In this document: piece after piece, positions 1 through 41,124 of the stretch
Layout: every line of letters starts with the position of its first letter
Position numbering within the stretch: the first letter of the stretch is position 1
Source: an uncultured Candidatus Bathyarchaeia archaeon
GTDB lineage: Archaea; Thermoproteota; Bathyarchaeia; 40CM-2-53-6
Length of the DNA stretch: 41,124 nucleotides
NCBI GenBank assembly: GCA_964353625.1
Contig: CAYGWT010000331.1
Location: 1 to 41,124 of the forward strand
Reading direction: 5' to 3'
Position numbers and translations under genes: made by a program
Notes under the pieces: generated by a model
Seen by the model: the letters and a program-made list of their open reading frames with translations, nothing else
Databases searched by the model: none
What the model was told of the DNA's origin: nothing

Positions 1-2
1 AG

Positions 3-3000
3 GTTGGAGACAAAGGTGATGGTACTTACTCATTAGATGTCACTGCTGAAGACAACAACGAAACCGTAGACCGTAGCTCATTTACTTCCCTTACTGATCT
101 AGTGAAGTACTTGGACAAAACCTACGGCAAACACATAACCACGAAGCTGGGCCTTGGTCAGGTTGCTAAGGCTCCTATGCCGAACCTGGTTGAGGATCTA
201 GGGCCGACTTCGTGGAAAGAAAAGGCTGACGAGATTGCTAGCGGTCAGATTATATCGGCTAGTGCAAAAGGCAGTGGCCTTTACGACGTATCCAACATCT
301 ACGATATGGATGTTAACTATACGGTTGACAAGAACATCTTTAACTTTGATGTATGGTCAACGAAGATTGGCTCGACGTACTACAGCATTAGGATTGCTCT
401 AGGCGCACCAAATTTTGATTTTCAGATCAGGCAAGTAGGGGAGGATTTCCCCCAGACAATTGCTCTTAACTACAAGTCCTGGGAGGAATTCATTTCGTTC
501 CTCGCTAGCTACGATCCAGATGTAGCCAAGCGGTTTGGCGTATATGCCGAAGCAATGGCTGCAATGACCGAGGAAGAAGGTAAGTCATCCCACTATCACG
601 CCAAGCTGCTCCAGAAGTTAAAGAAACTGTCTAGCAACTACCCAATCCAGTTTACCAAAGCTGCGGTAACTTGGGATGACAATGAAGGTGTTACCTGGAC
701 TGCATTGCTGATGGATTACAGCAAAGCCAGTCAGTTTGTCATTAAGTCATATGGGTATGATCCAAACGTTCCTTTTCAATTGATGTTGTTGCAAGACAAC
801 GAGATCTTTACCCTTGACCAGTATGGAGACGAGCACGATCTTCTTGAAGTAGTCAATGAATCGGTTCCGGAAGAGCAAGGTGCTATGCTTATGCAAGGAC
901 CCAATTCGTATGGGGAACATCTTGCTTCAGCTGTTGGTTTCAGTGCACCGAAACTTAAAACCAAAGATCCAGTCATTCCGTTTGATAATGGTACCCTGGA
1001 AGCACTCAAGGACTTCGATCAGTATGTCTCTTGGATCGACAGTCAGCTAGCGGCTAATGGTGACGTTGGTTGGTTTCGTAAAGCTACTGCAGGTATCTCC
1101 AAGTATCTGTCCAAATTGCCGCGTTTCTCCGAGTGGTACAAGAAAGCCTACTTCAAGAACAAGGATGGTACTCCTTGGATCTGGGTCCATGCTACGGCCC
1201 AGGATATTGCTAACTTCATTCCCAAGCAAGCCAACGCTATCTTCATGACGCAAGCTCCGGAGTTCTCGCAGATGTTCCATGGAATGTCTGAGAACTGGAT
1301 GGTCAACAACCTCGAGAAGGTTCTTAATCAAACTCAGCTTCAAGCCTTTCTGCTGGCTGTCAGAACCGATCCCGAGTGGGCACTCGAAGCCCAACGCAAT
1401 GGCAATGACATCAGGGTTGTTCCGCTCTCCGAATTGAAGCGGATGGATCGTTACCATAAGTATGTTTTGCAGTGGTTGCCCTCTCGACGTAACTCAATGC
1501 CTCTCGTAACCAATGTCCAGTTTGTCTGGGATTGGGAGAAGATGGAGGATGTCGAACGTCTTGCTGACGTACTCCCTTCGTGGATTGGCACTCGGTCCGA
1601 GGTCATCTACAAACTGAAGTCCGGAGACTGGCACTTCATCGAACAGAAAGAGGTTCGCCACGCCCTAGAGAATCTTGGCTATGAGGCGTTCCATACCCGT
1701 GAGGGTGAGGAAAAGCACCTCGCTGTAATGGATACAAAGAGGGTCAAGTCAGCCATCGGCAATCCGGATCTATTCGGGGATAACGATTTCCTTGTCAAGG
1801 CGGAATCTGTCGAGGATGAGCAGACAGTTGACACTACTGCCCGTGTTCCGTTCTTTGAAGGTGATAACGAGACAGTACCCATCTTTGAAAACATCAAGGC
1901 CCTGCCTATCGGTTCGTTTGTAGCTTACAAAGATAATGAAGGGACTATGCGACTTGCCGAGGTTGTTGGTACTCGTATGGGACCGCATGAGTCTGGTAAG
2001 AAGGCTTTCTACCCGAGAGTCAGGCAAGTAAGTCCTAATGGAATTGATCCTGCGAAGATGCCTCTTTTTGAGCTGCATCCGGATGAGATCGTCATACCGT
2101 TTGTACTTCCCATCGAGAAAACCAAGACCAACTTCATCAAGATGTATGGAGATCACAAACGCTGGATGGCGTACCTTACCCAACTTCGGGTCACTGGTAT
2201 GATCAATCAGCAGCAGATGGGCAAGGTCATCTCTCAGCTTCATCTTGGAGCTTCGATTAGCAAGGACTCAGTTCTTGCTGATGTGAAGTTGCCTGTGGAG
2301 ATGATTTCCGCTGATGGTATTGTAGATACGAAGGCACTGTTCAAGTGGCTCATCGAGGACGAAAAGGTTCTTGCTGAGCGGCCTGATATGGCAGCACTGG
2401 CTGGATTCCTCGCCAATCAAGTCGGCGATGTTCAGATCCGTGTAGCGATGGAAAACGGGAAGATTCTCAAAACGGTCCCGGGTAAAGATAATCAGATGGC
2501 GAACTACAATCCTGGTTCCCATACCATCACTCTTGGTCGAGAGGGTTTCCATCCTGGTGTCATTCTCCATGAGATGGTCCACGCCGCTACATACCGAGCT
2601 CTGCTTGAGTACTTCGAGATCAAAGGTACAATGACAAGTCCACGAATTCCTGTGGAACAAATGCCACCTGCAGTTCAACGTATATATCGTCAGTACTTGG
2701 CTGTTCTAAAGGTAGCAGGCTCATACAAGTATGGCAAAGAGGGTAAAAGCCAAGCTACGCTTGGAGCATCTTGGCAGTATGGTCTGATGAATCTCGGTGA
2801 GTTTGTGTCGGAGGCGATGACGAATCGTACTTTCCAGCTCGAACTTGTCAAGATAGCCGGACAACCAGAACCCAAGACCTTCAAAGAGTGGATGAAGTCT
2901 GCATGGGGTCAACTCATGCAGTCCATCGGTACTATGCTAGGGATGGACATTCCGGAAAGCTCCATGATGGCTGAGTTCCTGTACAACTTCTCATCTCTGG

Positions 3001-5888
3001 TTGAACTTCAGGAGAAGAAGAACAACACCATTGCTAGGGAACTGAGAAGGATCTACAACAATCCTTTATACTTCCGTGATATCGCACCTGATATCAACTA
3101 CATGGTTGATGGGATTGTTGCAGCTTCCCAGAGCGCAGAGAAACATGAAGCAAATGGCATCAAGGGGCAGGACGAAAATACTGCCAAAGAGAAGGTGCTA
3201 GATGCGGCTTTGGGAGATACGGTTGACTGGATCCCAGAAGATCCTGTGCTGACCGACAAGCTCAAGGAGAAGATCCTCGGTGAAGTGGATGGTGCTGATC
3301 TTACGAACTGGTACGCTGGTGGCCTACAGGCCTCTGAGGTGCGTGGCAGTACCCTGATTGGTACGATCTACCGGCTGATGGACAACGCCTCGAAGCGGGC
3401 TGAGCGGTTCAACCGTGAGTATGTCAAGCCCCTTGAGAGGCTGTGGCAACCTGTTCTACGAGATCGTCGTTTGACGAGGTTGATGCACGCCATCTTCACT
3501 ACGGAACTCAAAGCTACTACTCAGTTCACTGAGGAACAGCTCTCCCGTTGGCTGACTCCTAAGGAGATCAACTCCTACTTGGCTATGCGCCAGGTTCTTG
3601 ACCTAGCCATAGACGAGCAGAACGATGCACTGCTGCAGGTTGGACTCAAGCCCGTAACCCCGTTGGAGGCGTACTTCGCTTCCCGCTGGTCTGGTCCGTG
3701 GCGTAGCGTGATCCGCAACGCTGAAGGAAAGATAGTGTGGGTTGTGGCTGAGAACACTAAAGGCAAGGCACAAAAAGCAGTGGCTTGGCTCAAGGCCAGG
3801 AATCCTATGCTGGTCTCTGAGGAGGTCTCCTTTCACCACGCAGAAACTGGTTCGGAGAACAAACTACAGGCAGGCTACGCAGAGCTGCTGAAGATGCTGG
3901 ATCCGGGTGACAAGGACACCAACGCCCTCCGCGAGGCATGGGAAAATGCCATGGTGGGTGTGTCCGAGAACATCATGAACCAAGAGAAGCACTTCAAGAA
4001 TAAGACCGGGGTTCGTGGTTTCCGTGGGGATAGGCCTTGGGCAGACTCGTATGAGGACTCAAGAGACTTCTTCCTGGAGCAGTTCAAGTACCTGAAAGCT
4101 GCATCGGAGTGGGCATACATGCAAACTCCGCTCAAGACGGCTAAGGATATCCTGACTGATCCTGAGATCGCCCTGATGCAGAAGAACAACGTCACCTACT
4201 CTCGAGAGTATATCCGCCAGTACATGGGGTATGGTACTTCGAAGTGGGTAGACGGAATGGAGAACTCCCTGTCTGAGTGGTTTAGCTGGCTCCCGTCCGG
4301 AACTGTGGATATGGCGATCGGCTCAGCCAAGACACTGTTCTACATCTCTGCTCTTGGATACAACATGGGCTACATGATCTATGCCCTGCTGCAGCCTATG
4401 CTTGGGGCTGGGAAACACGCACGGCTCTCGACTGAGGGGTATCGTCACAATGTGGGTTGGACTCTGCTGACAAGCATTTCCTTGGGTTTGGGTGCCGTAA
4501 TGCACCACTATACCCGTCAGATGCTGTCCTATGCACAGGGTGATGTCAACCGTAAAGCCCTTGACGCTAAGATCAAGGAACTTCGGGAGAACATCAGCGA
4601 CGACAAAGATATGATGTTCTACATGGACTACATCGAAGACAACGGAATCATTGACATGTCCCCACACACGGACATTCAAGACCTGTACGTACCTGAAGGT
4701 GTTGTCTATGCACGGCGTGTTCTTGGTGCTACCACAGGCTTCGTTGAGGCGATCTCTAGGGCCATGTGCTTCTTCAGTTTCGTGGCACACCTGCACCAGT
4801 CTGGTAAGGGTTTGTCCAAGGAACAGATTGCGCAGATGGCTGATGAGGCTACCAAAGACGTCATGGCGGATTACCGACCTAACGAGCGGGCTATGATCTT
4901 CCAGAAGGCTGGCCTCTCCGGTAAGGCTCTGTCTACCCTCCAGACGTTCAAGTTCAACTGGATGTCCCAGGTGGTCAAGTACTCCAAGATGGGCTACAAG
5001 GACAGCAACTGGCGTCCGTTCCTTTCTCAGATGTCTGTCTACCTGATCCTGGCCGGTGCGCTGGGCTCGGTTGGGCTAGACGATCTGGATGATCTCTGGT
5101 ACTTCCTGCTGTCAGGGGTGGACAACAAGACCTACATGGAGTGGAAGGACAGAGGCCCGAAAGCTTTCCTTATGCGGAACCTCAATGGCTGGCTGGCCTA
5201 TGGTGCTGTGGCTCAAGCTACCGGTACCAACCTCCACACCCGGGGTAGCCTTGGTGATGTACTTCCGTGGGACCCCAACAGGGGAGCAGCGGAGAACTTC
5301 GCTAACTGGATCCCGTTTGTGGGCTCTACGTATTCCGCCGGTGCTGCTGCAGTGGCTGGAGCCAAGGAGTTCATGGGCAAGGGCAACCCGGACAACAACG
5401 CTGCAGCGATCTACAAGGGTCTGCCTGCGGCACTCAAAGGTCCGGTTGATGTCAAATCTGATATGTTCAACTACGGGGGTATGTCCCTGAGTACGGCTGA
5501 CCCAGAGCTGGGCGTCTATCGCAGGTCTGAGGAAGAGAAGACCAAGCGAATGTTCGGTCTTAGATCTCAACAAGAGTACGAAACCATGGAGGGCAGGTAT
5601 CGACACCAACGCACTGACCGCGCTATCCAGAAACGTCTGTCTGACGCCTCTGACGCATTCACTGCGTCGCTGCTGAAGGGGGATGCCCGTGCTACTAAGT
5701 ACCTCGAAGACTACATCACGTTAGGAGGTGATCCAAAGAATCTCGTCGCATCTGGCAAACTGACGGATGCTGTGCGGCGTAAGGCTCTGGATTACTCGCA
5801 GCAGTTGATGCTCAAAGCTCGCCCCGGAAACAGGGCAGCTATCCAAAGCCTAATCGACTACTACCAAAGCTACGCTCCTAACAGATGA
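3..5888 (+). CDS. Giant virion-associated (internal/ejection or polyvalent-type) protein, 5'-truncated by the window edge. It has an embedded HExxH metallopeptidase motif and a C-terminal multi-TM, Gly/Ala-rich region.
   Basis: The ORF track starts at GTG 102, but the same frame has no stop back to nt 3 (VGDKGDGTYSLDVTAEDNNETVDRSSFTSLTDL-VKYLDK), so the gene probably begins upstream of the window. HEMVH lies at 2568-2582. Hydrophobic segments occur in the last third (FYISALGYNMGYMIYALLQPML, WTLLTSISLGLGAVM, MSVYLILAGALGSVGL). The stop overlaps the ATG of the following muramidase (ATGA). Confidence 0.6.
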   Translation, partial: VGDKGDGTYSLDVTAEDNNETVDRSSFTSLTDLVKYLDKTYGKHITTKLGLGQVAKAPMPNLVEDLGPTSWKEKADEIASGQIISASAKGSGLYDVSNIYDMDVNYTVDKNIFNFDVWSTKIGSTYYSIRIALGAPNFDFQIRQVGEDFPQTIALNYKSWEEFISFLASYDPDVAKRFGVYAEAMAAMTEEEGKSSHYHAKLLQKLKKLSSNYPIQFTKAAVTWDDNEGVTWTALLMDYSKASQFVIKSYGYDPNVPFQLMLLQDNEIFTLDQYGDEHDLLEVVNESVPEEQGAMLMQGPNSYGEHLASAVGFSAPKLKTKDPVIPFDNGTLEALKDFDQYVSWIDSQLAANGDVGWFRKATAGISKYLSKLPRFSEWYKKAYFKNKDGTPWIWVHATAQDIANFIPKQANAIFMTQAPEFSQMFHGMSENWMVNNLEKVLNQTQLQAFLLAVRTDPEWALEAQRNGNDIRVVPLSELKRMDRYHKYVLQWLPSRRNSMPLVTNVQFVWDWEKMEDVERLADVLPSWIGTRSEVIYKLKSGDWHFIEQKEVRHALENLGYEAFHTREGEEKHLAVMDTKRVKSAIGNPDLFGDNDFLVKAESVEDEQTVDTTARVPFFEGDNETVPIFENIKALPIGSFVAYKDNEGTMRLAEVVGTRMGPHESGKKAFYPRVRQVSPNGIDPAKMPLFELHPDEIVIPFVLPIEKTKTNFIKMYGDHKRWMAYLTQLRVTGMINQQQMGKVISQLHLGASISKDSVLADVKLPVEMISADGIVDTKALFKWLIEDEKVLAERPDMAALAGFLANQVGDVQIRVAMENGKILKTVPGKDNQMANYNPGSHTITLGREGFHPGVILHEMVHAATYRALLEYFEIKGTMTSPRIPVEQMPPAVQRIYRQYLAVLKVAGSYKYGKEGKSQATLGASWQYGLMNLGEFVSEAMTNRTFQLELVKIAGQPEPKTFKEWMKSAWGQLMQSIGTMLGMDIPESSMMAEFLYNFSSLVELQEKKNNTIARELRRIYNNPLYFRDIAPDINYMVDGIVAASQSAEKHEANGIKGQDENTAKEKVLDAALGDTVDWIPEDPVLTDKLKEKILGEVDGADLTNWYAGGLQASEVRGSTLIGTIYRLMDNASKRAERFNREYVKPLERLWQPVLRDRRLTRLMHAIFTTELKATTQFTEEQLSRWLTPKEINSYLAMRQVLDLAIDEQNDALLQVGLKPVTPLEAYFASRWSGPWRSVIRNAEGKIVWVVAENTKGKAQKAVAWLKARNPMLVSEEVSFHHAETGSENKLQAGYAELLKMLDPGDKDTNALREAWENAMVGVSENIMNQEKHFKNKTGVRGFRGDRPWADSYEDSRDFFLEQFKYLKAASEWAYMQTPLKTAKDILTDPEIALMQKNNVTYSREYIRQYMGYGTSKWVDGMENSLSEWFSWLPSGTVDMAIGSAKTLFYISALGYNMGYMIYALLQPMLGAGKHARLSTEGYRHNVGWTLLTSISLGLGAVMHHYTRQMLSYAQGDVNRKALDAKIKELRENISDDKDMMFYMDYIEDNGIIDMSPHTDIQDLYVPEGVVYARRVLGATTGFVEAISRAMCFFSFVAHLHQSGKGLSKEQIAQMADEATKDVMADYRPNERAMIFQKAGLSGKALSTLQTFKFNWMSQVVKYSKMGYKDSNWRPFLSQMSVYLILAGALGSVGLDDLDDLWYFLLSGVDNKTYMEWKDRGPKAFLMRNLNGWLAYGAVAQATGTNLHTRGSLGDVLPWDPNRGAAENFANWIPFVGSTYSAGAAAVAGAKEFMGKGNPDNNAAAIYKGLPAALKGPVDVKSDMFNYGGMSLSTADPELGVYRRSEEEKTKRMFGLRSQQEYETMEGRYRHQRTDRAIQKRLSDASDAFTASLLKGDARATKYLEDYITLGGDPKNLVASGKLTDAVRRKALDYSQQLMLKARPGNRAAIQSLIDYYQSYAPNR

Positions 5889-6352
5889 GTCTATTTCACA
5901 AGATCATACCCTTTGTTCTGGAGCATGAAGGAGGGTACGTAAACGACAAGGATGACCCAGGTGGGGAGACCAAGTACGGGATCTCCAAGCGGGCGTTTCC
6001 TCACCTGAACATCCTGGACCTGACCCAGAAAGAAGCTATCCAGATCTACTACGACAAATACTGGAAGCACGACTGGGAACAACTCGGGTTCCCTCTAGCT
6101 GCATGTATGTTTGATACAGCAGTGAACATGGGACACTCCCGAGCCAACCACTTCCTTAAACTGTGTAGCAGGAACCACGACAACTACCTGAAGTTGAGGG
6201 CAGATCGTTACAACGAATTGATCTCCGACAATCCCACGCTCAAGAAGTTCGAGAAGGGGTGGATGAACAGGGTGGCACAACTCCGAAGGTTCATCGATGC
6301 AGGTAATGTAGGAAACTTCATTCACGGTGGAAATCGTAAGGACATAACATGA
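5885..6352 (+). CDS. GH108-type muramidase with a PG_binding_3-like C-terminus (endolysin or virion-associated lysin)
   Basis: The N-terminal motif LEHEGGYVNDKDDPGGETKYGIS is typical of glycoside hydrolase family 108. The C-terminal KGWMNRVAQL resembles the PG_binding_3 ending. It has an ATGA overlap with the upstream giant ORF. Confidence 0.85.
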   Translation: MSLFHKIIPFVLEHEGGYVNDKDDPGGETKYGISKRAFPHLNILDLTQKEAIQIYYDKYWKHDWEQLGFPLAACMFDTAVNMGHSRANHFLKLCSRNHDNYLKLRADRYNELISDNPTLKKFEKGWMNRVAQLRRFIDAGNVGNFIHGGNRKDIT

Positions 6353-6364
6353 CTAGGAGTACTA

Positions 6365-6805
6365 ATGGGAAAAGTACTGCACCCCGTGTCGGACCAGGAC
6401 AAAGAGCAACTGTACAAGTACGCCAGGAAATGGCAAGACCTTCTTTCACTCCACCGATGGAGGTTAACCCCTTCGAACTTGCCCACCAACGCCATGGCGG
6501 AGCTGAAGTTCTCCAAGGACAACTCCCACAAACTGGTGAAATTGCTGGTGGGGAAGCACTTCGGGGCGGAGAAGGTGACGGCAGCAACCCTGGAGATGAC
6601 AGCAATCCACGAGCTGATACACATCCTTCTGTACGATTACGGGGAAGTGTGCAAGGAAAGCCCATACGACACGACAAGGATAATGGAAGCTGAACACGCC
6701 ATCGTGCATGTTCTCGAAAAACTCCTCTACGAACTCTGGCACTGCAAACATGTGGAAATCACTGAAGACACTCCTGTTCATCGATCAAGAAAGAAACCAG
6801 CTTAG
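6365..6805 (+). CDS. Small HExxH protein (minimal Zn-metallopeptidase-like, SprT/ImmA-like guess)
   Basis: The motif AIHELIHILLYDYGE (HELIH) is present, with TAGGAG 5 nt upstream of the ATG. The overlapping ORF 6349..6693 looks like off-frame low complexity. Confidence 0.5.
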   Translation: MGKVLHPVSDQDKEQLYKYARKWQDLLSLHRWRLTPSNLPTNAMAELKFSKDNSHKLVKLLVGKHFGAEKVTAATLEMTAIHELIHILLYDYGEVCKESPYDTTRIMEAEHAIVHVLEKLLYELWHCKHVEITEDTPVHRSRKKPA

Positions 6806-6986
6806 CCACACCAAGTTCTGGTCTAACATCGGCTATGGGGCCATGACCTACACGTTTGTGTATGCAGTTATGTTCGGCACCACGACTGATGTAATGATCT
6901 GGGCACTGTTTGGGCTGGTGGTGATCGGCAATCGCACCATACTTCAACTTTTCCGCCCGCACAAGGACCCTAAGGATCCGGGCTAA
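6750..6986 (+). CDS. Holin-like membrane protein with two TMDs
   Basis: Two hydrophobic helices (IGYGAMTYTFVYAVMFG, VMIWALFGLVVIG) are followed by a charged tail RPHKDPKDPG. It lies downstream of the muramidase. The start is taken as ATG 6750 rather than 6708, and the SD is weak. Confidence 0.45.
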   Translation: MWKSLKTLLFIDQERNQLSHTKFWSNIGYGAMTYTFVYAVMFGTTTDVMIWALFGLVVIGNRTILQLFRPHKDPKDPG

Positions 6987-7026
6987 ACCACCCTAAACCG
7001 CAGTAACTTTCCTATAAACGACAAAA

Positions 7027-7064
7027 AGCCCCGGAGGGCGTTAACCTTCCGGGGCTATTTTTTT
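7027..7064. terminator. Bidirectional rho-independent terminator between the convergent arms
   Basis: The sequence aaaaaGCCCCGGAGGgcgttaaCCTTCCGGGGCtattttttt forms a GC stem flanked by an A-run on one side and a T-run on the other. It sits exactly where plus-strand and minus-strand genes converge. Confidence 0.7.
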
Positions 7065-7069
7065 GCCTG

Positions 7070-7261
7070 TTAGAACTGATCGTCTTCGCTACGGTTTTCT
7101 GGTAGTTTAGAGAACCAGTCAATAAGCCGAGCAATGCCATATATGGCAATGCCTGCTACTCCACCAAAGCTGATTATCTGTACTGATGTATCCCACAGAC
7201 TATACTCCACACGAACCTCCTTTGCCAGAGATGTCACAGATATCGATTTCCTCGAACTCAA
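7070..7261 (-). CDS. Small single-TMD protein (hypothetical)
   Basis: It has one TMD, VQIISFGGVAGIAIYGIARLI. The ATG at 7261 overlaps the RNR 3' end by 62 nt. An in-frame GTG at 7210 would reduce the overlap to 11 nt. Confidence 0.3.
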   Translation of the reverse strand: MSSRKSISVTSLAKEVRVEYSLWDTSVQIISFGGVAGIAIYGIARLIDWFSKLPENRSEDDQF

Positions 7262-8885
7262 CTCCTTTGTGGTGCTTAGCCTCCTCGTAGGGAACAGCCG
7301 TCAAGGGTTGACCTCCTCTACTACCATCTGGGTAACAGGTAAAGCCTCGGAGGCGAGGGGCATACTTTGCAAGTACTCGAGCAAACTTATCCACACTCCC
7401 GCTGTTATTGGCTTGTGTTCCCCAAGCAGGTAGGTTAATTGTGGAGCTGATCGACATGTCAACGTAATCTTGTACGTCGGCTTGGAACTTGATTCGTCGC
7501 TCATAGTCATTCGCTAGGTCAAGGGCAGTTTCAATTGATTCGGGTTTGACTCCGAGTTCGTTGATAAGGTGCTCTGCAGTTGCATCGACAACAAATTGAT
7601 ACTTCCACTTAGTTCCGCCAGTGAGGAAGCGACGCTTGAAAGCGACTGCGAACAGTGGCTCAATACCCGTTGTTGTGCTAGCAAGGATTCCGATCGTGCC
7701 GGTTGGAGCAATAGCGCGGTAAGCCACCGGCCTACTGATGAACAGTCTGTCACAATGTTCATTAGCTGCCCGTTCGCTTTCGTCGCGGTACACTGCCAAC
7801 CACTTTCTAAGTTCATCGTTTACCTCGTACTTAAATCCTTTCTTGAGCAGCCACTCGTGGATACCCATAAGTCCAAGTCCAATACGGCGGTTCTTCTCCC
7901 GTACTTTGTACACTTTCTCGTATGGCAGATCAGCCCGAATGGACCCGCAGATGAGGAACTTGGCCGCCAGAGTAACAACATCTTTGAGTTCTTCCAGAGA
8001 AGAAATATTGCCGAGATTGAGGCTGCCAAGATTGCATACGTCAGAATCATCTTCGCTCGTAACTTCAGTACATGCGTTACGAAGGGTTTCATTCTGCTTG
8101 TCTCCGAAGTTGAAGCTGAATCCCGGTTCCCCGGTCATCATTGCTTGACGGCAATTCTCTACAAAGGTAGCGTGTAAGTGCCGAGTATTTAAGCCCTCCG
8201 AGTCTGTAGTATTCAACCAAGAGTCGTCGTAGTTCACGCTGATGTTGGTCATGTCCAACGGAGCGTTGTGGTTGAAGTTCTCCTGCTTCGCTTGCCAGTG
8301 AGTCAGGTTTGGTGTGATGTACTGGTTGTGCCAATCTTTGGCCTTAAGGAAAAGCGGTATGTCAGGATGTTGCCAATTAAGGCTCGCGTAAATTGCGCTT
8401 CGTCGAGAGCCTCCTTGCATAACATTGCGTCCAATCCCGTTGATTGCTTCCATGAGAGGGATAGGGCCTGAAGCGACTCCTCCAGTGCGTTTAAGCACTG
8501 CACCACTCTCTCTAAACACACTGTAGTCTGCTCCAATCCCACCCCCAGTCATCAAGCAAGAACTGGCTCGCCAGAATAGATTAGCCCACTCTTCTCGTGT
8601 GTCAGCTTCACCACGAAGGAGGTAACAGTTGTTGTAGTACTTGGCATCTCTACCCGAGTAGTAGAGATATCTGCCTCCGGGAATAAACTTCTGAGTCTTG
8701 ATAAGCTCTGAGAGAAATCGCCTGTCGTCGTCAGACATAAGCTTAGATGTGGTGCCCCATCTAGATCCGCAAACGTCTTCGACAAGACGATCTGCAAGAG
8801 CATCCCAACTGTCATTTGGCCCCTGTGCATACTTATTCCTGAATATCGACACCGCGAACGGAGTCTTGAATCGTTGCACTTGCAT
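7200..8885 (-). CDS. Ribonucleotide reductase catalytic subunit (probably class II, B12-dependent)
   Basis: Catalytic-core motifs RNACTEV and VCNLGSLNLGN are present, with a C-terminal redox Cys pair CDISGKGGSCGV. The protein is 561 aa and no NrdB-like beta subunit is seen in the window. The class assignment is an inference. Confidence 0.8.
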   Translation of the reverse strand: MQVQRFKTPFAVSIFRNKYAQGPNDSWDALADRLVEDVCGSRWGTTSKLMSDDDRRFLSELIKTQKFIPGGRYLYYSGRDAKYYNNCYLLRGEADTREEWANLFWRASSCLMTGGGIGADYSVFRESGAVLKRTGGVASGPIPLMEAINGIGRNVMQGGSRRSAIYASLNWQHPDIPLFLKAKDWHNQYITPNLTHWQAKQENFNHNAPLDMTNISVNYDDSWLNTTDSEGLNTRHLHATFVENCRQAMMTGEPGFSFNFGDKQNETLRNACTEVTSEDDSDVCNLGSLNLGNISSLEELKDVVTLAAKFLICGSIRADLPYEKVYKVREKNRRIGLGLMGIHEWLLKKGFKYEVNDELRKWLAVYRDESERAANEHCDRLFISRPVAYRAIAPTGTIGILASTTTGIEPLFAVAFKRRFLTGGTKWKYQFVVDATAEHLINELGVKPESIETALDLANDYERRIKFQADVQDYVDMSISSTINLPAWGTQANNSGSVDKFARVLAKYAPRLRGFTCYPDGSRGGQPLTAVPYEEAKHHKGVEFEEIDICDISGKGGSCGV

Positions 8886-8981
8886 AGTCTTTGATATCCT
8901 CCTCGGCCTCCCGGGCCTGTAGCTCCGAGAGGCGGTGTTTCCTGGTCCTGGAATTACCCTTCAGGTGTATGATTGCTTTCT

Positions 8982-9239
8982 CTACTGGTTGTCGCTCGTC
9001 TTGGCCCATTCTACCAGCCCATTGTGTCGTGCTGCACACTCCCCATACTGCTCTAGGAGTTCAATTGAAAAAGTCAACAGATCCCCCATCGTTGTGACTG
9101 ATGGGTTCGGGACTGGGTGGCACTTCTCCATCAGTGCCGGTGGCGGCGTTGGCCGCACGAACTGCGTCGTCGAGGAGCATCCTACCAGACTCAGGCAGAA
9201 CACACTCACGATAGACAGGTTTCTCAACTTCACGAACAA
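8982..9239 (-). CDS. o-spanin (Rz1-like outer-membrane lipoprotein)
   Basis: It has a signal sequence with lipobox LSLVGC followed by a Pro-rich mature part (VRPTPPPALMEKCHPVPNPS). It starts inside the i-spanin gene in another frame and extends past its end, which is the overlapped spanin architecture. Confidence 0.8.
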   Translation of the reverse strand: MFVKLRNLSIVSVFCLSLVGCSSTTQFVRPTPPPALMEKCHPVPNPSVTTMGDLLTFSIELLEQYGECAARHNGLVEWAKTSDNQ

Positions 9240-9516
9240 CCTCCTTAGTTATCGTTCGAACACGCGTCTTCAACCGGGCAATTTCCTCTTGGTATGCAGA
9301 CTCTACTTCCGCAGTACGGGCACTCTGCTCGGCTATCAGTCGATTGTACTCCGTCACCCGGGCTACTTCCTGCTGGGCTACCTCCAACTTCAGGCTCTCG
9401 TACTTGTTGTTGCCTAATTTGTAGCCACTCCACGTACCCATCCCAAAAATCGAGATAAACACGATCGCTCCAAGACCTATCCGCACCCATAGATTAGCGC
9501 CCAGGATTGGGAACAT
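9061..9516 (-). CDS. i-spanin (Rz-like)
   Basis: It has an N-terminal TMD (WVRIGLGAIVFISIFGMGTW) followed by a long coiled-coil periplasmic domain. It contains the o-spanin start. Confidence 0.8.
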   Translation of the reverse strand: MFPILGANLWVRIGLGAIVFISIFGMGTWSGYKLGNNKYESLKLEVAQQEVARVTEYNRLIAEQSARTAEVESAYQEEIARLKTRVRTITKEVVREVEKPVYRECVLPESGRMLLDDAVRAANAATGTDGEVPPSPEPISHNDGGSVDFFN

Positions 9517-9847
9517 CTTTCCACCTATCGTCGTGTTCGGGCTTGTTCTTCAATGTCCAGCTCAGAAATTGTACACAACACCCAAGATGAGCAGCATGAG
9601 GAAGACCGGACTCAGGATCAATGTCTTCTCCCCGATTGATCGCCCCAAGGTGCCTATAGGCAGCAGCGATAAGCCTAGACACGTTGACGCCGCCACGCCA
9701 ATTATGAGCGGTATATTTTGCAGCACCGAATGTAAGAACACGAGCCACATCCTCCAAAAAGTCTGGATCCAGAAGATCCATGCGGGGTTTCTCTTGGTCA
9801 AACTTCTGACCCTGAGACCAATCAACTACTCCCCCCCTAGTCTCCAT
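9494..9847 (-). CDS. All-alpha NTP-pyrophosphohydrolase-like protein (DUF5664 / MazG-like guess)
   Basis: The stretch KFDQEKPRMDLLDPDFLEDVARVLTFGAAKYTAHNWRGG resembles the phage KY..NW family annotated as dATP/dGTP diphosphohydrolase N-terminal domain. The start is moved to ATG 9847, which has GGGGAGAG 5-6 nt upstream. Confidence 0.45.
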   Translation of the reverse strand: METRGGVVDWSQGQKFDQEKPRMDLLDPDFLEDVARVLTFGAAKYTAHNWRGGVNVSRLIAAAYRHLGAINRGEDIDPESGLPHAAHLGCCVQFLSWTLKNKPEHDDRWKDVPNPGR

Positions 9848-10058
9848 AGTACTCTCCCCAGGGGAATGATTTGGGGATGACACCCGGTAGGTTGGGAAGT
9901 CCGCAGAACTCGTCAGGTTCTCCATACGGGATGCCAGTTGCTCTTTGGTCTTGCTCATTGAAAATAGCTCCGTCCATTGAATTGGGTATCGATCTTGGGC
10001 TGCCACTAGCGCCTCTCTTAGTTAGAAACATGTTGATTGGCATTACGTTATCCCTCAT
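9837..10058 (-). CDS. Hypothetical small protein
   Basis: This frame fills the gap upstream of 9847. ATG 10058 forms an ATGA overlap with an upstream mini-ORF. An alternative ATG at 10043 has GAGGGA upstream. Confidence 0.35.
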   Translation of the reverse strand: MRDNVMPINMFLTKRGASGSPRSIPNSMDGAIFNEQDQRATGIPYGEPDEFCGLPNLPGVIPKSFPWGEYYGD

Positions 10059-10213
10059 TGGCTAACCGCAATCAAAAAGTTCAGCATGGCGATAGTTCCA
10101 CATAGAAGGGGCTCGATCTTGAGCCGGCCTTCTGGCTTGAAGGTCTGACTGTCGAACACCTCCACGGAAAGCAACCAGTAGGCGGCCAAGCTCAGCACTA
10201 CACCATTCATCAT
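10055..10213 (-). CDS. Possible 52-aa hydrophobic mini-protein (not in the ORF track)
   Basis: Hand translation gives MMNGVVLSLAAYWLLSVEVFDSQTFKPEGRLKIEPLLCGTIAMLNFLIAVSQ. Its stop overlaps the next ATG (ATGA). I see no clear SD. Confidence 0.2.
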   Translation of the reverse strand: MMNGVVLSLAAYWLLSVEVFDSQTFKPEGRLKIEPLLCGTIAMLNFLIAVSQ

Positions 10214-10227
10214 CAACAGGTATGTTA

Positions 10228-10968
10228 TCATAGGCTAACGAATTTGCCATCTGGAGCAGGAGCAAGAGATTTCCCGCCTCTGAACCAGTGGCCACAATCC
10301 GTACACTGGAAGCGTGCATATTTACATGACTTGGTATAAGCATACCCGCGCTGTTGATAGTGCTGGCTTCCACAGTTTGTACAGACGAGCCCGTTTGATT
10401 CGTAGAGTGAATGGTTAGCATGATCAGGGACCCAGGCTCTGAGGTGGGTATAGACTCGTTCAAGCAACTTGACATCATTTCTATTGTACTCCTCCATCCT
10501 GGTCCATGCAACCGGATCCTTGTTCATACACTTGACCCATAGCTCATGCCCCTCATGTCGCACCTTGTTCCCAAGGTTAAGGGCTTGAGCAATGTAGTCC
10601 AGCTTGTTGCTCGGGAACTTAAACTGTTTCCGAACCGTCTTCAACAGATCGATTTGCTTGTAGGGGGATGGCGGCTTTAGGCCTACCCCAATAAACTCCT
10701 TGTTCAATGTCGGAATGTCGAATTTCGTCCCGTTGTAGTGGATCACTGCATCCGCCTGGTCCAGGAGTTTGTGAACTCTTGTCAGCATCTGCTTCTTCCC
10801 CTGCTGGATCGAAGTGAACATTATATTCTCCTCCCCCAGCCACTTCGCTGCCCAGCACAGGACGTAACCCGATGCCATGATCTGATTCATCCCCACGTTC
10901 TGGTTCCACAAACCCCACACGTGTACCAAGTTTGGTGCCGTCTCGATGTCCAGTAACAGTACTTTCAC
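10228..10968 (-). CDS. DnaQ/RNase H-fold 3'-5' exonuclease with a C-terminal zinc ribbon
   Basis: Motifs include VKVLLLDIETAPN (DxE), HYNGTKFDIP, a NDV..L motif, and a C-terminal CTNCGS...CTDCGHW. The start is set at in-frame GTG 10968 (GAGG upstream) rather than TTG 11001. Confidence 0.7.
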   Translation of the reverse strand: MKVLLLDIETAPNLVHVWGLWNQNVGMNQIMASGYVLCWAAKWLGEENIMFTSIQQGKKQMLTRVHKLLDQADAVIHYNGTKFDIPTLNKEFIGVGLKPPSPYKQIDLLKTVRKQFKFPSNKLDYIAQALNLGNKVRHEGHELWVKCMNKDPVAWTRMEEYNRNDVKLLERVYTHLRAWVPDHANHSLYESNGLVCTNCGSQHYQQRGYAYTKSCKYARFQCTDCGHWFRGGKSLAPAPDGKFVSL

Positions 10969-11155
10969 TATTGTATGCCTCACTAGGAGAAAGGATTTCA
11001 AGTAGACCTTCCAGATTCTTGCGAATCGGGAGTTGACCCTGCGCTAGCAAGGTACGCAAACCAGCGTTCACGATCACTTCCATCTCGGAAGCGGTAAACG
11101 AGGTATCTACTTTGAATCGATTGTTGTCCTGCTCAATTACGCCTACTACCCGCAC
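10619..11155 (-). CDS. Hypothetical ORF. Only the first 55 or so codons look protein-like. The remainder overlaps the exonuclease gene out of frame.
   Basis: It starts at GTG 11155. The N-terminal RVVGVIEQDNNRFKVDTSFTASEMEVIVNAGLRTLLAQGQLPIRKNLEGLLEIL is plausible. Downstream the translation turns G/E/D/P-rich with no stop until 10619. Confidence 0.3.
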   Translation of the reverse strand: MRVVGVIEQDNNRFKVDTSFTASEMEVIVNAGLRTLLAQGQLPIRKNLEGLLEILSPSEAYNSESTVTGHRDGTKLGTRVGFVEPERGDESDHGIGLRPVLGSEVAGGGEYNVHFDPAGEEADADKSSQTPGPGGCSDPLQRDEIRHSDIEQGVYWGRPKAAIPLQANRSVEDGSETV

Positions 11156-11486
11156 GCTGCAACTCCAAAAAGTGTTCTAGGCTGATCACAGCCAAGGGAT
11201 CGGATCTATCCTGCTGGATAACAAGTAGAGGATTGGTGCCAACGGCGACGTTATCCAGAGTAGCTTGCCACATATCGTACACATGTATCCGAGCCCTACG
11301 CTTACATTCCACACTGTAGGGGAAAGCGTTCGCTGCCATCTCAGATAGAGTAACATCGACGCCTCCTGCGCCCATAGATACACTGCGCACATCACGAGCT
11401 GTAAGATCAGGGTAAGTTGCCAGTATTGCATCACGGACCTTCTGCTGCAAGCCACGGCCCTTGGCCTTCGCGGATTTGGGCTTCAA
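11133..11486 (-). CDS. PD-(D/E)XK nuclease, Hjc-like Holliday junction resolvase
   Basis: The N-terminal KAKGRGLQQKVRDAIL resembles the Hjc KG..E..V motif. GGVDV ... SVECKRR gives a D...E-x-K catalytic pattern. The protein is 117 aa. Confidence 0.55.
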   Translation of the reverse strand: MKPKSAKAKGRGLQQKVRDAILATYPDLTARDVRSVSMGAGGVDVTLSEMAANAFPYSVECKRRARIHVYDMWQATLDNVAVGTNPLLVIQQDRSDPLAVISLEHFLELQRAGSRRN

Positions 11487-12156
11487 GTTCTGTGTACTCC
11501 TCTTCTGCTCTCAGTATCCTAAGCAGACAACGGTTAAGAGCAAACCTACCGGGGTCTCCGTAAAAGTCGTATACAACGGCCTCCATTTCGTCGGCAGATA
11601 GACCCTGCAGGGCTCTCCCGGCTTTAACTGGACCGATGCCCCTAACTCCTCGCACATTATCACTGGTGTCTCCAATGAGCATATGCGCCCAAAAAGCGAA
11701 GGTAGCTTCTTCATCAGAAACCACTTCATGTTGTTCCTTAACGAAGTTATAATGCCGTCCTGGGATCTGTCTAAAATCCTTGTCGATGGAACATATGACA
11801 AAATCTTCACGAGCTGCGATTCCAATTCCGTCGTCAGCTTCGTAACCGGCTGCGACTTCACCGCCCCATTCGCCAACCAGAAGGTTACGCAAGGCGTCCA
11901 AGTGTCTTGGTTTAGGAATTTCATCACGGTTACGCTTGTACTCCGGATAGATGAGTTTCCTAAAGTTGTCAGTACCGGAGATAAAGACTCGATATTCTGA
12001 AGTCTGAGTTGAATTGAGGATGCGATCCATGAGCTCATTTGCTCTGGCAATAGCGATTCGTTCATTCTCTGCTTCTGGATTTGTTTTCGTTGGTTCACAG
12101 CTTGCCGCACAGCGGTAGGCTATGATGTCACCATCAATCAGGGCTATACGGCCCAT
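11431..12156 (-). CDS. 5'-3' exonuclease / flap endonuclease (PIN-like, T5 D15 / Pol I N-terminal type)
   Basis: Motifs include MGRIALIDGDIIAYR, SGTDNFRKLIYPEYKRNR, YEADDGIG, CSIDKDF and GDTSDNVRGVRGIGPVKA. The start ATG 12156 has GGAG 6 nt upstream. Confidence 0.85.
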   Translation of the reverse strand: MGRIALIDGDIIAYRCAASCEPTKTNPEAENERIAIARANELMDRILNSTQTSEYRVFISGTDNFRKLIYPEYKRNRDEIPKPRHLDALRNLLVGEWGGEVAAGYEADDGIGIAAREDFVICSIDKDFRQIPGRHYNFVKEQHEVVSDEEATFAFWAHMLIGDTSDNVRGVRGIGPVKAGRALQGLSADEMEAVVYDFYGDPGRFALNRCLLRILRAEEEYTELEAQIREGQGPWLAAEGP

Positions 12157-12250
12157 GTGTTTCTCCAAGAGGCGGGGGACCGGTTCGGCATGTCCGGATC
12201 TCCGAAGTACTAGTTCGGGCTTTCCTCTTAAGCTATCCCCCGATATTCAA

Positions 12251-12445
12251 TTAGAACGGCGAAGTTTCATGCCGGATCTTGTAACCGCGATCACACATCA
12301 AGATGTCCGGTTGACCTTTGTGACGAACGTAAGAAGTCTTACGAAGCTGCTTCCGCACAAACTGACGAGCTTGTTCATAGGACCAAAAGGCCAGCGTGTA
12401 ATTGTGACTTTTGAGTTTTCGGTTGTTTTTGTAGATGACGTACAT
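12251..12445 (-). CDS. Hypothetical basic 64-aa protein
   Basis: It is the only sensible frame in this gap and is packed directly after the upstream gene. Confidence 0.45.
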   Translation of the reverse strand: MYVIYKNNRKLKSHNYTLAFWSYEQARQFVRKQLRKTSYVRHKGQPDILMCDRGYKIRHETSPF

Positions 12446-12454
12446 AGTGCCTCC

Positions 12455-13342
12455 TTAGGCTCCAGGGTTAACCGCCACAGGGGCGGGTTTGGTCTCCGGC
12501 GGGCATCGCTGCTCGCCAAGTGCCTTGGCCATCTCTGGCTTCTGGCAAAGACGTTTCACTGCTTCGGACACGAGACCCATATTGTGCAAGAGCCTCGAGT
12601 CTTCCCTCGTATCGCAGCCTTCATCCAGCGTGGAGCTTCCGAAGCTGATACCGAATCCCGGACCACTCCCTCCGGCACTGTGGGCGACTCGGCACGGAGC
12701 TGTCGGGCTAGCAATCGGAGCATACGCATCTGGTGTGTTCTTGATGGTGATTTCACTCGGCGGGGCTGCATTGGTTACAGTAAGTGACTGGGTGTTACCC
12801 GAGTTACTAGCTTCTGCAGATTGCGATTGAGTTCCTCCAGCAGAGGAGGTAGTGACGTCGCCAACGCTTGCAGATTGTTGTTGATTGCCTCCATACGCCG
12901 CTCCGCCTTGGCCTCCTGTTGCAGTCGAGCTTGAGTCGCCTCCCTCTGCACTCGCCACTCCGCCTCGCGCAGTTGCCGACGAAGACGAGCTTCCTCCTTG
13001 CGCATTTCCACCTGTTGCTCGATTGACATTTACAACTCCCACGGTGCTTTGGTTTGTTGCGGTGGCGCTAGAAGCTGCACTGCCGCTACCAATACCGATC
13101 CCAACGCCCACACCGACGCCGACACCGCTACCACCAGAACCGCCTTGGCCACCACTACCGCCATTGCCGCCATTGCCACCGTTTCCGCCGTTGCCGCCGT
13201 TACCTGTGCAGGGACTATTGGAGTTACCTTTCCCATTGCAGTCCGTGTTACCACCTTCGCCTCCTTTTGTGGCCCCTGCCATCAGCGGGAAGGCCAGCAT
13301 GATTGCTACTACAAGCTTACTTAGGTTCGTCATTTCCTGCAT
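12455..13342 (-). CDS. Secreted glycine-repeat protein with an N-terminal signal peptide
   Basis: The N-terminus MTNLSKLVVAIMLAFPLMAGA-TKGG looks like a Sec signal. It is followed by (GGN)n, GGSGGQGGSGGSG, (GV/GI)n, a Ser/Thr/Gly/Gln-rich middle and a Cys-containing C-terminal domain. An alternative start lies at 13333. Confidence 0.7.
   Translation of the reverse strand: MQEMTNLSKLVVAIMLAFPLMAGATKGGEGGNTDCNGKGNSNSPCTGNGGNGGNGGNGGNGGSGGQGGSGGSGVGVGVGVGIGIGSGSAASSATATNQSTVGVVNVNRATGGNAQGGSSSSSATARGGVASAEGGDSSSTATGGQGGAAYGGNQQQSASVGDVTTSSAGGTQSQSAEASNSGNTQSLTVTNAAPPSEITIKNTPDAYAPIASPTAPCRVAHSAGGSGPGFGISFGSSTLDEGCDTREDSRLLHNMGLVSEAVKRLCQKPEMAKALGEQRCPPETKPAPVAVNPGA
13091..13203 (-). repeat. Coding microsatellite-like tandem repeats (6-nt GV/GI units and 9-nt GGN units)
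   Basis: The plus strand reads aataccgatcccaacgcccacaccgacgccgacacc ... ccgccattgccgccattgccaccgtttccgccgttgccgccgtt. Confidence 0.8.
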
Positions 13343-13898
13343 CCCCGGTCATGACATACTGTTCAAAGTTCTTGGCGATGTTGATAACATCCTGCACAAC
13401 AGCCGGTTGATCACAACCAGGCAGCGCCAGATAGGCTACTGCGGTAGAGAGACTGGACTGACGGATAATCAGGGCCTGCTTCTCCTTGTCGAACTCGAAA
13501 CGTTCACGATCGAGCTTGTTCTTCTCGTCCCACGTACTAGACACTTTCTCTCCTTGCGCTTGGCGCGTTTGGGCCGGGGTACGAGCCCTGGCCGGGGCAG
13601 CTGCAGCTTCAGCAACATAGTCAACAGCGTCTTTAGCAGCAACGCTGAGCCAGTCAATGAAGCCTTTGTCATTCTTCTTGGTCTCGATGGAGAAGATATC
13701 ACCCTTCTTCGCACCCTCGAGAGCTGCCCATACTTCCTTCGGAACTGCCCAGTCGAAGAGTTTCTTGCCATCGGTCTTTCCACCGAAGGTGAGATTCTCG
13801 AACGTGCAGCTCATTTGCTTGTTGGTACCTTGACCCACTTTCTTGGGTACTTCAGTAACCGTTACGTCAATGATCTTGATGTCCACTAGTTTCTCCAT
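13317..13898 (-). CDS. Hypothetical protein. A ssDNA-binding role is only a positional guess.
   Basis: It lies immediately downstream of the DNA polymerase. The N-terminal half looks beta-rich, followed by an Ala/Arg linker and a helical C-terminal half. I recognise no motif. Confidence 0.5.
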   Translation of the reverse strand: MEKLVDIKIIDVTVTEVPKKVGQGTNKQMSCTFENLTFGGKTDGKKLFDWAVPKEVWAALEGAKKGDIFSIETKKNDKGFIDWLSVAAKDAVDYVAEAAAAPARARTPAQTRQAQGEKVSSTWDEKNKLDRERFEFDKEKQALIIRQSSLSTAVAYLALPGCDQPAVVQDVINIAKNFEQYVMTGDAGNDEPK

Positions 13899-14623
13899 GC
13901 GGTCATTTCTTTCTCACTCAGGGTAGGTCCGACCTTAACTTCCCCTGTAAATAGCAGAGGGACTGGTACCCCCCACATTCTCTTGATGTTAGCTGATATG
14001 TCCCTAAAGGACTCGATTGCTGTCTTAGCTACTAGGTCAATCTCCTTCCGGCTCGGGCAGTCGTAAACGATACTGTCGTGAACCGTGTTCACAGACAAAG
14101 ATATCGAATTCTCTTTTCTGAGGCGGTTCCTCAGAGTGACTCTTCCTAGCAACACGATATCCGCCCCAGTACCTTGAACTGGCCAGTTCGTTAAGTCTGT
14201 CCACGGTATGCGTCCATCCGGGCGAAGTGGAACAGACCACGAGTTCCCCAGTGGTGACACAATCGGCTTCTTCTGCGCGATTAGCTGTGCCCACCGAGTA
14301 TGGCATTGATCAATCCCCCTGTACTTTTTGAAGAACTTTGCATTTAGGTCATCCCAATACTCGGGCTCCTTTGAAACATGGAAGAAGTCCGGATCCCTCG
14401 CAAACGCCCAACCTGAACCACGGTAAATGGTCCTGAATAGGAAACGTTTGGCAATGAGGCGCTCTGGTAGTTCGAGGACTCGTCGATTCTTTTCGTGAAT
14501 GTCCTTTTCTGGATCATCCGGGTTGGCATCTCTGTCATTGATCTCCTCTATGGCGATCGGATCGTTGGCTAGGTACGCTAGAACTCGCCATTCTAGCTGT
14601 GCTGCATCAATCTGAACAAACAT
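13886..14623 (-). CDS. Family A DNA polymerase, C-terminal part (motifs A to C)
   Basis: It begins MFVQIDAAQLEWRVLAYLANDP, which matches Pol I motif A (DYSQIELR). Motif B-like RLIAKRFLFRTIYRGSG and motif C VNTVHDSIVYD are present. The start is set to ATG 14623 because the ORF-track start at 14671 is a TTG. Confidence 0.85.
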   Translation of the reverse strand: MFVQIDAAQLEWRVLAYLANDPIAIEEINDRDANPDDPEKDIHEKNRRVLELPERLIAKRFLFRTIYRGSGWAFARDPDFFHVSKEPEYWDDLNAKFFKKYRGIDQCHTRWAQLIAQKKPIVSPLGNSWSVPLRPDGRIPWTDLTNWPVQGTGADIVLLGRVTLRNRLRKENSISLSVNTVHDSIVYDCPSRKEIDLVAKTAIESFRDISANIKRMWGVPVPLLFTGEVKVGPTLSEKEMTAWRN

Positions 14624-14624
14624 C

Positions 14625-14837
14625 TCATTTCCGATAGTTCCGCAGTACTGCCGGTACTTCCTTCTGCCCAAGAGAGTTTACCCTGTGGGTCGCCCAATCG
14701 ACAAACTCGGCATGGACCTCCGGGTACAGGATCTGAAGATCAAGAATGAATCCTCGTACCCCTTCCTCTTTGATATAGTCCCTTACGTCAGCTAGGATGT
14801 GGGCCTGCTCTTGCTCTTTGTTGCGGTTAGTGCTCAT
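14625..14837 (-). CDS. 70-aa ORF lying between the two DNA polymerase halves
   Basis: Translation is MSTNRNKEQEQAHILADVRDYIKEEGVRGFILDLQILYPEVHAEFVDWATHRVNSLGQKEVPAVLRNYRK. It overlaps the end of the N-terminal polymerase part by 11 nt and stops 2 nt before the ATG of the C-terminal part. No nuclease motif is evident. Confidence 0.45.
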   Translation of the reverse strand: MSTNRNKEQEQAHILADVRDYIKEEGVRGFILDLQILYPEVHAEFVDWATHRVNSLGQKEVPAVLRNYRK

Positions 14838-15966
14838 AGCGACTCCGGAAAATCGACTTCACGTTGCTAGCGATGTTCTGTAGATTCGGATCACTGCTGG
14901 ACAGCCTTGTTGTAACAGTGACACACTGATTGAACTGACCGTGGATAATGTCGTTCTCATAGTGCCGCTCCTCGTACTTCTCGAGTAAGCCTCGTAGATA
15001 AGTGCTGTTCAGTTTCTGTAGTTCCTTGATCCGCAGGATTCCTTGGATCAATTCCCCACCGCCCTTGAGTTGCACCAGGAACTCTTCGCTCACCGACCAT
15101 TGTCCTTCCTTCGCTAGCTCAGACCCTTTGACGGGTTTGTACATGCGAGGGAGCCGATGTTCTCTAACCTGGTTAGCAAACTTGGGTTCTCCCGTCTTCT
15201 TTCCGCTCTTGAATAAGGCACCAGTCGGAACCTTAACCACTTCTTCGATAGTACCCCCGTAAAGTAGAGCAGAAAGATGAGGGTTGCTACCCCAGTTGAA
15301 ATTGGGAACGTTATGAAATCGAAACAGAGACTGGCGGATCTTATCCACCTCCTGCTCTGCTTCAGTAGCTCGTTGCTCGATTTGTGGCCTATCAATCTTC
15401 AGCCCATTCCACTCCATCTCCTGTAGACCAACCAAGTCTTGCATCCTGAGACTTAGCAGTTTCCGCTGACTCTCTAGAATGTGCGTCTTGTAGAACTCAT
15501 ACAACCTGTAGGTCAACTCCGCGTCTTTTGCCGCATACTCAGCTAGGACTGCTCTGGGTACCTCGTGGGTGTTGATTCCTTTCTTCCAGTACTGTTCGGC
15601 GACAACATCGAGCTTATCTTCTCCGAGATGTCTAAGGGCACATCCAGAGAGAGAAGGATACGGTTGAACTTGTCCCCCGTGGATATACTCTGCAAGTTGA
15701 CAATCGTACACTCGTCGTTCACCAATGTCGTAACCCAGCTTCTGAAGCCAGTGGAGATCATACTTGAGATTAAAGCCGACGATGAGTTCAGCTTCTTCAA
15801 ATATTCTCCCAAAGTCTGCGCGGGTCTCAGGCCAGAAAACTCTCGTTTGTATAGGAGCGCCGGCTCTTTCTCGACAAGCGGTGGAAATGCAGACGTTGAA
15901 GTTTCTTGTGTCAAAGGGATTCCCCTTGTTCCAGGTTGTGTTCTCGGTGTCTACAGCGAGAATCAT
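14827..15966 (-). CDS. Family A DNA polymerase, N-terminal part (3'-5' exonuclease plus thumb/fingers up to the PNLQNI motif)
   Basis: Exo I is MILAVDTENT, Exo II is FNLKYDLHWL and Exo III is YAAKDAELTYRL. The ORF ends ...TRLSSSDPNLQNIASNVKSIFRSRYEH. Confidence 0.85.
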   Translation of the reverse strand: MILAVDTENTTWNKGNPFDTRNFNVCISTACRERAGAPIQTRVFWPETRADFGRIFEEAELIVGFNLKYDLHWLQKLGYDIGERRVYDCQLAEYIHGGQVQPYPSLSGCALRHLGEDKLDVVAEQYWKKGINTHEVPRAVLAEYAAKDAELTYRLYEFYKTHILESQRKLLSLRMQDLVGLQEMEWNGLKIDRPQIEQRATEAEQEVDKIRQSLFRFHNVPNFNWGSNPHLSALLYGGTIEEVVKVPTGALFKSGKKTGEPKFANQVREHRLPRMYKPVKGSELAKEGQWSVSEEFLVQLKGGGELIQGILRIKELQKLNSTYLRGLLEKYEERHYENDIIHGQFNQCVTVTTRLSSSDPNLQNIASNVKSIFRSRYEH

Positions 15967-16118
15967 CAGTTCACCTTAGGTTTGTCTCCCTGATAGAAGG
16001 GATTCTCTTTCAGGATCTTGAATGCCTGTTCGACATTCGCTTCTATCTCGGGATCCTCTTCCGTCTTCCAGACCTCAGCCATGATATCCAAGGTCTCTCG
16101 GATATAGTCAACAGCCAT
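15966..16118 (-). CDS. Possible 50-aa acidic mini-protein (not in the ORF track)
   Basis: Hand translation gives MAVDYIRETLDIMAEVWKTEEDPEIEANVEQAFKILKENPFYQGDKPKVN. It fills the helicase-polymerase gap, and its stop overlaps the polymerase ATG (TGATG). Confidence 0.4.
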   Translation of the reverse strand: MAVDYIRETLDIMAEVWKTEEDPEIEANVEQAFKILKENPFYQGDKPKVN

Positions 16119-16129
16119 CGTAAAGTTGT

Positions 16130-17353
16130 TCAATCAATGTCCTCGTAACGGCCAATCTCGGGTTTGATTAGCACCATGAACTGACCATGTCTTGCACCTG
16201 GGTCAGTGTCGATATCGCCTGTGAGTTTGTTTTTGCAGATGTTCAGGAAGCGAGTGTACTCGAAGCCTTGGTCATATGTCTTACCAATGCCAAGGATCCA
16301 ATCTGCTTCTGCCTGCTTCGCTGTCTTAGCCTCGGCAACGTGGATCATTTGCAAGTAGCGTACCCCTTCGGCAGTCCCATCAGCTTGGCAGACTCCGATA
16401 ACAGGGCAGTAAGCCTTGGACAGCTCCCTACCCCATTGGTAGCACGCTCCGAGTTCCAGATCCCGGCGATCTGCTTTCCACCCTTGGATCTTGTCGATCT
16501 GGTCAAAGATCAACAAGGAGGGTTTCTCTTTCTCGACAAGCGACTCTACGGTATGACGGCTGATACCAGCACTGTCATACAGAAGAATCTTGTCTCGTAC
16601 CTTCTTCTTGTATGCCTCCCTTGCTCGTTCTGGATGCTTCAGGATCTGATCCTTGGTAGCACCTAGCGCAGATAGATAGTTTCGGAACTTGACATCCTCC
16701 CCGGCCTCCTCATTGTTGACCCAGAGGATAGGCCCGGCGTCATCGGCCAGTTGCTCAGCCATATGGGTAGCCTCAGAGGATAGGAACGTCGTCTTGCCAG
16801 TTTCAGGGCGTGCGAAGACGAAACCGAAATCACCCTTCCTGAGTGAGCCAAGCGCCCGATTGAGGCAGTTGAGTCTCCATCGCAGACCTGGCTGTTTGAT
16901 GTGAGTCTCGATGATGGATTCGAGATCGTCAGTGACATACTGCGGATCCTCAATTTGGTTTACTAGTAGTAAACGATCTGCGATCTCCTTGACAGCTTCG
17001 ATCGACTTCTTGCCAAGGGATGCTTCGTATGCAGCGAGGGACAAGTCCTTGCAGACCTGTTCGTGCTTGAATCGCTCTAGCAGCTGTCTTGCTGACGCTC
17101 CAGCATCCACGTTGGACATGGTGTTGAAGACAGTGCGCAGGTACTCCTTGTGCTTATCTGCTACCCCCCGAGCAAAGGTGACAGCAGCGATATCTTCGAG
17201 AGTGGGATCCTTCTCTTCGTACTTGAACCAGCGATCGATCGAGTGCAGTACAGGCCGTACCTCCGGAGAGAACTCCTCCTCCTTCAGGTACTGTCGATAG
17301 TCAGAGTAGACCCCACGATCAAGCAACAGCTTGAGCAGTGGTAGCTCGTACAA
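16130..17353 (-). CDS. DnaB-like / T7 gp4-type replicative helicase
   Basis: Walker A is FARPETGKTTFLS and Walker B is LLIFDQIDKI. The RecA-like C-terminal domain is typical of phage hexameric helicases. It uses a TTG start preceded by AGGAGG. Confidence 0.85.
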   Translation of the reverse strand: MYELPLLKLLLDRGVYSDYRQYLKEEEFSPEVRPVLHSIDRWFKYEEKDPTLEDIAAVTFARGVADKHKEYLRTVFNTMSNVDAGASARQLLERFKHEQVCKDLSLAAYEASLGKKSIEAVKEIADRLLLVNQIEDPQYVTDDLESIIETHIKQPGLRWRLNCLNRALGSLRKGDFGFVFARPETGKTTFLSSEATHMAEQLADDAGPILWVNNEEAGEDVKFRNYLSALGATKDQILKHPERAREAYKKKVRDKILLYDSAGISRHTVESLVEKEKPSLLIFDQIDKIQGWKADRRDLELGACYQWGRELSKAYCPVIGVCQADGTAEGVRYLQMIHVAEAKTAKQAEADWILGIGKTYDQGFEYTRFLNICKNKLTGDIDTDPGARHGQFMVLIKPEIGRYEDID

Positions 17354-17402
17354 AGTTCCTCCTATGCCTAACTCCGTAGAACCTACGAAGCTTGTTAATA
17401 AG

Positions 17403-17424
17403 GGCGGGCCTTGAAGCCCGCCTT
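17403..17424. terminator. GC hairpin (GGCGGGC-N6-GCCCGCC) lying between a promoter and the helicase start
   Basis: The plus strand reads gGGCGGGCcttgaaGCCCGCCttcttttt. On the minus strand the same hairpin is followed only by CTTATTAAC. Orientation and function are ambiguous. Confidence 0.4.
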
Positions 17425-17447
17425 CTTTTTATCTACATAGCAGTTAT

Positions 17448-17476
17448 ATTGTACCATGAAATTCGGTTTTTGTCAA
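17448..17476 (-). promoter_or_regulatory. Near-consensus sigma70-type promoter (minus strand) upstream of the helicase gene
   Basis: The minus strand reads TTGACA-aaaaccgaatttcatgg-TACAAT, with a 17-nt spacer and TGg giving an extended -10. Confidence 0.6.
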
Positions 17477-17483
17477 TCTGCTA

Positions 17484-17799
17484 TGTTGTATCGAAGCAAC
17501 ACTAGTCGTAGGTGTCTGATTTAACAGGCGATGCTTCGTCCCAGACTAGCTGCCCCTCCAAAGACTCAGGGCCGTACTCCATACAGATGTCGCAAAAATC
17601 CAACATCAGTTCTCGCTCTTGTTGCGAAAGTACAACACCACATCCCTTGCAGTGTGTCCGAATTACAACAACCTCCCGGAGTTCTACGTCCTCCTTCCCT
17701 GTAACCGGATCCCAGTGTTGCCGAATTACAACATCCTGTTGTTTTTCTGCAACATCTTGTTGTGTGTTTACAACACCTTCTTGTTGTTTTTGTGCAACA
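17484..17799. promoter_or_regulatory. Array A of the 18-bp palindrome TGTTG-N8-CAACA (six perfect copies plus one degenerate)
   Basis: Perfect copies start at 17484, 17620, 17716, 17737, 17758 and 17782. A degenerate copy (TGTGT...CAACA) starts at 17653. The 17484 copy ends 7 nt from the -35 of the 17448-17476 promoter. The others lie inside ORF 17502..17804. Confidence 0.7.
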
Positions 17800-17804
17800 G
17801 TCAT
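17502..17804 (-). CDS. Hypothetical 100-aa protein with a C-terminal CxxC...CxxC zinc ribbon. Its N-terminal half is encoded by the palindrome array.
   Basis: The ATG overlaps the upstream stop (ATGA) and GGAG lies 8 nt upstream. The C-terminal half contains HCKGCG...FCDIC. The N-terminal half has repetitive QQ(E/D)(G/V)VV(N/I) units caused by the DNA repeats. Confidence 0.45.
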   Translation of the reverse strand: MTVAQKQQEGVVNTQQDVAEKQQDVVIRQHWDPVTGKEDVELREVVVIRTHCKGCGVVLSQQERELMLDFCDICMEYGPESLEGQLVWDEASPVKSDTYD

Positions 17805-18178
17805 TTCTTCTTCTCCTTCAGCGCGGTGTCGATTCGCTCAATGAGCTTGCTTGGCGTATCGGTCGTGTGTCCGTCAAACGTCTGGGACTCAACGACAATC
17901 GGACGCGCCTCCTGCAGCAACTCCCGCAGCCTTTCGTTCTCCGCATCGGCCACATCTCCTCGTTCGCTTGCTAGACGAAGCAACTCCCGCAGTCGTCCAG
18001 CGTCCACGCATGCGTCAATCGACTCCTTGACGAACTTATCTTTAGCGGCAATCTCCGCATGCAGCCTGTCATTCTGTTCTGTCAGTCGCTTGACTGTCTG
18101 TTCCAGTACTTGGTTGTCTCTCAGCAAATCGAAGTAGCCAGGACAGATGTTATCGGCATCCTCTTTATATGTACTCAT
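17801..18178 (-). CDS. Hypothetical coiled-coil protein
   Basis: It has heptad-like, Leu/Glu/Arg-rich sequence (LEQTVKRLTEQNDRLHAEIAAKDKF..., RLRELLRLASERGD...ENERLRELLQEA). GGGGAGG lies upstream of the ATG. Confidence 0.6.
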   Translation of the reverse strand: MSTYKEDADNICPGYFDLLRDNQVLEQTVKRLTEQNDRLHAEIAAKDKFVKESIDACVDAGRLRELLRLASERGDVADAENERLRELLQEARPIVVESQTFDGHTTDTPSKLIERIDTALKEKKK

Positions 18179-18179
18179 T

Positions 18180-18386
18180 TTACCTCCCCGAGTCCTTAGA
18201 GCCGAAGCGATTCTCTATGATGCGCTGACGGAACACGTTGAACACCGCCACGACGATCAGGGAAAAGATGGCGAAGATGGCGATGCCCGCTGTGAGTTCC
18301 GGGAACCATCGGACCCCGGCGAGAAAAGCTCCGAAAGTCCCGAATGCTCCAAGTGTCTGTAGAGCGGCTAATAGGTTGACGTTCAT
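18180..18386 (-). CDS. Small membrane protein with two TMDs
   Basis: Translation is MNVNLLAALQTLGAFGTFGAFLAGVRWFPELTAGIAIFAIFSLIVVAVFNVF.... The start is moved to ATG 18386, which has AAGGAGG upstream and an ATGA overlap with the upstream mini-ORF. Confidence 0.55.
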   Translation of the reverse strand: MNVNLLAALQTLGAFGTFGAFLAGVRWFPELTAGIAIFAIFSLIVVAVFNVFRQRIIENRFGSKDSGR

Positions 18387-18541
18387 TTGCATCCCTCCTT
18401 GCAGAGCTTCTCTGGTGGGCAGAACGACCCGCGACAGCACTCGATCGTCTTGAAATGCTCGATCTGCGCCACAGCCGCAAGCCAGAAGCACACGATCACG
18501 AGCAGAATGACTACCACCCGCTTCGCAATGGCGATGTTCAT
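18383..18541 (-). CDS. Possible 52-aa membrane-anchored Cys-rich mini-protein (not in the ORF track)
   Basis: Hand translation gives MNIAIAKRVVVILLVIVCFWLAAVAQIEHFKTIECCRGSFCPPEKLCKEGCK. It has ATGA overlaps at both ends. Confidence 0.4.
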   Translation of the reverse strand: MNIAIAKRVVVILLVIVCFWLAAVAQIEHFKTIECCRGSFCPPEKLCKEGCK

Positions 18542-18861
18542 AGTACCTTCCCCCAGAGTTCGATCATCTCGTCCGATCTGCTCGATAAGAATTGGTCCAG
18601 TTTTCGCCAGTTGTGTTGCGTCAGAATCCTTTTTTGCGGTGCGTTGGTACTTACAACTGTACAGAGTACATAGTCGTAGGCTGCGTCCTTCGCATAGTTC
18701 AGGCGTCTCTGGTGCATTGTCTTGCCGAATCCCCTACCTCGGAATGCAGGCTTGAGGAAGCTGGCATGGGATACTGCAACCTGTGCACAGCCAGGCAAAC
18801 TGGTCAATTCTCCAGCACCTGCTGTTTCGCCTTCGAGGATGAATGGTAGTCTAATCGTCAT
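18538..18861 (-). CDS. Minimal GNAT-family N-acetyltransferase-like protein
   Basis: The sequence FRGRGFGKTMHQRRLNYAKD matches the acetyl-CoA-binding motif A (R/Q-x-x-G-x-G/A). It is 107 aa and has an ATGA overlap with the primase stop. Confidence 0.6.
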   Translation of the reverse strand: MTIRLPFILEGETAGAGELTSLPGCAQVAVSHASFLKPAFRGRGFGKTMHQRRLNYAKDAAYDYVLCTVVSTNAPQKRILTQHNWRKLDQFLSSRSDEMIELWGKVL

Positions 18862-19580
18862 AGTACCTCCTGTATCTCTTCGTCAGTTTGTGACTTTGGA
18901 TCCTTATCCGTGCTTACGACACGAACGGACTTGAACTTGCTGATTCGATTGGCGAACCCCAAAGCCTCCTTGTATTTGTCTCGATCCAGCCAGATGATTA
19001 CCTCCTTGATCCAAGGCATGTTGGCTATCTGCAGCATGGTATCGATACTGATGATACTGCCAAACAAGGGCATCGTTTCACAGAAACGACTAACCTTGAT
19101 CGCAGACACAGGATCTTCGACCAGTACTAGTTTGCCGGTCTTCCTCCACTTACTTAGGATGAAGAATGGCTTTTCTCCGTGGCAGAAGGTCTTAGGAAAG
19201 GCAAAGGAAAATCGCCCATCCTCCAGTCGAGTTACCGACCTTGCTTCCCAGAAGGTGTGCTTCTTGCCAAACGCATCCTCGGATTCGTGAATGAAGAGAT
19301 GCCTCCTCAGTAACGGGCTGTACGTGAACCACTGATCTATCTCAGCATCAGTAATGTACTGCTGTAACCATTCGCGGTTTACATCCGGAAGTTCATTGCA
19401 AGCATCCATAGGAGGTTTTACTTCTTCCTTGTCTGGTTGTTGCTCGGGAGTGTACTTGAAGTGGGATGGTGGCTCGTAGTGACGACACCCGAAACAGAAC
19501 CCACTACCGTCGTCGTACCTCCCGAGATTGTCCCTAGACCCACATTTGGGGCAGGGTTCATGGCCGACGCATACACCCAT
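18858..19580 (-). CDS. DNA primase (zinc finger plus TOPRIM)
   Basis: It has an N-terminal CPKCGSRDNLGRYDDGSGFCFGC zinc ribbon and TOPRIM-like LVLVEDPVSAIKV and IIWLDRDK motifs. Confidence 0.8.
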   Translation of the reverse strand: MGVCVGHEPCPKCGSRDNLGRYDDGSGFCFGCRHYEPPSHFKYTPEQQPDKEEVKPPMDACNELPDVNREWLQQYITDAEIDQWFTYSPLLRRHLFIHESEDAFGKKHTFWEARSVTRLEDGRFSFAFPKTFCHGEKPFFILSKWRKTGKLVLVEDPVSAIKVSRFCETMPLFGSIISIDTMLQIANMPWIKEVIIWLDRDKYKEALGFANRISKFKSVRVVSTDKDPKSQTDEEIQEVL

Positions 19581-20188
19581 TAGTCGTATACCTCCTGTGG
19601 ATCCGCATCCTTACACGAATACCACAACAGATCAGCGAAGATAGCCACAAGGTCTCTCTGATCCTTTGGTTGACGAAGGCGGACCTTGATATCCTTCTTC
19701 TTGAGAACCCTGTTTACTGCTCTAGTAAACGAAACAGCATTCATGAGGGCTTTATCTCGATCCGTAATAGCTTCCTGCAATATCCGGATATCGTTTTGCT
19801 GCCTCCAGACTTGTCTCTGTAGGTTAGTGCTACGCTTTTTGTACACCTCTACCAAATAAGCGTCCCCTTTACCTTTAGGTACTTCTACTTCATCCTCTCT
19901 TAGCGGATCCGGAATGAAATACCGTTGTTGGGCGACGCCAGCAAGGAGCTGACCTAAGCCAGGATCCCCTGCGGCCGGAATCGCCTCCCGTACAGGGTTC
20001 ACAGGAACATCTCGCTGATTTGCAAGTTCCTCGAACAGCGCATCCGCGTCGAAAGGTTGTATCGGCTCACGCCGCACCTCTACTCTTGGCCGCTGTGGCA
20101 TGGGGGCAGGCCTTCGTTGCACCCCAAGGATCTCTTCGCGCAATCGTTGCCAATCAACGTTTGGATTTGGGTTATCGGGCATAGGCAT
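19580..20188 (-). CDS. Hypothetical protein
   Basis: It is a 202-aa ORF with a Pro/Arg-rich N-terminus, coupled to both neighbours. I recognise no motif. Confidence 0.55.
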   Translation of the reverse strand: MPMPDNPNPNVDWQRLREEILGVQRRPAPMPQRPRVEVRREPIQPFDADALFEELANQRDVPVNPVREAIPAAGDPGLGQLLAGVAQQRYFIPDPLREDEVEVPKGKGDAYLVEVYKKRSTNLQRQVWRQQNDIRILQEAITDRDKALMNAVSFTRAVNRVLKKKDIKVRLRQPKDQRDLVAIFADLLWYSCKDADPQEVYD

Positions 20189-20924
20189 TCGCTAGCTCCT
20201 TCAAAACGACAGCATACTCCTTTGCCTGTGAGTTGTCAACACCAGGCGCGGTGTTAACCTCGAGGACCAGTAGTTTACCGTCCTTCTTGCTCCGGATGAT
20301 ATCAACAGCACCAAAGTCGAGGCCGACAGCCTGCACTGCTTTGACAGCCAGTTCACGGATACCCTTCGGCTCCTCGATATCGTTCTTGCAGAACACGTAG
20401 CCGTTCCACCACGAGCGAATGTACTGGTCCTTCACTTCCACACCAGCACGCCTCTTCTTCTGCTGGACAAGGAAGGACTTTTCCTTAGTCGCATGGACGC
20501 GGTACTCTGCATCCTTCTGTACGTATTTGACGTACAGCGGGGCCTTGGGCAGCTCCGCATCACCACCCTTCAAGTTCACTATACCTTTTCCCGAATGGGA
20601 AGACAGCAGCTGCCTTGCGAACACCCGATCCCCCTTCTGTAGCCAGAACTTTGCCTCGGCTTTCTCTGGGGTCCACCCGGGTACTGGTACGCCGTGCAAA
20701 CTTAGTTGCTGGAAAGAGCTCAACTTGTTGCTTGCTATATCGGTTGAGGGATTCAGCATGTTCCGCTTGTACTTCGTAGGCGGCGCGGAGGATCCCCAGT
20801 TCACCACCAATGTATGCGCAGCAGGGGCCACAGAGTTCCGAATCATCCTCTTCCAACCCGTAGCGATCGAGATCGCTTTGGCCGATTGGCTGGTTCGATT
20901 GTACGGCCAGATCAGTACTTTCAT
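20172..20924 (-). CDS. ATP-grasp ligase (RimK-like)
   Basis: The pattern includes NKLSSFQQLSLHGVPVP..., SSHSGKGIV, YVQKDAEYRV and LDFGAVDII...LLVLEVNTAPG, which is the typical ATP-grasp C-terminal Mg/ATP motif. Confidence 0.75.
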   Translation of the reverse strand: MKVLIWPYNRTSQSAKAISIATGWKRMIRNSVAPAAHTLVVNWGSSAPPTKYKRNMLNPSTDIASNKLSSFQQLSLHGVPVPGWTPEKAEAKFWLQKGDRVFARQLLSSHSGKGIVNLKGGDAELPKAPLYVKYVQKDAEYRVHATKEKSFLVQQKKRRAGVEVKDQYIRSWWNGYVFCKNDIEEPKGIRELAVKAVQAVGLDFGAVDIIRSKKDGKLLVLEVNTAPGVDNSQAKEYAVVLKELANAYAR

Positions 20925-22294
20925 TGGAACCTCGAGAATTGTTGTTGGATGGCTTGCTTGTCGTGATTGTTGAGGCAGGAAGCTGAGTGTCCTTCGACAC
21001 AGTCTCCGCAGTAGAGCTTGACAAGTGCTCCCTGTCGTACCGCAACAACAGACGCGGGATCACTTTCATCAATGGCTCCTTGGCAGGACCAGCATTGCTG
21101 GGTTCTGCACATCTCTGCCCACTCTCCTTTGGGGAAAGTCTCCCCGCCATAGGTAACAACAGGTTTGTCAGCATTGGTTCCTCCATCTTCGACCTTATCC
21201 CAAACAATCTCACGATAACGAACAGTGTAGGTTGCTGTCTTGGTTTGGAAATCAAGACCAACAGCGACAACCATACCTACCCCGATATCACCCTTGCGTA
21301 CAGTTGTGGCTGACTCGGTGTTCCCAGTAACAAAATGAACCTTGTTACCTTTGACGTCATGACCAGTAAAGTGGCACTGACCATTGATCCATGTCATGTT
21401 ATCCACATGGAACTCGACGTTCTCCCCGATCTCATACTCGCGCTTGATCGAGTCATACGCAGCCTGCCCAACGACTGAACTCGGTGTGTGTGTATACTTG
21501 TACCGGTCATGCCCGCCGTGCGAAGAACCACGATTGAAGTTCGTCAATCCAGCTGGGTAAGCTTGGCCGGTCTTCGCATAGAACTTTGGGCGGTTTCCTT
21601 CGACCACCTCTCCTTCGACCATCTCCAGGGTCTCGACGTCAAATGTATACAGAGTATTGGCTTTGAACGATTTGATGCCTTGAGCTGTATAGATCTTGTT
21701 TCGAGCCGCTAGGTACTCAAGAGCTTCCTTCTCGGACATGATGTAGATCAGGTTGTTCGATTCAAGGTAGTGCAGCTCTCGTTCGTGGTTGCGCAGAATC
21801 TGAATCTGCTTCTTCTTGTTGTCGTACAAGATGATTGCCCAAGCTCCAGACAGATCGCCAATAGCCTCCTTCAGACCCTTCTCGGCAATAGCCTTGACCA
21901 TTCCATGAGAGTCTACCTCGACGTTATGCTCCTTGATATCGAGGCCTGAACGAATGGTCCCATTGTGTACAAGGGTGAACTCGTTCTCCCGGAACGGGTG
22001 AGCGTTCTGCTTATTCACCTTGCCCACAGTTGCCCATCTACCATGGCCGATCAACGCTCGTCCTGCGATCCCCTTGATCTTGAACTTCTCATAGGCCTTG
22101 TCGAACAGCAGATTGACAGATGGGCCTACTGTCTTGACGACTGGGCTTACCGACCCATCTGCGTCCACTGAGAAGCATCCCGATGAATGCCTCCCACGTA
22201 GCTCCGTCAATGTTCCCATCTGGGAGAAGATGTTGAACTCCGGATCGCCCACACCTATCTGGGACTTGTCGATGATTCCGTAGATACCGCACAT
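20921..22294 (-). CDS. Class II (Ntn) glutamine amidotransferase fused to an unassigned Cys-rich C-terminal domain of about 200 aa
   Basis: The start is set at MCGIYGII (nucleophile Cys2) with GGAAAGGAA upstream. GHGRWATVG and HNGTI follow. The C-terminal half (..CRTQQCWSCQG...YCGDCVEGHSASC) has no motif I recognise. Confidence 0.8.
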   Translation of the reverse strand: MCGIYGIIDKSQIGVGDPEFNIFSQMGTLTELRGRHSSGCFSVDADGSVSPVVKTVGPSVNLLFDKAYEKFKIKGIAGRALIGHGRWATVGKVNKQNAHPFRENEFTLVHNGTIRSGLDIKEHNVEVDSHGMVKAIAEKGLKEAIGDLSGAWAIILYDNKKKQIQILRNHERELHYLESNNLIYIMSEKEALEYLAARNKIYTAQGIKSFKANTLYTFDVETLEMVEGEVVEGNRPKFYAKTGQAYPAGLTNFNRGSSHGGHDRYKYTHTPSSVVGQAAYDSIKREYEIGENVEFHVDNMTWINGQCHFTGHDVKGNKVHFVTGNTESATTVRKGDIGVGMVVAVGLDFQTKTATYTVRYREIVWDKVEDGGTNADKPVVTYGGETFPKGEWAEMCRTQQCWSCQGAIDESDPASVVAVRQGALVKLYCGDCVEGHSASCLNNHDKQAIQQQFSRFQ

Positions 22295-22295
22295 G

Positions 22296-23141
22296 TCAGT
22301 TCCTTTCCGCGAAGTAAATCTTAGACCAAAGCACACCCTCTTCCATTGAATTCTGCAGCACAGTGGGAGGGAATATCTGTGCGGTTGCACCAAACACATT
22401 GGTTAGTAGTGCCTGGTACTCTGAGTTGGTGTTGAGTCCGGTTACTGTTCTTTCTACGGCTTCTGCTCCTTGTTTCTTGACGTAGGAATGTAGCTTAACG
22501 ATAAGCTGAATCCATCGCCGAAGCGTTATTGGATCAGCTGTTCCAGCCATATGGCGGAACTCCACAGTCCCAAACTTGGCGATACAGCTACCAACGTTCA
22601 GAGCACAGTACTTCCCTTCATCCCAACCGAAACGAACATCCTGTGGCATGATGTCAGTCAGCGGATAAGCAAAGCCATTAGCCCGCCTATCTTCCGGAAC
22701 CAACGAGAAGAACAGGTTCTCGAATACTGCGTAGAGTCCGATCAATGACCGCAGTTGTTCAAAGCTCCATGCCCTAACGTTGATATGGATGTGTACACTG
22801 CACCGATGAGACCAACGTGGCCTTTGGTCCTTCATTCCGTTTGCCAATTCACGCAAGGCGTAATCGATGTTCTTCCCAGCCACCGGAGTAGAGATCAGTT
22901 CTGCGCCATGATCCTTCAGCGAACCGTCCTTGTCCAGGTTCCAGTAGATACACTTCTGCGGCCACTTTTCTTGCGAGAACCCCTCAACCTCTACTTCGAT
23001 CCCGATTGGAATCTTGTAGCCCGAGAAGAAGGTCTTCAGTTCTTCGGAGTGATAGAACTTAGCTCCTTTCTCCTCGAGAGCACTCTGTAGAGGTAAGGCG
23101 ACTGGTCTTTCAACCAAGCCCCTAACCAGTTTGCTAGCCAT
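22296..23141 (-). CDS. Amidoligase_2-like (GS/GCS-fold COOH-NH2 ligase)
   Basis: The motifs GIEVEVEG, DGSLKDHGAELISTPV, CSVHIHINV and TVEFRHMAGT follow the pattern of the putative amidoligase family. Confidence 0.7.
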   Translation of the reverse strand: MASKLVRGLVERPVALPLQSALEEKGAKFYHSEELKTFFSGYKIPIGIEVEVEGFSQEKWPQKCIYWNLDKDGSLKDHGAELISTPVAGKNIDYALRELANGMKDQRPRWSHRCSVHIHINVRAWSFEQLRSLIGLYAVFENLFFSLVPEDRRANGFAYPLTDIMPQDVRFGWDEGKYCALNVGSCIAKFGTVEFRHMAGTADPITLRRWIQLIVKLHSYVKKQGAEAVERTVTGLNTNSEYQALLTNVFGATAQIFPPTVLQNSMEEGVLWSKIYFAERN

Positions 23142-23728
23142 TAAAGTACCTCCCGCAAGGCATCATACAACTCCTGTTGCACAGTGTTATAGAGAGGGAG
23201 ATGGAAATCCTTCCCGTTACGGGTACCAACCTTCTTCCACATGTAGTGGATATCGGTTGGTCCTAGGAACAGTCGATTGCTAATGGCCCCCCACTCGGCC
23301 AATGCCTGTTCCTTGTCCTTACGTTCGAACACAGGGCGTTGTCCGAACACATCGTGCTTGATCCAGGTATCGTTGGAGATATCACCTGCTCCACGGAAAC
23401 ACTGCCGATCTTTTCTACTGTCGTAGTAATACAGCGTGTGGGTTTGGTGGTTGACTCCAACGTAGAACAGCTTACGATGTTCCCGCACAATACACATATC
23501 TCTGGCGATGTAGCCCGAGGGAACATACTTGTATTGTGGTTCCCAGAGTGAGTAGCCATAGTTCTGGGGAGGCTCTACCAGAGCTGATCCTCTAGCATAA
23601 CCTACCAACGCTGTACCAGTCGCTCCGGTTACAAACACCGTTTGTGCAACACCAGTCTTCACGTTAAGAACCCTGGTCAAGGTGTTGCCAAACTTGCGCA
23701 TGTATGCCGCTGCATCCCACTCCTTCAT
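23141..23728 (-). CDS. Hypothetical protein within the amidoligase cassette
   Basis: It is 195 aa, with a TAATG overlap downstream and an ATGA overlap upstream. I recognise no motif. Confidence 0.55.
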   Translation of the reverse strand: MKEWDAAAYMRKFGNTLTRVLNVKTGVAQTVFVTGATGTALVGYARGSALVEPPQNYGYSLWEPQYKYVPSGYIARDMCIVREHRKLFYVGVNHQTHTLYYYDSRKDRQCFRGAGDISNDTWIKHDVFGQRPVFERKDKEQALAEWGAISNRLFLGPTDIHYMWKKVGTRNGKDFHLPLYNTVQQELYDALREVL

Positions 23729-24507
23729 TGAGGAACCTCCAGGCCGTACTGCTCGATCACCGACTGTGCACCGACCCTATCCCCGCTGTTGATGATCTCG
23801 GGAATGAAGTCCGGCAGGATGATACCCTTCCGCACTTCAGTCAGCATACGATTAACAACACGATACACCCACTCGATACGCTGTTGGGTAGTAGTCCAGA
23901 AGTTGGACGCGGTGCGAAACTCCACACCATAGGGCTTCATACGACACGCCCCTGCCTTGCCGTACAACTCTCGTCGGCGATCGTCCAGATCCACCATCAT
24001 ACCGGGCAGCGTGATGTACATATCCGCAGCACGGACAACAGTGAACATATCTTCCGGTTTGAAGTACTCGAAACCGAAATGCAGATGCCCGCCAGCCGAG
24101 CGAAGGAACGGGTTAGCCGCAGCAGGCCGAGGATTCCACTCCTTCGTATACGCATTGAGATCAGGATCACAACCCATGATCCATGCCCGATCATCCTGCA
24201 GTTCCGATTGAGGGAACACCACACTCGGCACGATGTGGACAGCAAGGCCCATCTGTCCAGCCGCATCTTCGATCAGATCACGCGCCGTGACGTTGCGATC
24301 AACCCACTCGTGCATACTTTGGGCAGGAGTGATGCCGTACTCGACGGCGCAGTTGTCCACTTGCACCGAGACCTCATTGGTCAGGGGCACGGGTTGGTCT
24401 TTCGTTCCATTGAACTTGTCAATTGCGGACACCGGCTCATTGGTGTACACAGAACGAAGGAACCATTCGGGATCACACCCGATCAGAAACTTAGGCGAGA
24501 TTGACAT
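23725..24507 (-). CDS. Second COOH-NH2 ligase-like protein (phiEco32-type, type 2)
   Basis: The N-terminal MSISPKFLIGCDPEWFL and later GGHLHFG are reminiscent of the phage COOH-NH2 ligase type 2 family. The start is set to ATG 24507. Confidence 0.55.
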   Translation of the reverse strand: MSISPKFLIGCDPEWFLRSVYTNEPVSAIDKFNGTKDQPVPLTNEVSVQVDNCAVEYGITPAQSMHEWVDRNVTARDLIEDAAGQMGLAVHIVPSVVFPQSELQDDRAWIMGCDPDLNAYTKEWNPRPAAANPFLRSAGGHLHFGFEYFKPEDMFTVVRAADMYITLPGMMVDLDDRRRELYGKAGACRMKPYGVEFRTASNFWTTTQQRIEWVYRVVNRMLTEVRKGIILPDFIPEIINSGDRVGAQSVIEQYGLEVPQ

Positions 24508-25096
24508 TGAGTTTGTCCTTGATAAGGGAACGAACGTACTGCGAGAAAGGGCTGTCCTTGTCAAGATACTCCGGGTGTCCTTGAACACCAAGCGAGTTAG
24601 TATCTTTCCAATAAACTACTTCTGCTTCTGGTTCACTGCATAGGGTTTTACCATCCGCATTTTCCTTTTCAAGGGAAAGAATATCCTTCGCCCAAGCTAG
24701 TAATTCACCACCAAAGGGGCGCATCATTTGATGGTGTGTCGAAGTAACTACGAATTCAGTATTACTACTCGTAGTAACCATATGGCTTCGGCCATGGTTC
24801 TTGACATTCTGCCATAGCTTGCCACCATTCATTGCACAGAGGAACTGTGCCCCCCTGCATATCCCAAGCATCGGGATTTTCAACTCAAGTGCTCGGAGAA
24901 AGATAGGCACTTCGATTGCATCCCTATCCGGATCAGAATAGGATGCGACGTTCTTCTCATGATACAGGGCGGGGTCAATATCAGCACCACCCCAGAAGAT
25001 GAGTAGATCCATCCGTTCTTCAACGTGCAGTGGATGGAGCACGTGTTTCGCTGCGCCGAAGTACGGATTGAACTCCACTACAGATCCGATTCTCAC
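24491..25096 (-). CDS. Class I glutamine amidotransferase / peptidase C26 (gamma-glutamyl hydrolase, PuuD-like)
   Basis: It contains LGICRGAQFL (nucleophile elbow) and GVQGHPEY (catalytic His). A GTG start at 25096 overlaps the upstream TAG, with GGAG 7 nt upstream. Confidence 0.75.
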   Translation of the reverse strand: MRIGSVVEFNPYFGAAKHVLHPLHVEERMDLLIFWGGADIDPALYHEKNVASYSDPDRDAIEVPIFLRALELKIPMLGICRGAQFLCAMNGGKLWQNVKNHGRSHMVTTSSNTEFVVTSTHHQMMRPFGGELLAWAKDILSLEKENADGKTLCSEPEAEVVYWKDTNSLGVQGHPEYLDKDSPFSQYVRSLIKDKLNVNLA

Positions 25097-26136
25097 TAGA
25101 CTTCTCCTCGTTCGTAGTGCCCGTAGTTCGGATCCCATCCATCATACACCCGATAGACAAGATCAGCTACAGCATTGTGCTCTTTCGCCGCATAGTTGGC
25201 GTTGCCTTGACGTAGATCTGCACGAAGGGCATTCAGTGCCTTGCCTAGTCTGTCCTCCTTGAAACGCCCCTTAGCATCACGAGGCATCTTGGCGGCGTGG
25301 GCCTTCAGTTTCTCACGGATGGCTCGCTTCTTTTTCAGATGCTGCTCATACCGATCAAGATCCCTGTGGAGCATATCAACTTCGTTCGGCACCTTCGCAG
25401 GGGGCTTAGCTACAGGCTTGGGTTCATCTGGGATAATGGGCAGATGGAAATGTTCACCGACCGCATACTCCCGAGGCGCATCCAACTGGCCTACAGTTTG
25501 CCCTCGTTGCCAGTACGAACCAGCACCTGAAGCACACCCCTTCATCTCCGCCATGCACTTGACCGCATCGAGGCGACGAAGCTTCTCGATAGGCACACCG
25601 ATAGGCACACCATCTGCAGGAGGTAGCTTGGCACGAAGGATATCCGTGATATACGCAAGCCCGTGTCCGTAGCTGTTATAGAACCAGCCACCATCATTGC
25701 GATAGTTTTCAGGGCTGCCGCTGCCACCAGCACGCCAAGCCATACCAACGATCGTAGCCATCGGATCGATCTTGTTCTCCATCATGTACTTAAAACAAAA
25801 CGGGTACGTTTTGTAGTACTCAAGAGGCTGTCGCAGCAGCGTGACGGCAAACACAAGTTGGCCGTAAGACCACTCCGGAGTCTGCCAATACCCGTTCGGC
25901 AGTACCGTGATCTGGAGGATCCTCTCAAGATGATCACGCCACTGATGGTAGTCCGCCTCCTCGGTAGAGCGAGGATTCTTCCGGTTAGCGAACCACTTGT
26001 GCTCCACACCAAACACAAATGATTGTGGGGCTGCTCGATCATACGGGGATCCCGTTCTCGCATAACTAAATACCCCTGCGGAACAGGCAGTGGATTTACC
26101 ATCCGCAGTAAGTAGATTGATGATCGGATTACCCAT
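25096..26136 (-). CDS. Hypothetical 346-aa protein at the head of the amidoligase cassette
   Basis: It is a long clean ORF with a basic coiled-coil C-terminal third. I recognise no motif. Confidence 0.6.
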   Translation of the reverse strand: MGNPIINLLTADGKSTACSAGVFSYARTGSPYDRAAPQSFVFGVEHKWFANRKNPRSTEEADYHQWRDHLERILQITVLPNGYWQTPEWSYGQLVFAVTLLRQPLEYYKTYPFCFKYMMENKIDPMATIVGMAWRAGGSGSPENYRNDGGWFYNSYGHGLAYITDILRAKLPPADGVPIGVPIEKLRRLDAVKCMAEMKGCASGAGSYWQRGQTVGQLDAPREYAVGEHFHLPIIPDEPKPVAKPPAKVPNEVDMLHRDLDRYEQHLKKKRAIREKLKAHAAKMPRDAKGRFKEDRLGKALNALRADLRQGNANYAAKEHNAVADLVYRVYDGWDPNYGHYERGEV

Positions 26137-26344
26137 GTTTGCCTCCAGTCACCACACTGTACACCTGACCGTACTGCTTGTCGGACATGGCAGCACCGGC
26201 TACCATTTTCGGATAGCCAGACTGCGTATTGAAACGAGTCCAACCATCCCATCCTTTCCCACAGAACACATCCACTCCGCCGGTAATCGGAAGGATTACA
26301 ACATCACCGGTATGGTTGAAGCGGACCTTGTGCTTGCGTGTCAT
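26129..26344 (-). CDS. Hypothetical small protein
   Basis: It is 71 aa and has an 8-nt overlap with the downstream gene. Confidence 0.5.
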   Translation of the reverse strand: MTRKHKVRFNHTGDVVILPITGGVDVFCGKGWDGWTRFNTQSGYPKMVAGAAMSDKQYGQVYSVVTGGKHG

Positions 26345-26577
26345 TCTTGTTCTCCGTCGAGTTGTTCTAGCATTGAAACGTACTTCGCAATACCAAGTAC
26401 AAACAGCTCTGCGTACCCTCCTTCGTTTTCGTGGAGACTCAGGGCTAGCTCAACCTCTTGCCGTGTTCCACATTCCAGCAAGACTGGCTCATCGTCCCCC
26501 GGCACACACCCCATGAGCCAAAACTCAGGGGCATTGCGCGGGGGATCGAAGATCTGCCTGTCAACGCGGACTGCCAT
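26341..26577 (-). CDS. Hypothetical small acidic protein
   Basis: It is 78 aa and has an ATGA overlap with the downstream gene. Confidence 0.5.
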   Translation of the reverse strand: MAVRVDRQIFDPPRNAPEFWLMGCVPGDDEPVLLECGTRQEVELALSLHENEGGYAELFVLGIAKYVSMLEQLDGEQE

Positions 26578-26773
26578 TCACATCACCGTTGCGCAGGCCA
26601 AGCATACGAGCGTAGTACTTGAACGGGTCAGCGGCACGGGGCGCGATGTTACCGACCTTGCTCGCCTGCTCCTGCAAGAACCGATCGCACACCATGCGAC
26701 TGATGTTGGCCCCAACTCGCGCTTGGTTCTTGAGTTGTTCGATCCGCTTGAACGTTGGTATGTTGTATGCCAT
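26561..26773 (-). CDS. Hypothetical small protein
   Basis: The start is moved to MAYNIPTF (ATG 26773), with GGAG 8 nt upstream. Confidence 0.5.
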   Translation of the reverse strand: MAYNIPTFKRIEQLKNQARVGANISRMVCDRFLQEQASKVGNIAPRAADPFKYYARMLGLRNGDVNGSPR

Positions 26774-26774
26774 G

Positions 26775-27083
26775 TTAGATCTCCGTCTCTGAGTTAGGCT
26801 CTTGTTTGATGACAGCCAGCTCTGCCTCAATCGGCAATACCAGATCATTATGAGGACACGACAAGATCAGGCCGTCTGAAAGACGAACGATTGAGCGCGT
26901 TTTCCCGTCTCTCTTCAGCAACGCCGCATCACCGGCTGAGAGGGAACACTTCATCCAGTGTTCAGTTGGACACTTCACGGTGTTAGTCGTCTGATTGACC
27001 AACAGGAACACAGAACCGTAGCTCAAGGTAGACAGCCGCTTGTACAGGCTCGGTCCGTCCCGAGTGATGTATGTTGTATTCAT
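26775..27083 (-). CDS. Hypothetical protein
   Basis: The start is moved to MNTTYITRDG (ATG 27083), with AAGGAGG 7 nt upstream and a TAATG overlap with the upstream stop. Confidence 0.55.
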   Translation of the reverse strand: MNTTYITRDGPSLYKRLSTLSYGSVFLLVNQTTNTVKCPTEHWMKCSLSAGDAALLKRDGKTRSIVRLSDGLILSCPHNDLVLPIEAELAVIKQEPNSETEI

Positions 27084-27451
27084 TACCACGCCTCCTTGAG
27101 ATTGAAACAAAACGCAGTGACATCGTTGCCACTGTTTGGGTTACGCTCCGTACCCAACTCCTGACTAGCAGGTAGCCGACGAAGCAGCGACAGGACTTGA
27201 CGATAATGGAGATCCCTCTGGGTTGGTAGTCCCGGAGACTGCGGAATAAAAAAGAAACAGAAGGTCTTGTTCGCACGAATCGCGGCGATGATACTCTTCT
27301 CGACACGCTTCGGCCAAGACTGGCAGTTTTGGAACGCCAACGTACCTTCCACCGCAGCACAGCAAGCGAGGTACCTAATTGTGCCGTAGTCGTTGTTGAA
27401 CTTGGCCCTGTATTTCGCAGGCAACTTTTCATACGCTTTATAGTAGTTCAT
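27083..27451 (-). CDS. Hypothetical 122-aa protein. Its ATG is fused to a TTTACT-N6-AGTAAA motif.
   Basis: The minus strand reads TTTACTGGAGCTAGTAAATG at the start. Confidence 0.6.
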   Translation of the reverse strand: MNYYKAYEKLPAKYRAKFNNDYGTIRYLACCAAVEGTLAFQNCQSWPKRVEKSIIAAIRANKTFCFFFIPQSPGLPTQRDLHYRQVLSLLRRLPASQELGTERNPNSGNDVTAFCFNLKEAW

Positions 27452-27468
27452 TTACTAGCTCCAGTAAA
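27451..27468 (-). promoter_or_regulatory. Start-associated palindrome, copy S1
   Basis: The minus strand reads TTTACT-GGAGCT-AGTAAA followed by TG (ATG of 27083..27451). Confidence 0.65.
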
Positions 27469-27496
27469 AAAAGCCGGGGACCCGCCTGCCCCGGGC
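27466..27496 (-). terminator. Rho-independent terminator (minus strand)
   Basis: The minus strand reads CCGGGGcaggcgggtCCCCGGcTTTTTTT. The T-run merges into motif S1. Confidence 0.5.
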
Positions 27497-27700
27497 ACTG
27501 TCGCAGACGAGAGCTGCGATACCATCAGGTTAAATGGTAACGGGTCTTAACCTTGCGCGGTTACGTCTCCGGCGTCCTGCCTCCAGACCGTGTTTGTTCC
27601 AATGGACTCACCACTTCAGAGTCAGAACAAGTAACTCGCCATGGCCTCTTGTCCATTGCCTATCATAAGGGGATGCAACGGCTCCTGCTATCTGCTGGCT
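27466..27700 (-). ncRNA. Candidate non-coding RNA of about 230 nt (promoter to terminator, with no ORF)
   Basis: It lies in the 357-bp stretch between genes 27809.. and ..27451, which has no credible ORF. A promoter-like element lies at 27706-27735 and a terminator at 27466-27496. Several stems are visible (CAATGGAC/GTCCATTG, AGGTTAA/TTAACCT, CGCAG/CTGCG). Confidence 0.25.
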
Positions 27701-27705
27701 GCATC

Positions 27706-27735
27706 AGCATACCACAAAGTCTAGCAAGTAATCAA
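27706..27735 (-). promoter_or_regulatory. Possible sigma70-type promoter (minus strand)
   Basis: The minus strand reads TTGATT-18 nt-TATGCT with TGg giving an extended -10. The -35 overlaps the palindrome ATCAAGttctCTTGAT. Confidence 0.35.
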
Positions 27736-27808
27736 GAGAACTTGATAAGAGCCTATCCTTGTGGGAGAGCAATAGCCCAGTGTTCAGCACTAGGAACTGT
27801 AGAAGCAG

Positions 27809-28045
27809 TTAGAAGTCCCAAACATCGAGACGACTAGGGGCGGCCTTGTACCCCTCGCAGGTGTTGGCGGGCACTTGTTCACCGACCTTGCTCAAACCTT
27901 TTGGCGGGTCAGCCTTAATGCCCAATCGAACAAATGCTTCGGCGATATGCTGAGGGTTGAACGCTCTCCCCTCGAACCACTCTTTGAGAGCCTTCGCCTG
28001 ATGAGAATGTAACGTGGTGAAGTCTTGGGTTTGACAGTAGCACAT
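27809..28045 (-). CDS. Hypothetical small early protein
   Basis: The protein-like frame reads ..DFTTLHSHQAKALKEWFEGRAFNPQHIAEAFVRLGIKADPP... ATG 28045 is preceded by GGAGAGG. The ORF-track start at 28072 is a TTG with no SD. Confidence 0.5.
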   Translation of the reverse strand: MCYCQTQDFTTLHSHQAKALKEWFEGRAFNPQHIAEAFVRLGIKADPPKGLSKVGEQVPANTCEGYKAAPSRLDVWDF

Positions 28046-28101
28046 GATACCTCTCCGTTGAGTTGTTGCCAAGCGTTGTATTCCGAAAGTCGCGGCATAG
28101 T

Positions 28102-28119
28102 TTTACTCCGCTTAGTAAC
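28102..28119 (-). promoter_or_regulatory. Start-associated palindrome, variant copy S7
   Basis: The minus strand reads GTTACT-AAGCGG-AGTAAA followed by ACTATG (ATG 28098, which opens a different frame from the gene above). Confidence 0.4.
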
Positions 28120-28393
28120 CCCAACGCGGGTTAATCGGGATCAGCGAGAACTCATGCCAGTCGAAGCCACAGTTCTTCGCCGCGTGTTCGAAGTCCTCAT
28201 GCGTGAGGACAGGCCTGCCGTGACGATCCTTGCCGGTAGGTACAGCGAGGACTTGGATGCCGTTGTCGATCAGGCACTTGTGTGCTGATTCAGCATCATC
28301 GAACTTCATCTCGTACACTTGCTGCTCCCCTTTCTTGCGGAAGCGCAGGATAGAGCGGAAGCCTTGCTGCTTGAAAGGTGCGGTCAGTCTCAT
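28112..28393 (-). CDS. Hypothetical 93-aa early protein
   Basis: The ATG is fused to motif S2. Confidence 0.6.
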   Translation of the reverse strand: MRLTAPFKQQGFRSILRFRKKGEQQVYEMKFDDAESAHKCLIDNGIQVLAVPTGKDRHGRPVLTHEDFEHAAKNCGFDWHEFSLIPINPRWGY

Positions 28394-28410
28394 TTACTAT
28401 CTCCAGTAAA
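28393..28410 (-). promoter_or_regulatory. Start-associated palindrome, copy S2
   Basis: The minus strand reads TTTACT-GGAGAT-AGTAAA followed by TG. The stop codon of the upstream gene (TAG) directly precedes it. Confidence 0.65.
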
Positions 28411-28662
28411 CTACGGGTTGAGGATATCAAACTCAACCGACAGAGTGCCAACCACATCCGAGTGGTTGATCTGTGCGTTGGCTTGCCGGAAGGCGGTGAT
28501 TTGCTTTTCCGCCCAAGACTCGATAAGGGCCAGTGGAGTGGAGTCCTTGAACGTCTCCCGCAACGTGAACAGTGTCATCTTACGGACGCGGGCCTTGTTT
28601 TGCCCATCGCCGAAGAACACCCACATCCAGATCACCAACTTAGCTCCAACGAAGCGCGACAT
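28411..28662 (-). CDS. Hypothetical 83-aa early protein
   Basis: The ATG is fused to motif S3. Confidence 0.6.
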   Translation of the reverse strand: MSRFVGAKLVIWMWVFFGDGQNKARVRKMTLFTLRETFKDSTPLALIESWAEKQITAFRQANAQINHSDVVGTLSVEFDILNP

Positions 28663-28679
28663 TTACTATCTCCAGTAAA
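28662..28679 (-). promoter_or_regulatory. Start-associated palindrome, copy S3
   Basis: The minus strand reads TTTACT-GGAGAT-AGTAAA followed by TG. It is preceded by a small hairpin GGGCgttaGCCC. Confidence 0.65.
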
Positions 28680-28712
28680 AGGGCTAACGCCCGCTTTGTT
28701 CACCGACCCTCG

Positions 28713-28745
28713 AAAAAAAGAGGGCTGGCCGAAGCCAACCCCCTC
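28713..28745 (-). terminator. Rho-independent terminator with a UUCG tetraloop (minus strand)
   Basis: The minus strand reads GAGggGGTTGGCttcgGCCAGCCCTCTTTTTTT, 12 nt after the stop of 28758..29522. Confidence 0.65.
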
Positions 28746-28757
28746 ACCAGCCGACGA

Positions 28758-29522
28758 TCACTCGGCCGCGTTGATGATGCTCAGCGCTTTGGTCAGGTAC
28801 GCTTTCGCCTTGACTTTGCCCATACGCTTGAGCAGACTCGCCGCGAAACCTGCCGCCGATTCAGCCAGATCCTCACGCGCCTTGACCGCGAATTCGGACG
28901 CGGCTTTCTTAGCGGCGCGCGCTTTCAGCTTCTCGACTTGCGCAGGCGAGTGCCCGAGCGTCAGAGCGGCATCCGCGATCTTATCCTCGGCACGCGAGAC
29001 CGCCTTGGCCAGCTTCGCCGCTTCCCGCTCCGCGACAGGCTTGATCGCTTCGCCGGTGCGCCAATTGATCGGCGCATCGCCTTGCGTCAGACGCGATCGC
29101 GCCTCGGCTACCAACGATTCATTGTTGGTATAACTTGCGACTTCCGCCGCCGTCATGCGACCCCGGTAGACTGCGCCGAACACTGCCCGAACGTAGGCCG
29201 CGAATTTCCGCGCCTCATCCGTTGTCGCGCCATCTTGCCATTTGTCGTCGCCGTCTTTCGAGCGCGTACCTTGAATCAGGCCAGCCAGAGCCGAATCGAA
29301 CTGCTCCAGACCCGCTTCGCCGAGTTGCTCCGCGACTCCGACGCCCGTCATTGCCGTATCCCGGATCAGGACACACTTGGCACCAGCGGCATCCGCCGCG
29401 ATGTTTCTGTACCGCTCGAAACTCGGTTCGATCGCTTGCGCAGTGATCAGAACCGCGACTTTCACTTCCGCTTTCTTGACAGGCTCCAGCTTGCCTGCCA
29501 CTACCGCGAGCGTTGCGCTCAT
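28758..29522 (-). CDS. Hypothetical Ala-rich 254-aa protein, the first gene of the leftward early transcript, in a locally GC-rich segment
   Basis: It is a clean ORF whose ATG is fused to motif S4. Hand counts of individual 60-nt lines give about 65% GC here, versus about 43-50% in typical lines elsewhere. Confidence 0.65.
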   Translation of the reverse strand: MSATLAVVAGKLEPVKKAEVKVAVLITAQAIEPSFERYRNIAADAAGAKCVLIRDTAMTGVGVAEQLGEAGLEQFDSALAGLIQGTRSKDGDDKWQDGATTDEARKFAAYVRAVFGAVYRGRMTAAEVASYTNNESLVAEARSRLTQGDAPINWRTGEAIKPVAEREAAKLAKAVSRAEDKIADAALTLGHSPAQVEKLKARAAKKAASEFAVKAREDLAESAAGFAASLLKRMGKVKAKAYLTKALSIINAAE

Positions 29523-29540
29523 TTTACTGCTCCCAGTAAA
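29523..29540 (-). promoter_or_regulatory. Start-associated palindrome, copy S4
   Basis: The minus strand reads TTTACT-GGGAGC-AGTAAA followed by ATG. Confidence 0.65.
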
Positions 29541-29594
29541 CCCGAGGAACCCGCCTCGCCGGTATCGGTGCTTGTTTCTGCATCCGATGTAGCC

Positions 29595-29623
29595 ATTCTA
29601 CGCTTCGTTTGCCTGCCCGTCAA
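29595..29623 (-). promoter_or_regulatory. Sigma70-type promoter for the leftward early operon
   Basis: The minus strand reads TTGACG-ggcaggcaaacgaagcg-TAGAAT, with a 17-nt spacer. It lies about 70 nt upstream of ATG 29522. Confidence 0.6.
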
Positions 29624-29634
29624 CCCCCCCCCCC
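29624..29634. repeat. Homopolymer C11 (G11 on the minus strand) abutting the -35 element
   Basis: The plus strand reads caaCCCCCCCCCCCgCCCCg. The minus strand reads GGGGcGGGGGGGGGGGttgacg. Confidence 0.9.
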
Positions 29635-29641
29635 GCCCCGC

Positions 29642-29659
29642 TTTACTAGACCTAGTAAA
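29642..29659. promoter_or_regulatory. Palindrome copy S5 (no ORF attached), upstream of the early promoter
   Basis: TTTACTAGGTCTAGTAAA has perfect 8-bp arms (TTTACTAG/CTAGTAAA). It lies 18 nt upstream of the -35 at 29618-29623. Confidence 0.6.
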
Positions 29660-29833
29660 CTCGGGAAGATCCGCCGCTGACCCACGCGACAGCATCAGCC
29701 TAAACTTCAGCTGACAGGCAAATTGTAGCACGGGCAATGCCGGCAGTGGTTGTTGCCACGCAACGTTGTTTCTGCGCCACTTGACAAGGCCTTGGAATTG
29801 TGTTAACCGACCTTGTGAGTGAGCACTCACTAA

Positions 29834-29851
29834 CCTACTAAGCGTAGTAAA
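29834..29851. promoter_or_regulatory. Palindrome copy S6 (variant, no credible ORF attached)
   Basis: The plus strand reads CCTACT-AAGCGT-AGTAAA. It lies next to a second palindrome, GTGAGTGagCACTCAC, at 29815-29830. Confidence 0.45.
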
Positions 29852-29866
29852 CTCGCAACAAGGGGT

Positions 29867-30281
29867 TGTTGTAAGAAAGCAACAAATGTCTGGACTACGG
29901 GCGAGCGCAAGGTATTGTTGTATTTACGCAACAGCTCGCCCCTAAAAGTATATGCTCGCTTAGAATGATTCTTATTCAGACCCCCCGGGTGGGGGGAAAA
30001 GTCCGGGCTTTAGTCCGTGCGAAAGGGTGCTTCGCACAATGCGCACGCTTTTTTGAAACAGGGTCTCCGGTTTAGCGGAGCTAAACTGGCAGTGAAGCTC
30101 TGCTTCACCGCATAGACTGTTGTATTTTTACAACAGTTCTTACAGAAGTGTTGTATTTTTACAACAAAGTGTTGTTTTTTTGCAACATGTACCCACGAAG
30201 TGTTGTATTTTCGCAACACTTTTGAGTGGGTGATCCCGCAAAAGCGGGATTTAGTCCCGAAACTGTTGCTTTTTTGCAACA
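29867..30281. promoter_or_regulatory. Array B of the 18-bp palindrome TGTTG-N8(9)-CAACA (seven copies)
   Basis: Copies start at 29867, 29916, 30117, 30148, 30169 (N9), 30201 and 30264. The spacers are T-rich (TATTTTTA twice, TATTTTCG, CTTTTTTG). The last copy ends 15 nt before the -35 at 30297. Confidence 0.75.
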
Positions 30282-30296
30282 GATTTCGAGACATAC

Positions 30297-30325
30297 TTGA
30301 CAAAATCAAAAAAATATGCTATAAT
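30297..30325 (+). promoter_or_regulatory. Perfect-consensus extended -10 sigma70 promoter for the rightward arm
   Basis: The sequence is TTGACA-aaatcaaaaaaatatgc-TATAAT, with a 17-nt spacer and TGc immediately upstream of the -10. Confidence 0.75.
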
Positions 30326-30484
30326 GAAAACAGTAGTAGCAAGTTTACGAAGCTACAGTGTGGGCAAGGCCCACTGTGGATGTAACTGTTACTGTAGCTG
30401 AGTAACTTGCGTAGAAAGATCTTCCTCCGATAGGAGGCTGACTTACTGAAAGCACTGTTTTCATCCCGATTGGAGCGGAGGACT
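30326..30484 (+). promoter_or_regulatory. Structured 5' leader of about 150 nt
   Basis: There is a long interrupted hairpin at 30337-30413 (9 bp AGCTACAGT/ACTGTAGCT, plus 4 bp and 5 bp extensions). An apical GTGGGC-aag-GCCCAC stem and a CCTCC-gata-GGAGG hairpin (30424-30437) are also present. GAAAACAGT (30326-34) is complementary to ACTGTTTTC (30454-62). Confidence 0.45.
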
Positions 30485-31207
30485 ATGCTCACTGACGTAG
30501 AGAGGTTGAAGGACCGAGAGGCTAAGAAAAGGGTTCCAGGAGGTTGGTTCTCCGACAAACAGAAGCTCGAGGCTGTGCAGATGTGGCTCATCACCGGGTC
30601 AATGCCAGCTACCGCTGCTGCCCTGAACATAAACGTTAGCACGATTGAGAAGTGGAGATATACTGACTGGTGGAAGGAACTCTCTGACCAGATCAAGGCT
30701 GAGGGGAGGGTTAAGCTCTCCGGTAGGCTGCAGAAGATCGTTGGCCGGACCTTGGACCAGCTGGAGGACAGGATCGAGAATGGTGACTTCATCCTGGATA
30801 GCAAGACTGGGCAGATCGTCCGTAAGCCACTGATGGCCAGGGACCTGACCCGAATCACCACAGATTTCATGGCTTCCAGCCAAAAGCTGGAATCCGTAAC
30901 CAAAGAGGAAGCTACTGTCCAGGCTATCGAAGACCGGTTGAAGCTCATCGCCGAGAACTTTGCTTCCTTCGCCAAGAAGGTCAGGAAAGTGGAGGTGGAG
31001 GATTTGACACATGTGGAGCAACTGTCTGTTCTGGGCACTGAGGCAGAGGTTATCGAAGGGGGGACACCTCCTTATCGGGAGGAGCCCGGGGACACTGATC
31101 CTCAGGACCTACTGGATGGATCCGGAGAAGAGGATCTGGTACTTCGCCCCGCTGAGACCGAGGAAAGCCCCACTGTCCTACTTCCACAAGTTCCTGTTCA
31201 AGGGTAG
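30485..31207 (+). CDS. HTH protein, probably a terminase small subunit (Sf6 gp1-like N-terminal HTH); could alternatively be a regulator
   Basis: ATG 30485 is preceded by GGAGCGGAGG. The N-terminal DKQKLEAVQMWLITGSMPATAAALNINVSTIEKWR looks like a helix-turn-helix, followed by a coiled-coil oligomerisation-like region and an acidic tail. Confidence 0.5.
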   Translation: MLTDVERLKDREAKKRVPGGWFSDKQKLEAVQMWLITGSMPATAAALNINVSTIEKWRYTDWWKELSDQIKAEGRVKLSGRLQKIVGRTLDQLEDRIENGDFILDSKTGQIVRKPLMARDLTRITTDFMASSQKLESVTKEEATVQAIEDRLKLIAENFASFAKKVRKVEVEDLTHVEQLSVLGTEAEVIEGGTPPYREEPGDTDPQDLLDGSGEEDLVLRPAETEESPTVLLPQVPVQG

Positions 31208-31222
31208 ACCCAGGAGACTGAT

Positions 31223-31861
31223 TTGAGTGATATCGGAACCTATGTAAGGGGTGGGGTGATCATTGATCCCTACTCCCAGATGTATTATGGCACCCCGTAT
31301 GGGGGCGACTATGGTATTGGGTGGAGGGACCTGGTAGGAAACCCTACTGTCCGGGGTGTAGGTGCTGCTGATCCTGACTGGAAAGCGATAACCGGTCTGA
31401 CAGGGATGTGGGGGTATTCCTTCTCTGCGTCTACGATGCAGCAGATCTGGTTCACCTTCCACCTTGACCACGACTACGCTCCAGGCACCCCGATCTATCT
31501 GCACGTTCACTGGCTGAACGCTGCTGCGGTCCCCAACACCGGTAATGTTCGCTGGGGGCTCCAGTATACCTACGCCAGAGGACACCAGCAGCAGGCATTC
31601 CCTGCCGCTACCACTGTCTATGTAACCCAGGCAGCACAATCTACCCGTTACATGCACATGATCGCTGAGGTGGCAGATGCGGACGTAGTCCCATCCACTA
31701 ACCTGCAGACTGACGGATTGTTGCTTGTCCGTGCCTTCCGGGATGCTGCTAACGCTGGGGATACCTGTACCGATGAGGTGTTCATGCTGACCATGGACTG
31801 CCACTACCAATCTGACCGGCACGCTACCAGAAACAAGGCACCGGACTTCAATGCCTACTAG
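31223..31861 (+). CDS. Hypothetical protein (possibly structural)
   Basis: It is 212 aa, with a TTG start and AGGAG 6 nt upstream. I recognise no motif. Confidence 0.55.
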   Translation: MSDIGTYVRGGVIIDPYSQMYYGTPYGGDYGIGWRDLVGNPTVRGVGAADPDWKAITGLTGMWGYSFSASTMQQIWFTFHLDHDYAPGTPIYLHVHWLNAAAVPNTGNVRWGLQYTYARGHQQQAFPAATTVYVTQAAQSTRYMHMIAEVADADVVPSTNLQTDGLLLVRAFRDAANAGDTCTDEVFMLTMDCHYQSDRHATRNKAPDFNAY

Positions 31862-31870
31862 AGGTGCCAG

Positions 31871-32131
31871 ATGCCCAAGATTGCAGAACGGCTGACTCGT
31901 CAGCTTCGTGGTAGGGGGGAGAAGGAGCCAAAAGCTCTTGCCTATGCCCTGCTGAACAAGATGGGACATATGAAGAATGGGGAGCTAACTGCCAAGGGAA
32001 AGGCCCGGAACGCCATGACCCCTGGAGAAAGAGCCAAGGATCGGCAGGCTAGCTACACTGGCCGGAAACCTTCGGACTTCAAGTACAACCCGAAAACGAA
32101 CCAAGCCACTGTAAAGCGAGGTAGCCGATAA
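31871..32131 (+). CDS. Hypothetical basic 86-aa protein
   Basis: It is Lys/Arg-rich and has a TAATG overlap with the next gene. Confidence 0.5.
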   Translation: MPKIAERLTRQLRGRGEKEPKALAYALLNKMGHMKNGELTAKGKARNAMTPGERAKDRQASYTGRKPSDFKYNPKTNQATVKRGSR

Positions 32132-32436
32132 TGCCGTTCATGACCAATGGAAAGAGGGACTACCAGAAGGAAAAGCGGTGGGAGCATGAGCAGAACCCAC
32201 AACGACTGAAGGATCGGGTAAAGAGAGTCCAGATCCGCAGGGAGGCCATCAAGGAGGGGATAGCCAAGAAGTTCGATGGCAAGCAACTGGACCACAAGAC
32301 CCCACTATCGAAAGGTGGCAGCAACGCCCTGTCAAATGTTCGCGTTACTTCCCCCTCAAAAAATATGAGCTTCGCTCGCAACAGTGACGGCTCGCTACGC
32401 TCGCAGACTTCGAAACGAGAGAGGAAATACAGATGA
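32131..32436 (+). CDS. HNH endonuclease
   Basis: The stretch DGKQLDHKTPLSKGGSNALSNVRVTSPSKN gives an H-N-N(H) core. The protein is small (101 aa) and lies in the packaging module. Confidence 0.75.
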   Translation: MPFMTNGKRDYQKEKRWEHEQNPQRLKDRVKRVQIRREAIKEGIAKKFDGKQLDHKTPLSKGGSNALSNVRVTSPSKNMSFARNSDGSLRSQTSKRERKYR

Positions 32437-32666
32437 ACGTCATCAATATCAACGGTGTGTTCTACGTCAAAAAAGAGAATGAGAATGGTATCTACCTGGA
32501 GAGAGTCAACGCAGACGGAACTCCGTATGTAGAGATCAAACCTCAGTACACTGAGGCTGAGCTGGCTTCTCTGATCTATGCTGGTCCCGCCCCGAATGTT
32601 ATCGAGGTGGTGAAGAAGCAGAAACGTTGGTATCAGCGACTCTTTCACAGAATCAGTTTGTTCTAA
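32433..32666 (+). CDS. Hypothetical 77-aa protein
   Basis: It has an ATGA overlap with the HNH gene. Confidence 0.5.
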   Translation: MNVININGVFYVKKENENGIYLERVNADGTPYVEIKPQYTEAELASLIYAGPAPNVIEVVKKQKRWYQRLFHRISLF

Positions 32667-32668
32667 CA

Positions 32669-33241
32669 ATGAATCCCTACTGGTATCTTCTACTGAAGAA
32701 GTTCTTTGTAGCCAAGATTGTCTGCAAGGTTCTTGTTCCTATCTTCGCTATCTGGGGTAAGTACCCGAAATGGATGCTGACCCCGGACGATCCTGTGAGC
32801 CCTTTTGGCTCAGGGACGACTCCAACTGCAAGTACAGAGCCTACTCAGATGGCTATCTACCAGCGATTCGGGAGGTATGTTGGGGATGTCGTTTGGCTCG
32901 CATGGCGGAACTCCGGCTATGGCTACAGTTATTCCCAGAAGGAAGACTGGCTGAAGGATCCGGAGATCAAGTATGAGAATTTGACGGTGCAGCGCCTGGA
33001 GGATGGTCGTAAGACCACCTACCGTGTGCTGCGCCCTGATGGTACCTGGATGCAAGAGAGACAATATGCCTGGGGTCCGTTCCGCTGGTTGGCGGGATAC
33101 CGGGTACAACCGATTTATGATGGGGCTCTGGAAAATAGGGCTAGACTGGCCAAAGGGCTTGAACGCGCACCACGGCCAGGTTTTCACCCGAATATGGATG
33201 GACGCCCCCTCATATCTTTAAGAACCACAAAAACAATGTGA
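32669..33241 (+). CDS. Hypothetical protein with an N-terminal TMD
   Basis: The start is moved to ATG 32669 (MNPYWYLLLKKFFVAKIVCKVLVPIFAIWG...). Confidence 0.5.
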   Translation: MNPYWYLLLKKFFVAKIVCKVLVPIFAIWGKYPKWMLTPDDPVSPFGSGTTPTASTEPTQMAIYQRFGRYVGDVVWLAWRNSGYGYSYSQKEDWLKDPEIKYENLTVQRLEDGRKTTYRVLRPDGTWMQERQYAWGPFRWLAGYRVQPIYDGALENRARLAKGLERAPRPGFHPNMDGRPLISLRTTKTM

Positions 33242-33248
33242 GGATCCG

Positions 33249-33632
33249 ATGACTGTCCTTTACCCTGACCCAGCTATTCCGCAAGACCACCGAGAAACCA
33301 CCGGTGAGCGTCTTGTGCGGATCGAGACTCTGATGAACACGGTACTCAATTCGCTGCACGCCCACATCAGAGACGAGGAGAAGGAGTTGAAGGAATTCGC
33401 CGATACCCTAAAGGTACACCTCGAGGAGAATGCTCGATTGAATGTAGATGTACGAGAACTCTCCCGAGATATCCGTGAGATGAAGGCAAAACTAGGAGAA
33501 CTCGAGCGGGAGGTCAGTGCTCTCACTAAATCCAAGACAACGATGATTGCTTGGGCCGCTGGCGTAAGCGCCACTATCTCAGCCTTGTGGATTGTTGGTG
33601 GAGATCACGTTCTAAAACTCATTGGAGCTTAA
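33249..33632 (+). CDS. Hypothetical coiled-coil protein with a C-terminal TMD
   Basis: It has a coiled-coil middle and the segment MIAWAAGVSATISALWIVGG near the C-terminus. GAGGA lies upstream. Confidence 0.55.
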   Translation: MTVLYPDPAIPQDHRETTGERLVRIETLMNTVLNSLHAHIRDEEKELKEFADTLKVHLEENARLNVDVRELSRDIREMKAKLGELEREVSALTKSKTTMIAWAAGVSATISALWIVGGDHVLKLIGA

Positions 33633-35171
33633 ATGCTAACTGCCGACGTAGTTCAAGGCTTCGTCGGTTCTGTTCTCTCAAAGAGGTTTGACCAGGCTAG
33701 CAAATCGCCTCCGTTCCATCGGGAACTGTGGGAACTAGCCTGCTCAGACCACCCTAACGTAGCAATAGCCGCCCCTCGTGGGCACGCGAAGAGTACCGCA
33801 GGCACGCTGGCTTATGGTCTTGCCGAACTGTTGTTCCGCAACTCCAGGTTCTGTCTGATCGTATCGGACACAGAAGCTCAGGCCTCAATGTTCCTCGGAG
33901 CTATGAAGGCAGAGCTGCTGGAGAACAAGGACCTTATCGAGCTGTTTGGTATTCGCAAGAATGAGAAGAATGAGTCAGTCCTGATAAAGGACACCGAGAC
34001 TGACATCGTCGTAGCTTTTGATGATGGAACCCTGTTCCGGGTCATAGCTAAGGGTGCGGAGCAAAAGCTTCGTGGCCTGATGTGGAATGGTACTCGGCCT
34101 GACCTCATCCTTATTGACGATCTTGAGAACGACGAACTGGTGATGAACCGGGATCGGCGTGTCAAGCTGAAGAGGTGGTTCAAGGGCGCACTAGTGCCTG
34201 CGAAGTCACCCAAAGGAAAGATACGCTACTGGGGCACGATCCTGCACATGGACTCGGTGCTCGAGGAGCTGATGCCTTCTGAGTTCGACAAGTGGACTAA
34301 GAGGGATGGTTTGAAGTACTATAGCACCTACCCGCGTAGAACGCTGTGGAAGAGTGTGAAGTACATGGCCCACAATGAGGACATGACTGAGTTCCTCTGG
34401 CCTGACCGGTATGACAAGGATTACTTCGTCCTCCTGCGCGAAAAGTACGCCCAGGATGGAATGCTGGACCTGTACTCCACTGAGTATCTCAACAAGCCAG
34501 TTGATGACTCTGTAGCGTACTTCAAGCGGTCTGATCTCGCTGGGTACTCCCTAGAGGAGCGTGTTGCGAGAGAGAATAATCCACCCCGTCTGACGTACTA
34601 CTGTACGGCTGACTTGGCTATTGCTGAGAACCAACGAGCAGACTTCTCGGTGTTTCTCGTGGCAGGTGTAGATCAGAACAAACTGATCCATATCGTGAAC
34701 ATCATCCGTGATAGGATGGATGCACGCGAGATTGTTGACACGTTGATCGCGTTGCAACGGTCTTATGACCTCCAAGCAGTAGGCATCGAAGAGATGCAAG
34801 TGTCCAAGGCAATTGGACCCTTCCTTCGTGAGGAGATGTTAAAAACCGGAACATTCCTCTCAATCATTCCCATGAAGCACTCTGGTAAGGACAAGGTACA
34901 ACGAGCGCGTAGTATCCAGGCTCGTATGCGGATCAAGGGCGTAAAATTCGATCACTCCGCAGATTGGTACCCAGTTTTCGAAGACGAAATGCTGACCTTC
35001 CCTCGTGGGAAACACGACGACCAAGTGGACGCTATAGCGTACCTCGGGCTGATGCTCGATAACATGGTCGAAGCCCAAACACAAGAAGAAGTCGAAGAGG
35101 AAGATTACCTTGATGAAATTAGGAAATCCGGGACCTATGCCGATGGGCGGTCCGCAATCACCGGGTATTAG
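33633..35171 (+). CDS. terL: Terminase large subunit
   Basis: Walker A is AAPRGHAKST and Walker B is DLILIDDLEND. The C-terminal RNase H-like nuclease has YYCTADLA and HDDQVDAIAY. Confidence 0.9.
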   Translation: MLTADVVQGFVGSVLSKRFDQASKSPPFHRELWELACSDHPNVAIAAPRGHAKSTAGTLAYGLAELLFRNSRFCLIVSDTEAQASMFLGAMKAELLENKDLIELFGIRKNEKNESVLIKDTETDIVVAFDDGTLFRVIAKGAEQKLRGLMWNGTRPDLILIDDLENDELVMNRDRRVKLKRWFKGALVPAKSPKGKIRYWGTILHMDSVLEELMPSEFDKWTKRDGLKYYSTYPRRTLWKSVKYMAHNEDMTEFLWPDRYDKDYFVLLREKYAQDGMLDLYSTEYLNKPVDDSVAYFKRSDLAGYSLEERVARENNPPRLTYYCTADLAIAENQRADFSVFLVAGVDQNKLIHIVNIIRDRMDAREIVDTLIALQRSYDLQAVGIEEMQVSKAIGPFLREEMLKTGTFLSIIPMKHSGKDKVQRARSIQARMRIKGVKFDHSADWYPVFEDEMLTFPRGKHDDQVDAIAYLGLMLDNMVEAQTQEEVEEEDYLDEIRKSGTYADGRSAITGY

Positions 35172-37392
35172 CCCCCCGCAACCGGGAGGTATGCCCGCAC
35201 CTGGTGGTCCTCCGATGGGCGGTCCTCCGCCGATGCCTCCCCCTCAAGGGATGCAAGCACAACAACCTCAGCCTGGGATGCCTATGCCCCCGGGTGCTGG
35301 GATGCCTTTGCCTGGAATGCAACCTCCTGTTATGGAGATGCCGAAGCCGCCGAAGGAACAGCTGCTGAAGAAGATCGAAACTATCAACCTGGCCAAGAAA
35401 CTCAAGGAAGATGAGCTTCATGCACTAGGTATGAAGTGTAAGGAAGCGTTCGACGCCGACGAAGGATCAAGAGCTCAGTGGCTTAAAGAGACAGATGAGT
35501 GGTTGGCCCTAGCTCGTCAGGTCAGGGAGACCAAAAGCTACCCCTGGAAAGACGCTGCGAATGTCAAATACCCGCTGGTGAGCATCGCTTCGCTGCAGTT
35601 TGCAGCTCGTGCGTACCCCTCACTGGTGCCGAACGATGGAAACATCGTCAAAATGCGTGTTGTTGGTACAGATAAGACTGGAGATAAGACAAAAAGAGCT
35701 ACTCGAGTCGCAAAATTCATGTCTTGGCAGCTCACTAACGAGATGCCGAGGTGGGAAGAGGACACTGATCGCCTTCTTGCGATCCTTCCGGTGGTTGGAT
35801 CCCTCTTCCGGAAGACATATTTCGACAAAACCCGAGGTGTGAACGTCTCAGAGCTGGTCTATCCGGAGAATTTCGTCGTAGATTACTGGACTCGGAGCAT
35901 GGAAGAGGCCGAAAGGTACTCCGAAATCCTCTATGTGAGCCAAAGGAAGCTAAAAGAGCGACAACGCACCGGGGAATACCTGAAAGTTGAGTTGGGTGAT
36001 CCGATCACGCAGCAAAATGTCAGTAAAACACAACCGGGGACTGTCGATGAAGTTACTCCATACAAGATTATCGCTCAAGCAACCTGGCTTGACATCGATG
36101 AGGATGATGTTGAGGAGCCGTACACAGTGGTTTTCCACTATGATACGGGAAAGGTCCTCCGGATCATGGCCCGGTACACCCCTGACGACATCATCGTTGA
36201 TGAAGATGGAGAGCTGATTGGATTCAAAGACCGTTGCATCTACACCAAGTACTCGTTCATCCCTAACCCGGATGGTGGATTCTATGATCTTGGATTTGGC
36301 CACCTTCTGGGTCCCATTAATGAGAGTGTTAACACCCTAATCAACCAACTGCTTGATGCTGGCACCCTAGCTAACCTTCAGGCGGGCTTTGTTGGTCGTG
36401 GTCTCAGGCTCAAGATGGGTGATTCACCGCTCCGCCCGGGCGAGTGGCGTGCTGTTAACGCTGTCGGCGACGACATTCGCAAACAGCTTGTCCCTATCCC
36501 TGCGAATCAACCATCGGAGGTGCTGTTCAAGCTTCTAGGAAACCTGGTCCAGTCTGGAGAGAAACTGGCCTCTGTGGCCGAGATCTTCACTGGAAAGATG
36601 CCTGGTCAGAACACCCCTGCGACTACTACGATGGCTACCATCGAGCAGGGTATGAAGGTGTTTACGGCTATCTACAAGCGTATCTACCGCTCGATGGAGA
36701 AGGAGTTCAAGCTCCTGTTCTATCTGAACGGAGAGTACCTGAATCCGGCTACCTACGTCGCTGTGCTGGACGATACGGTTGATCCGAGTGATTTTGATGT
36801 CAAACAGTACGATATCTGCCCTGCTGCTGACCCACAAGCCTCTTCCCAGACGGAACAGCTTATGAAGGCACAGGCGCTGATGGAAATGCTGCCCATCGGT
36901 ACTTTGGATGCTATTGAGGTCACTAAGCGTATGCTTGTAGCTCAACAGCAACCTGACTGGGAGAAATTGATCCCTGGTCTGGCCCAGACTGGCCAACCTC
37001 AGATCCCGCCCAAACAAGATCCGAAGATGCTGGAAATGCAGATGAAGATGCAGGCGGAGGGTGCGAAATCGCAGCTGAAGCAGCAGGAGGGGGCGCAGAA
37101 GTTGCAAATGCAGCGCCTCCAAGGTGAGCAGAAGCTCGCTAATGAAAAGGCCACCGCTGACATGAAGATGCAATCTCAAGCAGCTCAGGCCCGTGCTGAT
37201 GCACAAATCGCTCAACACAAGCAACAGATCTTCATGCGTGAAAGCGCAGGCAAGATGCAGGTTAGCGATGCAATGCACCAGCAGAAACTTAGACAAGCGC
37301 AGGAGATGCCAAAATCGACGCAAACTTCTCAAAGACAGACCTCGCAGACTGGAGGCAAAACCCAGTCACCCAAGCGTTCTTCGAAACGATAA
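35113..37392 (+). CDS. Portal protein with a Pro/Gly/Met-rich N-terminal tract and a Gln/Lys-rich C-terminal tract
   Basis: The core has ETKSYPWKDAANVKYPLVSIASLQFAARAYPSLV, which is typical of podovirus-type portals. It is about 760 aa and lies directly after TerL. ATG 35113 has GAGGAAG upstream. Confidence 0.8.
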   Translation: MKLGNPGPMPMGGPQSPGISPPQPGGMPAPGGPPMGGPPPMPPPQGMQAQQPQPGMPMPPGAGMPLPGMQPPVMEMPKPPKEQLLKKIETINLAKKLKEDELHALGMKCKEAFDADEGSRAQWLKETDEWLALARQVRETKSYPWKDAANVKYPLVSIASLQFAARAYPSLVPNDGNIVKMRVVGTDKTGDKTKRATRVAKFMSWQLTNEMPRWEEDTDRLLAILPVVGSLFRKTYFDKTRGVNVSELVYPENFVVDYWTRSMEEAERYSEILYVSQRKLKERQRTGEYLKVELGDPITQQNVSKTQPGTVDEVTPYKIIAQATWLDIDEDDVEEPYTVVFHYDTGKVLRIMARYTPDDIIVDEDGELIGFKDRCIYTKYSFIPNPDGGFYDLGFGHLLGPINESVNTLINQLLDAGTLANLQAGFVGRGLRLKMGDSPLRPGEWRAVNAVGDDIRKQLVPIPANQPSEVLFKLLGNLVQSGEKLASVAEIFTGKMPGQNTPATTTMATIEQGMKVFTAIYKRIYRSMEKEFKLLFYLNGEYLNPATYVAVLDDTVDPSDFDVKQYDICPAADPQASSQTEQLMKAQALMEMLPIGTLDAIEVTKRMLVAQQQPDWEKLIPGLAQTGQPQIPPKQDPKMLEMQMKMQAEGAKSQLKQQEGAQKLQMQRLQGEQKLANEKATADMKMQSQAAQARADAQIAQHKQQIFMRESAGKMQVSDAMHQQKLRQAQEMPKSTQTSQRQTSQTGGKTQSPKRSSKR

Positions 37393-37532
37393 AGTCGGGG
37401 ATACTGTACAGTAAGGATGAACTAGCCGACAAAGTCGGCAATGTAACTGAAGTGCAACTAGCCCGCGTTGCTGGTAGAATTGATGCCTACAACGCCATTC
37501 TCGAGATGGAGATGCCCGAAAATGAGGATTGA
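37293..37532 (+). other. Protein-like open frame with no start codon, in the -1 frame relative to the portal 3' end
   Basis: There are 79 sense codons (TSAGDAKIDANFSKTDLADWRQNPVTQAFFETIKSGILYSKDELADKVGNVTEVQLARVAGRIDAYNAILEMEMPENED) with no ATG, GTG or TTG before GTG 37452. It spans the otherwise non-coding portal-GroES gap and ends 11 nt into the next gene. Confidence 0.35.
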
Positions 37533-37860
37533 GCCCGCTGGAAACAAGGTTCTAATCAAACGTGATAAGGTGGAAGACCACGATCCGAAGTACCGAGCGA
37601 TTAAGAACGCTGGTCTTGTTATCCCCGAATCCGAGGATCATCAACGCCGACAGGCAGGTGTAGACAGGGGTCAAGTACTTGCCCTTGGTATTACTGCCTA
37701 TGAGGATCCGTACTTCCTCGGCAAGAAATGGTGTCAAGTAGGGGACTTCGTGATCTTTCCGCAGTATTCAGGTAAGGGTGTTTCAGATCCTGAGTCTGGT
37801 GAAGAGTTCGTAGTCATCAATGACGCAGACGTAGTTGCTATCCTGAGAGGACAAGAATGA
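37522..37860 (+). CDS. GroES-like co-chaperonin (Cpn10 fold)
   Basis: It aligns by eye to E. coli GroES: MRIEPAGNKVLIKRDKVE versus MNIRPLHDRVIVKRKEVE, AGLVIPES...RGQVLALG versus GGIVLTGS..RGEVLAVG, and VGDFVIFPQYSG...VVINDADVVAIL versus VGDIVIFNDGYG..LIMSESDILAIV. Confidence 0.75.
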   Translation: MRIEPAGNKVLIKRDKVEDHDPKYRAIKNAGLVIPESEDHQRRQAGVDRGQVLALGITAYEDPYFLGKKWCQVGDFVIFPQYSGKGVSDPESGEEFVVINDADVVAILRGQE

Positions 37861-38672
37861 CGACTGAAAACAAAGACCCGGTACTACCAGTACCTGGCCA
37901 AGAGGTAGTGGAGCCAGAAGTAATTGAGAACCAGGAACAACAGACTCCCGAAGCTGATCCGGTTGAAACTGAAGCGCGTGCTGCTGGATGGGTGCCAAAA
38001 GAGGAGTTCTATTCAAATCCTGCGAACACTGGAAAGAAGTGGCGCTCTGCGGAACTTTTCGTCGAACTTACTCCGCTTTATGAGAAAATCGACTCCCTAC
38101 ACAAGCAGAACAAAACGCTGAACCAGGGTCTCAAGGCTTTTGCTGACCACAACAAGAAGATCGAAGTTACTGCATACAACCGAGCAAAAGCGGAGTTGAT
38201 TGCAGAGAAGAAGAAAGCTGCAGAGGATGGTGACATCGCCAAGGTGGAGGAGATCAGGGACCAGATTGATGCCCTGCCCAAACCCACTGCCCCGGCGGTT
38301 GCAGACATCCCACAGGAACCGAATACAGCTTTCCTGGAATGGAAATCAAGGAATCCTTGGTACAACACGAACTCAGACGCGAAGCTCTTTGCTGACACTC
38401 TGGGTATCAAGTTGATCCAGGAGGGCAATACCCCCGAGCAGGTGCTCACTCAGGTCCAGGCGAAGGTAAAACAACTCTTCCCGAACCTCTTTGTGAACCC
38501 CAATCGAGCAAGTGCCCCCGGAGTAGAATCCGGTGGGAGTAAAGGAAAAACATCTGGTGGCTTCCAGATGTCTAAAGAAGAGACCGCCATTATGAATCGT
38601 TTGATTGCTAGTGGCGCTCCCATCACTAGAGATGAGTATATCGCCCAGCTTAAGAGCATGAGAGGAGCCTAA
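37857..38672 (+). CDS. Probable scaffolding protein
   Basis: It has an acidic N-terminus and a long coiled-coil middle, and lies between the portal and capsid genes. It has an ATGA overlap with the upstream gene. Confidence 0.55.
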   Translation: MTTENKDPVLPVPGQEVVEPEVIENQEQQTPEADPVETEARAAGWVPKEEFYSNPANTGKKWRSAELFVELTPLYEKIDSLHKQNKTLNQGLKAFADHNKKIEVTAYNRAKAELIAEKKKAAEDGDIAKVEEIRDQIDALPKPTAPAVADIPQEPNTAFLEWKSRNPWYNTNSDAKLFADTLGIKLIQEGNTPEQVLTQVQAKVKQLFPNLFVNPNRASAPGVESGGSKGKTSGGFQMSKEETAIMNRLIASGAPITRDEYIAQLKSMRGA

Positions 38673-38674
38673 CC

Positions 38675-39085
38675 ATGGCACGTAAACCTGCACCAGCAGA
38701 AGCGGGAAGTCCCGCAACTCCGAGAGTTCGTCGGCCCCTTGGTCGTTCGAATCGACTGGAAATCATTAACCAGGATCCCAACCGTGTATATCGTTTGGTG
38801 AACTTAGACGCTAACCGGATTTATCGCTTTGAGCAAGCCGGGTGGCGTGTTGAGAACATCGATGAGCACGTAGGGAAATCTGAACGAGTTGCTTTACCTA
38901 CTACTACTGACAATGCGATTATGGTCGGAGGCGGCCACAAGCAGGTCTTGATGTCCATCGAGAAGGAATTCTTCGATGAAGATCAGGCAGCCAAGCGATC
39001 GCGTCAAGCAGAGTTGGAGAAGTCACTCAAACCTCGTAACTCTGATGGCATGTATGGCGCTGAACTCAACTCTGTTTTCAAATAG
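38675..39085 (+). CDS. Hypothetical head-module protein
   Basis: It is 136 aa with a basic N-terminus, and GGAG lies upstream. Confidence 0.55.
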   Translation: MARKPAPAEAGSPATPRVRRPLGRSNRLEIINQDPNRVYRLVNLDANRIYRFEQAGWRVENIDEHVGKSERVALPTTTDNAIMVGGGHKQVLMSIEKEFFDEDQAAKRSRQAELEKSLKPRNSDGMYGAELNSVFK

Positions 39086-39122
39086 CCCAATACAGCCATC
39101 ACCCTGTACACAGGAGTAATTG

Positions 39123-39722
39123 ATGGCTAACACTAACAAAGTGAATGGCTTTCGTCCTGTTCGCTACCTGAATGGTGCGTGCTATAACGGTCAGTTCCGG
39201 AAGTACATTGTTCCGGCTTCTGATGGTACCGCACTGTTCATTGGCGATCTGGTGAAGCTTAGCTCGGCAGGCTCGGATGAAGGCTATACGGCCGTTGTCC
39301 AGGCTGCGGCCACGGATGCCATGATTGGCGTTGTGGTTGGGATGGAGATTGATCCTACCAACCTTAACACCCCGGTATACCGCGCGGCTTCGACGAAGCG
39401 TGTAGTTTACGTTGCTGATGACCCGAACCTCGTTTTCGAGGCTCAGGAAGATGGCGACACTGACCCCCTGGAAACCACCGATATCGGTCTGAACGTGTCC
39501 CCCATCGTGGGTTCGGGTTCGACTGTGACCGGTGCCTCGGGTATGCAAATTGACTCGACGACTCACAACACGACTGCTACCCTGCCGTTGCGCCTGCTTG
39601 GTCTGGCTCAGCGTCCGGATAACGAGAACGTGCTGTCGGCCGGTGGTCAAGCGTACACGCGATGGGAAGTCAAAATCAACAACCACCAACTCGGTAGTCA
39701 TACCGGCGTTGCTGGCGTCTAA
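39123..39722 (+). CDS. Probable capsid-associated structural protein (a decoration role is a guess)
   Basis: It lies immediately upstream of the major capsid gene, with AGGAG 7 nt before ATG 39123. The sequence is beta-rich and Gly/Val/Thr-rich. Confidence 0.5.
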   Translation: MANTNKVNGFRPVRYLNGACYNGQFRKYIVPASDGTALFIGDLVKLSSAGSDEGYTAVVQAAATDAMIGVVVGMEIDPTNLNTPVYRAASTKRVVYVADDPNLVFEAQEDGDTDPLETTDIGLNVSPIVGSGSTVTGASGMQIDSTTHNTTATLPLRLLGLAQRPDNENVLSAGGQAYTRWEVKINNHQLGSHTGVAGV

Positions 39723-39737
39723 TTAGGAGTATAGCAC

Positions 39738-40652
39738 ATGACTGGTATCATCAACACCTCCAGCTTTGCTAAGGCACTCCTTCCTGGCGTCAACGCCTGG
39801 TATGGTGCTGAGTATGCAAGGTATCCCGAAGAGTATCTGAAGCTCTTCGAGAAGAATAGCTCTTCGCGTAACTTCGAAGAGGACGTTGGACAATCGGGCT
39901 TCGGTCTGGCTGTCATCAAGGAAGAGGGCAATGGCATCTCGTATGACAGCGCCCGTCAAGGCTTCACGACTCGCTATCGCCATGTGACGTATGGCCTCGG
40001 ATTCATCATCACTCGTGAGATGTATGAAGACGGGCTGTATGACACGTATGCGAAGAAGCGTGCCGAGCAGCTGGCTTTCTCGATGCGTCAGACGAAGGAG
40101 ATCCTGGGTGCCTCGGTTTACAACCTGGCTACGTCTTCGACGCAGCTTGGTGGTGACGGCAAGGCTCTGCTTGCTACGGATCACCCGAACGTTGCTGGCG
40201 GCACGTGGAGCAACAAACTCTCGACGGCCTCGGACCTGTCCGAAGCTGCCCTTGAGCAGGCGTGTATTGACATCGCGGATCTGCGCGACGATCGGGGTCT
40301 CCTGATCGCTGTGAAGCCCAAGATGCTCATTATCTCTCCTGAGCAGGAGTTTGAGGCTATGCGTATCCTCAAGACCGTTGGCCGGGTTGGTACTGACCTG
40401 AATGACATCAATGCGATCAAAGAAGCTGGCAAGTTCCCGGGTGGAGTGGTGGTTAACCACTACCTGACCGATACTGACGCCTGGTTCATCCGCACGGATG
40501 TCAAGGATGGTCTGAAGTACTTCTCGCGGCGTGACGACGAGTTCGGCACTGAGAACGACTTCGACACCGAGAACGCCAAGTTCAAATCGACGTTCCGTTG
40601 TTCGTTCGGCTGGACGGATCCCCGCGCTATCTTCGGTTCCGAAGGCGCGTAA
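39738..40652 (+). CDS. Major capsid protein (HK97-fold size class)
   Basis: It is 304 aa with a strong SD and is followed by a hairpin terminator. Its position and composition are typical of a major capsid protein. Confidence 0.75.
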   Translation: MTGIINTSSFAKALLPGVNAWYGAEYARYPEEYLKLFEKNSSSRNFEEDVGQSGFGLAVIKEEGNGISYDSARQGFTTRYRHVTYGLGFIITREMYEDGLYDTYAKKRAEQLAFSMRQTKEILGASVYNLATSSTQLGGDGKALLATDHPNVAGGTWSNKLSTASDLSEAALEQACIDIADLRDDRGLLIAVKPKMLIISPEQEFEAMRILKTVGRVGTDLNDINAIKEAGKFPGGVVVNHYLTDTDAWFIRTDVKDGLKYFSRRDDEFGTENDFDTENAKFKSTFRCSFGWTDPRAIFGSEGA

Positions 40653-40662
40653 TTGAGGTAGT

Positions 40663-40699
40663 GGGGGCAGCTGGTTTAGGCCAGCCGGCCCCCTTCTCT
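40663..40699 (+). terminator. Hairpin terminator/attenuator after the capsid gene
   Basis: The sequence is GGGGGCaGCTGGtttaggCCAGCcgGCCCCCttctct. Confidence 0.5.
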
Positions 40700-40711
40700 A
40701 AGGAGTAACAA

Positions 40712-41113
40712 ATGCCTGTGAATCTGTCTTATCCGAAACCGAAGAAGATCTTTTCGAAGTTCGTCTCTCTTGGTGTTGCTGACTCGAGCACCGAGAAGTG
40801 CGTGCTCCCGAAAGGTGCGGTTATCGTTGATGTCAACTGCAATCAAACCGCAGATGCTACGACGAATGCTTCTACTTGGCTGCTTGGCTGGTCTGCTGCA
40901 ACTGGTGGTATTCTGAACGCTTTTGCGTCGGCCACTACCAAGGTTGGTAGCGTCAAGGCTGGCGTCAAGGCTGGTTCTGGTTGGTATGCGCCGCTTACGG
41001 CAGACCAGAAGATCATCTCTACCTGCACTGCAGGTGTTAGCGACACGACTTCGGTTGTTGTAGTGGAAATCCGCTACTGCATTCCGGGTCCTGGCGAAAC
41101 GCATCTGAGCTAA
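40712..41113 (+). CDS. Hypothetical structural-module protein
   Basis: It is 133 aa, with AAGGAG upstream. Confidence 0.55.
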   Translation: MPVNLSYPKPKKIFSKFVSLGVADSSTEKCVLPKGAVIVDVNCNQTADATTNASTWLLGWSAATGGILNAFASATTKVGSVKAGVKAGSGWYAPLTADQKIISTCTAGVSDTTSVVVVEIRYCIPGPGETHLS

Positions 41114-41124
41114 CGATGGGGGGC

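Follow-up and report, generated by a model that had tools for sequence, protein, structure and literature searches.

A TGTTG-N8-CAACA site array upstream of a near-consensus promoter and inside a zinc-ribbon gene of an uncultivated phage

The window, by which we mean the whole stretch of 41,124 nucleotides that was analysed, is a complete podovirus-type phage genome of ~41 kb. Its leftward genes run from ~29.8 kb to 7.2 kb and encode an amidoligase, an ATP-grasp protein, a glutamine amidotransferase, a primase, a DnaB-like helicase, a split family-A DNA polymerase, exonucleases and a ribonucleotide reductase. The rightward genes run from ~30.5 kb, across the record end, to ~7 kb, and encode a terminase-small-subunit-like helix-turn-helix protein, the large terminase, a 1928-aa protein, a lysozyme and a 760-aa ORF whose relatives align with the portal gene region. 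By DNA polymerase (~40% identity), the nearest cultured relatives are Alcaligenes phage vB_Af_QDWS535 and the Methylophilales phages MEP401/402 (Zobellviridae); Manatee Spring viromes are also among the nearest, at ~40% identity, and the divergent two-arm layout is common to the window and these relatives. No Rfam families and no tRNAs were found in the window. The features of the two loci that concern us are the following.

16130..17353, minus strand: DnaB-like replicative helicase, first gene downstream of the helicase promoter
17401..17424, no strand assigned: GC-rich hairpin AGGGCGGGCC...GCCCGCCT within the leader predicted for the helicase gene; on the plus strand it looks like a terminator
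17448..17476, minus strand: sigma-70-type promoter TTGACA-17-TACAAT with extended -10 TG, 11/12 matches, reading into the helicase gene
17484..17501, no strand assigned: perfect site TGTTGTATCGAAGCAACA, intergenic, directly after the ORF stop codon, predicted centre at about -51.5
17502..17804, minus strand: 100-aa ORF; residues 1-49 are the repeat-dictated extension (xV[V/A]xxQ[Q/H] units), residues 50-100 a C4 zinc ribbon and acidic tail
17588..17605, no strand assigned: one-mismatch copy TGTCGCAAAAATCCAACA, in another codon phase, within the codons for MLDFCDI
17620..17637, no strand assigned: perfect site in the conserved zinc-ribbon domain, codons G56-V-V-L-S-Q-Q62
17653..17670, no strand assigned: degenerate two-mismatch copy, codons V46-V-I-R-T-H51; the homologue P0002 keeps the corresponding peptide VVIQTH
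17716..17799, no strand assigned: four perfect sites (17716, 17737, 17758, 17782), 21, 21 and 24 bp apart, coding for ORF residues 2-30
17801..18178, minus strand: 125-aa coiled-coil gene upstream of the zinc-ribbon ORF, its TGA stop overlapping the ATG of the ORF
29867..29933, no strand assigned: two perfect sites (29867, 29916) in the part of the divergent region that faces the early operon, with equivalents in relative L312
30118..30281, no strand assigned: five perfect sites (30118, 30149, 30170, 30201, 30264), 31, 21, 31 and 63 bp apart
30297..30325, plus strand: promoter TTGACA-17-TATAAT with extended -10 TG, 12/12 consensus
30485..31207, plus strand: first rightward gene, 240 aa, N-terminal helix-turn-helix (HTH_28, E=0.001, below the family cut-off), probably the terminase small subunit

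The 18-bp palindrome TGTTG-N8-CAACA is present in 13 perfect copies in the 41-kb genome, where 0.12 would be expected, and this count was reached by none of 100 shuffles. The observation is real and exceeds chance. The copies form two clusters, six at 17484-17799 and seven at 29867-30281. Within the first, the perfect copies at 17484, 17620, 17716, 17737, 17758 and 17782 and the degenerate copy at 17653 lie where the initial annotation had placed them, and its spacings of 33, 63, 21, 21 and 24 bp for the in-ORF sites are correct. All five of these spacings are multiples of 3 (chance ~0.4%). At the second locus, two of the six spacings (49, 202, 31, 21, 31 and 63 bp) are such multiples, and in the non-coding array of relative L303, with spacings of 19-23 bp, none of nine. 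From centre to centre, most sites are an integral number of helical turns apart (21, 31-33, 63 and 104 bp), the exception being the 24-bp step, and Tandem Repeats Finder reports a 21-bp period over 17729-17799. Two earlier descriptions held in part. The array had been assigned to the 5' half of the ORF; the sites are indeed inside the ORF, but they are not confined to that half because the 17620 copy sits within the zinc-ribbon domain (GVVLSQQ), and the one-mismatch copy at 17588, which may be a weak site or a chance match, had been missed. The T-rich side of the spacers had been described as lying on the plus strand in both arrays; this is the case for six of the seven sites of the second array, but for only three of the six perfect sites at the helicase locus (17737, 17758 and 17782). 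The conclusion drawn from it, which argued against an orientation-dependent element, stands nonetheless: A-rich and T-rich spacer orientations are both seen upstream of promoters in other phages, and thus the spacer orientation appears irrelevant.

Only two promoter-like sites with at least 11/12 matches and an extended -10 exist genome-wide, namely 17476-17448 on the minus strand and 30297-30325 on the plus strand, and each is directly downstream of one site cluster. The gap from site to -35 is 7 nt for the 17484 site and 15 nt for the 30264 site, which puts the site centres at -51.5 and -59.5 relative to the predicted transcription starts. The placement of the 17484-17501 copy, directly after the ORF stop and 7 nt from the -35 of TTGACA-17-TACAAT, is as first described. 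The second promoter is followed by a ~150-nt leader and then by the terminase-small-subunit-like gene. Between the array and the helicase gene lie the promoter and the GC-rich hairpin, an interval with a GC fraction of ~0.51, and no AT-rich unwinding element was found adjoining the window array. Neither was any perfect or near-perfect site found to overlap a core promoter in the window.

The ORF at 17502-17804 looks like a genuine coding gene, judged from its sequence. The features on which the initial annotation had based this opinion are present: an ATGA overlap with gene 17801-18178, a GGAG 8 nt upstream of the ATG, and a CxxC...CxxC pattern, specifically C52xxC55...C71xxC74 with the spacing CX2CX15CX2C. 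To these we can add the in-frame spacings of the sites and a syntenic homologue, P0002 (97 aa, contig ERZ21966605), situated ~158 nt upstream of a 407-aa helicase; the window ORF, with its sites at 17620-17799, lies ~150 nt upstream of the helicase gene. The C-terminal 51 residues of the two proteins are identical at 43/51 positions. The predicted structure of the ORF product (pLDDT 49.5) was too poor for use. More distant helicase relatives encode 56 small zinc-ribbon proteins (55-75 aa) that start directly at the CxxC, without the repeat extension, and follow the pattern M-R-C-N-A-C-N-V-I-L-T-T-Q-E...D-L-C-N-K-C, then an acidic tail. By eye the window ORF agrees with this pattern, with a loop ~6 residues shorter. 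A profile of the family, spanning C-x2-C-x-(V/I)-(I/L)-(T/S)-x-x-E...D-(L/F)-C-x2-C and the acidic tail, ranked the window ORF first of 748 stop-to-stop segments and P0002 second, with weak E values of 0.05 and 0.14 that are suggestive and not significant. An exhaustive profile search returned P0002, one spurious eukaryotic repeat protein and no other match, and a metagenome scan with the protein alignment gave no match; the extension-bearing proteins thus have two known members, the window ORF and P0002. Since members of the zinc-ribbon family start at the CxxC, the first ~50 residues of these two proteins would be a lineage-specific extension.

The N-terminal extension reads as a protein segment written by the DNA sites. 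On the coding strand, a site has the form xxT-GTT-GNN-NNN-NNN-CAA-CAx and is translated as V-(V/A)-x-x-Q-(Q/H). Over the four sites that can be aligned between the window protein and P0002, the residues fixed by GTT and CAA are identical in 8/8 cases, whereas the wholly spacer-coded residues (two per site) are identical in 0/8. It had been proposed that the same DNA serves as site array and as coding sequence, and that the repetitive N-terminal peptide is dictated by the DNA repeats. The first proposal is supported by the homology to P0002, by N-terminal conservation of the half-sites only and by spacings in multiples of 3, and the second by the 8/8 and 0/8 residue counts. A comparison of homologues had been suggested, to ask whether repeats or protein are kept: P0002 keeps the half-site residues (8/8), and in the 56 distant relatives the zinc ribbon is present but the extension is not. 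Conservation of half-sites alone, while the spacers drift, is the signature of DNA-binding sites rather than of recent duplication. It is hardly credible, therefore, that the repeats act in RNA, as mRNA hairpins that control translation of the ORF, or that they are mere tandem duplications with no binder. The mRNA of the 5' half of the ORF does fold somewhat better than shuffles (z = -2.4) and the 21-bp period is there, but each hairpin stem is only 5 bp, and transcripts of the adjacent promoters would not contain the second array or most copies in other phages, which lie upstream of those promoters. Duplication may still have contributed to growth of the array: the resemblance of the 17620 peptide to the N-terminal units, together with the 21-bp period at 17729-17799, makes growth by seven-codon duplication plausible. 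The extension is also a mosaic, as residues 17-44 match, in frame, a segment of a close relative's intein-bearing ribonucleotide reductase gene, and P0002 is without most of this stretch (a 14-residue alignment gap). The locus offers a clean natural example of overlapping regulatory DNA that dictates protein sequence.

Comparison with relatives shows that the array and the zinc-ribbon gene can be separated. An array of 10-11 units is present in the closest relatives whose DNA is available (79% helicase identity; loci L303, L304, L305 and L310). It lies in non-coding DNA at 8798-9120, with the primase on one side and the next gene, in the direction of the helicase, on the other; three units are perfect and the rest are variants of the TGTTGCAAAAAAGAGACA type. 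Neither tblastn nor a profile search detected a zinc-ribbon homologue in the fetched loci of this 79% relative, among them L303 (20.6 kb). The 67% relative L306 encodes a 69-aa zinc ribbon without extension, with one site in the 3' coding part in a different codon phase, and in the 61% relative L308 a single site overlaps the beginning of the next gene. TGTTG sites near the helicase promoter are missing in ~52 of the 56 zinc-ribbon relatives, and both the gene and a site are present in L008, L040, L043 and L047. The zinc-ribbon profile, run over the fetched flanks of the motif-bearing loci, found the family only in L008 and not in L303-L305, and we discarded the zinc ribbon as a universal partner of the motif.

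These comparisons bear on the proposal of the initial annotation that the zinc-ribbon protein is the cognate, possibly autoregulated, binder. Such a protein would be a small C4 regulator akin to P2 Ogr/P4 Delta that controls its own locus and the late promoter. Gene and array coincide in the window and in P0002, the L306 zinc-ribbon ORF contains one site, the four relatives just named have both, and the site is formally TGT-N12-ACA, with annotated P2 activator sites beginning TGTTGT. We nevertheless regard the proposal as quite unlikely. The large arrays of L303, L304 and L310 come with no homologue in the fetched loci, nearly all gene-bearing relatives are without the helicase-promoter site and without the extension, which only two family members have, and the unrelated motif-bearing contigs of other lineages are without the gene in their fetched flanks. 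The half-site register is unlike that of the P2 sites, the ORF has no Pfam Ogr_Delta match at E<=0.01, and its spacing is CX2CX15CX2C rather than CX2CX22CX4C, the latter being the Ogr_Delta cysteine motif (PMC3931495).

The site persists at both loci of this lineage in varying number. The helicase-module locus keeps it in L303 (10-11 units), L306 and L308 (one each), and at the terminase-small-subunit locus L312 has three sites, L313 retains the motif as well, and the copy in L310 and L311 is identical to that at 30264 in the window. Read from the sequence, L310, L312 and L313 place a single site ~53 bp (centre about -53.5) upstream of the predicted start, and their promoters have a -10-like hexamer (TAGTAT, TAGAAA or TATAAG), apparently without a -35. 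Close relatives have the same downstream element ATGAGGGTTTTTTTGAAAAAAACAGTNCCTCTAG at both loci and encode a sigma-region-4-like protein. Both are missing from the window, which has consensus sigma-70 promoters, and the site seems therefore to have outlived a change of promoter type; the sigma-region-4-like protein, being absent from the window, was dismissed as a shared binder. Among 75 more distant helicase relatives, at least 44 have a strong TTGACA-17-TAnnnT promoter upstream of the helicase. A helicase-promoter TGTTG site is found in this set only in L040 and L043, where a one-mismatch site abuts the -35 and overlaps its first base, and in L047, with a 4-nt gap. The site-to-(-35) gaps in the lineage are accordingly 0, 4, 7 and 15 nt, and not all are in helical phase.

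The motif is not peculiar to this lineage. The same palindrome is found 3-17 bp upstream of near-consensus promoters in ~100 other viral contigs. A promoter-blind scan for two sites 21 bp apart returned 34 viral contigs, about half with A/T-rich spacers, and protein similarity across the window's replication module was seen in one of the 34 (L008). In these promoter-blind contigs, a promoter of at least 10/12 lies within 80 bp of 31% of the AT-rich-spacer sites, versus 5% of random positions, and the gaps from site to -35 cluster at 3-6, 13-17, 23-24, 34-39, 48 and 57 bp. A scan for site-N13-15-TTGACA gave at least 120 matches, 88 of which were examined; among those 88, the -10 hexamer matches at 5/6 or better in 62 and is a perfect TATAAT in 43. 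By our estimate, a -10 match of this quality would arise by chance in ~1%. The composite layout, an AT-rich-spacer site 3-17 bp upstream of TTGACA-16/17-TATAAT, is seen in the window and in L002, L010, L014, L029, L033 and L047. The motif-bearing contigs include T4-like phages as well as other types; the best flap-endonuclease matches of the T4-like contigs are Methylophilales phage Melnitz and cyanophages, at ~58% identity. Thus, the orphan motif is unexpectedly widespread, in several unrelated lineages of uncultivated phages, and our literature searches found no description of it.

A search for the binder was made in phage and host genomes. Among the window's early proteins, no DNA-binding family was detected. 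Jackhmmer searches with 120 window ORFs (at least 50 aa, coding strands) against ~136 motif-bearing loci, together with all-against-all BLAST, found only replication and structural proteins in common, exonuclease, polymerase and the like, and a shared phage-encoded binder was set aside on this basis, a weak negative since the contigs are partial. Two winged-helix-like families that are frequent in the motif-bearing loci were rejected as well, being missing from the window. A Methylophilales host factor was considered and dropped, because MEP402 (in full) and the first 50 kb of Melnitz are without the motif, which ties the motif to no host group. Paired sites in 185,579 species genomes revealed no clear host regulon; most of them were heptamer repeats of Nostoc, repeats in coding sequence or enhancer sites of sigma-54 promoters. 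Two of the cellular loci, L177 and L120, have TGTTGCA-N4-TGCAACA pairs 21 bp apart upstream of sigma-54 promoters, and a dyad pair of this kind can thus be an activator site.

Could the arrays instead be iterons, belonging to one or two replication origins that the neighbouring promoters switch on by transcription, in a T7-type layout combined with lambda/SPP1-type iterons? The helicase/polymerase module lies directly downstream of the helicase-locus array, the sites show phasing and dyad symmetry, and the two loci are 12 kb apart, in the manner of SPP1 oriL and oriR. A TA-rich stretch follows the conserved helicase promoter in many relatives, a common promoter-plus-(TA)n cassette stands at both loci of the Alcaligenes phage, and DnaA-box-like TGTGGATAA sequences adjoin some motif pairs (L013, L029). 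The cumulative GC-skew minimum is at ~30 kb as well, but it coincides with the switch in gene orientation and is therefore uninformative on the origin. We consider origins an improbable reading. No initiator protein was recognised, the window array has no adjoining unwinding element, and elsewhere the motif marks many promoters per genome, as in L029, where six of seven sites within 14 kb have an adjacent promoter and lie upstream of assorted genes. Transcription control fits this distribution better than origins do.

If the sites serve transcription, the same kind of binder might mainly repress or act as a roadblock, its cooperative occupation shutting both promoters and stopping upstream read-through, as do the 'stoperators' of phage L5. 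The consensus promoters, that of the structural genes included, would otherwise fire constitutively, the array is inside a transcribed ORF in the path of upstream transcription, and the site-to-(-35) gaps of the lineage vary out of phase. Yet the window's core promoters carry no perfect or near-perfect site (in L040 and L043 the overlap is by the first base of the -35), the relatives keep their site at a constant position of about -53.5 upstream of promoters without a -35, as in activator-type layouts, and the gaps are periodic in other phages. We thus hold a mainly repressive role to be unlikely.

The explanation that we favour, and believe to be somewhat better than an even bet, is that the array, coupled to a promoter, is an operator or upstream activating region for a dimeric DNA-binding protein other than the ORF product and has spread into coding sequence. 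The TGTTG-N8-CAACA copies would be binding sites for a dimeric, sequence-specific protein, possibly a host factor, that acts on the adjacent promoter; one control region would drive the helicase/polymerase module and the other the terminase/structural arm. Because most sites are whole helical turns apart (21, 31-33 and 63 bp), several dimers could occupy one face of the DNA and might bind cooperatively. We infer that a protein binds, that it is dimeric and host-encoded, and that it activates. Activation, through an upstream activating sequence that contacts RNA polymerase, would be favoured over repression because close relatives place a single site ~53 bp upstream of a predicted start whose -10-like hexamer has no -35, and the helically periodic gaps in other phages fit an activator layout. 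At the helicase locus the array would have expanded, partly by 21-bp duplication, into the neighbouring zinc-ribbon gene, so that the reading frame now opens ~50 codons upstream of the ancestral CxxC start and reads the sites as V-(V/A)-x-x-Q-(Q/H), the N-terminal peptide being a by-product of the sites. Transcription from the 125-aa gene at 17801..18178 must pass through the array, and protein bound there would stand in the path of RNA polymerase coming from the upstream operon. Several observations weigh against a promoter-coupled activating array. A consensus promoter needs no activator, helical phase is not kept by all of the lineage's gaps (0, 4, 7 and 15 nt), no DNA-binding family was detected among the window's early proteins, the other motif-bearing contigs offer no binder-type family in common (weakly so, as partial contigs), and the 185,579-genome scan for paired sites gave no clear host regulon.

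A broader reading may be put forward tentatively, with slightly more doubt than confidence: TGTTG-(AT-rich N8)-CAACA might be an undescribed and widespread upstream element of phage promoters, read by a host protein or a very mobile phage protein in an under-studied host group. Here it would control the replication and structural modules, multiply from 1 to ~11 copies and become written into the N-terminus of a protein, which would show plainly, if true, how regulatory DNA can dictate a peptide. The analysis also brings to light an orphan operator found beside near-consensus promoters in ~100 uncultivated phage contigs of several unrelated lineages. Knowledge of the binder would make transcription control in these phages more accessible, and perhaps also the assignment of their hosts; should the binder be a host factor, the motif becomes a signal for host prediction.

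Among known systems, the iterons of the lambda origin in gene O (also P22 gene 18 and SPP1 oriL in gene 38) are alike in being a phased ~18-19-bp dyad array within an ORF by helicase/loader genes, the DNA doubling as binding sites and codons. The window array likewise lies in a gene beside the helicase (17620-17799). The lambda gene encodes the very protein that binds these iterons, and next to them comes an AT-rich unwinding region, whereas here array and protein are separable, there is no such region, and the same site marks many promoters in unrelated phages. The ORF was not found to accompany the array as an initiator would (no family match; L303 and the 56 relatives), and since the product does not travel with the array and no unwinding element is present, a lambda-type origin in an initiator gene fits poorly. 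The sites of the P2 Ogr/P4 Delta/186 B late promoters (TGT-N12-ACA near -55) resemble ours in the formal dyad match ~50-60 bp upstream of the predicted start, in the TGTTGT with which annotated P2 sites begin, in a small C4 zinc protein encoded nearby and in the relatives' promoters without a -35. The register differs from that of the P2 pO, pV and pF sites, the half-sites being ~GTTG-N14-CAAC in P2 pF versus GTTG-N8-CAAC here. Moreover, Ogr/Delta targets are without a -35 whereas the window promoters carry a perfect TTGACA, and the zinc-ribbon gene was not found, in the fetched loci, in the relative that keeps the array. Membership of this group was rejected on the Pfam result, the cysteine spacing and the half-site register.

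The Pseudomonas HexR operator TTGT-N7-8-ACAA is a similar dyad (PMC5489143). TTGT and ACAA are N6 apart here, with variable positions 6 and 13 (T/C, A/G), in contrast to N7-8, and HexR was rejected as the binder since its operator geometry does not fit. The 'stoperators' of mycobacteriophage L5 gp71 are alike as a short operator repeated through a phage genome, transcribed regions included, at which bound protein could block elongation; they are asymmetric, oriented with transcription and dispersed, whereas the window has palindromes gathered at two promoters, and among its genes no repressor was recognised. NtrC-family enhancer-binding sites are alike in that the L177/L120 pairs match TGTTG-N8-CAACA and the 21-bp spacing. 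They serve sigma-54 promoters, whereas the phage arrays adjoin promoters of sigma-70 type, none of sigma-54 type being seen on reading, and no enhancer-binding protein is encoded in the phage. The geometry or half-sites of Fis, CRP/FNR, LexA, NtcA, TnrA, Rex and parS presumably do not fit the window motif; in particular, the site sequence fits none of the E. coli Fis (G-N13-C), CRP and FNR consensus sequences. The arrangement nevertheless resembles that of Fis sites at rrn P1 and of class I CRP sites, with several sites on one helical face upstream of very strong sigma-70 promoters, periodic distances in other phages and AT-rich bendable spacers. An operator or upstream-activating array that overlaps a gene is of a known kind, and the one described here carries an orphan motif.

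The N-terminal extension of the zinc-ribbon gene (ORF 17502-17804, minus strand) is, on sequence comparison, a mosaic, because residues 17-44 (DVAEKQQDVVIRQHWDPVTGKEDVELRE, window 17673-17756) match in frame a segment of a close relative's ribonucleotide reductase gene (15/28 identical), the sole syntenic homologue, P0002, lacks 14 of these residues (VIRQHWDPVTGKED), and no match to the stretch occurs in the reductase of the window itself, which has no intein. The matched reductase gene contains an intein (LAGLIDADG). The counterparts of residues 17-44 are as follows.

L303 (close relative), 19691-19774
L304 (close relative), 10804-10887

The promoters beside the two motif loci, upstream of the helicase gene and in the divergent region before the terminase-small-subunit-like gene, vary among the phages. 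In many relatives the helicase gene is preceded by a strong TTGACA-17-TATAAT promoter and then a (TA)n-rich stretch, and the Alcaligenes phage vB_Af_QDWS535 (L181, OK172329) has a second copy of this cassette in its divergent region, mirroring the two loci of the window. The cassette may be a promoter-plus-origin unit. In close relatives, both motif loci lead into a common element, ATGAGGGTTTTTTTGAAAAAAACAGTNCCTCTAG, in place of a sigma-70 consensus promoter. These close relatives encode a sigma-70 region 4-like protein, which the window lacks.

Promoter and (TA)n cassette: L181 31818-31923 and 48480-48620; the more distant helicase relatives L040 and L043, both about 5890-6000
ATGAGGGTTTTTTTGAAAAAAACAGTNCCTCTAG element: L303 9075-9120; L310 3499-3545; L312 484-530
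Sigma-70 region 4-like protein: L303 9120-9833; L306 2141-2911 (Pfam Sigma70_r4_2, 25.1 bits); L308 7530-8210

At 17401-17424, where the 5' leader of the helicase mRNA (minus strand) is predicted, the plus strand has a GC-rich hairpin and then a T-run, an arrangement resembling a terminator that would stop antisense transcription along that strand. The divergent region holds a G-rich palindrome, CCCCCCGGGTGGGGGG (29981-29996), and similar GGGGGTGGGG-like runs occupy the equivalent place in relatives (L180, about 18345-18365; L181, about 48250-48290; L310, about 3352-3370; L312, about 352-368). This palindrome, close to the terminase-small-subunit gene, may be a packaging signal or one related to the ends. 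The 12/12 promoter and the terminase-small-subunit-like gene are separated by a leader of ~150 nt with several inverted repeats (30332-30484), which has a conserved counterpart in relatives (GGTACACGAATG...GTGTACCGAGGAGG) and gave no Rfam match.

Paired motif sites occur in other genomes as well. Two cellular genomes carry TGTTGCA-N4-TGCAACA pairs, 21 bp apart, upstream of sigma-54-type promoters (TTGGCACGGTATTTGCT and CTGGTACGGGATTTGCA; L177 826-864, L120 1272-1310), and in L177 an enhancer-binding protein gene directly precedes the pair. In another phage lineage, a TGTTG-N8-CAACA pair adjoins two TGTGGATAA sequences (L013, about 590-700; L029, about 7900-8030) that are similar to DnaA boxes.

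A further palindrome of the window, TTACT-N6-AGTAA, is present in seven copies against 0.03 expected (24762, 27452, 28103, 28394, 28663, 29524 and 29643). Five of the seven enclose a GGAG or GGAGC Shine-Dalgarno core on the minus strand, and the early-gene start codons at 27451, 28393 and 29522 each lie 0-1 nt from a copy. The palindrome may act as a translational operator, or as a hairpin hiding the ribosome-binding site. The early arm of Alcaligenes phage vB_Af_QDWS535 carries an analogous repeat, TCCTAA-N2-TTAGGA, in 10 copies.

Follow-up and report, generated by a model that had tools for sequence, protein, structure and literature searches.

Which compound is assembled by a compact block of ligase and amidotransferase genes on the minus strand of the DNA studied here, and does this block represent a system of its own kind? 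The window, i.e. the whole stretch of 41,124 nt that was analysed, carries seven tightly packed ORFs at positions 20172-26136 that an earlier note had described as a seven-gene amidoligase cassette. Judging from gene content and order, the block represents a phiEco32/LUZ24/PaP3-type phage amidoligase cassette and not a new kind of system. Carried by an uncultured phage, it is a further example of a widespread phage pathway that was predicted in 2009 and that seemingly builds and trims a glutamate-linked amide compound.

Gene arrangement and enzyme families

All seven ORFs reside on the minus strand and are translationally coupled, with the coordinates given in the earlier note. A 346-aa ORF (25096..26136) overlaps by 43 nt with the gene that opens the conserved core, encoding a class I GATase/peptidase C26-type gamma-glutamyl hydrolase (24491..25138, 215 aa). 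The latter overlaps by 17 nt with the gene for a phiEco32-type COOH-NH2 ligase (23725..24507, 260 aa), followed via an ATGA junction by the gene for a 195-aa protein, U195 (23141..23728), and via TAATG by that for an Amidoligase_2 enzyme (22296..23141, 281 aa). After a 1-nt gap, the gene for an Ntn (class II) glutamine amidotransferase with a Cys-rich C-terminal domain (GATase II; 20921..22294, 457 aa) is joined by ATGA to that for a RimK/LysX-clade ATP-grasp ligase (20172..20924, 250 aa), which closes the core. The true starts of the COOH-NH2 ligase (ATG at 24507) and of GATase II (ATG at 22294, MCG...) render both shorter than the mechanical ORFs. The operon does not end at 20172 but continues downstream: the ATP-grasp gene overlaps by 17 nt with a 202-aa ORF (19580..20188, minus strand), which is linked by TAATG to a DNA primase gene, the conserved downstream neighbor (18858..19580, minus strand; phrog_47 and phrog_239, about 1e-8). 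The part of the window from about 26.6 kb to 17.5 kb showed no strong terminator, and the cassette, located in the replication module, is apparently co-transcribed with replication genes.

The five family assignments held up when judged by curated Pfam gathering scores, all being above the cut-offs: RimK (27.8 bits vs 21, 2.3e-6), GATase_6 (53.5 vs 27, 3.1e-14), Amidoligase_2 (PF12224; 40.4 vs 22, 4e-10), COOH-NH2_lig (PF14395; 41 vs 25, 1.7e-10) and Peptidase_C26 (75.7 vs 20.5, 5.9e-21). PHROGs agree and give much stronger support for all five, i.e. phrog_2599 for the ATP-grasp protein (4.1e-57), phrog_4736 for GATase II (1e-61), phrog_7469 for Amidoligase_2 (2.7e-32), phrog_3815 for the COOH-NH2 ligase (9.3e-68, covering the whole length) and phrog_7218 for C26/GATase I (1.6e-39). 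The motifs noted earlier (MCGIYG, GIEVEVEG, DGSL..GAELISTP, HIHIN, EFRH, GCDPEWF, GICRGAQF and GVQGHPE) are all present and the catalytic motifs are intact. Matches to the characterized enzymes RimK, LysX, PuuD and GlmS stay far under the equivalog cut-offs, and substrates can therefore be inferred at family level only.

The ATP-grasp protein clusters among the alpha-L-glutamate ligases RimK, MptN, LysX and CofF. RimK is the closest solved sequence, the LEVN motif is present and the NCBIfam matches, all below cut-off, are rimK_fam (1.1e-12), MptN (9.4e-11) and LysX (1.7e-8). The C26 protein, for which a second Pfam match is GATase (6.4e-10), carries Cys94 in GICRG and HPE at 188-190. Among solved structures, it comes closest in sequence to Lin1909, to PuuD and to Pseudomonas chains labeled 'probable glutamine amidotransferase' (E 1e-8 to 3e-7), and the top NCBIfam matches, far below cut-off, are gamma-glutamyl-CDP-amidate hydrolase and gamma-glutamyl-GABA hydrolase. 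By these sequence relationships it groups with gamma-glutamyl-amide hydrolases. The survey of 85 sources detected a homologue in 73.

In GATase II, Pfam matches (GATase_6, plus GATase_7 with 1.9e-7) are confined to the N-terminal half. Nearly all homologues share the MCG start, R86 is nearly invariant, and N111-G112 and D128 are invariant; these correspond to the Gln-binding and oxyanion residues of GlmS and PurF and would be expected to bind the Gln or gamma-glutamyl moiety. EgtC is among the weak NCBIfam matches. As the earlier note had described, the C-terminal domain is Cys-rich and unassigned: about 208 aa lack any Pfam match and contain seven cysteines (307, 396, 401, 404, 429, 432 and 440), with a CxxC...CxxC motif conserved in the family consensus. 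A single homologue of these 208 aa (53% identity) points at rapid divergence. The AF2 model of GATase II proved unusable (pLDDT 40.7), its C-terminal domain being beta-rich at low confidence. This domain should bind an acceptor or a partner protein.

The other two ATP-dependent carboxylate-amine ligases presumably belong to the GS/GCS2-like superfamily. Invariant positions are D12/E14, G140-H141 and E196/R198 in the COOH-NH2 ligase (39 homologues) and G47-E49-E51-E53, H117/H119 and E194/R196 in Amidoligase_2 (37 homologues). Sequence profiles revealed no solved or characterized relative for either, and direct profile comparison of the two gave a marginal E of 0.021. Among 185,579 species genomes, the COOH-NH2 ligase family has 28 matches, all in contigs of metagenome-assembled or uncultured genomes and several of these 46-54 kb in size; the family is essentially virus-restricted.

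The conserved core and its distribution

The 346-aa ORF, counted as part of the cassette in the earlier note, has no Pfam, PHROG or NCBIfam match and only a single homologue among 5.8 billion proteins (P0028, 37% identity), which is syntenic with it in one related metagenome contig. It is missing from the other 83 loci, and a relation to PaP3 orf49/orf50 or their ECBP2 equivalents could not be detected. Its slot is a variable interval between the C26 gene and a family of small proteins with a shared 'DVF.G.GW..W.RF' core (u71), represented in the window by a 71-aa ORF (26129..26344, minus strand); about 35 loci have a member of this family 0-2100 nt upstream of the C26 gene. Being specific to its lineage and placed in a slot of variable content, the 346-aa ORF does not count toward the conserved core, which therefore comprises six genes; the ORF probably lies outside the conserved system, though it is co-transcribed. 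The 202-aa ORF in front of the primase gene was seen in this window only, without PHROG or NCBIfam match and without homologue in the other 84 loci.

U195, listed as an unknown in the earlier note, turned out to be a conserved core member and not an incidental one. It has no Pfam, PHROG or NCBIfam match and belongs to a family of about 190 aa; at E<=1e-3, a search of 1.84 billion representatives gave 24 proteins, the query among them. A U195 HMM found the same slot, between the two predicted GS-like ligases, occupied in 64 of the 85 sources. Structure prediction was confident in this case (AF2, pLDDT 93.8, pTM 0.85) and yielded a mostly beta-strand protein with 16 strands and 4 helices. No PDB entry matched at E<=1e-3; the only likeness, a weak one, is to small barrels of the KOW, Tudor and Sm/Hfq types (best E 0.03, TM about 0.2). 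Significant structural matches were restricted to BFVD and consist of uncharacterized phage proteins of 180-200 aa (TM 0.5-0.6), one of them from Pseudomonas phage Bjorn, which also encodes an amidoligase. The model has no recognizable catalytic fold, and U195 is apparently a non-enzymatic core component.

Genes for the ligases occur in more than 300 phages in GenBank. The cassette was predicted by Iyer, Abhiman, Burroughs and Aravind in 2009, and later genome papers refer to it as a module that putatively modifies peptidoglycan. The survey of gene neighborhoods proposed in the earlier note revealed a conserved order, which among 80 related IMG/VR loci is most commonly C26, COOH-NH2 ligase, ~190-aa protein, Amidoligase_2, GATase II, ATP-grasp, primase. 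The order recurs among cultured phages, and in most related loci the gene next after ATP-grasp is that for primase. The earlier note had rightly pointed to a phage cassette of exactly these five families: families and order in PaP3, ECBP2 and LUZ24-like UFV-P2 match the window, including the internal order from COOH-NH2 ligase to ATP-grasp and the position upstream of primase. In PaP3 and phiEco32-like ECBP2, however, a gamma-glutamyl cyclotransferase (GGCT) replaces C26. The 5' end of the window's cassette is taken by C26, in place of a GGCT at the 3' end, a layout that is the majority form in environmental contigs. Further differences are the inserted upstream 346-aa ORF, the lack of the PaP3 companions orf49/orf50 and orf44 (DUF7195) and an identity of only 25-40% to proteins of any cultured phage. 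Among 74 complete cassettes, 68 contain a gamma-glutamyl-releasing enzyme (61 C26 only, 4 GGCT only, 3 both) and 63 a U195-type protein.

Predicted product and competing explanations

As the earlier note had maintained, a literature search found no experimentally shown product of the cassette. It may be, and we put this at somewhat below an even chance, that the six genes encode an early, cytoplasmic, ATP-dependent assembly of an amide-linked product derived from Glu/Gln that is amidated by GATase II and trimmed by C26. The three ligases would act via acyl-phosphate intermediates and could form no more than three amide bonds, of which one or more would be gamma-glutamyl or alpha-glutamyl, resulting in a short compound such as a metabolite resembling a peptide or a precursor in modified form. 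GATase II would free ammonia from glutamine and use it to turn an activated carboxylate into a carboxamide or, alternatively, cleave a gamma-glutamyl amide in the manner of EgtC. C26 would take off a gamma-glutamyl group and thereby deprotect, release or recycle the product, a step at which GGCT may replace or join it in other phages, and U195 might present the substrate to, or form a scaffold for, both flanking ligases. Building and trimming of a gamma-glutamyl conjugate, as suggested in the earlier note, is consistent with all observations made on the sequences. As acceptor, we favor a free small molecule or peptide rather than a macromolecule; yet U195, being conserved, having no recognizable catalytic fold and weakly resembling KOW, Tudor and Sm barrels, would be equally compatible with a macromolecular target.

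The parallel to PuuA/PuuD (PauA/PauD in Pseudomonas) drawn in the earlier note stands in part. In both cases an ATP-dependent gamma-glutamyl amide ligase, with a GS fold in PuuA and a predicted one in the phage ligases, is paired with a C26 hydrolase that removes the amide. The analogy to PuuD is fair at family level since PuuD is among the closest solved relatives of the C26 protein, which nevertheless scores far under the PuuD equivalog cut-off (39 vs 266 bits). That to PuuA is functional only: neither phage ligase matches its Gln-synt_C family in Pfam, and the window lacks a PuuB/PuuC oxidase or dehydrogenase while containing three ligases and an Ntn GATase.

Instead of a free compound, the ligases could attach glutamate or short peptide tails to a protein of the host or of the phage, e.g. 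a ribosomal protein or a translation/transcription component, as RimK does on S6, TTLL enzymes on tubulin and PafA/Dop in pupylation. U195 would then be the target or a target-binding adaptor, C26/GGCT would serve as eraser, and GATase II would either deamidate in the manner of Dop or amidate. The closest characterized relatives of the ATP-grasp ligase, RimK and LysX, act on protein C-termini, PHROGs places the ATP-grasp and GATase I families in the category 'host takeover', U195 combines conservation and lack of a recognizable catalytic fold with a weak likeness to barrels typical of ribosome or RNA binders, and the Aravind group has repeatedly suggested protein modification by phage peptide ligases (PMC4431377). 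As in LysX/LysW systems, the operon keeps a dedicated small partner protein. Yet the ATP-grasp protein scores far under the family cut-offs (47.9 vs 143 bits), LysW is a 54-aa zinc ribbon in contrast to the ~190-aa, mostly beta-strand U195, and the fold matches of U195 are non-significant. No carrier resembling LysW, with an EDWGE-type acceptor conserved at its C-terminus, was found, nor any small Pup-like or LysW-like protein whose C-terminal acceptor or donor residue is conserved. A small Zn-ribbon protein with an acidic tail adjoins primase in 39 related loci, but its termini are not conserved and it is absent from the window. Pupylation similarly combines GS/GCS2-like ligases with a glutamine-deamidating or amide-cleaving enzyme; the window, however, has no Pup_ligase Pfam match, no Pup-like disordered protein with a GGQ/GGE end and no proteasome context. 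GGCT, moreover, requires a gamma-glutamyl group with a free alpha-amino group, which fits small molecules better, and on balance protein tagging seems rather unlikely. A role in the cell wall is less probable still. The ligases would mimic unusual stem-peptide bonds and remodel cytoplasmic murein precursors for superinfection exclusion or lysis tuning; MurT/GatD, a ligase and a GATase performing glutamine-dependent amidation of stem-peptide glutamate, provide a precedent, and D-Ala-D-Ala ligase is among the weak ATP-grasp matches. This was the original proposal of Iyer and Aravind as relayed by later papers, for which our literature search gave no experimental support. Pfam detects no Mur-ligase, transpeptidase or peptidoglycan-binding domain in the cassette, which is expressed with, and fixed beside, replication genes and not lysis genes; its carriers are strictly lytic short-cycle podophages, for which a gain from superinfection exclusion is doubtful.

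Decoration of a base or nucleotide with an amino-acid-derived amide for restriction evasion would account for the fixed place near primase, helicase and polymerase, the primase adjacency being conserved and the cassette lying within the replication module. Purine biosynthesis also employs an Ntn GATase, an ATP-grasp enzyme and a GATase I. The window encodes a MazZ-type dATP/dGTP diphosphohydrolase domain, and some viral contigs carry Pfam amidoligase and amidotransferase domains together with genes for thymidine hypermodification (PMC8989533). Those clusters are phage multi-enzyme cassettes as well, but their defining enzymes (5-HMUDK, aGPT-Pplase, PLP and radical-SAM enzymes) were not detected in the window. 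In agreement with the earlier note, which had named dUMP hydroxymethylase and DNA kinase, the scanned ORFs contain no dUMP/dCMP hydroxymethylase, 5-hmdU DNA kinase, alpha-glutamyl/putrescinyl thymine pyrophosphorylase (aGPT-Pplase), TET/JBP dioxygenase, glycosyltransferase or PurZ, and the six proteins lack Pfam-recognized nucleic-acid or nucleotide-binding domains beyond their ATP sites. DNA of the LUZ24-like phage tf, which encodes amidoligase and glutamine amidotransferase, is cut by ordinary restriction enzymes and its reported sequencing anomalies are nicks only (PMC3517423). We consider DNA modification very unlikely. Least to be expected is a boost of host glutamine/glutamate or glutathione-like metabolism during infection. 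The set of GCS2-like ligase, ATP-grasp enzyme (GshB) and GGCT resembles the gamma-glutamyl cycle, with an EgtC-type Ntn amidohydrolase adding the ergothioneine pathway to the comparison. This likeness is at superfamily level only; thiol-specific and histidine-betaine enzymes are lacking and the window adds a further ligase and U195. In several genome papers the genes are interpreted as auxiliary metabolic genes (AMGs) serving nitrogen or amino-acid metabolism (PMC10945688; PMC10580990). Unlike true AMGs, the ligase families are virus-restricted and do not look like host copies, none of the proteins attains the equivalog cut-off of any housekeeping enzyme, and the fixed six-gene order with a dedicated component devoid of a recognizable catalytic fold argues for a specific product.

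With regard to the preferred assembly of a Glu/Gln-derived amide, two reports on cultured phages count in its favor. Proteomics of phage SU10 lists ATP-grasp, GATase and GGCT-like proteins among the early gene products (PMC4281155), and in a directed evolution experiment with a Pseudomonas phage, missense mutations in amidoligase and GATase arose in both evolved derivatives (PMC11450229).

Genomic setting and enzyme families of the cassette

By its sequence, the cassette (20172-26136, minus strand) is a phage amidoligase cassette of the phiEco32/LUZ24 type, with which it shares all five predicted enzyme families, their order and the placement upstream of the primase gene. It resides in a partial podophage-like genome that also encodes ribonucleotide reductase, a split family-A DNA polymerase, a DnaB-like helicase, primase, large terminase, portal and major head protein. 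No terminal repeat was found in the 41,124-bp window, which is an entire contig, and the genome is therefore incomplete. A 1,928-aa ORF (102-5888, +) with a weak match to a virion RNA polymerase PHROG (1.4e-9, residues 779-977 only) probably runs off the contig start and is directly followed by a gene for a GH108 lysozyme with a possible peptidoglycan-binding domain (5885-6352, +; PF05838, 1.5e-21). The two DNA polymerase ORFs (13886-14671 and 14827-15966, both -) match consecutive parts of phrog_17 and lie 155 nt apart. Rfam revealed no intron between them, and the arrangement represents either a true split gene or a frameshift.

Transcription is leftward across 7.2-29.8 kb of the window. The earlier note had described seven cassette ORFs, each coupled to the next, and we find them exactly so. 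From unk346, a 346-aa ORF (25096-26136, -), to the gene for the ATP-grasp ligase the junctions are, in order, a 43-nt overlap, a 17-nt overlap, ATGA, TAATG, a 1-nt gap and ATGA, and sensible starts are present for the COOH-NH2 ligase (ATG at 24507) and for GATase II (ATG at 22294, Met-Cys-Gly). Translational coupling extends past the ATP-grasp gene via a 202-aa ORF to the primase gene. There is no strong terminator-like hairpin from ~26.6 kb to 17.5 kb, so that cassette and replication genes look like one transcription unit. The closest such hairpin upstream of the cassette (28745-28718, -; 12-bp stem and T-run) follows a 254-aa ORF, and a perfect sigma-70 consensus (TTGACA-17-TATAAT with an upstream TG) is located in the strand-switch region (30297-30325, +).

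Family assignment relied on Pfam curated gathering scores, with PHROGs as a second profile set. The five enzyme families named in the earlier note all score above the Pfam gathering thresholds and are backed by PHROGs E-values of 1e-32 to 1e-68. The COOH-NH2 ligase (phiEco32-like type 2) matches PF14395 with 41 bits (cut-off 25) and phrog_3815 over its full length (9.3e-68), and shares 38% identity with Bruynoghevirus proteins. Amidoligase_2 (PF12224, 40.4 bits, cut-off 22) is encoded downstream of it with one ~190-aa ORF in between, the same order as in phages PaP3, MW202697 and ECBP2. GATase II, a class II, Ntn-type enzyme, starts with MCG and matches GATase_6 (53.5 bits) and also GATase_7. 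The ATP-grasp protein matches RimK (27.8 bits, cut-off 21) and phrog_2599 (4.1e-57), and the class I GATase/peptidase C26 protein (termed C26 here; 24491-25138, -) matches Peptidase_C26/GATase I with 75.7 bits. In searches of NCBIfam and PDB sequences, the ATP-grasp protein groups with the alpha-L-glutamate ligases RimK, MptN, LysX and CofF, and C26 with hydrolases acting on gamma-glutamyl amides: PuuD, gamma-glutamyl-CDP-amidate hydrolase and Pseudomonas chains labelled 'probable glutamine amidotransferase'. The scores of both proteins are far under the equivalog cut-offs and therefore indicate chemistry, not substrate.

The catalytic residues are intact. C26 has an intact Cys94 and His-Pro-Glu at 188-190. 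GATase II keeps Cys2, as do nearly all of its homologues; Arg86 is nearly invariant and Asn111-Gly112 and Asp128 are invariant, residues which correspond to those that, in GlmS and PurF, bind glutamine through its alpha-carboxylate and alpha-amino groups and form the oxyanion hole. In Amidoligase_2 the Glu-rich strand and the His-x-His and Glu-Phe-Arg motifs are intact, and so are the equivalent Asp/Glu, Gly-His and Glu/Arg positions in the COOH-NH2 ligase. Neither sequence nor PDB profile searches retrieved a relative of solved structure for either of these predicted GS-like ligase families, and hhalign gave only a marginal match between the two.

Distribution, gene order and the conserved core

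The phage in the window has no near relative: megablast with the 6-kb block gave no match among GenBank phages, and scanning IMG/VR for close relatives of the COOH-NH2 ligase gave none either. Homologues of the amidoligase and of the COOH-NH2 ligase are present in 327 and 304 GenBank phage records, respectively, with identities that never exceed ~38% and with Pseudomonas, Escherichia, Vibrio, Aeromonas, Proteus and Salmonella as the main hosts. In PaP3, the genes occur in the order COOH-NH2 ligase, 192-aa ORF, amidoligase, GATase II, 72-aa ORF, ATP-grasp, gamma-glutamyl cyclotransferase (GGCT), 120-aa ORF and primase/helicase. The 72-aa ORF (orf44, L003:8686-8904) belongs to Pfam DUF7195 (5.5e-18) and has no counterpart in the window. 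The phiEco32-like phage ECBP2 is similar to PaP3 with extra small ORFs after GATase II and between ATP-grasp, GGCT and primase/helicase, and in the LUZ24-like phage UFV-P2 a homing HNH endonuclease is inserted into the PaP3 order (PMC3890496). The uncultured phage MW202697 carries a form in which C26 comes first.

A profile scan of IMG/VR yielded at least 379 relatives, the best 80 of which were analyzed with HMMs built and iterated locally. The modal order among these best 80 of 379 is C26, COOH-NH2 ligase, U195 (the 195-aa protein encoded at 23141-23728, -), Amidoligase_2, GATase II, ATP-grasp and primase. It is identical in 37 loci, and further variants carry additional genes at the flanks or are truncated at a contig end; the window features the modal order plus one extra ORF on each side. 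Among 74 complete cassettes, 61 contain C26 only, four GGCT only, three both and six neither, i.e., 68 contain a gamma-glutamyl-releasing enzyme, and a U195-type protein is found in 63 of the 74. When 185,579 species genomes were searched with the COOH-NH2 ligase pattern, 28 contigs were found (L085-L112), all from metagenome-assembled or uncultured genomes, a result which indicates that the family is essentially virus-restricted. Their bins are assigned to Saccharibacteria, Patescibacteria, Woesearchaeota and others. Several of the contigs measure 46-54 kb, as these phage genomes do, and the 28 contigs are probably phage genomes that were binned together with cellular ones.

U195 lacks any match in Pfam, PHROGs or NCBIfam, and PHROGs returned nothing for any of 21 family members. 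Nothing was found by tblastn against GenBank phages, and a word-indexed search retrieved the protein itself only. Relatives surfaced solely through fold comparison and through exhaustive HMMER searching of 1.84 billion representatives. The latter returned, at E<=1e-3, 24 proteins including the query, with lengths of 174-204 aa in almost all cases. An AlphaFold2 model based on the HMMER alignment (pLDDT 93.8, pTM 0.85) consists mostly of beta-strands (16 strands and four helices). It has no match in the PDB at E<=0.001, with weak resemblance to KOW, Tudor and Sm/Hfq small barrels. In a viral structure library it matches uncharacterized proteins of 180-200 aa over the whole length (TM 0.5-0.6), among them proteins of Salinivibrio phage CW02 and Vibrio phage Vp_R1 and, more weakly, of Pseudomonas phage Bjorn, which carries an amidoligase. 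Against its syntenic counterparts in PaP3, MW202697 and Vibrio phage 1.208.B, hhalign gave weak, colinear matches only, and the MW202697 protein is linked to U195 by overlapping HMM membership. In 64 of the 85 sources surveyed, the U195-family HMM places a member in the slot that separates the two predicted GS-like ligases. Conserved across the broad family is a basic motif, found at residues 82-91 of U195 in the window. The N-terminal 'MKEWD' was considered as an acceptor site and dismissed, being conserved in the closest subfamily only. U195 is a core component of the cassette without a recognizable catalytic fold.

The situation is different for unk346. It has no family match either, and its sole homologue among 5.8 billion proteins (37% identity) is encoded on a metagenome contig of 5.2 kb where the neighboring genes follow the order of the window. 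It bears no detectable relation to the ORFs of ~315-406 aa located ahead of the cassette in PaP3 (orf49/orf50) and ECBP2 (ECBP2_0086/0087). The gene sits between C26 and a recurrent 71-aa ORF (26129-26344, -) of a small-protein family with the core 'DVF.G.GW..W.RF' that is found upstream of the cassette at variable distance in ~35 loci, and the interval between these two genes ranges from 0 to ~2,100 nt among relatives. Unk346 is not a core component, and with U195 belonging to the core and unk346 outside it, the conserved core comprises six genes. The seven coupled ORFs described previously are thus a true feature of the window but exceed the conserved cassette by one gene, and the two proteins that had been paired as unknowns, while both lacking a family match, behave differently, U195 being core and unk346 lineage-specific.

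GATase II combines the N-terminal catalytic Cys with a C-terminal extension that is not of the GlmS type. Its C-terminal ~208 residues lack a Pfam match across 40 homologues and diverge fast, with one homologue (53% identity) among 5.8 billion proteins. The C-terminal part of the family consensus ends in a CxxC...CxxC motif. A model predicted from a two-sequence alignment was unusable (pLDDT 40.7), and the domain shows no relation to U195.

In 39 related loci, a zinc ribbon protein of ~70 aa (CxxC...CxxC) with an acidic, often aromatic-ended C-terminal tail is encoded between ATP-grasp and primase and usually abuts the latter (e.g., L008:6821-7051 and L012:12234-12443). It looks like a replisome accessory with a T7-like acidic tail. 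A role as LysW-like carrier was rejected on the grounds of its variable termini, its position next to primase and the absence of an HMM-detectable copy from the window. A 100-aa ORF (17502-17804, -) has a similar CxxC...CxxC layout.

Comparison with known systems and possible chemistry

In cassettes of the phiEco32/LUZ24 type the gamma-glutamyl-releasing enzyme, where present, is AIG2/GGCT, C26 or both. The window has C26, and GGCT is absent from its cassette. The parallel to PuuA/PuuD drawn in the earlier note holds at the family level for C26 and not beyond: C26 reaches 39 bits against the cut-off of 266 bits for the PuuD equivalog (gamma-glutamyl-GABA hydrolase, NF008471), and neither ligase matches the Gln-synt_C domain of PuuA (E<=0.1) or any NCBIfam. 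The cassette has been annotated repeatedly and credited to the 2009 survey by Iyer and Aravind. No experiment identifying its product or target was found in the literature searched, which agrees with the earlier statement that no product has been shown experimentally. Proteomics of phage SU10 identified ATP-grasp, GATase and GGCT-like proteins as early gene products (PMC4281155), and in a directed evolution study on a Pseudomonas phage both evolved derivatives had acquired missense changes in amidoligase and GATase (PMC11450229).

Read from its genes, the cassette supplies three intact predicted ATP-dependent carboxylate-amine ligases, an Ntn amidotransferase predicted to recognize Gln or gamma-glutamyl groups, a predicted gamma-glutamyl-amide hydrolase that is replaced by GGCT in some lineages, and a partner without recognizable catalytic fold. 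Our best explanation, which we put forward tentatively and at somewhat less than even odds, sharpens the one offered in the earlier note. The ligases would form successive amide bonds on a scaffold derived from glutamate or glutamine, and GATase II would supply ammonia for conversion of an activated carboxylate into a carboxamide or else act as an EgtC-like gamma-glutamyl amidohydrolase. C26 or GGCT would then remove a gamma-glutamyl group in a deprotection/release or recycling step, and U195 might present the substrate to, or serve as scaffold for, the two ligases that flank it. Deprotection/release has precedents in the chemistry of PuuD and of butirosin BtrG.

A protein could instead be the substrate and be modified much as by RimK or PafA. 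This reading, which we regard as rather unlikely, is favored by the affinity of the ATP-grasp protein to RimK and LysX and by U195 having no recognizable catalytic fold. The ATP-grasp protein attains 47.9 bits against a cut-off of 143.4 for rimK_fam and 33.9 against 275.6 for LysX, and none of the neighboring small proteins resembles a LysW-type carrier or a target with a conserved C-terminal Glu. Pupylation differs as well, as no cassette protein matches Pup_ligase (PafA/Dop) and no ORF of the operon ends with GGQ or GGE, as a Pup-like tag would. Unlikely, too, is an arrangement in which the cassette operates not as a metabolite pathway but as a macromolecule-modifying machine, with U195, whose family is virus-specific, docking the three ligases on a macromolecule of host or phage (ribosome, RNA polymerase or a replisome protein, for instance) or itself acting as carrier, and with a glutamyl or glutaminyl peptide being built, amidated and trimmed on that macromolecule. 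If true, viruses would possess a new, widespread class of post-translational (or nucleic-acid) modification that serves early host takeover or counter-defence.

Modification of cell-wall precursors, the Iyer/Aravind proposal as relayed by later papers, appears still less probable. Secondary accounts describe the genes as a putative peptidoglycan-modification/superinfection-exclusion module or as auxiliary metabolic genes (PMC11945000, PMC10580990, PMC11706807, PMC10945688). In MurT/GatD-type peptidoglycan amidation, a Mur_ligase domain is paired with GATase I, whereas the cassette proteins lack a Mur_ligase domain. For nucleotides or DNA as the target, the position of the cassette is the sole argument, and we consider this very improbable. 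The earlier note saw no dUMP hydroxymethylase and no DNA kinase in the window. Pfam and PHROG scans of the cassette and ~30 other ORFs detected no dUMP/dCMP hydroxymethylase, 5-hmdU DNA kinase, aGPT-Pplase or TET/JBP, and PurZ is likewise lacking among the scanned ORFs, an absence that holds for the ORFs covered on this partial contig. The DNA of phage tf, which encodes amidoligase and glutamine amidotransferase, was restriction-cut and Sanger-sequenced, with site-specific nicks as the sole reported anomaly (PMC3517423). A service in bulk nitrogen metabolism, finally, is extremely unlikely given the virus-restricted families and the fixed architecture.

Cassettes of this kind had already been predicted by bioinformatics, and the window contains a divergent new member. 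New here are the distinction between core and lineage-specific genes, the placement of U195 among the conserved components, with a model that is confident, consists mainly of beta-strands and has no significant match among solved structures, the dominance of the C26-first, six-gene, U195-bearing form in environmental phages (best 80 of 379 from IMG/VR) and the near-universal occurrence of a gamma-glutamyl-releasing enzyme in complete cassettes. Few multi-enzyme modules of uncharacterized chemistry are as widespread in lytic podophages as this cassette. In GenBank it occurs in more than 300 phages, among them phiEco32-like coliphages and LUZ24/PaP3-group phages that are candidates for therapy, and in IMG/VR on at least 379 contigs. 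It occupies ~4 kb of a ~45-kb genome, keeps its order across hosts and acquired missense mutations in both derivatives of a Pseudomonas phage obtained by directed evolution, all of which is evidence of a function. Identification of the product would reveal either a novel metabolite of phage origin or a previously undescribed covalent modification. That question is better attacked in LUZ24, PaP3 and phiEco32-like phages, and the uncultured contig offers no gain in testability over them.

Two further ORFs deserve mention. A 170-aa ORF (9494-10006, -) encodes a MazZ-type dATP/dGTP diphosphohydrolase N-terminal domain (PF18909, E 1.4e-31). In phages with diaminopurine (Z) genomes MazZ works together with PurZ, and a Z-genome was rejected here, since no PurZ-like protein is encoded among the ORFs of at least 300 aa on the partial contig. 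A small GNAT acetyltransferase (18538-18861, -; PF00583, 7.5e-6) is encoded immediately after primase. Relatives occur near the cassette in seven of the 85 sources, and the enzyme could contribute a capping step to the pathway in some cases.

Follow-up and report, generated by a model that had tools for sequence, protein, structure and literature searches.

The early leftward genes of the window analysed here, by which we mean the whole stretch of 41,124 nucleotides, raise the question of why a short palindrome accompanies their translation starts, and whether it would be read as duplex DNA or as a hairpin in the messenger. The start-associated palindrome is real: a self-complementary sequence around the ribosome-binding site opens the phage's first-expressed genes. 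The exact form TTTACT-N6-AGTAAA occurs at five sites in the window (27451-27468, 28393-28410, 28662-28679, 29523-29540 and 29642-29659), against a mean of 0.00 in 100 dinucleotide shuffles; the chance figure of about 0.002 copies per 41 kb given in the original prediction is arithmetically correct (41124/4^12). Nine matches against 0.88 expected are found if up to two mismatches are allowed, and seven against 0.007 if all spacers of TTTACT-N0-8-AGTAAA are included. Among the copies the spacer may vary but the arms do not, the same arms occurring around N6, N5 and N3. The 11 copies are all confined to the leftward arm and its control region; the rightward arm, ~18 kb long, has none (0.55^11 = 0.0014). 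Five of the 11 end 0-3 nt 5' of a gene start, where 0.07 would be expected (p ~1e-8), and about half lie away from gene starts; the motif was not found at any other gene start in the window. Since the similarity between copies is limited to 18-20 nt, they are not recent segmental duplicates.

Four exact copies are fused to starts on the minus strand. The first early gene (254 aa, 28758-29522) begins TTTACT-GGGAGC-AGTAAA-ATG, its ATG (29522) standing directly after the palindrome at 29523..29540. At 28662, 28393 and 27451 the form is TTTACT-GGAG(A/C)T-AGTAAA-TG, in which the last A of the arm is also the A of the ATG: the copy at 28662..28679 (spacer GGAGAT) opens gene 2 (83 aa, 28411-28662), the copy at 28393..28410 (again GGAGAT) is all that joins the TAG stop codon of gene 2 to the ATG with which gene 3 (93 aa, 28112-28393) begins, and the copy at 27451..27468 (GGAGCT) opens a 122-aa gene (27083-27451) that is also called in an independent assembly. 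A fifth copy, with one mismatch (GTTACT-AAGCGG-AGTAAA-ACT-ATG, 28102..28119, minus strand), overlaps the TAA stop of gene 3 and precedes an ATG at 28098; here GGAG spans the boundary between spacer and 3' arm, 7 nt 5' of the ATG, and the start is backed by synonymous changes relative to a 50% relative (L015), as read from the sequences. The sites, strands and registration of the four exact start-fused copies, with GGAG in the spacer, were all reproduced. These are early leftward starts, as had been claimed, but the genes are not strictly consecutive, as those starting at 28098 and 28045 lie between 28393 and 27451; the gene starting at 28045 has no copy. GGAG-N7-ATG is present in all four exact start-fused copies, and this registration is not forced by lack of space, because non-coding stretches of ~65 nt (gene 1), ~95 nt (gene 2) and ~340 nt (122-aa gene) lie upstream.

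Among the copies away from starts, the ORF-less TTTACTAG-GT-CTAGTAAA at 29642..29659, with perfect 8-bp arms, was confirmed to end 18 nt before the -35 of a predicted sigma-70-type promoter of the early leftward genes (TTGACG-17-TAGAAT, 29595..29623, minus strand), of which a relative, L014, retains the -10 hexamer and a TGACAG -35. Its centre is at ~-62.5 from the inferred transcription start, and that of the gene-1 copy at ~+56.5. A second ORF-less copy, TTTACT-ACGCTT-AGTAGG at 29834..29851, is a variant, as already described, with two mismatches that are both T.G wobbles on the minus strand; L015 has a variant of its own palindrome at the homologous place. No leftward promoter was found upstream of these two copies in the window; a -10-like TACAAT/TACTAT upstream of 29642 is common to the window and L015, and a distant relative, the Alcaligenes phage vB_Af_QDWS535, has a perfect leftward promoter upstream of its ORF-less copies. 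Confinement of the motif to the first ~2.4 kb of the leftward transcript, as first proposed, does not hold: two-mismatch copies lie within a 346-aa ORF, 24 nt past its ATG (26095..26112), and within the glutamine amidotransferase gene (GTTACTA-CGAG-TAGTAAT, 24761..24778), an N5-spacer copy within a 202-aa ORF (TTTACT-AGAGC-AGTAAA, 19713..19729), and an N3-spacer copy within the DnaB-like helicase gene (TTTACTA-C-TAGTAAA, 16959..16973), with the same geometry as the L015 palindrome.

All five exact copies form a 7-bp, 4-nt-loop hairpin in the predicted local minimum-energy and centroid folds. The Shine-Dalgarno (SD) sequence had been placed in the spacer or loop; GAG(A/C) does form the loop, but the whole GGAG does not, its first G being paired (G.U or G-C) in the predicted fold. 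For the copy at 29523..29540 the 7-bp stem has a G-C closing pair and the loop is GGAG. The seventh pair is G.U, G-C or A-U in eight of the ten N6 copies, two loops are GAGA, of the GNRA type, and it is the stem that is invariant and the loop that varies. Departures from pairing on the sense strand are seven G.U against one to three A.C, an excess that is not significant when one doubtful site is counted (8 vs 3, p ~0.11).

The palindromes of related phages bear on what maintains the arms. An 82% relative keeps the arms and alters the spacer, and the L014 site reads TTTACT-AGGCGG-AGTAAA-AA-ATG. L015 carries TTCACT-N3-AGTGAA, a compensatory change in both arms that all three of its copies share (TTCACT-ATT-AGTGAA-T-GGAGG), so that 11 copies have U-A at pair 3-16 and the three from L015 have C-G; the covariation score of 0.242, compared with 0.162 for shuffles, was attained by only one shuffle in 500, and 92.9% of cells are paired. 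The check for arm covariation that had been proposed earlier thus finds arms either kept or co-varied, and conservation of GGAG-N7-ATG only is not the case. Farther away the palindromes are unrelated, on the same arm, and often touch the SD or ATG: TTTAACA-AGGAG-TGTTAAA-A-ATG in L038, with N5 and N4 spacers; GGTATGTA-GAT-TACATACC in L002, then 6 nt, then GGAG; and TCCTAA-YR-TTAGGA at 15 sites in the Alcaligenes phage, where the 3' arm supplies the SD, as AGGA, to four starts that follow 6-9 nt later (0.27 expected, p ~2e-4). The SD is accordingly found in the loop, in an arm or downstream in different phages, and the hairpin-to-ATG distance ranges from 0 to 46 nt. Within one genome the arms are all the same; between genomes they co-vary, and in distant ones others take their place. 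This pattern implies a sequence-specific, phage-encoded reader.

Such a reader would be superfluous if the element were a portable start cassette acting in cis, whose copies are alike because they spread by recombination with gene gain, and whose hairpin exposes the SD in its loop, while U-rich and A-rich arms favour the 30S subunit and TAG-TAA before the ATG stops upstream ribosomes. In-frame TAG and TAA do stand just 5' of the ATG in three copies, and gene 2, which lies between two copies in the window, is replaced in L015 by an unrelated gene, the junctions that bear the palindrome in the window being simple overlapping stop and start codons there. The A/U-rich flanks of the SD are also suitable, being a general feature of strong start sites. 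An element selected for structure only should drift, however, whereas the arms are identical within a genome and the compensatory change is in every L015 copy. The lack of similarity beyond the element, the copies for which a cassette has no role (29642, 29834, and 16959 and 19713 inside ORFs) and the Alcaligenes 5' arm, whose UCCU pairs with AGGA and hides the SD rather than presenting it, further argue against this explanation, which we regard as improbable.

Our leading explanation, to which we assign a probability of about 0.4, is that the palindrome is a phage-specific RNA operator, a weak 7-bp, 4-nt-loop mRNA hairpin serving the coordinated translational shut-off of the earliest genes. 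It would be transcribed within the early leftward mRNAs, probably by host sigma-70 RNA polymerase from 29623..29595, and would fold as UUUACUG-GAGA-UAGUAAA, with GGAG in the loop and closing pair and the last stem base at the A of AUG or 1-3 nt before it. The hairpin alone would be too weak to resist ribosomes, so that the early genes would be translated at once upon infection; a putative phage-encoded protein would later read the stem sequence and clamp the hairpin, hiding SD and AUG, and the earliest genes would be shut off or tuned as a group. Copies off the starts, in leaders or within mRNAs, could be extra or titrating sites. That RNA rather than DNA is read, that a protein reads it, and that the effect is repressive are all three inferred; on direction, no activator made by the phage can be required for its earliest genes, which suggests shut-off as the natural one.

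The evidence tilts to RNA on several counts. Registration to SD and ATG is exact despite long intergenic space, and it holds also in relatives with other palindromes, which points to a single-stranded hairpin tied to translation. The arms are kept while the spacer changes (N6, N5 and N3 here; N6 to N3 in a close relative), a change that a hairpin loop can readily take up but a rigid dimer bound to duplex DNA can hardly follow. Departures from pairing on the sense strand are of the G.U type. Finally, the window has another, separate family of sites, TGTTGY-N6-RCAACA, whose 13 copies gather at two promoter regions, as is usual for DNA operators, in contrast to the dispersed start-fused palindromes. 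Against the RNA operator are the ORF-less copies 29642 and 29834 upstream of the predicted promoter, the non-significance of the G.U excess with the doubtful site, the roughly half of copies off starts, and the varying relation of SD to hairpin. The fixed stem with variable loop also reverses the habit of most RNA-hairpin readers and resembles major-groove reading of DNA.

The coat protein-replicase operator of MS2/R17 is an RNA hairpin translational operator and, as here, a small hairpin at ~-17 to +1 of the start codon whose binding hides the start site; MS2 coat protein, however, recognises bases of the loop and bulge and accepts changes in the stem. In T4, RegA and RegB offer a precedent for shutting off early genes after transcription, through start regions of the GGAG type: RegA competes with the ribosome for the start region, repressing ~30 early mRNAs in this way, and its specificity differs between the related phages T4 and RB69 (PMC3014915). 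The analogy with RegA, drawn already in the original prediction, stands for function and fails for structure and homology, since RegA sites are unstructured and A/U-rich (PMC3014915), whereas a hairpin is predicted here, and neither a RegA nor a coat-protein homologue was found to be encoded. Both systems also differ from ours in that many copies here are off gene starts. Our search for an RNA-binding or other candidate reader of the palindrome returned none, which counts against the RNA operator as well.

The main rival, which we consider somewhat unlikely, is a double-stranded DNA operator: a phage-encoded dimer would bind the 18-bp palindrome and switch off the early leftward operon or block elongation in it, by looping between copies flanking the promoter or by standing in the way of polymerase where genes meet. 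Six-nucleotide arms around a 6-nt spacer (6-6-6) are what helix-turn-helix dimers typically bind, and arms that do not vary around a spacer that does count in its favour as well. The copies at ~-62.5 and ~+56.5 resemble the gal operators, which lie at -60.5 and +53.5. An Alcaligenes variant (17856) is at ~-82.5 from a TTGATT-17-TATAAT promoter. The palindrome of that phage is perfect over 14 bp, its centre included, where the middle step is Y-R; a loop has no use for complementarity there, whereas duplex sites typically show it, and the point counts against the RNA operator too. Multi-site repressors that halt elongation at gene junctions are known (PMC9283540). The stoperators of cluster A mycobacteriophages (L5, Bxb1, TipsytheTRex) are, like our palindromes, numerous copies of one short phage-specific site, scattered through a portion of the genome and frequently placed where genes meet; they act inside transcription units and co-evolve with the repressor. 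They are, however, asymmetric 13-mers, oriented with transcription and bound by the monomeric immunity repressor of temperate phages (PMC9283540), whereas here the palindromes are registered to SD and ATG and no repressor or integrase is seen. A DNA operator leaves the overlap with SD and ATG, exact to the nucleotide, unexplained when 65-340 nt of free non-coding DNA are available, and must accommodate half-sites that are nearly the same in the window and L015 but differ by 3 bp in their distance, as well as variation within the window genome and L038. In L002, gene 2 has its own operator-like palindrome over the promoter -35 and the phage-specific one ~50 nt downstream, at the ribosome-binding site, an arrangement that we count for the RNA operator, as we do the promoter-clustered TGTTGY-N6-RCAACA pattern of the window. 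No DNA-binding protein was found among the early ORFs; the helix-turn-helix protein adjoining the control region (30470-31207) is probably the small terminase, as it sits beside HNH and TerL in most relatives. RNA hairpin and 18-bp DNA operator, the two readings proposed originally, therefore still lead, but the lean to DNA drawn from the ORF-less copies is not maintained.

Another role at the RNA level, as a bipartite antitermination hairpin (boxB-like, with GGTCGGTGAAC as boxA) or an endoribonuclease processing or stability signal, appears to us quite improbable. Lambda nut consists of boxA and boxB, and here too a small phage-specific hairpin lies near a clade-conserved linear motif in terminator-containing early transcripts: the motif is 8-18 nt 5' of the hairpin in the window (28708 to 28679; GGTCGGTGAAC is 18 nt from the copy at 28662..28679), in L015 and at two Alcaligenes sites, and 1 nt after it at a third. 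Intrinsic-terminator-like hairpins with T-runs lie 3' of gene 1 (28718..28745, minus strand) and at 27477..27492 (minus strand), where the T-run enters the 5' arm of the copy at 27451-27468. Several Alcaligenes copies directly follow stop codons, one just before a terminator, and the two GAGA loops would also suit this role. Set against it are copy number (5-15 per genome, many for nut-like sites) and placement at ribosome-binding sites and after terminators: the gene-2 copy lies past the gene-1 terminator, too late to aid read-through. Most copies of the linear motif (GGTCGGT) are alone inside ORFs, at ~1-kb intervals, and the search yielded neither an N-like protein nor a candidate nuclease.

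Coliphage N4 uses single-stranded DNA hairpins as promoters of its virion RNA polymerase; a role of this kind was rejected here on geometry, with SD and ATG inside or beside the hairpin, and we hold it to be very improbable. The early region of N4 has its promoters in the form of 5-7-bp hairpins centred at -11, and RNA begins ~5 nt past the stem (PMC4496689). Shared with N4 are the presence in a podovirus early region of several short inverted repeats (5-8 bp), whose sequence differs between phages, and the 3-nt loops of L015 and L002. RNA would here start at or after the ATG, omitting the GGAG held 7 nt from it, and within GGAGG in L015; the variable hairpin-ATG distance and the good sigma-70-type promoters also speak against it. 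A 1928-aa virion protein (102-5888) is weakly similar to N4-like virion RNA polymerases, phrog_2206 'virion RNA polymerase' matching its residues 779-977 (E = 1.4e-9), but it has no Pfam match, no match to a solved structure including N4 mini-vRNAP, and no recognisable polymerase domain.

The closest described system is the unexplained SAS/ESAS of cluster K mycobacteriophages, an analogy that was aptly drawn from the start; their function was still unknown in 2025 (PMC3203893, PMC12699233). These too are short repeats at the translation starts of a subset of genes, only in the non-structural half of the genome; SAS contains GGAG, ESAS are inverted repeats with variable spacer whose consensus differs between subclusters, and the right repeat runs into the start codon in some K4 phages, its final base doubling as the first base of the codon (PMC3203893, PMC12699233). 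SAS, however, is a 13-mer without symmetry (GGGATAGGAGCCC), upstream of which lie the ESAS as imperfect 17-bp repeats (PMC3203893, PMC12699233), whereas here one perfect 6-8-bp palindrome itself encloses or abuts the SD; cluster K phages are temperate Mycobacterium siphoviruses, while ours is a lytic-looking podovirus-like clade with unrelated hosts and no sequence similarity to them. In the genomes compared, this clade carries phage-specific start-associated palindromes, and the palindrome resembles a co-evolving site through which early protein synthesis would be controlled.

The window (41,124 bp, G+C 51.7%) has the look of a podovirus-like phage genome that is complete or almost so, organized as two divergent arms. 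On the minus strand the arm extends from about 29.5 kb down to 7.2 kb and opens with some ten small orphan genes, followed by a glutamine amidotransferase/amidoligase/ATP-grasp cluster and then by a primase and a DnaB-like helicase; a split family-A DNA polymerase, an exonuclease and a ribonucleotide reductase are also encoded there. The plus-strand arm runs from 30.4 kb, passes the end of the window and continues to about 7 kb, and its products include the large terminase, the portal, the major head protein and a protein of 1928 aa. Two strong sigma-70-type promoter matches are predicted between the arms, one rightward (TTGACA-17-TATAAT, 30297-30325, plus strand) and one leftward (TTGACG-17-TAGAAT, 29623..29595, minus strand). 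Searched as DNA, the early region matches nothing among the INPHARED phages; judged by the large terminase, the nearest deposited genomes are those of the Manatee Spring uncultured phage MW202796.1 (50%) and of the Alcaligenes phage vB_Af_QDWS535 (OK172329.1, 56%), both of which have the two-arm layout. The genes clustered at 20172-25138 (glutamine amidotransferase, COOH-NH2 ligase, amidoligase, class-II amidotransferase and ATP-grasp-like protein) also occur in the Alcaligenes phage and in several metagenomic relatives. Rfam and tRNA scans of the window gave no match; tRNA-like sequences were seen, by eye only, between the early genes of L002, a more distant relative.

All five exact copies of the palindrome TTTACT-N6-AGTAAA listed in the original prediction are present at the coordinates assigned to them, against 0.00 in shuffled sequences. 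As it had described, four minus-strand starts (29522, 28662, 28393 and 27451, belonging respectively to gene 1, to genes 2 and 3, and to a gene of 122 aa) read TTTACT-GGAG(A/C)T-AGTAAA-TG or TTTACT-GGGAGC-AGTAAA-ATG, with the Shine-Dalgarno (SD) GGAG exactly 7 nt from the ATG in each case; the fifth copy, which has 8-bp arms and no ORF attached, is indeed found at 29642-29659, ending 18 nt short of the leftward promoter's -35. A mismatch search adds one copy with 1 mismatch at 28102-28119, which overlaps the stop codon of gene 3 and provides a GGAG 7 nt before ATG 28098, and copies with 2 mismatches at 29834, 26095 and 24761 (9 matches in all with up to 2 mismatches, 0.88 expected); the same arms recur inside ORFs with a spacer of 3 nt at 16959 and of 5 nt at 19713 (7 sites with spacers of 0-8 nt, 0.007 expected). 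Four of these copies (26095, 24761, 19713 and 16959) lie beyond the first 2.4 kb of the leftward transcript, to which the motif had been thought to be confined, but all 11 belong either to the leftward arm or to its control region (p ~0.001). A start codon follows within 0-3 nt in 5 of the 11 (0.07 expected, p ~1e-8), while the other gene starts of both arms do not carry the motif, and have an ordinary GGAG or AGGAG instead. The copies are alike over 18-20 nt only, with no shared sequence beyond, and the non-coding sequence available upstream amounts to 65, 95 and about 340 nt for gene 1, gene 2 and the 122-aa gene, respectively.

The stretch of about 450 non-coding nt between the divergent promoters (29660-30100) is conserved block by block with L015, a relative with a short contig, although the adjoining gene is only 50% identical; among the blocks retained are AGACCYTGTTTC, CTTTCGCACG, a CCCCCC-ACC-GGGGGG hairpin, TTAGTGAGTNCTCACT and GGTCGGTTAACACAATTC...TGTCAAGTGGCGC, and the stretch might serve as an origin, as a genome end, or as a structured leader or RNA. 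The gap that separates the ORF-less palindrome from the early promoter's -35 contains a tract of 11 consecutive minus-strand G (plus-strand C; 29624-29634), of a kind prone to slippage and possibly a weak point of the assembly. Some 340 nt of non-coding minus strand at 27470-27808, possibly a small RNA, contain a promoter-like TTGATT-17-TATGCT and have a terminator (27492-27477) at their end. The adjacent minus-strand segment 27809-28098 holds two overlapping ORFs in different frames, with ATG at 28098 (68 aa) and 28045 (78 aa): in L015 the 28098 frame keeps its first 16 codons through synonymous changes (RLSEY.AW.QL), and further on it is the 28045 frame that is kept; a frameshift, an upstream ORF and true overlapping genes are possible explanations.

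Homologue searches with genes 1 and 3 returned two relatives only, both short contigs; among 5.8 billion proteins the 254-aa product of gene 1 is related only to those of L014 (82% identical) and L015 (50% identical). L014 has TTTACT-AGGCGG-AGTAAA-AA-ATG, in which the arms are kept, the spacer is changed, the ATG is shifted by two bases and GGAG straddles spacer and arm. In L015 all three copies read TTCACT-N3-AGTGAA, with a 3-nt spacer, the T-to-C change of the left arm being matched by an A-to-G change in the right one; one copy is 1 nt before the GGAGG of gene 2, another is in the gene 1 leader, at the place homologous to window copy 29642, and a degenerate copy is found at the place homologous to window copy 29834. 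In an alignment of 14 copies, 92.9% of the cells are paired, 11 copies have U-A and 3 have C-G at pair 3-16, and the covariation score of 0.242 was reached in 1 of 500 shuffles. We also considered a portable start cassette that needs no reader, i.e. no factor recognizing the palindrome. Such a cassette would account for the in-frame TAG-TAA ahead of three of the ATGs and for the coming and going of genes between copies (L015 has another gene in place of gene 2, and its junctions between genes 2 and 3 and between genes 3 and 4 are plain overlapping stop and start codons); it leaves the identical arms, the concerted compensatory change and the ORF-less copies without explanation, and we judge it improbable.

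The more distant relatives, gathered through the terminase, carry unrelated palindromes in the same arm. L002 has GGTATGTA-N3-TACATACC, with one copy upstream of the early promoter region and another ending 6 nt before the GGAG of gene 2; L038 has TTTAACA-AGGAG-TGTTAAA-A-ATG, plus a copy with a 4-nt spacer inside an ORF; L037 has a single CTTAAC-GAG-GTTAAG-AA-ATG, which alone is not significant; and L039, L066 and L079 have two-copy palindromes in the control region or in leaders. The Alcaligenes phage has TCCTAA-YR-TTAGGA (site TCCTAAYRTTAGGA) at 10 exact and 5 one-mismatch sites, 15/15 of which are in the 28-kb leftward arm or control region and 0 in the 20-kb structural arm. Four of these end 6-9 nt before annotated starts, the SD being supplied by AGGA of the 3' arm (0.27 expected, p ~2e-4); the others are 17-46 nt upstream of starts, directly after stops, in ORFs, or in the ORF-less control region. 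Recurrent perfect palindromes were sought in 27 related loci, many of which are contigs that stop short of the early region: clear families were recognized only in L002, L015, L017 (the Alcaligenes phage), L038, L039, L066, L079 and the L087 type, and many two-copy families are noise. Conservation of the GGAG-N7-ATG portion alone had been named as an outcome that would refute the original prediction, and it is thus not what the relatives show; in them the palindrome is kept, co-varies or is swapped for another one. Overall, we regard the association of palindromes with starts as robust and as general within a clade. A perfect 12-bp palindrome, GTTACTAGTAAC, also occurs in more distant relatives (L087 at 8505, 10103, 14230, 17168 and 18255; L089 at 4155, 10103 and 15049; L095 at 4731 and 5563) and has the core TTACT/AGTAA of the window arms without a spacer; since its 3-5 copies per 21 kb are in both arms and within ORFs, including the terminase gene, it is not start-associated. 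An exact scan of IMG/VR with TTTACTGGAGNTAGTAAATG gave one match, a single copy in a 575-aa ORF of an unrelated contig, which we attribute to chance.

Because the arms are identical within a genome and different between genomes, and the copies share nothing outside their 18-20 nt, we consider it well supported that a phage-encoded, sequence-specific reader exists and evolves together with its sites; a pairing-only structure or a recent duplication does not fit this pattern. PHROGs and Pfam assigned no nucleic-acid-binding family to the early ORFs or to the small ORFs of the left arm, the early ORFs having no PHROG or Pfam family at all and no detectable homologues in distant relatives, and PHROGs, Pfam and fold search yielded no candidate hairpin-binding protein. 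The AlphaFold model of the gene 1 protein is all helical (pLDDT 72), and a Foldseek search of the PDB with it returned nothing better than E = 0.3. A helix-turn-helix protein encoded beside the control region (30470-31207) was considered as a regulator and rejected: it is directly before HNH and TerL in most relatives, and is therefore probably the small terminase.

The mechanism that we infer, to which we give a probability of roughly 0.4, is that the palindrome is an RNA operator, a hairpin in the mRNA tied to translation. As the earliest genes cannot await an activator made by the phage, the simplest logic would be that of a later phage repressor clamping the hairpin at their starts. The argument for RNA that we weighed most heavily is the registration of the palindrome with SD and ATG: the SD is in the spacer in the window and L038, in the 3' arm in L014 and the Alcaligenes phage, and just after the palindrome in L015 and L002, in all these phages inside the stretch covered by the 30S subunit. 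Nothing at the DNA level explains this registration, and for this reason we favour an RNA over a DNA operator. Spacer length also varies while the arms are kept (N6, N5 and N3 in the window, N5 and N4 in L038, N6 to N3 between the window and L015), a trivial change for a loop, which for a dimer on duplex DNA would amount to a 3-bp (~100 degree) shift of the half-site. Departures from Watson-Crick pairing on the sense strand are more often G.U (7-8) than A.C (1-3), an asymmetry that is suggestive as a strand test and not significant if a doubtful Alcaligenes site is counted. In silico, a 7-bp stem with a 4-nt loop is the local minimum-energy and centroid fold of 5/5 exact copies, the A of the AUG being the last stem base in three of them and the seventh pair being G.U in three, G-C in one and A-U in one. 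The predicted folding of the 60-nt hairpin contexts is not more stable than that of shuffles; so weak a hairpin should not, alone, stop ribosomes.

A duplex-DNA operator, which we consider rather unlikely, would account for the ORF-less copies in the control region and for their arrangement around the leftward promoter, the 29642 copy being centred about 62.5 bp upstream and the gene 1 copy about 56.5 bp downstream of the inferred start. Such flanking geometry (-62.5/+56.5) recalls the gal operators. It also agrees with the lack of a predicted leftward promoter upstream of the ORF-less copies in the window, a point softened by the Alcaligenes phage, which has a perfect TTGACA-17-TATAAT (L017 18605..18577) upstream of its own ORF-less copies, and by a -10-like TACAAT/TACTAT that the window and L015 have in common upstream of copy 29642. 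Furthermore, stem positions 2, 4, 5, 6, 14 and 15 do not vary, in contrast to a free loop (GAGC, GAGA, GGAG, GGTC, CGCT), as in duplex DNA sites; an invariant stem with a free loop is not what most RNA hairpin readers recognize. The Alcaligenes site, moreover, is palindromic right through its centre, with a pyrimidine-purine middle step, and repressors acting at many sites within transcription units are known, as with the stoperators (PMC9283540).

A second family, TGTTG(T/C)-N6-(A/G)CAACA, with the same 6-6-6 layout, has 13 window copies in two control regions (7 at 29867-30281 and 6 at 17484-17799) and is kept in L015 and in L002, where a copy extends over a -35; in appearance it is a classical array of operators serving some conserved DNA-binding regulator. 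Compared to it, the TTTACT family is dispersed, with one copy per gene start, and phage-specific. At gene 2 of L002 another palindrome covers the -35 of the promoter, and the phage-specific one follows some 50 nt downstream, where the ribosome binds. We count both this arrangement and the contrast between the two families in favour of RNA. Given the second family's cluster at 17.5-17.8 kb, the 100-aa ORF 17502-17804 is doubtful.

The repeat GGTCGGT(G/T/A)A(A)C is confined to one strand, having 10 minus-strand copies and no plus-strand copy (about 2.5 expected per strand), with its first base at 29812, 28708, 27887, 26657, 25462, 23776, 22155, 19240, 15098 and 4879; in the early region it is spaced by about 0.8-1.7 kb, often within ORFs. 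Relatives have counterparts, counted along the leftward arm on its sense strand: GGTCGATCAT in the Alcaligenes phage (about 9 copies), GGTCTGTCAT in L059 (10 copies), GGTCGGTCAT in L063 (5 copies, as a 9-mer count) and GGTCGGTG in L002 (5 copies). The repeat could represent nick, priming or Chi-like sites or a phage-specific promoter, and is a separate feature from the TTTACT palindrome. A nut-like or processing role for the palindrome is suggested by this conserved linear motif, which sometimes adjoins the hairpin, and by the terminators inside the operon. The nut sites of lambda type combine a boxA-like linear element with a phage-specific boxB hairpin, after early promoters and before terminators, and work with an N-like protein. 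The linear motif adjoins the hairpin at a few sites, most copies of either being alone, and an N-like protein was not identified; we give such a role a low probability.

The weak, partial match of the 1928-aa protein (102-5888) to an N4-like virion RNA polymerase (phrog_2206, residues 779-977, E = 1.4e-9) raises the possibility of hairpin promoters of the N4 type; the same protein has no Pfam family and no solved-structure match in the PDB. In N4 the hairpin has its centre at -11 and a loop of 3 nt, and transcription begins about 5 nt beyond the stem (PMC4496689). In the window the loop is of 4-6 nt, and the RNA would begin at or after the ATG, dropping the GGAG conserved 7 nt from it; from phage to phage and copy to copy, the distance between hairpin and ATG ranges from 0 to 46 nt. 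On this geometry, and with no polymerase domain recognized by the Pfam and PDB searches, we rejected an N4-type promoter as very improbable.

The closest phenomenon described is that of the SAS and ESAS repeats of cluster K mycobacteriophages. SAS is an asymmetric 13-bp sequence, GGGATAGGAGCCC, that includes GGAG and is found 3-8 bp upstream of start codons; ESAS are imperfect 17-bp inverted repeats with a 4-13 bp spacer and a lineage-specific consensus, just upstream of SAS. Both accompany the points where translation of non-structural genes begins, and the repeat of some phages ends on the first base of the start codon; their function was unknown in 2011 and still so in 2025 (PMC3203893, PMC12699233). 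The palindromes described here are likewise tied to starts and limited to the non-structural half (11/11 copies in the window, 15/15 in the Alcaligenes phage). The resemblance to ESAS is partial: the inverted repeats are lineage-specific, but their arms are of 6-8 bp, are perfect and overlap the SD, with no separate SAS following. With SAS itself, which is not palindromic, the window motif has GGAG alone in common. Since sequence, symmetry, host and phage type all differ, the window element is not a member of the SAS/ESAS family; it is the same kind of thing, simpler and sharper.

In its proposed working the element is closest to the hairpin operators of MS2 and to the T4 RegA regulon, without sharing their defining features. 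As in operators of MS2 type, the hairpin predicted in silico takes in the SD and/or the start codon. In those operators it is the loop or bulge bases that are recognized, and the stem may vary if paired; in the window, on the contrary, stem positions are fixed and loops variable. T4 RegA operators are unstructured and A/U-rich around the AUG (PMC3014915), whereas the window sites are structured palindromes, and no RegA-like match was found among the window ORFs searched. The T4 RegB targets at early start regions have the consensus GG*AGRAYARAA (PMC3014915), to which GGAGATAGTAA conforms in GGAG, in the purine that follows and in the last two A, and nowhere else; window copies that lack GGAG still keep their arms. 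The stoperators of cluster A are asymmetric 13-bp sites in one orientation relative to transcription, bound by the immunity repressor of a temperate phage (PMC9283540); the window sites differ from them in being palindromic, and neither a repressor nor an integrase was detected among the window ORFs scanned.

Start-associated repeats have been catalogued in phages since 2011, and what they do was still not known in 2025 (PMC12699233). The present case is unusually clean: a short perfect palindrome has SD and ATG built in, a close relative has a compensatory change, and distant relatives have different palindromes at the same places. With a cultured relative of known host, vB_Af_QDWS535 of A. 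faecalis, the choice between RNA and DNA and the identity of the reader are directly testable. If the DNA reading were true, stoperator-like control would be extended to lytic phages of Gram-negative hosts. If the RNA reading were true, it would define a new class of phage translational regulators, and provide orthogonal hairpin-protein pairs useful in synthetic biology. T4 RegA and RegB are precedents for a post-transcriptional shut-off of early messages at start regions of the GGAG type (PMC3014915). A wider proposal, which we advance only tentatively and on the unlikely side of possible, is that in a clade of mostly uncultivated podovirus-like phages a dedicated, fast-evolving protein may read a hairpin on the ribosome-binding sites of the earliest genes, so that operator and reader would co-evolve and each phage would have its own code: this would amount to a global early translational shut-off in dsDNA phages, with an operator geometry like that of MS2, and to a first mechanistic model for start-associated repeats such as the SAS and ESAS of cluster K.

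Follow-up and report, generated by a model that had tools for sequence, protein, structure and literature searches.

In the window (the whole 41,124-nt stretch of DNA that was analysed), perfect copies of the palindrome TGTTG-N8-CAACA lie beside the promoters of two operons, one for packaging and structural genes and the other for replication genes. An exact scan of the window found 13 such sites, compared with 0.14 expected from dinucleotide-preserving shuffles, and none of 100 of these shuffles contained 13. All 13 sites were confined to two clusters, cluster A at 29867-30281 and cluster B at 17484-17799. This agrees with an earlier interpretation made from the letters of the DNA (the sequence-only reading), which had counted 13 perfect copies in two clusters. 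The fuller form of the palindrome is TGTTGY-N6-RCAACA, 18 bp in length.

Cluster A comprises seven sites, starting at 29867, 29916, 30118, 30149, 30170, 30201 and 30264. Four of these starts had been placed correctly in the sequence-only reading and the other three one base too early (30117, 30148 and 30169), while the copy to which a 9-nt spacer had been assigned, at 30170, was found to have a spacer of 8 nt. The promoter-proximal site, TGTTGCTTTTTTGCAACA at 30264..30281, is an exact match, ends 15 bp upstream of the -35 element of the rightward promoter and is centred at about -59.5 relative to the predicted start of that promoter. Four phased sites occupy 30118..30218 (starts 30118, 30149, 30170 and 30201; spacings 31, 21 and 31 bp), with centres at approximately -205.5, -174.5, -153.5 and -122.5 from the same predicted start. 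The two distal sites, 29867-29884 and 29916-29933, are also exact matches and are nearer to the leftward early arm; the site at 29916 is flanked by an outer inverted repeat, GGGCGAGC/GCTCGCCC. Successive spacings among the five proximal sites are 31, 21, 31 and 63 bp, the third having previously been given as 32 bp and the other values being unchanged. Their best period is 10.45 bp (R = 0.99), which bears out the earlier proposal that the distances are close to whole helical turns. The spacers of cluster A are T-rich, again in line with the T-tracts originally described.

Cluster B contains six perfect sites, starting at 17484, 17620, 17716, 17737, 17758 and 17782, and two near-sites at 17588 (one mismatch) and 17653 (two mismatches). 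Its promoter-proximal site, at 17484..17501, is 7 bp upstream of the -35 element of the leftward promoter, with the centre at approximately -51.5. The other five perfect sites and both near-sites (17588..17799) all lie within an ORF of 100 aa, spaced by 32, 33, 63, 21, 21 and 24 bp when the near-sites are included. The best period for cluster B, computed independently of cluster A, was 10.6 bp (R = 0.84).

Both clusters adjoin a predicted sigma-70 promoter. The rightward promoter beside cluster A, TTGACA-17-TGcTATAAT at 30297..30325 on the plus strand, scored 12/12 with the TG extension, the best match in the window. Its predicted start is at about 30332, and it heads the operon for the TerS-like protein, TerL and structural proteins. 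The leftward promoter that adjoins cluster B, TTGACA-17-TGgTACAAT at 17448..17476 on the minus strand, was the second best at 11/12 with TG and heads the operon for the DnaB-like helicase and DNA polymerase. These were the only promoters in the window to score at least 11/12 with a TG-extended -10, one beside each cluster. The perfect consensus promoter downstream of cluster A had been correctly recognised in the sequence-only reading; the second cluster had been recorded there as well, but the consensus promoter beside it was missed.

The first gene downstream of the rightward promoter (30485..31207, plus strand) encodes a TerS-like protein of 240 aa with an N-terminal HTH, for which Pfam gave only a weak N-terminal match to HTH_23/HTH_28. 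The label TerS-like, carried over from the earlier interpretation, is reasonable by synteny, since in Alcaligenes phage vB_Af_QDWS535 and in MW202796 a homologue is encoded directly ahead of TerL. On the leftward side, the promoter is followed first by the gene for a DnaB-like replicative helicase (16130..17353, minus strand; phrog_19, E 1.8e-50; Pfam AAA_25 and DnaB_C). The 100-aa ORF that hosts the five perfect sites (17502..17804, minus strand) translates to a zinc-ribbon protein with the pattern CxxC-N15-CxxC, an orphan with no match in Pfam or PHROG, and its AlphaFold model had a pLDDT of 49.6, too low for use. The sole homologue among 1.84 billion representative proteins was P0002, at 59-69% identity. 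The gene for P0002 is likewise located upstream of an AAA_25 helicase gene and the repeats described below are kept in the protein; the DNA that encodes it gave no match in the metagenome scan.

The five perfect sites in the ORF encode V(V/A)xxQQ peptide repeats in the zinc-ribbon protein. When codons were resampled given the protein sequence, the probability of all five sites being perfect was P = 3.6e-7, and all five were retained in one of 200,000 resamplings. The five sites in the coding sequence are maintained at the DNA level through synonymous codon choice, and they provide a clean example of a DNA-level constraint overlapping a protein-level constraint.

The motif was absent from most relatives of the window. 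INPHARED held no close DNA relative, and the closest isolate to the lineage of the window is an Alcaligenes phage. In contigs L334 and L335, with TerS-like proteins 68% and 64% identical to that of the window, exactly one perfect site was present in each. This was the TGTTGCTTTTTTGCAACA 18-mer of the promoter-proximal site, located in diverged non-coding DNA 250-270 bp upstream of the TerS-like gene. The more distant relatives L199, L203 and L190 had two to three sites in the corresponding control region, and among these is the same 18-mer as the sites at 30118 and 30149 of the window.

Outside this lineage, the motif was found beside promoters of unrelated phages. At least about 35 non-redundant unrelated viral cases, T4-like phages included, showed a site followed by 8-15 nt and then TTGAC(A)-16/17-(TG)TATAAT; the IMG/VR scan took only site pairs within 32 bp, prevalence and the peak in the offset are uncalibrated, and related contigs inflate the counts. 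A promoter-like match was present within 35 nt of 28% of the 325 viral sites listed, compared with 6.2% of random positions, and in strictly non-coding DNA the values for the sites listed were 29% near a promoter-like match compared with 11.4% (p = 8e-5). An A-tract was seen between the site and the -35 in other phages, and the spacings of adjacent sites in the viral loci peaked at 20-22 and 30 bp among the matches listed. An unrelated contig, L116, had a 30/20/31 site spacing, as in the stretch 30118..30218 of the window. The position of the site relative to the promoter was variable: T4-like contigs had sites upstream of many promoters, P22-like contigs had a site over the -35 region both at the TerS promoter and at a promoter that follows the portal gene, and in L116-type contigs, where the promoter is TTGACA-17-TAGTAT, a site covered approximately +2 to +19. 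An exact two-site scan of bacterial genomes matched very diverse taxa and was uninformative on the host. The literature searched contained no report of TGTTG-N8-CAACA or its variants.

Taken together, the palindromes are best interpreted as phased putative binding sites for a dimeric regulator of both promoters, to which a probability of roughly 0.55 was assigned. The sequence-only reading had offered an operator array as one of three explanations, and it is the best supported of them: the clusters abut both consensus promoters, the sites are dyad-symmetric, phased and held at the DNA level in the coding sequence, and in other phages the motif keeps a fixed distance to sigma-70-type promoters or covers their -35 or +1. 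The further suggestion that the regulator is phage-encoded found no support. Mechanistically, a sequence-specific dimer with two-fold symmetry would occupy each TGTTG(Y)-N6-(R)CAACA duplex. At the proximal site, with its centre at about -52 to -60 in a class I position, the dimer would contact RNA polymerase, the C-terminal domain of alpha being the probable target. More dimers would load cooperatively at the upstream sites, which are placed on a common helical face at 2, 3 and 6 turns, and these dimers may bend or wrap the T-tract DNA. With the proximal contact and same-face loading operating at both arrays, both promoters would be switched together. Activation or recruitment would be the usual sign for a protein at the proximal position, as for class I CRP sites and for Fis at rrnB P1, while a protein bound over -35 or +1, as the site is placed in other phages, would repress. 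As the position in the window is of the activation type and the overlaps in other phages are of the repression type, the regulator is probably dual, both activating and repressing. If this reading is right, the array would be a control switch that couples the replication operon with the packaging and structural operon in an uncultivated phage lineage.

Several features weigh against a regulator. Both promoters are already of consensus type and would need no activator. The distances from the proximal sites to the -35 differ by 8 bp, short of a whole helical turn, and the transcription starts behind all of the centre positions are predicted ones. In addition, the layout of cluster B, with tight dyads in a small gene beside the helicase gene, fits a replication origin too.

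The search for the protein that might bind the sites covered both the window and the other motif-bearing loci. All-against-all clustering of the ORFs within 3 kb of the sites in the 120 viral loci listed yielded only TerL and lineage-specific families. A phmmer comparison of all window proteins with the motif loci returned only TerL, portal, replication enzymes and genes of an amidoligase cluster, together with two small, functionally unassigned ORFs as marginal matches. Among 30 window proteins compared with Pfam, there was no Ogr_Delta, CRP/FNR or other defined DNA-binding family beyond the weak HTH of the TerS-like protein. Neither the zinc-ribbon nor the HTH protein, both nominated as binders in the sequence-only reading, had a homologue in the other phages with the motif. 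The zinc-ribbon protein, a candidate binder or DksA/TraR-like factor, belongs to an orphan family of two members, and the TerS-like protein was rejected as the binder from the phylogenetic distribution of the motif. Since the motif occurs in unrelated lineages and none of the proteins common to the window and the motif-bearing loci stood out as a binder, a factor that is encoded by the host or is horizontally mobile is more likely than either of the two window proteins.

The same palindrome beside promoters in phages with no other shared genes would point to an unrecognised common regulator, and its identity would explain how transcription is timed or tuned in the motif-bearing phages. Tentatively, and with the odds somewhat against it, the motif may be the recognition site of an undescribed conserved host factor or of the product of a small gene that is mobile among phages. 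In that case T4-like, P22-like and QDWS535-like phages would mark and co-ordinate strong sigma-70 promoters through this motif, the usual place of the site being about 57 bp ahead of the start, with occasional overlap of the core promoter. With 13 sites connected to its replication and packaging operons, the window would be an extreme example. A phage regulon across lineages would then be defined by the motif, which could also be usable as a host-range marker. More generally, it could serve as a signature for promoters, and possibly for hosts, in metagenomic phage genomes.

Alternatively, the sites could be iterons for an origin-binding dimer, with cluster B forming an origin of the lambda/P22 type inside a small initiator gene. 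Cluster A would then act as a further origin or as a partner in cis, comparable to ori and crr of P4, and the promoters would provide transcriptional activation. An origin had also been among the three explanations of the sequence-only reading; it was judged unlikely, but cluster B does resemble such origins. The iterons of the lambda origin sit inside gene O, and an arrangement of the lambda type, at least four dyad iterons about 20-24 bp apart in a gene beside a helicase gene, is found at 17716, 17737, 17758 and 17782. There, 18-bp dyads 21, 21 and 24 bp apart lie in the 100-aa ORF directly upstream of the replicative helicase gene, are phased with T-tracts and encode a repeated peptide. In other contigs, for example L094, TGTTG..CAACA arrays are similarly found inside the ORF that precedes the helicase gene, and QDWS535 and MW202796 have a promoter with a (TA)n stretch at two places, the divergent region and the vicinity of the helicase gene. 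The cumulative GC-skew minimum falls at approximately 30 kb, although this is not independent evidence because the switch in skew coincides with the switch in gene strand. Set against these points, no recognisable initiator was found, the zinc-ribbon protein being without homology to O or gp18, no enrichment of DnaA boxes was seen beside the arrays, and no AT-rich unwinding element clearly stood out there. In cluster B, the AT content was 62-68% only around the promoter and at 17740-17800, with no discrete block. Other features that differ from a lambda/P22 origin are the second, larger array in a control region and the presence of the motif at promoters of unrelated phages. An origin also leaves unexplained the single sites over -35 or +1 of late promoters elsewhere, after portal genes and before TerS, and the closer relatives of the window retain only the single promoter-proximal site.

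Packaging was another of the explanations first proposed, the array consisting of phased, bent boxes that are wrapped by the small terminase of the first downstream gene, as in SPP1 pacL/pacR or lambda cosB. The likeness lies in repeated, phased and bent elements just upstream of a small-terminase gene, and the TerL is of the Mu-like headful type. In 34 of the 120 motif-bearing viral loci listed, a TerL of one BLAST family is encoded within 3 kb, with a site pair ahead of the operon for TerS and TerL. The repeats in the region are different in each of three phages, those of the window, QDWS535 and MW202796, and the three also differ in the recognition helix of the TerS-like HTH. Nevertheless, boxes that co-vary with the TerS family at a single terS locus, as would be typical of pac or cosB, were not observed. 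The motif precedes TerS genes of at least four families without homology to one another (the HTH type of the window, the Terminase_2-like protein of L199, F2 and F7), and MW202674, with a TerS homologue of the F2 type, has no site anywhere in its genome. Cluster B is 12.5 kb away in the replication module, and sites are also found after portal genes and at many T4-like promoters. The SPP1 and lambda boxes lack perfect dyad symmetry and serve one TerS family at a single locus, and a perfect dyad would fit a dimer better than a TerS ring. Given the non-homologous TerS families, the missing sites and the second cluster in the replication module, the packaging explanation is disfavoured and was considered very unlikely.

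It is still less probable, to the point of being remote, that the sites act as nucleic-acid hairpins, either as promoters for an N4-type virion RNA polymerase or as RNA stem-loops that stabilise or regulate transcripts: some sites do fold well as RNA (-10.6 to -11.5 kcal/mol) and the L116-type site is at the 5' end of the predicted transcript, but across the sites the arm sequence is fixed and the folding energy varies between -3.2 and -11.5 kcal/mol, and conserved arms with variable hairpin stability argue for protein recognition of duplex DNA. A 1928-aa virion protein matched PHROG 2206, "virion RNA polymerase" (E 1.4e-9), but only over residues 779-977, a segment that also matches "internal virion protein with endolysin domain", and the protein had no match to the N4 polymerase or other solved structures. 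A virion RNA polymerase with hairpin promoters was rejected, the 200-residue match being shared with endolysin-domain internal virion proteins. Promoter hairpins of N4 have 3-nt loops. The N4-type combination of a virion RNA polymerase with a 5-7 bp stem and 3-nt loop is not present here, where the loops are 6-8 nt. Cluster A lies upstream of its promoter with no promoter match reading back through the array, the sites matched no Rfam family, and a tRNA search gave no match.

Returning to the preferred reading, a dimeric regulator of both promoters, the arrangement was compared with known systems. At rrnB P1, Fis sites I-III form a phased upstream activating region. Both this promoter and class I CRP promoters resemble the window in having a dimer site about 55-62 bp upstream of the start, with further sites at whole turns, and in the A/T-rich, bendable DNA at the arrays. 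Class I CRP/FNR sites are centred at -61.5 or whole turns beyond it, from which the predicted proximal centres of -51.5 and -59.5 would differ, and the half-site TGTTGY is not TTGAT, TGTGA or a Fis core. Fnr-type boxes have a TTG-N8-CAA core (PMC6256036), which is contained in the window motif. The full CRP/FNR forms (TGTGA-N6-TCACA or TTGAT-N4-ATCAA) were not found, position 4 of the half-site being T or C rather than A. In the IncP-1 KorA/KorB system, one operator palindrome serves several promoters and gives co-ordinated control. Its sequence is different, and nothing resembling ParB or KorA was found among the proteins; the likeness is in the reuse of a palindrome at varied positions relative to the core promoter, whether upstream, overlapping or distant.

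The zinc-finger activators Ogr, Delta and B of P2, P4 and 186 bind an 18-bp dyad, TGT-N12-ACA, centred near -55 (PMC3931495). This form fits all 13 sites of the window, and the left half TGTTGT occurs in P2 sites. In both cases the site closely precedes the -35 region of late and packaging operons, the motif is common to several promoters, and the window also encodes a small zinc-ribbon protein. P2, however, has one imperfect site per promoter and no good -35, whereas the window has arrays of perfect sites at consensus promoters. The predicted centres of -59.5 and -51.5 are close to -55, but the -35 is a perfect TTGACA where a poor one is typical. Membership of the Ogr/Delta group was rejected: the form of the site agrees, but the window proteins scanned contain no Ogr_Delta domain, the -35 is of consensus type and the genome is not P2-like. 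The zinc ribbon of the window, CxxC-N15-CxxC, differs from the CX2CX22CX4C of Ogr_Delta. A CX2CX22CX2C pattern does occur at the C-terminus of a 257-aa exonuclease, but this protein belongs to phrog_403.

An exact scan of the 41,124 bp window found 13 perfect TGTTG-N8-CAACA sites. On average 0.14 were expected, and 13 were reached in none of 100 dinucleotide-preserving shuffles. The sites formed two clusters, in agreement with the sequence-only reading. Cluster A (29867-30281) contained seven, starting at 29867, 29916, 30118, 30149, 30170, 30201 and 30264. Three of these starts had previously been placed one base off while the others stand, and the copy described as having a 9 nt spacer was found to have an ordinary 8 nt one. 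The cluster A spacers were indeed T-rich. Cluster B contained six perfect sites (starting at 17484, 17620, 17716, 17737, 17758 and 17782) and two near-sites at 17588 (one mismatch) and 17653 (two mismatches). The usual extended form of the palindrome was TGTTGY-N6-RCAACA. A variant site, TGTTGT-N7-GAGAC(A), in which AGACA replaces CAACA as the right half, was seen in the window's close relatives L334 (about 395-420) and L335 (about 2510-2530) and in one unrelated contig, L102 (3300-3345). The recurrence of this variant suggests TGT-N12-ACA as the invariant core.

Consensus scans over the whole window revealed only two promoters with at least 11/12 hexamer matches and a TG-extended -10. The first, TTGACA-17-TGcTATAAT at 30297-30325 (+), matched 12/12 and heads the TerS-like/TerL/structural operon. 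The second, TTGACA-17-TGgTACAAT at 17476-17448 (-), matched 11/12 and heads the helicase/DNA-polymerase operon; this promoter, belonging to cluster B, had been overlooked in the sequence-only reading. Both would be expected to be strong by themselves. The nearest palindrome ended 15 bp before the -35 of the rightward promoter and 7 bp before that of the leftward promoter. Taking the transcription start as 7 nt past the -10, the predicted site centres were -59.5, -122.5, -153.5, -174.5, -205.5, -407.5 and -456.5 for the rightward promoter, and -51.5, -155.5, -187.5, -220.5, -283.5, -304.5, -325.5 and -349.5 for the leftward promoter. When periods of 8 to 14 bp were scanned, the best fit was 10.45 bp (R = 0.99) among the proximal five sites of cluster A and 10.6 bp (R = 0.84) for cluster B. 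This places the sites of each cluster on a single face of the helix, and the earlier observation that the spacings approach whole helical turns holds.

Five of the perfect cluster B sites lay within the 100-aa ORF at 17502-17804 (-) and are translated as V(V/A)xxQQ repeats. The product is a zinc ribbon (CxxC-N15-CxxC). A search of 5.8 billion clustered proteins and 1.84 billion representatives gave a sole homologue, P0002, which retains the repeats and whose gene is also upstream of an AAA_25 helicase gene. Synonymous codons were resampled from the phage's own codon usage with the protein sequence fixed. The probability of all five sites being perfect given the protein was 3.6e-7, and all five were kept in one of 200,000 resamplings. 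The in-ORF sites are under DNA-level selection.

The motif was sought in IMG/VR by exact scan for two sites within 2-32 bp, with related contigs counted individually. At least 120 loci carried such pairs; in those listed, spacers were 74% A+T against a background of 58%. Among the matches listed, adjacent-site spacings peaked at 20-22, 30 and 45 bp. At least 34 loci had, within 3 kb, a gene for TerL belonging to a single BLAST family, and there the site pair was upstream of the TerS-TerL operon. Three placements relative to a promoter recurred among the matches listed: upstream of the -35, overlapping the -35 region, and at the transcription start. The upstream placement, in which the site is followed by 8-15 nt and then TTGAC(A)-16/17-(TG)TATAAT, accounted for at least about 35 non-redundant cases, including T4-like contigs whose DNA polymerase was 52% identical to a cyanomyovirus one. 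In P22-like contigs, the site overlapped both the TerS promoter (CAACA, 9 nt, TATAAT, then the start codon) and a post-portal promoter (CAACA, 7 nt, TATAAA). In L116-type contigs, a TTGACA-17-TAGTAT/TAATAT promoter following the portal gene had a single site covering about +2 to +19. A promoter-like match (at least 9/12, within 35 nt) accompanied 28% of the 325 viral sites listed compared to 6.2% of random positions; outside long stop-free frames the values were 29% and 11.4% (Fisher p = 8e-5). An adjacent TGTTG-N8-CAACA pair, 20 bp start to start, was also conserved in several thaumarchaeal genomes (Nitrosopumilaceae and Nitrosotalea; L241, L252, L265, L276); this is probably an unrelated archaeal regulatory element.

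We consider it somewhat better than even (probability about 0.55) that the arrays bind a candidate regulator acting on the two promoters. Each dyad-symmetric site would be bound by a dimeric protein, the promoter-proximal dimer touching RNA polymerase from a class I position and the phased upstream dimers binding with cooperativity along bent T-tract DNA. This would co-regulate the replication operon and the packaging/structural operon, and the same protein could repress where, as in other phages, the site overlaps the -35 or +1. Of the earlier proposals, an operator array for a dimeric phage regulator was the best supported as regards the array, given that both consensus promoters are abutted, the sites are phased and the DNA is under selection. 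It was not supported as regards a phage-encoded zinc-ribbon or HTH binder. The few families common to the window and other motif-bearing loci included no plausible binder. Since the identical motif occurs in unrelated lineages and is absent from their close relatives, a host-encoded or horizontally mobile factor appears more likely. No host clade emerged from a bacterial-genome scan for the motif, and the literature searched for several written forms of it contained nothing relevant. The sites of phage P2 bear a real resemblance to those of the window, sharing both the form TGT-N12-ACA and TGTTGT as the left half. Membership of Ogr/Delta was rejected: the Ogr_Delta domain was not detected in the 30 window proteins scanned against Pfam, and the window promoters have perfect -35 elements. 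Operator and upstream-activating arrays are an already known kind of element; the notable features here are the recurrence of the motif across lineages and the maintenance of sites within coding sequence.

A replication origin is an unlikely alternative reading of the arrays. The ori of phage lambda is located inside gene O, a layout that cluster B mimics, but no known initiator family could be recognised, a discrete unwinding element did not stand out, DnaA boxes were not enriched, and the GC-skew switch coincided with the gene-strand switch. An origin would also leave unexplained the single sites that overlap promoters in other phages. That the motif comprises TerS-specific boxes of a pac site, as also suggested earlier, is improbable. 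It occurs beside four or more TerS families that are not homologous to one another (the HTH type of the window, a Terminase_2-like type in L199, F2 and F7), and the second cluster sits in the replication module. Moreover, no site occurs anywhere in the genome of MW202674, although it encodes an F2 homologue and its TerL shares 71% identity with the one from motif-bearing L089. A hairpin function is very improbable, as the predicted RNA folding energies of the sites varied from -3.2 to -11.5 kcal/mol while the arms stayed conserved, which favours a protein reading duplex DNA.

The motif was absent from most relatives of the window, including eighty helicase relatives (43-52% identity), eight TerS-like relatives (31-40% identity), and the genomes QDWS535 and MW202796. 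The control regions of the latter two carried other repeats, namely a G-rich tract, (TA)n stretches and consensus promoters. QDWS535 (L211) had ten TCCTAA-N2-TTAGGA palindromes across the early arm (25208-48092), and near-identical modules of a consensus promoter plus (TA)n at two places, before the helicase gene and within the divergent region (31819-31922, 48500-48600), a two-locus pattern that parallels the two clusters of the window. The closest metagenomic relatives, L334 and L335 (TerS-like proteins 68% and 64% identical), each had exactly one perfect site, TGTTGCTTTTTTGCAACA, identical in sequence to the window's promoter-proximal site. It lay 250-270 bp upstream of the TerS-like start in otherwise diverged DNA. 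Three AT-rich, more distant relatives had two or three sites each in the corresponding control region: L199 and L190, which encode portal homologues (L199 also a weak TerL match), and L203, with homologues of the helicase, polymerase and primase. One site of this set was the 18-mer TGTTGTATTTTTACAACA, found in the window at 30118 and 30149. Based on the sites kept in these five relatives, the proximal site is the conserved core and the window arrays its expansion. At 1-630 of L203, two inverted-repeat copies of ~68 bp, each with TTGACA-17-TATAAT, faced each other across about 500 bp containing a bidirectional terminator-like hairpin beside a C8 tract and a TGTTG site pair.

The window appears to be a complete or almost complete phage genome made up of two divergent arms. 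On the minus strand, the arm from about 29.8 kb down to 7.2 kb contains small early genes, an amidoligase/amidotransferase cluster and genes for primase, a DnaB-like helicase, a family-A DNA polymerase in two pieces, exonucleases and ribonucleotide reductase. The plus-strand arm covers 30.5 kb to the end of the window and continues to 7 kb; it encodes the HTH protein, TerL, portal, a GroES-like protein, major capsid protein, a 1928-aa virion protein and endolysin. No INPHARED genome matched at the DNA level. By protein similarity, the nearest deposited genomes were Alcaligenes phage vB_Af_QDWS535 and metagenomic MW202796, both of the same architecture. In both, a homologue of the 240-aa HTH protein is encoded immediately upstream of TerL, which justifies its TerS-like label. 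The 1928-aa protein (102-5888 +) was considered as a virion RNA polymerase and rejected. Its PHROG match was limited to residues 779-977, a segment also present in internal virion proteins with an endolysin domain from Ralstonia and Xanthomonas phages, and no solved polymerase structure matched. Residues 1037-1866 were 26% identical to a hypothetical protein of QDWS535, and the protein is probably an ejection protein.

The amidoligase cluster (20172-25138, -) comprises ATP-grasp (RimK-like), class II glutamine amidotransferase, amidoligase, COOH-NH2 ligase and class I amidotransferase genes. It is conserved, being also present in QDWS535 and contig L107, and may be a peptide- or nucleotide-modification pathway. 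The DNA polymerase occupies two ORFs (13886-14671 and 14827-15966, -) with a 70-aa ORF between, a split annotated identically in QDWS535 and MW202796. At least four early genes on the minus strand had a second palindrome family, TTTACTGGAG(A/C)TAGTAA-ATG, at their start codons (27452, 28103, 28394, 28663, 29524; also 24762 and 29643). In this family the Shine-Dalgarno GGAG occupies the loop of a 6-bp hairpin, the 3' arm of which continues into the ATG, and the family may be a translational operator or RBS-presenting hairpin. Related non-coding copies lacking GGAG were present at 29641-29660 and 29835-29853. G+C-rich hairpins (CCCCCCGGGTGGGGGG, GTGCGAA..TTCGCAC with T6, CTCCGG..CGGAG and GTGAAGC..GCTTCAC) were observed between the distal and proximal cluster A sites, at 29980-30100 and 30226-30257, with a repeated element CGGG(C/A)TTTAGTCC at 30004 and 30245; Rfam contained nothing matching these regions. 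A leftward promoter-like site, TTGACG-17-TAGAAT at 29595-29623 (-), from which the first early gene would be transcribed, had its -35 directly abutted by a C-rich tract (11 C, one G, 4 C) at 29624-29640. G/C-rich tracts adjoined TGTTG..CAACA arrays in unrelated contigs as well, and some relatives had them within the divergent region or a short way upstream of the helicase gene (contigs concerned: L116, L200, L102, L203, L190, L210, L211, L030 and L024).
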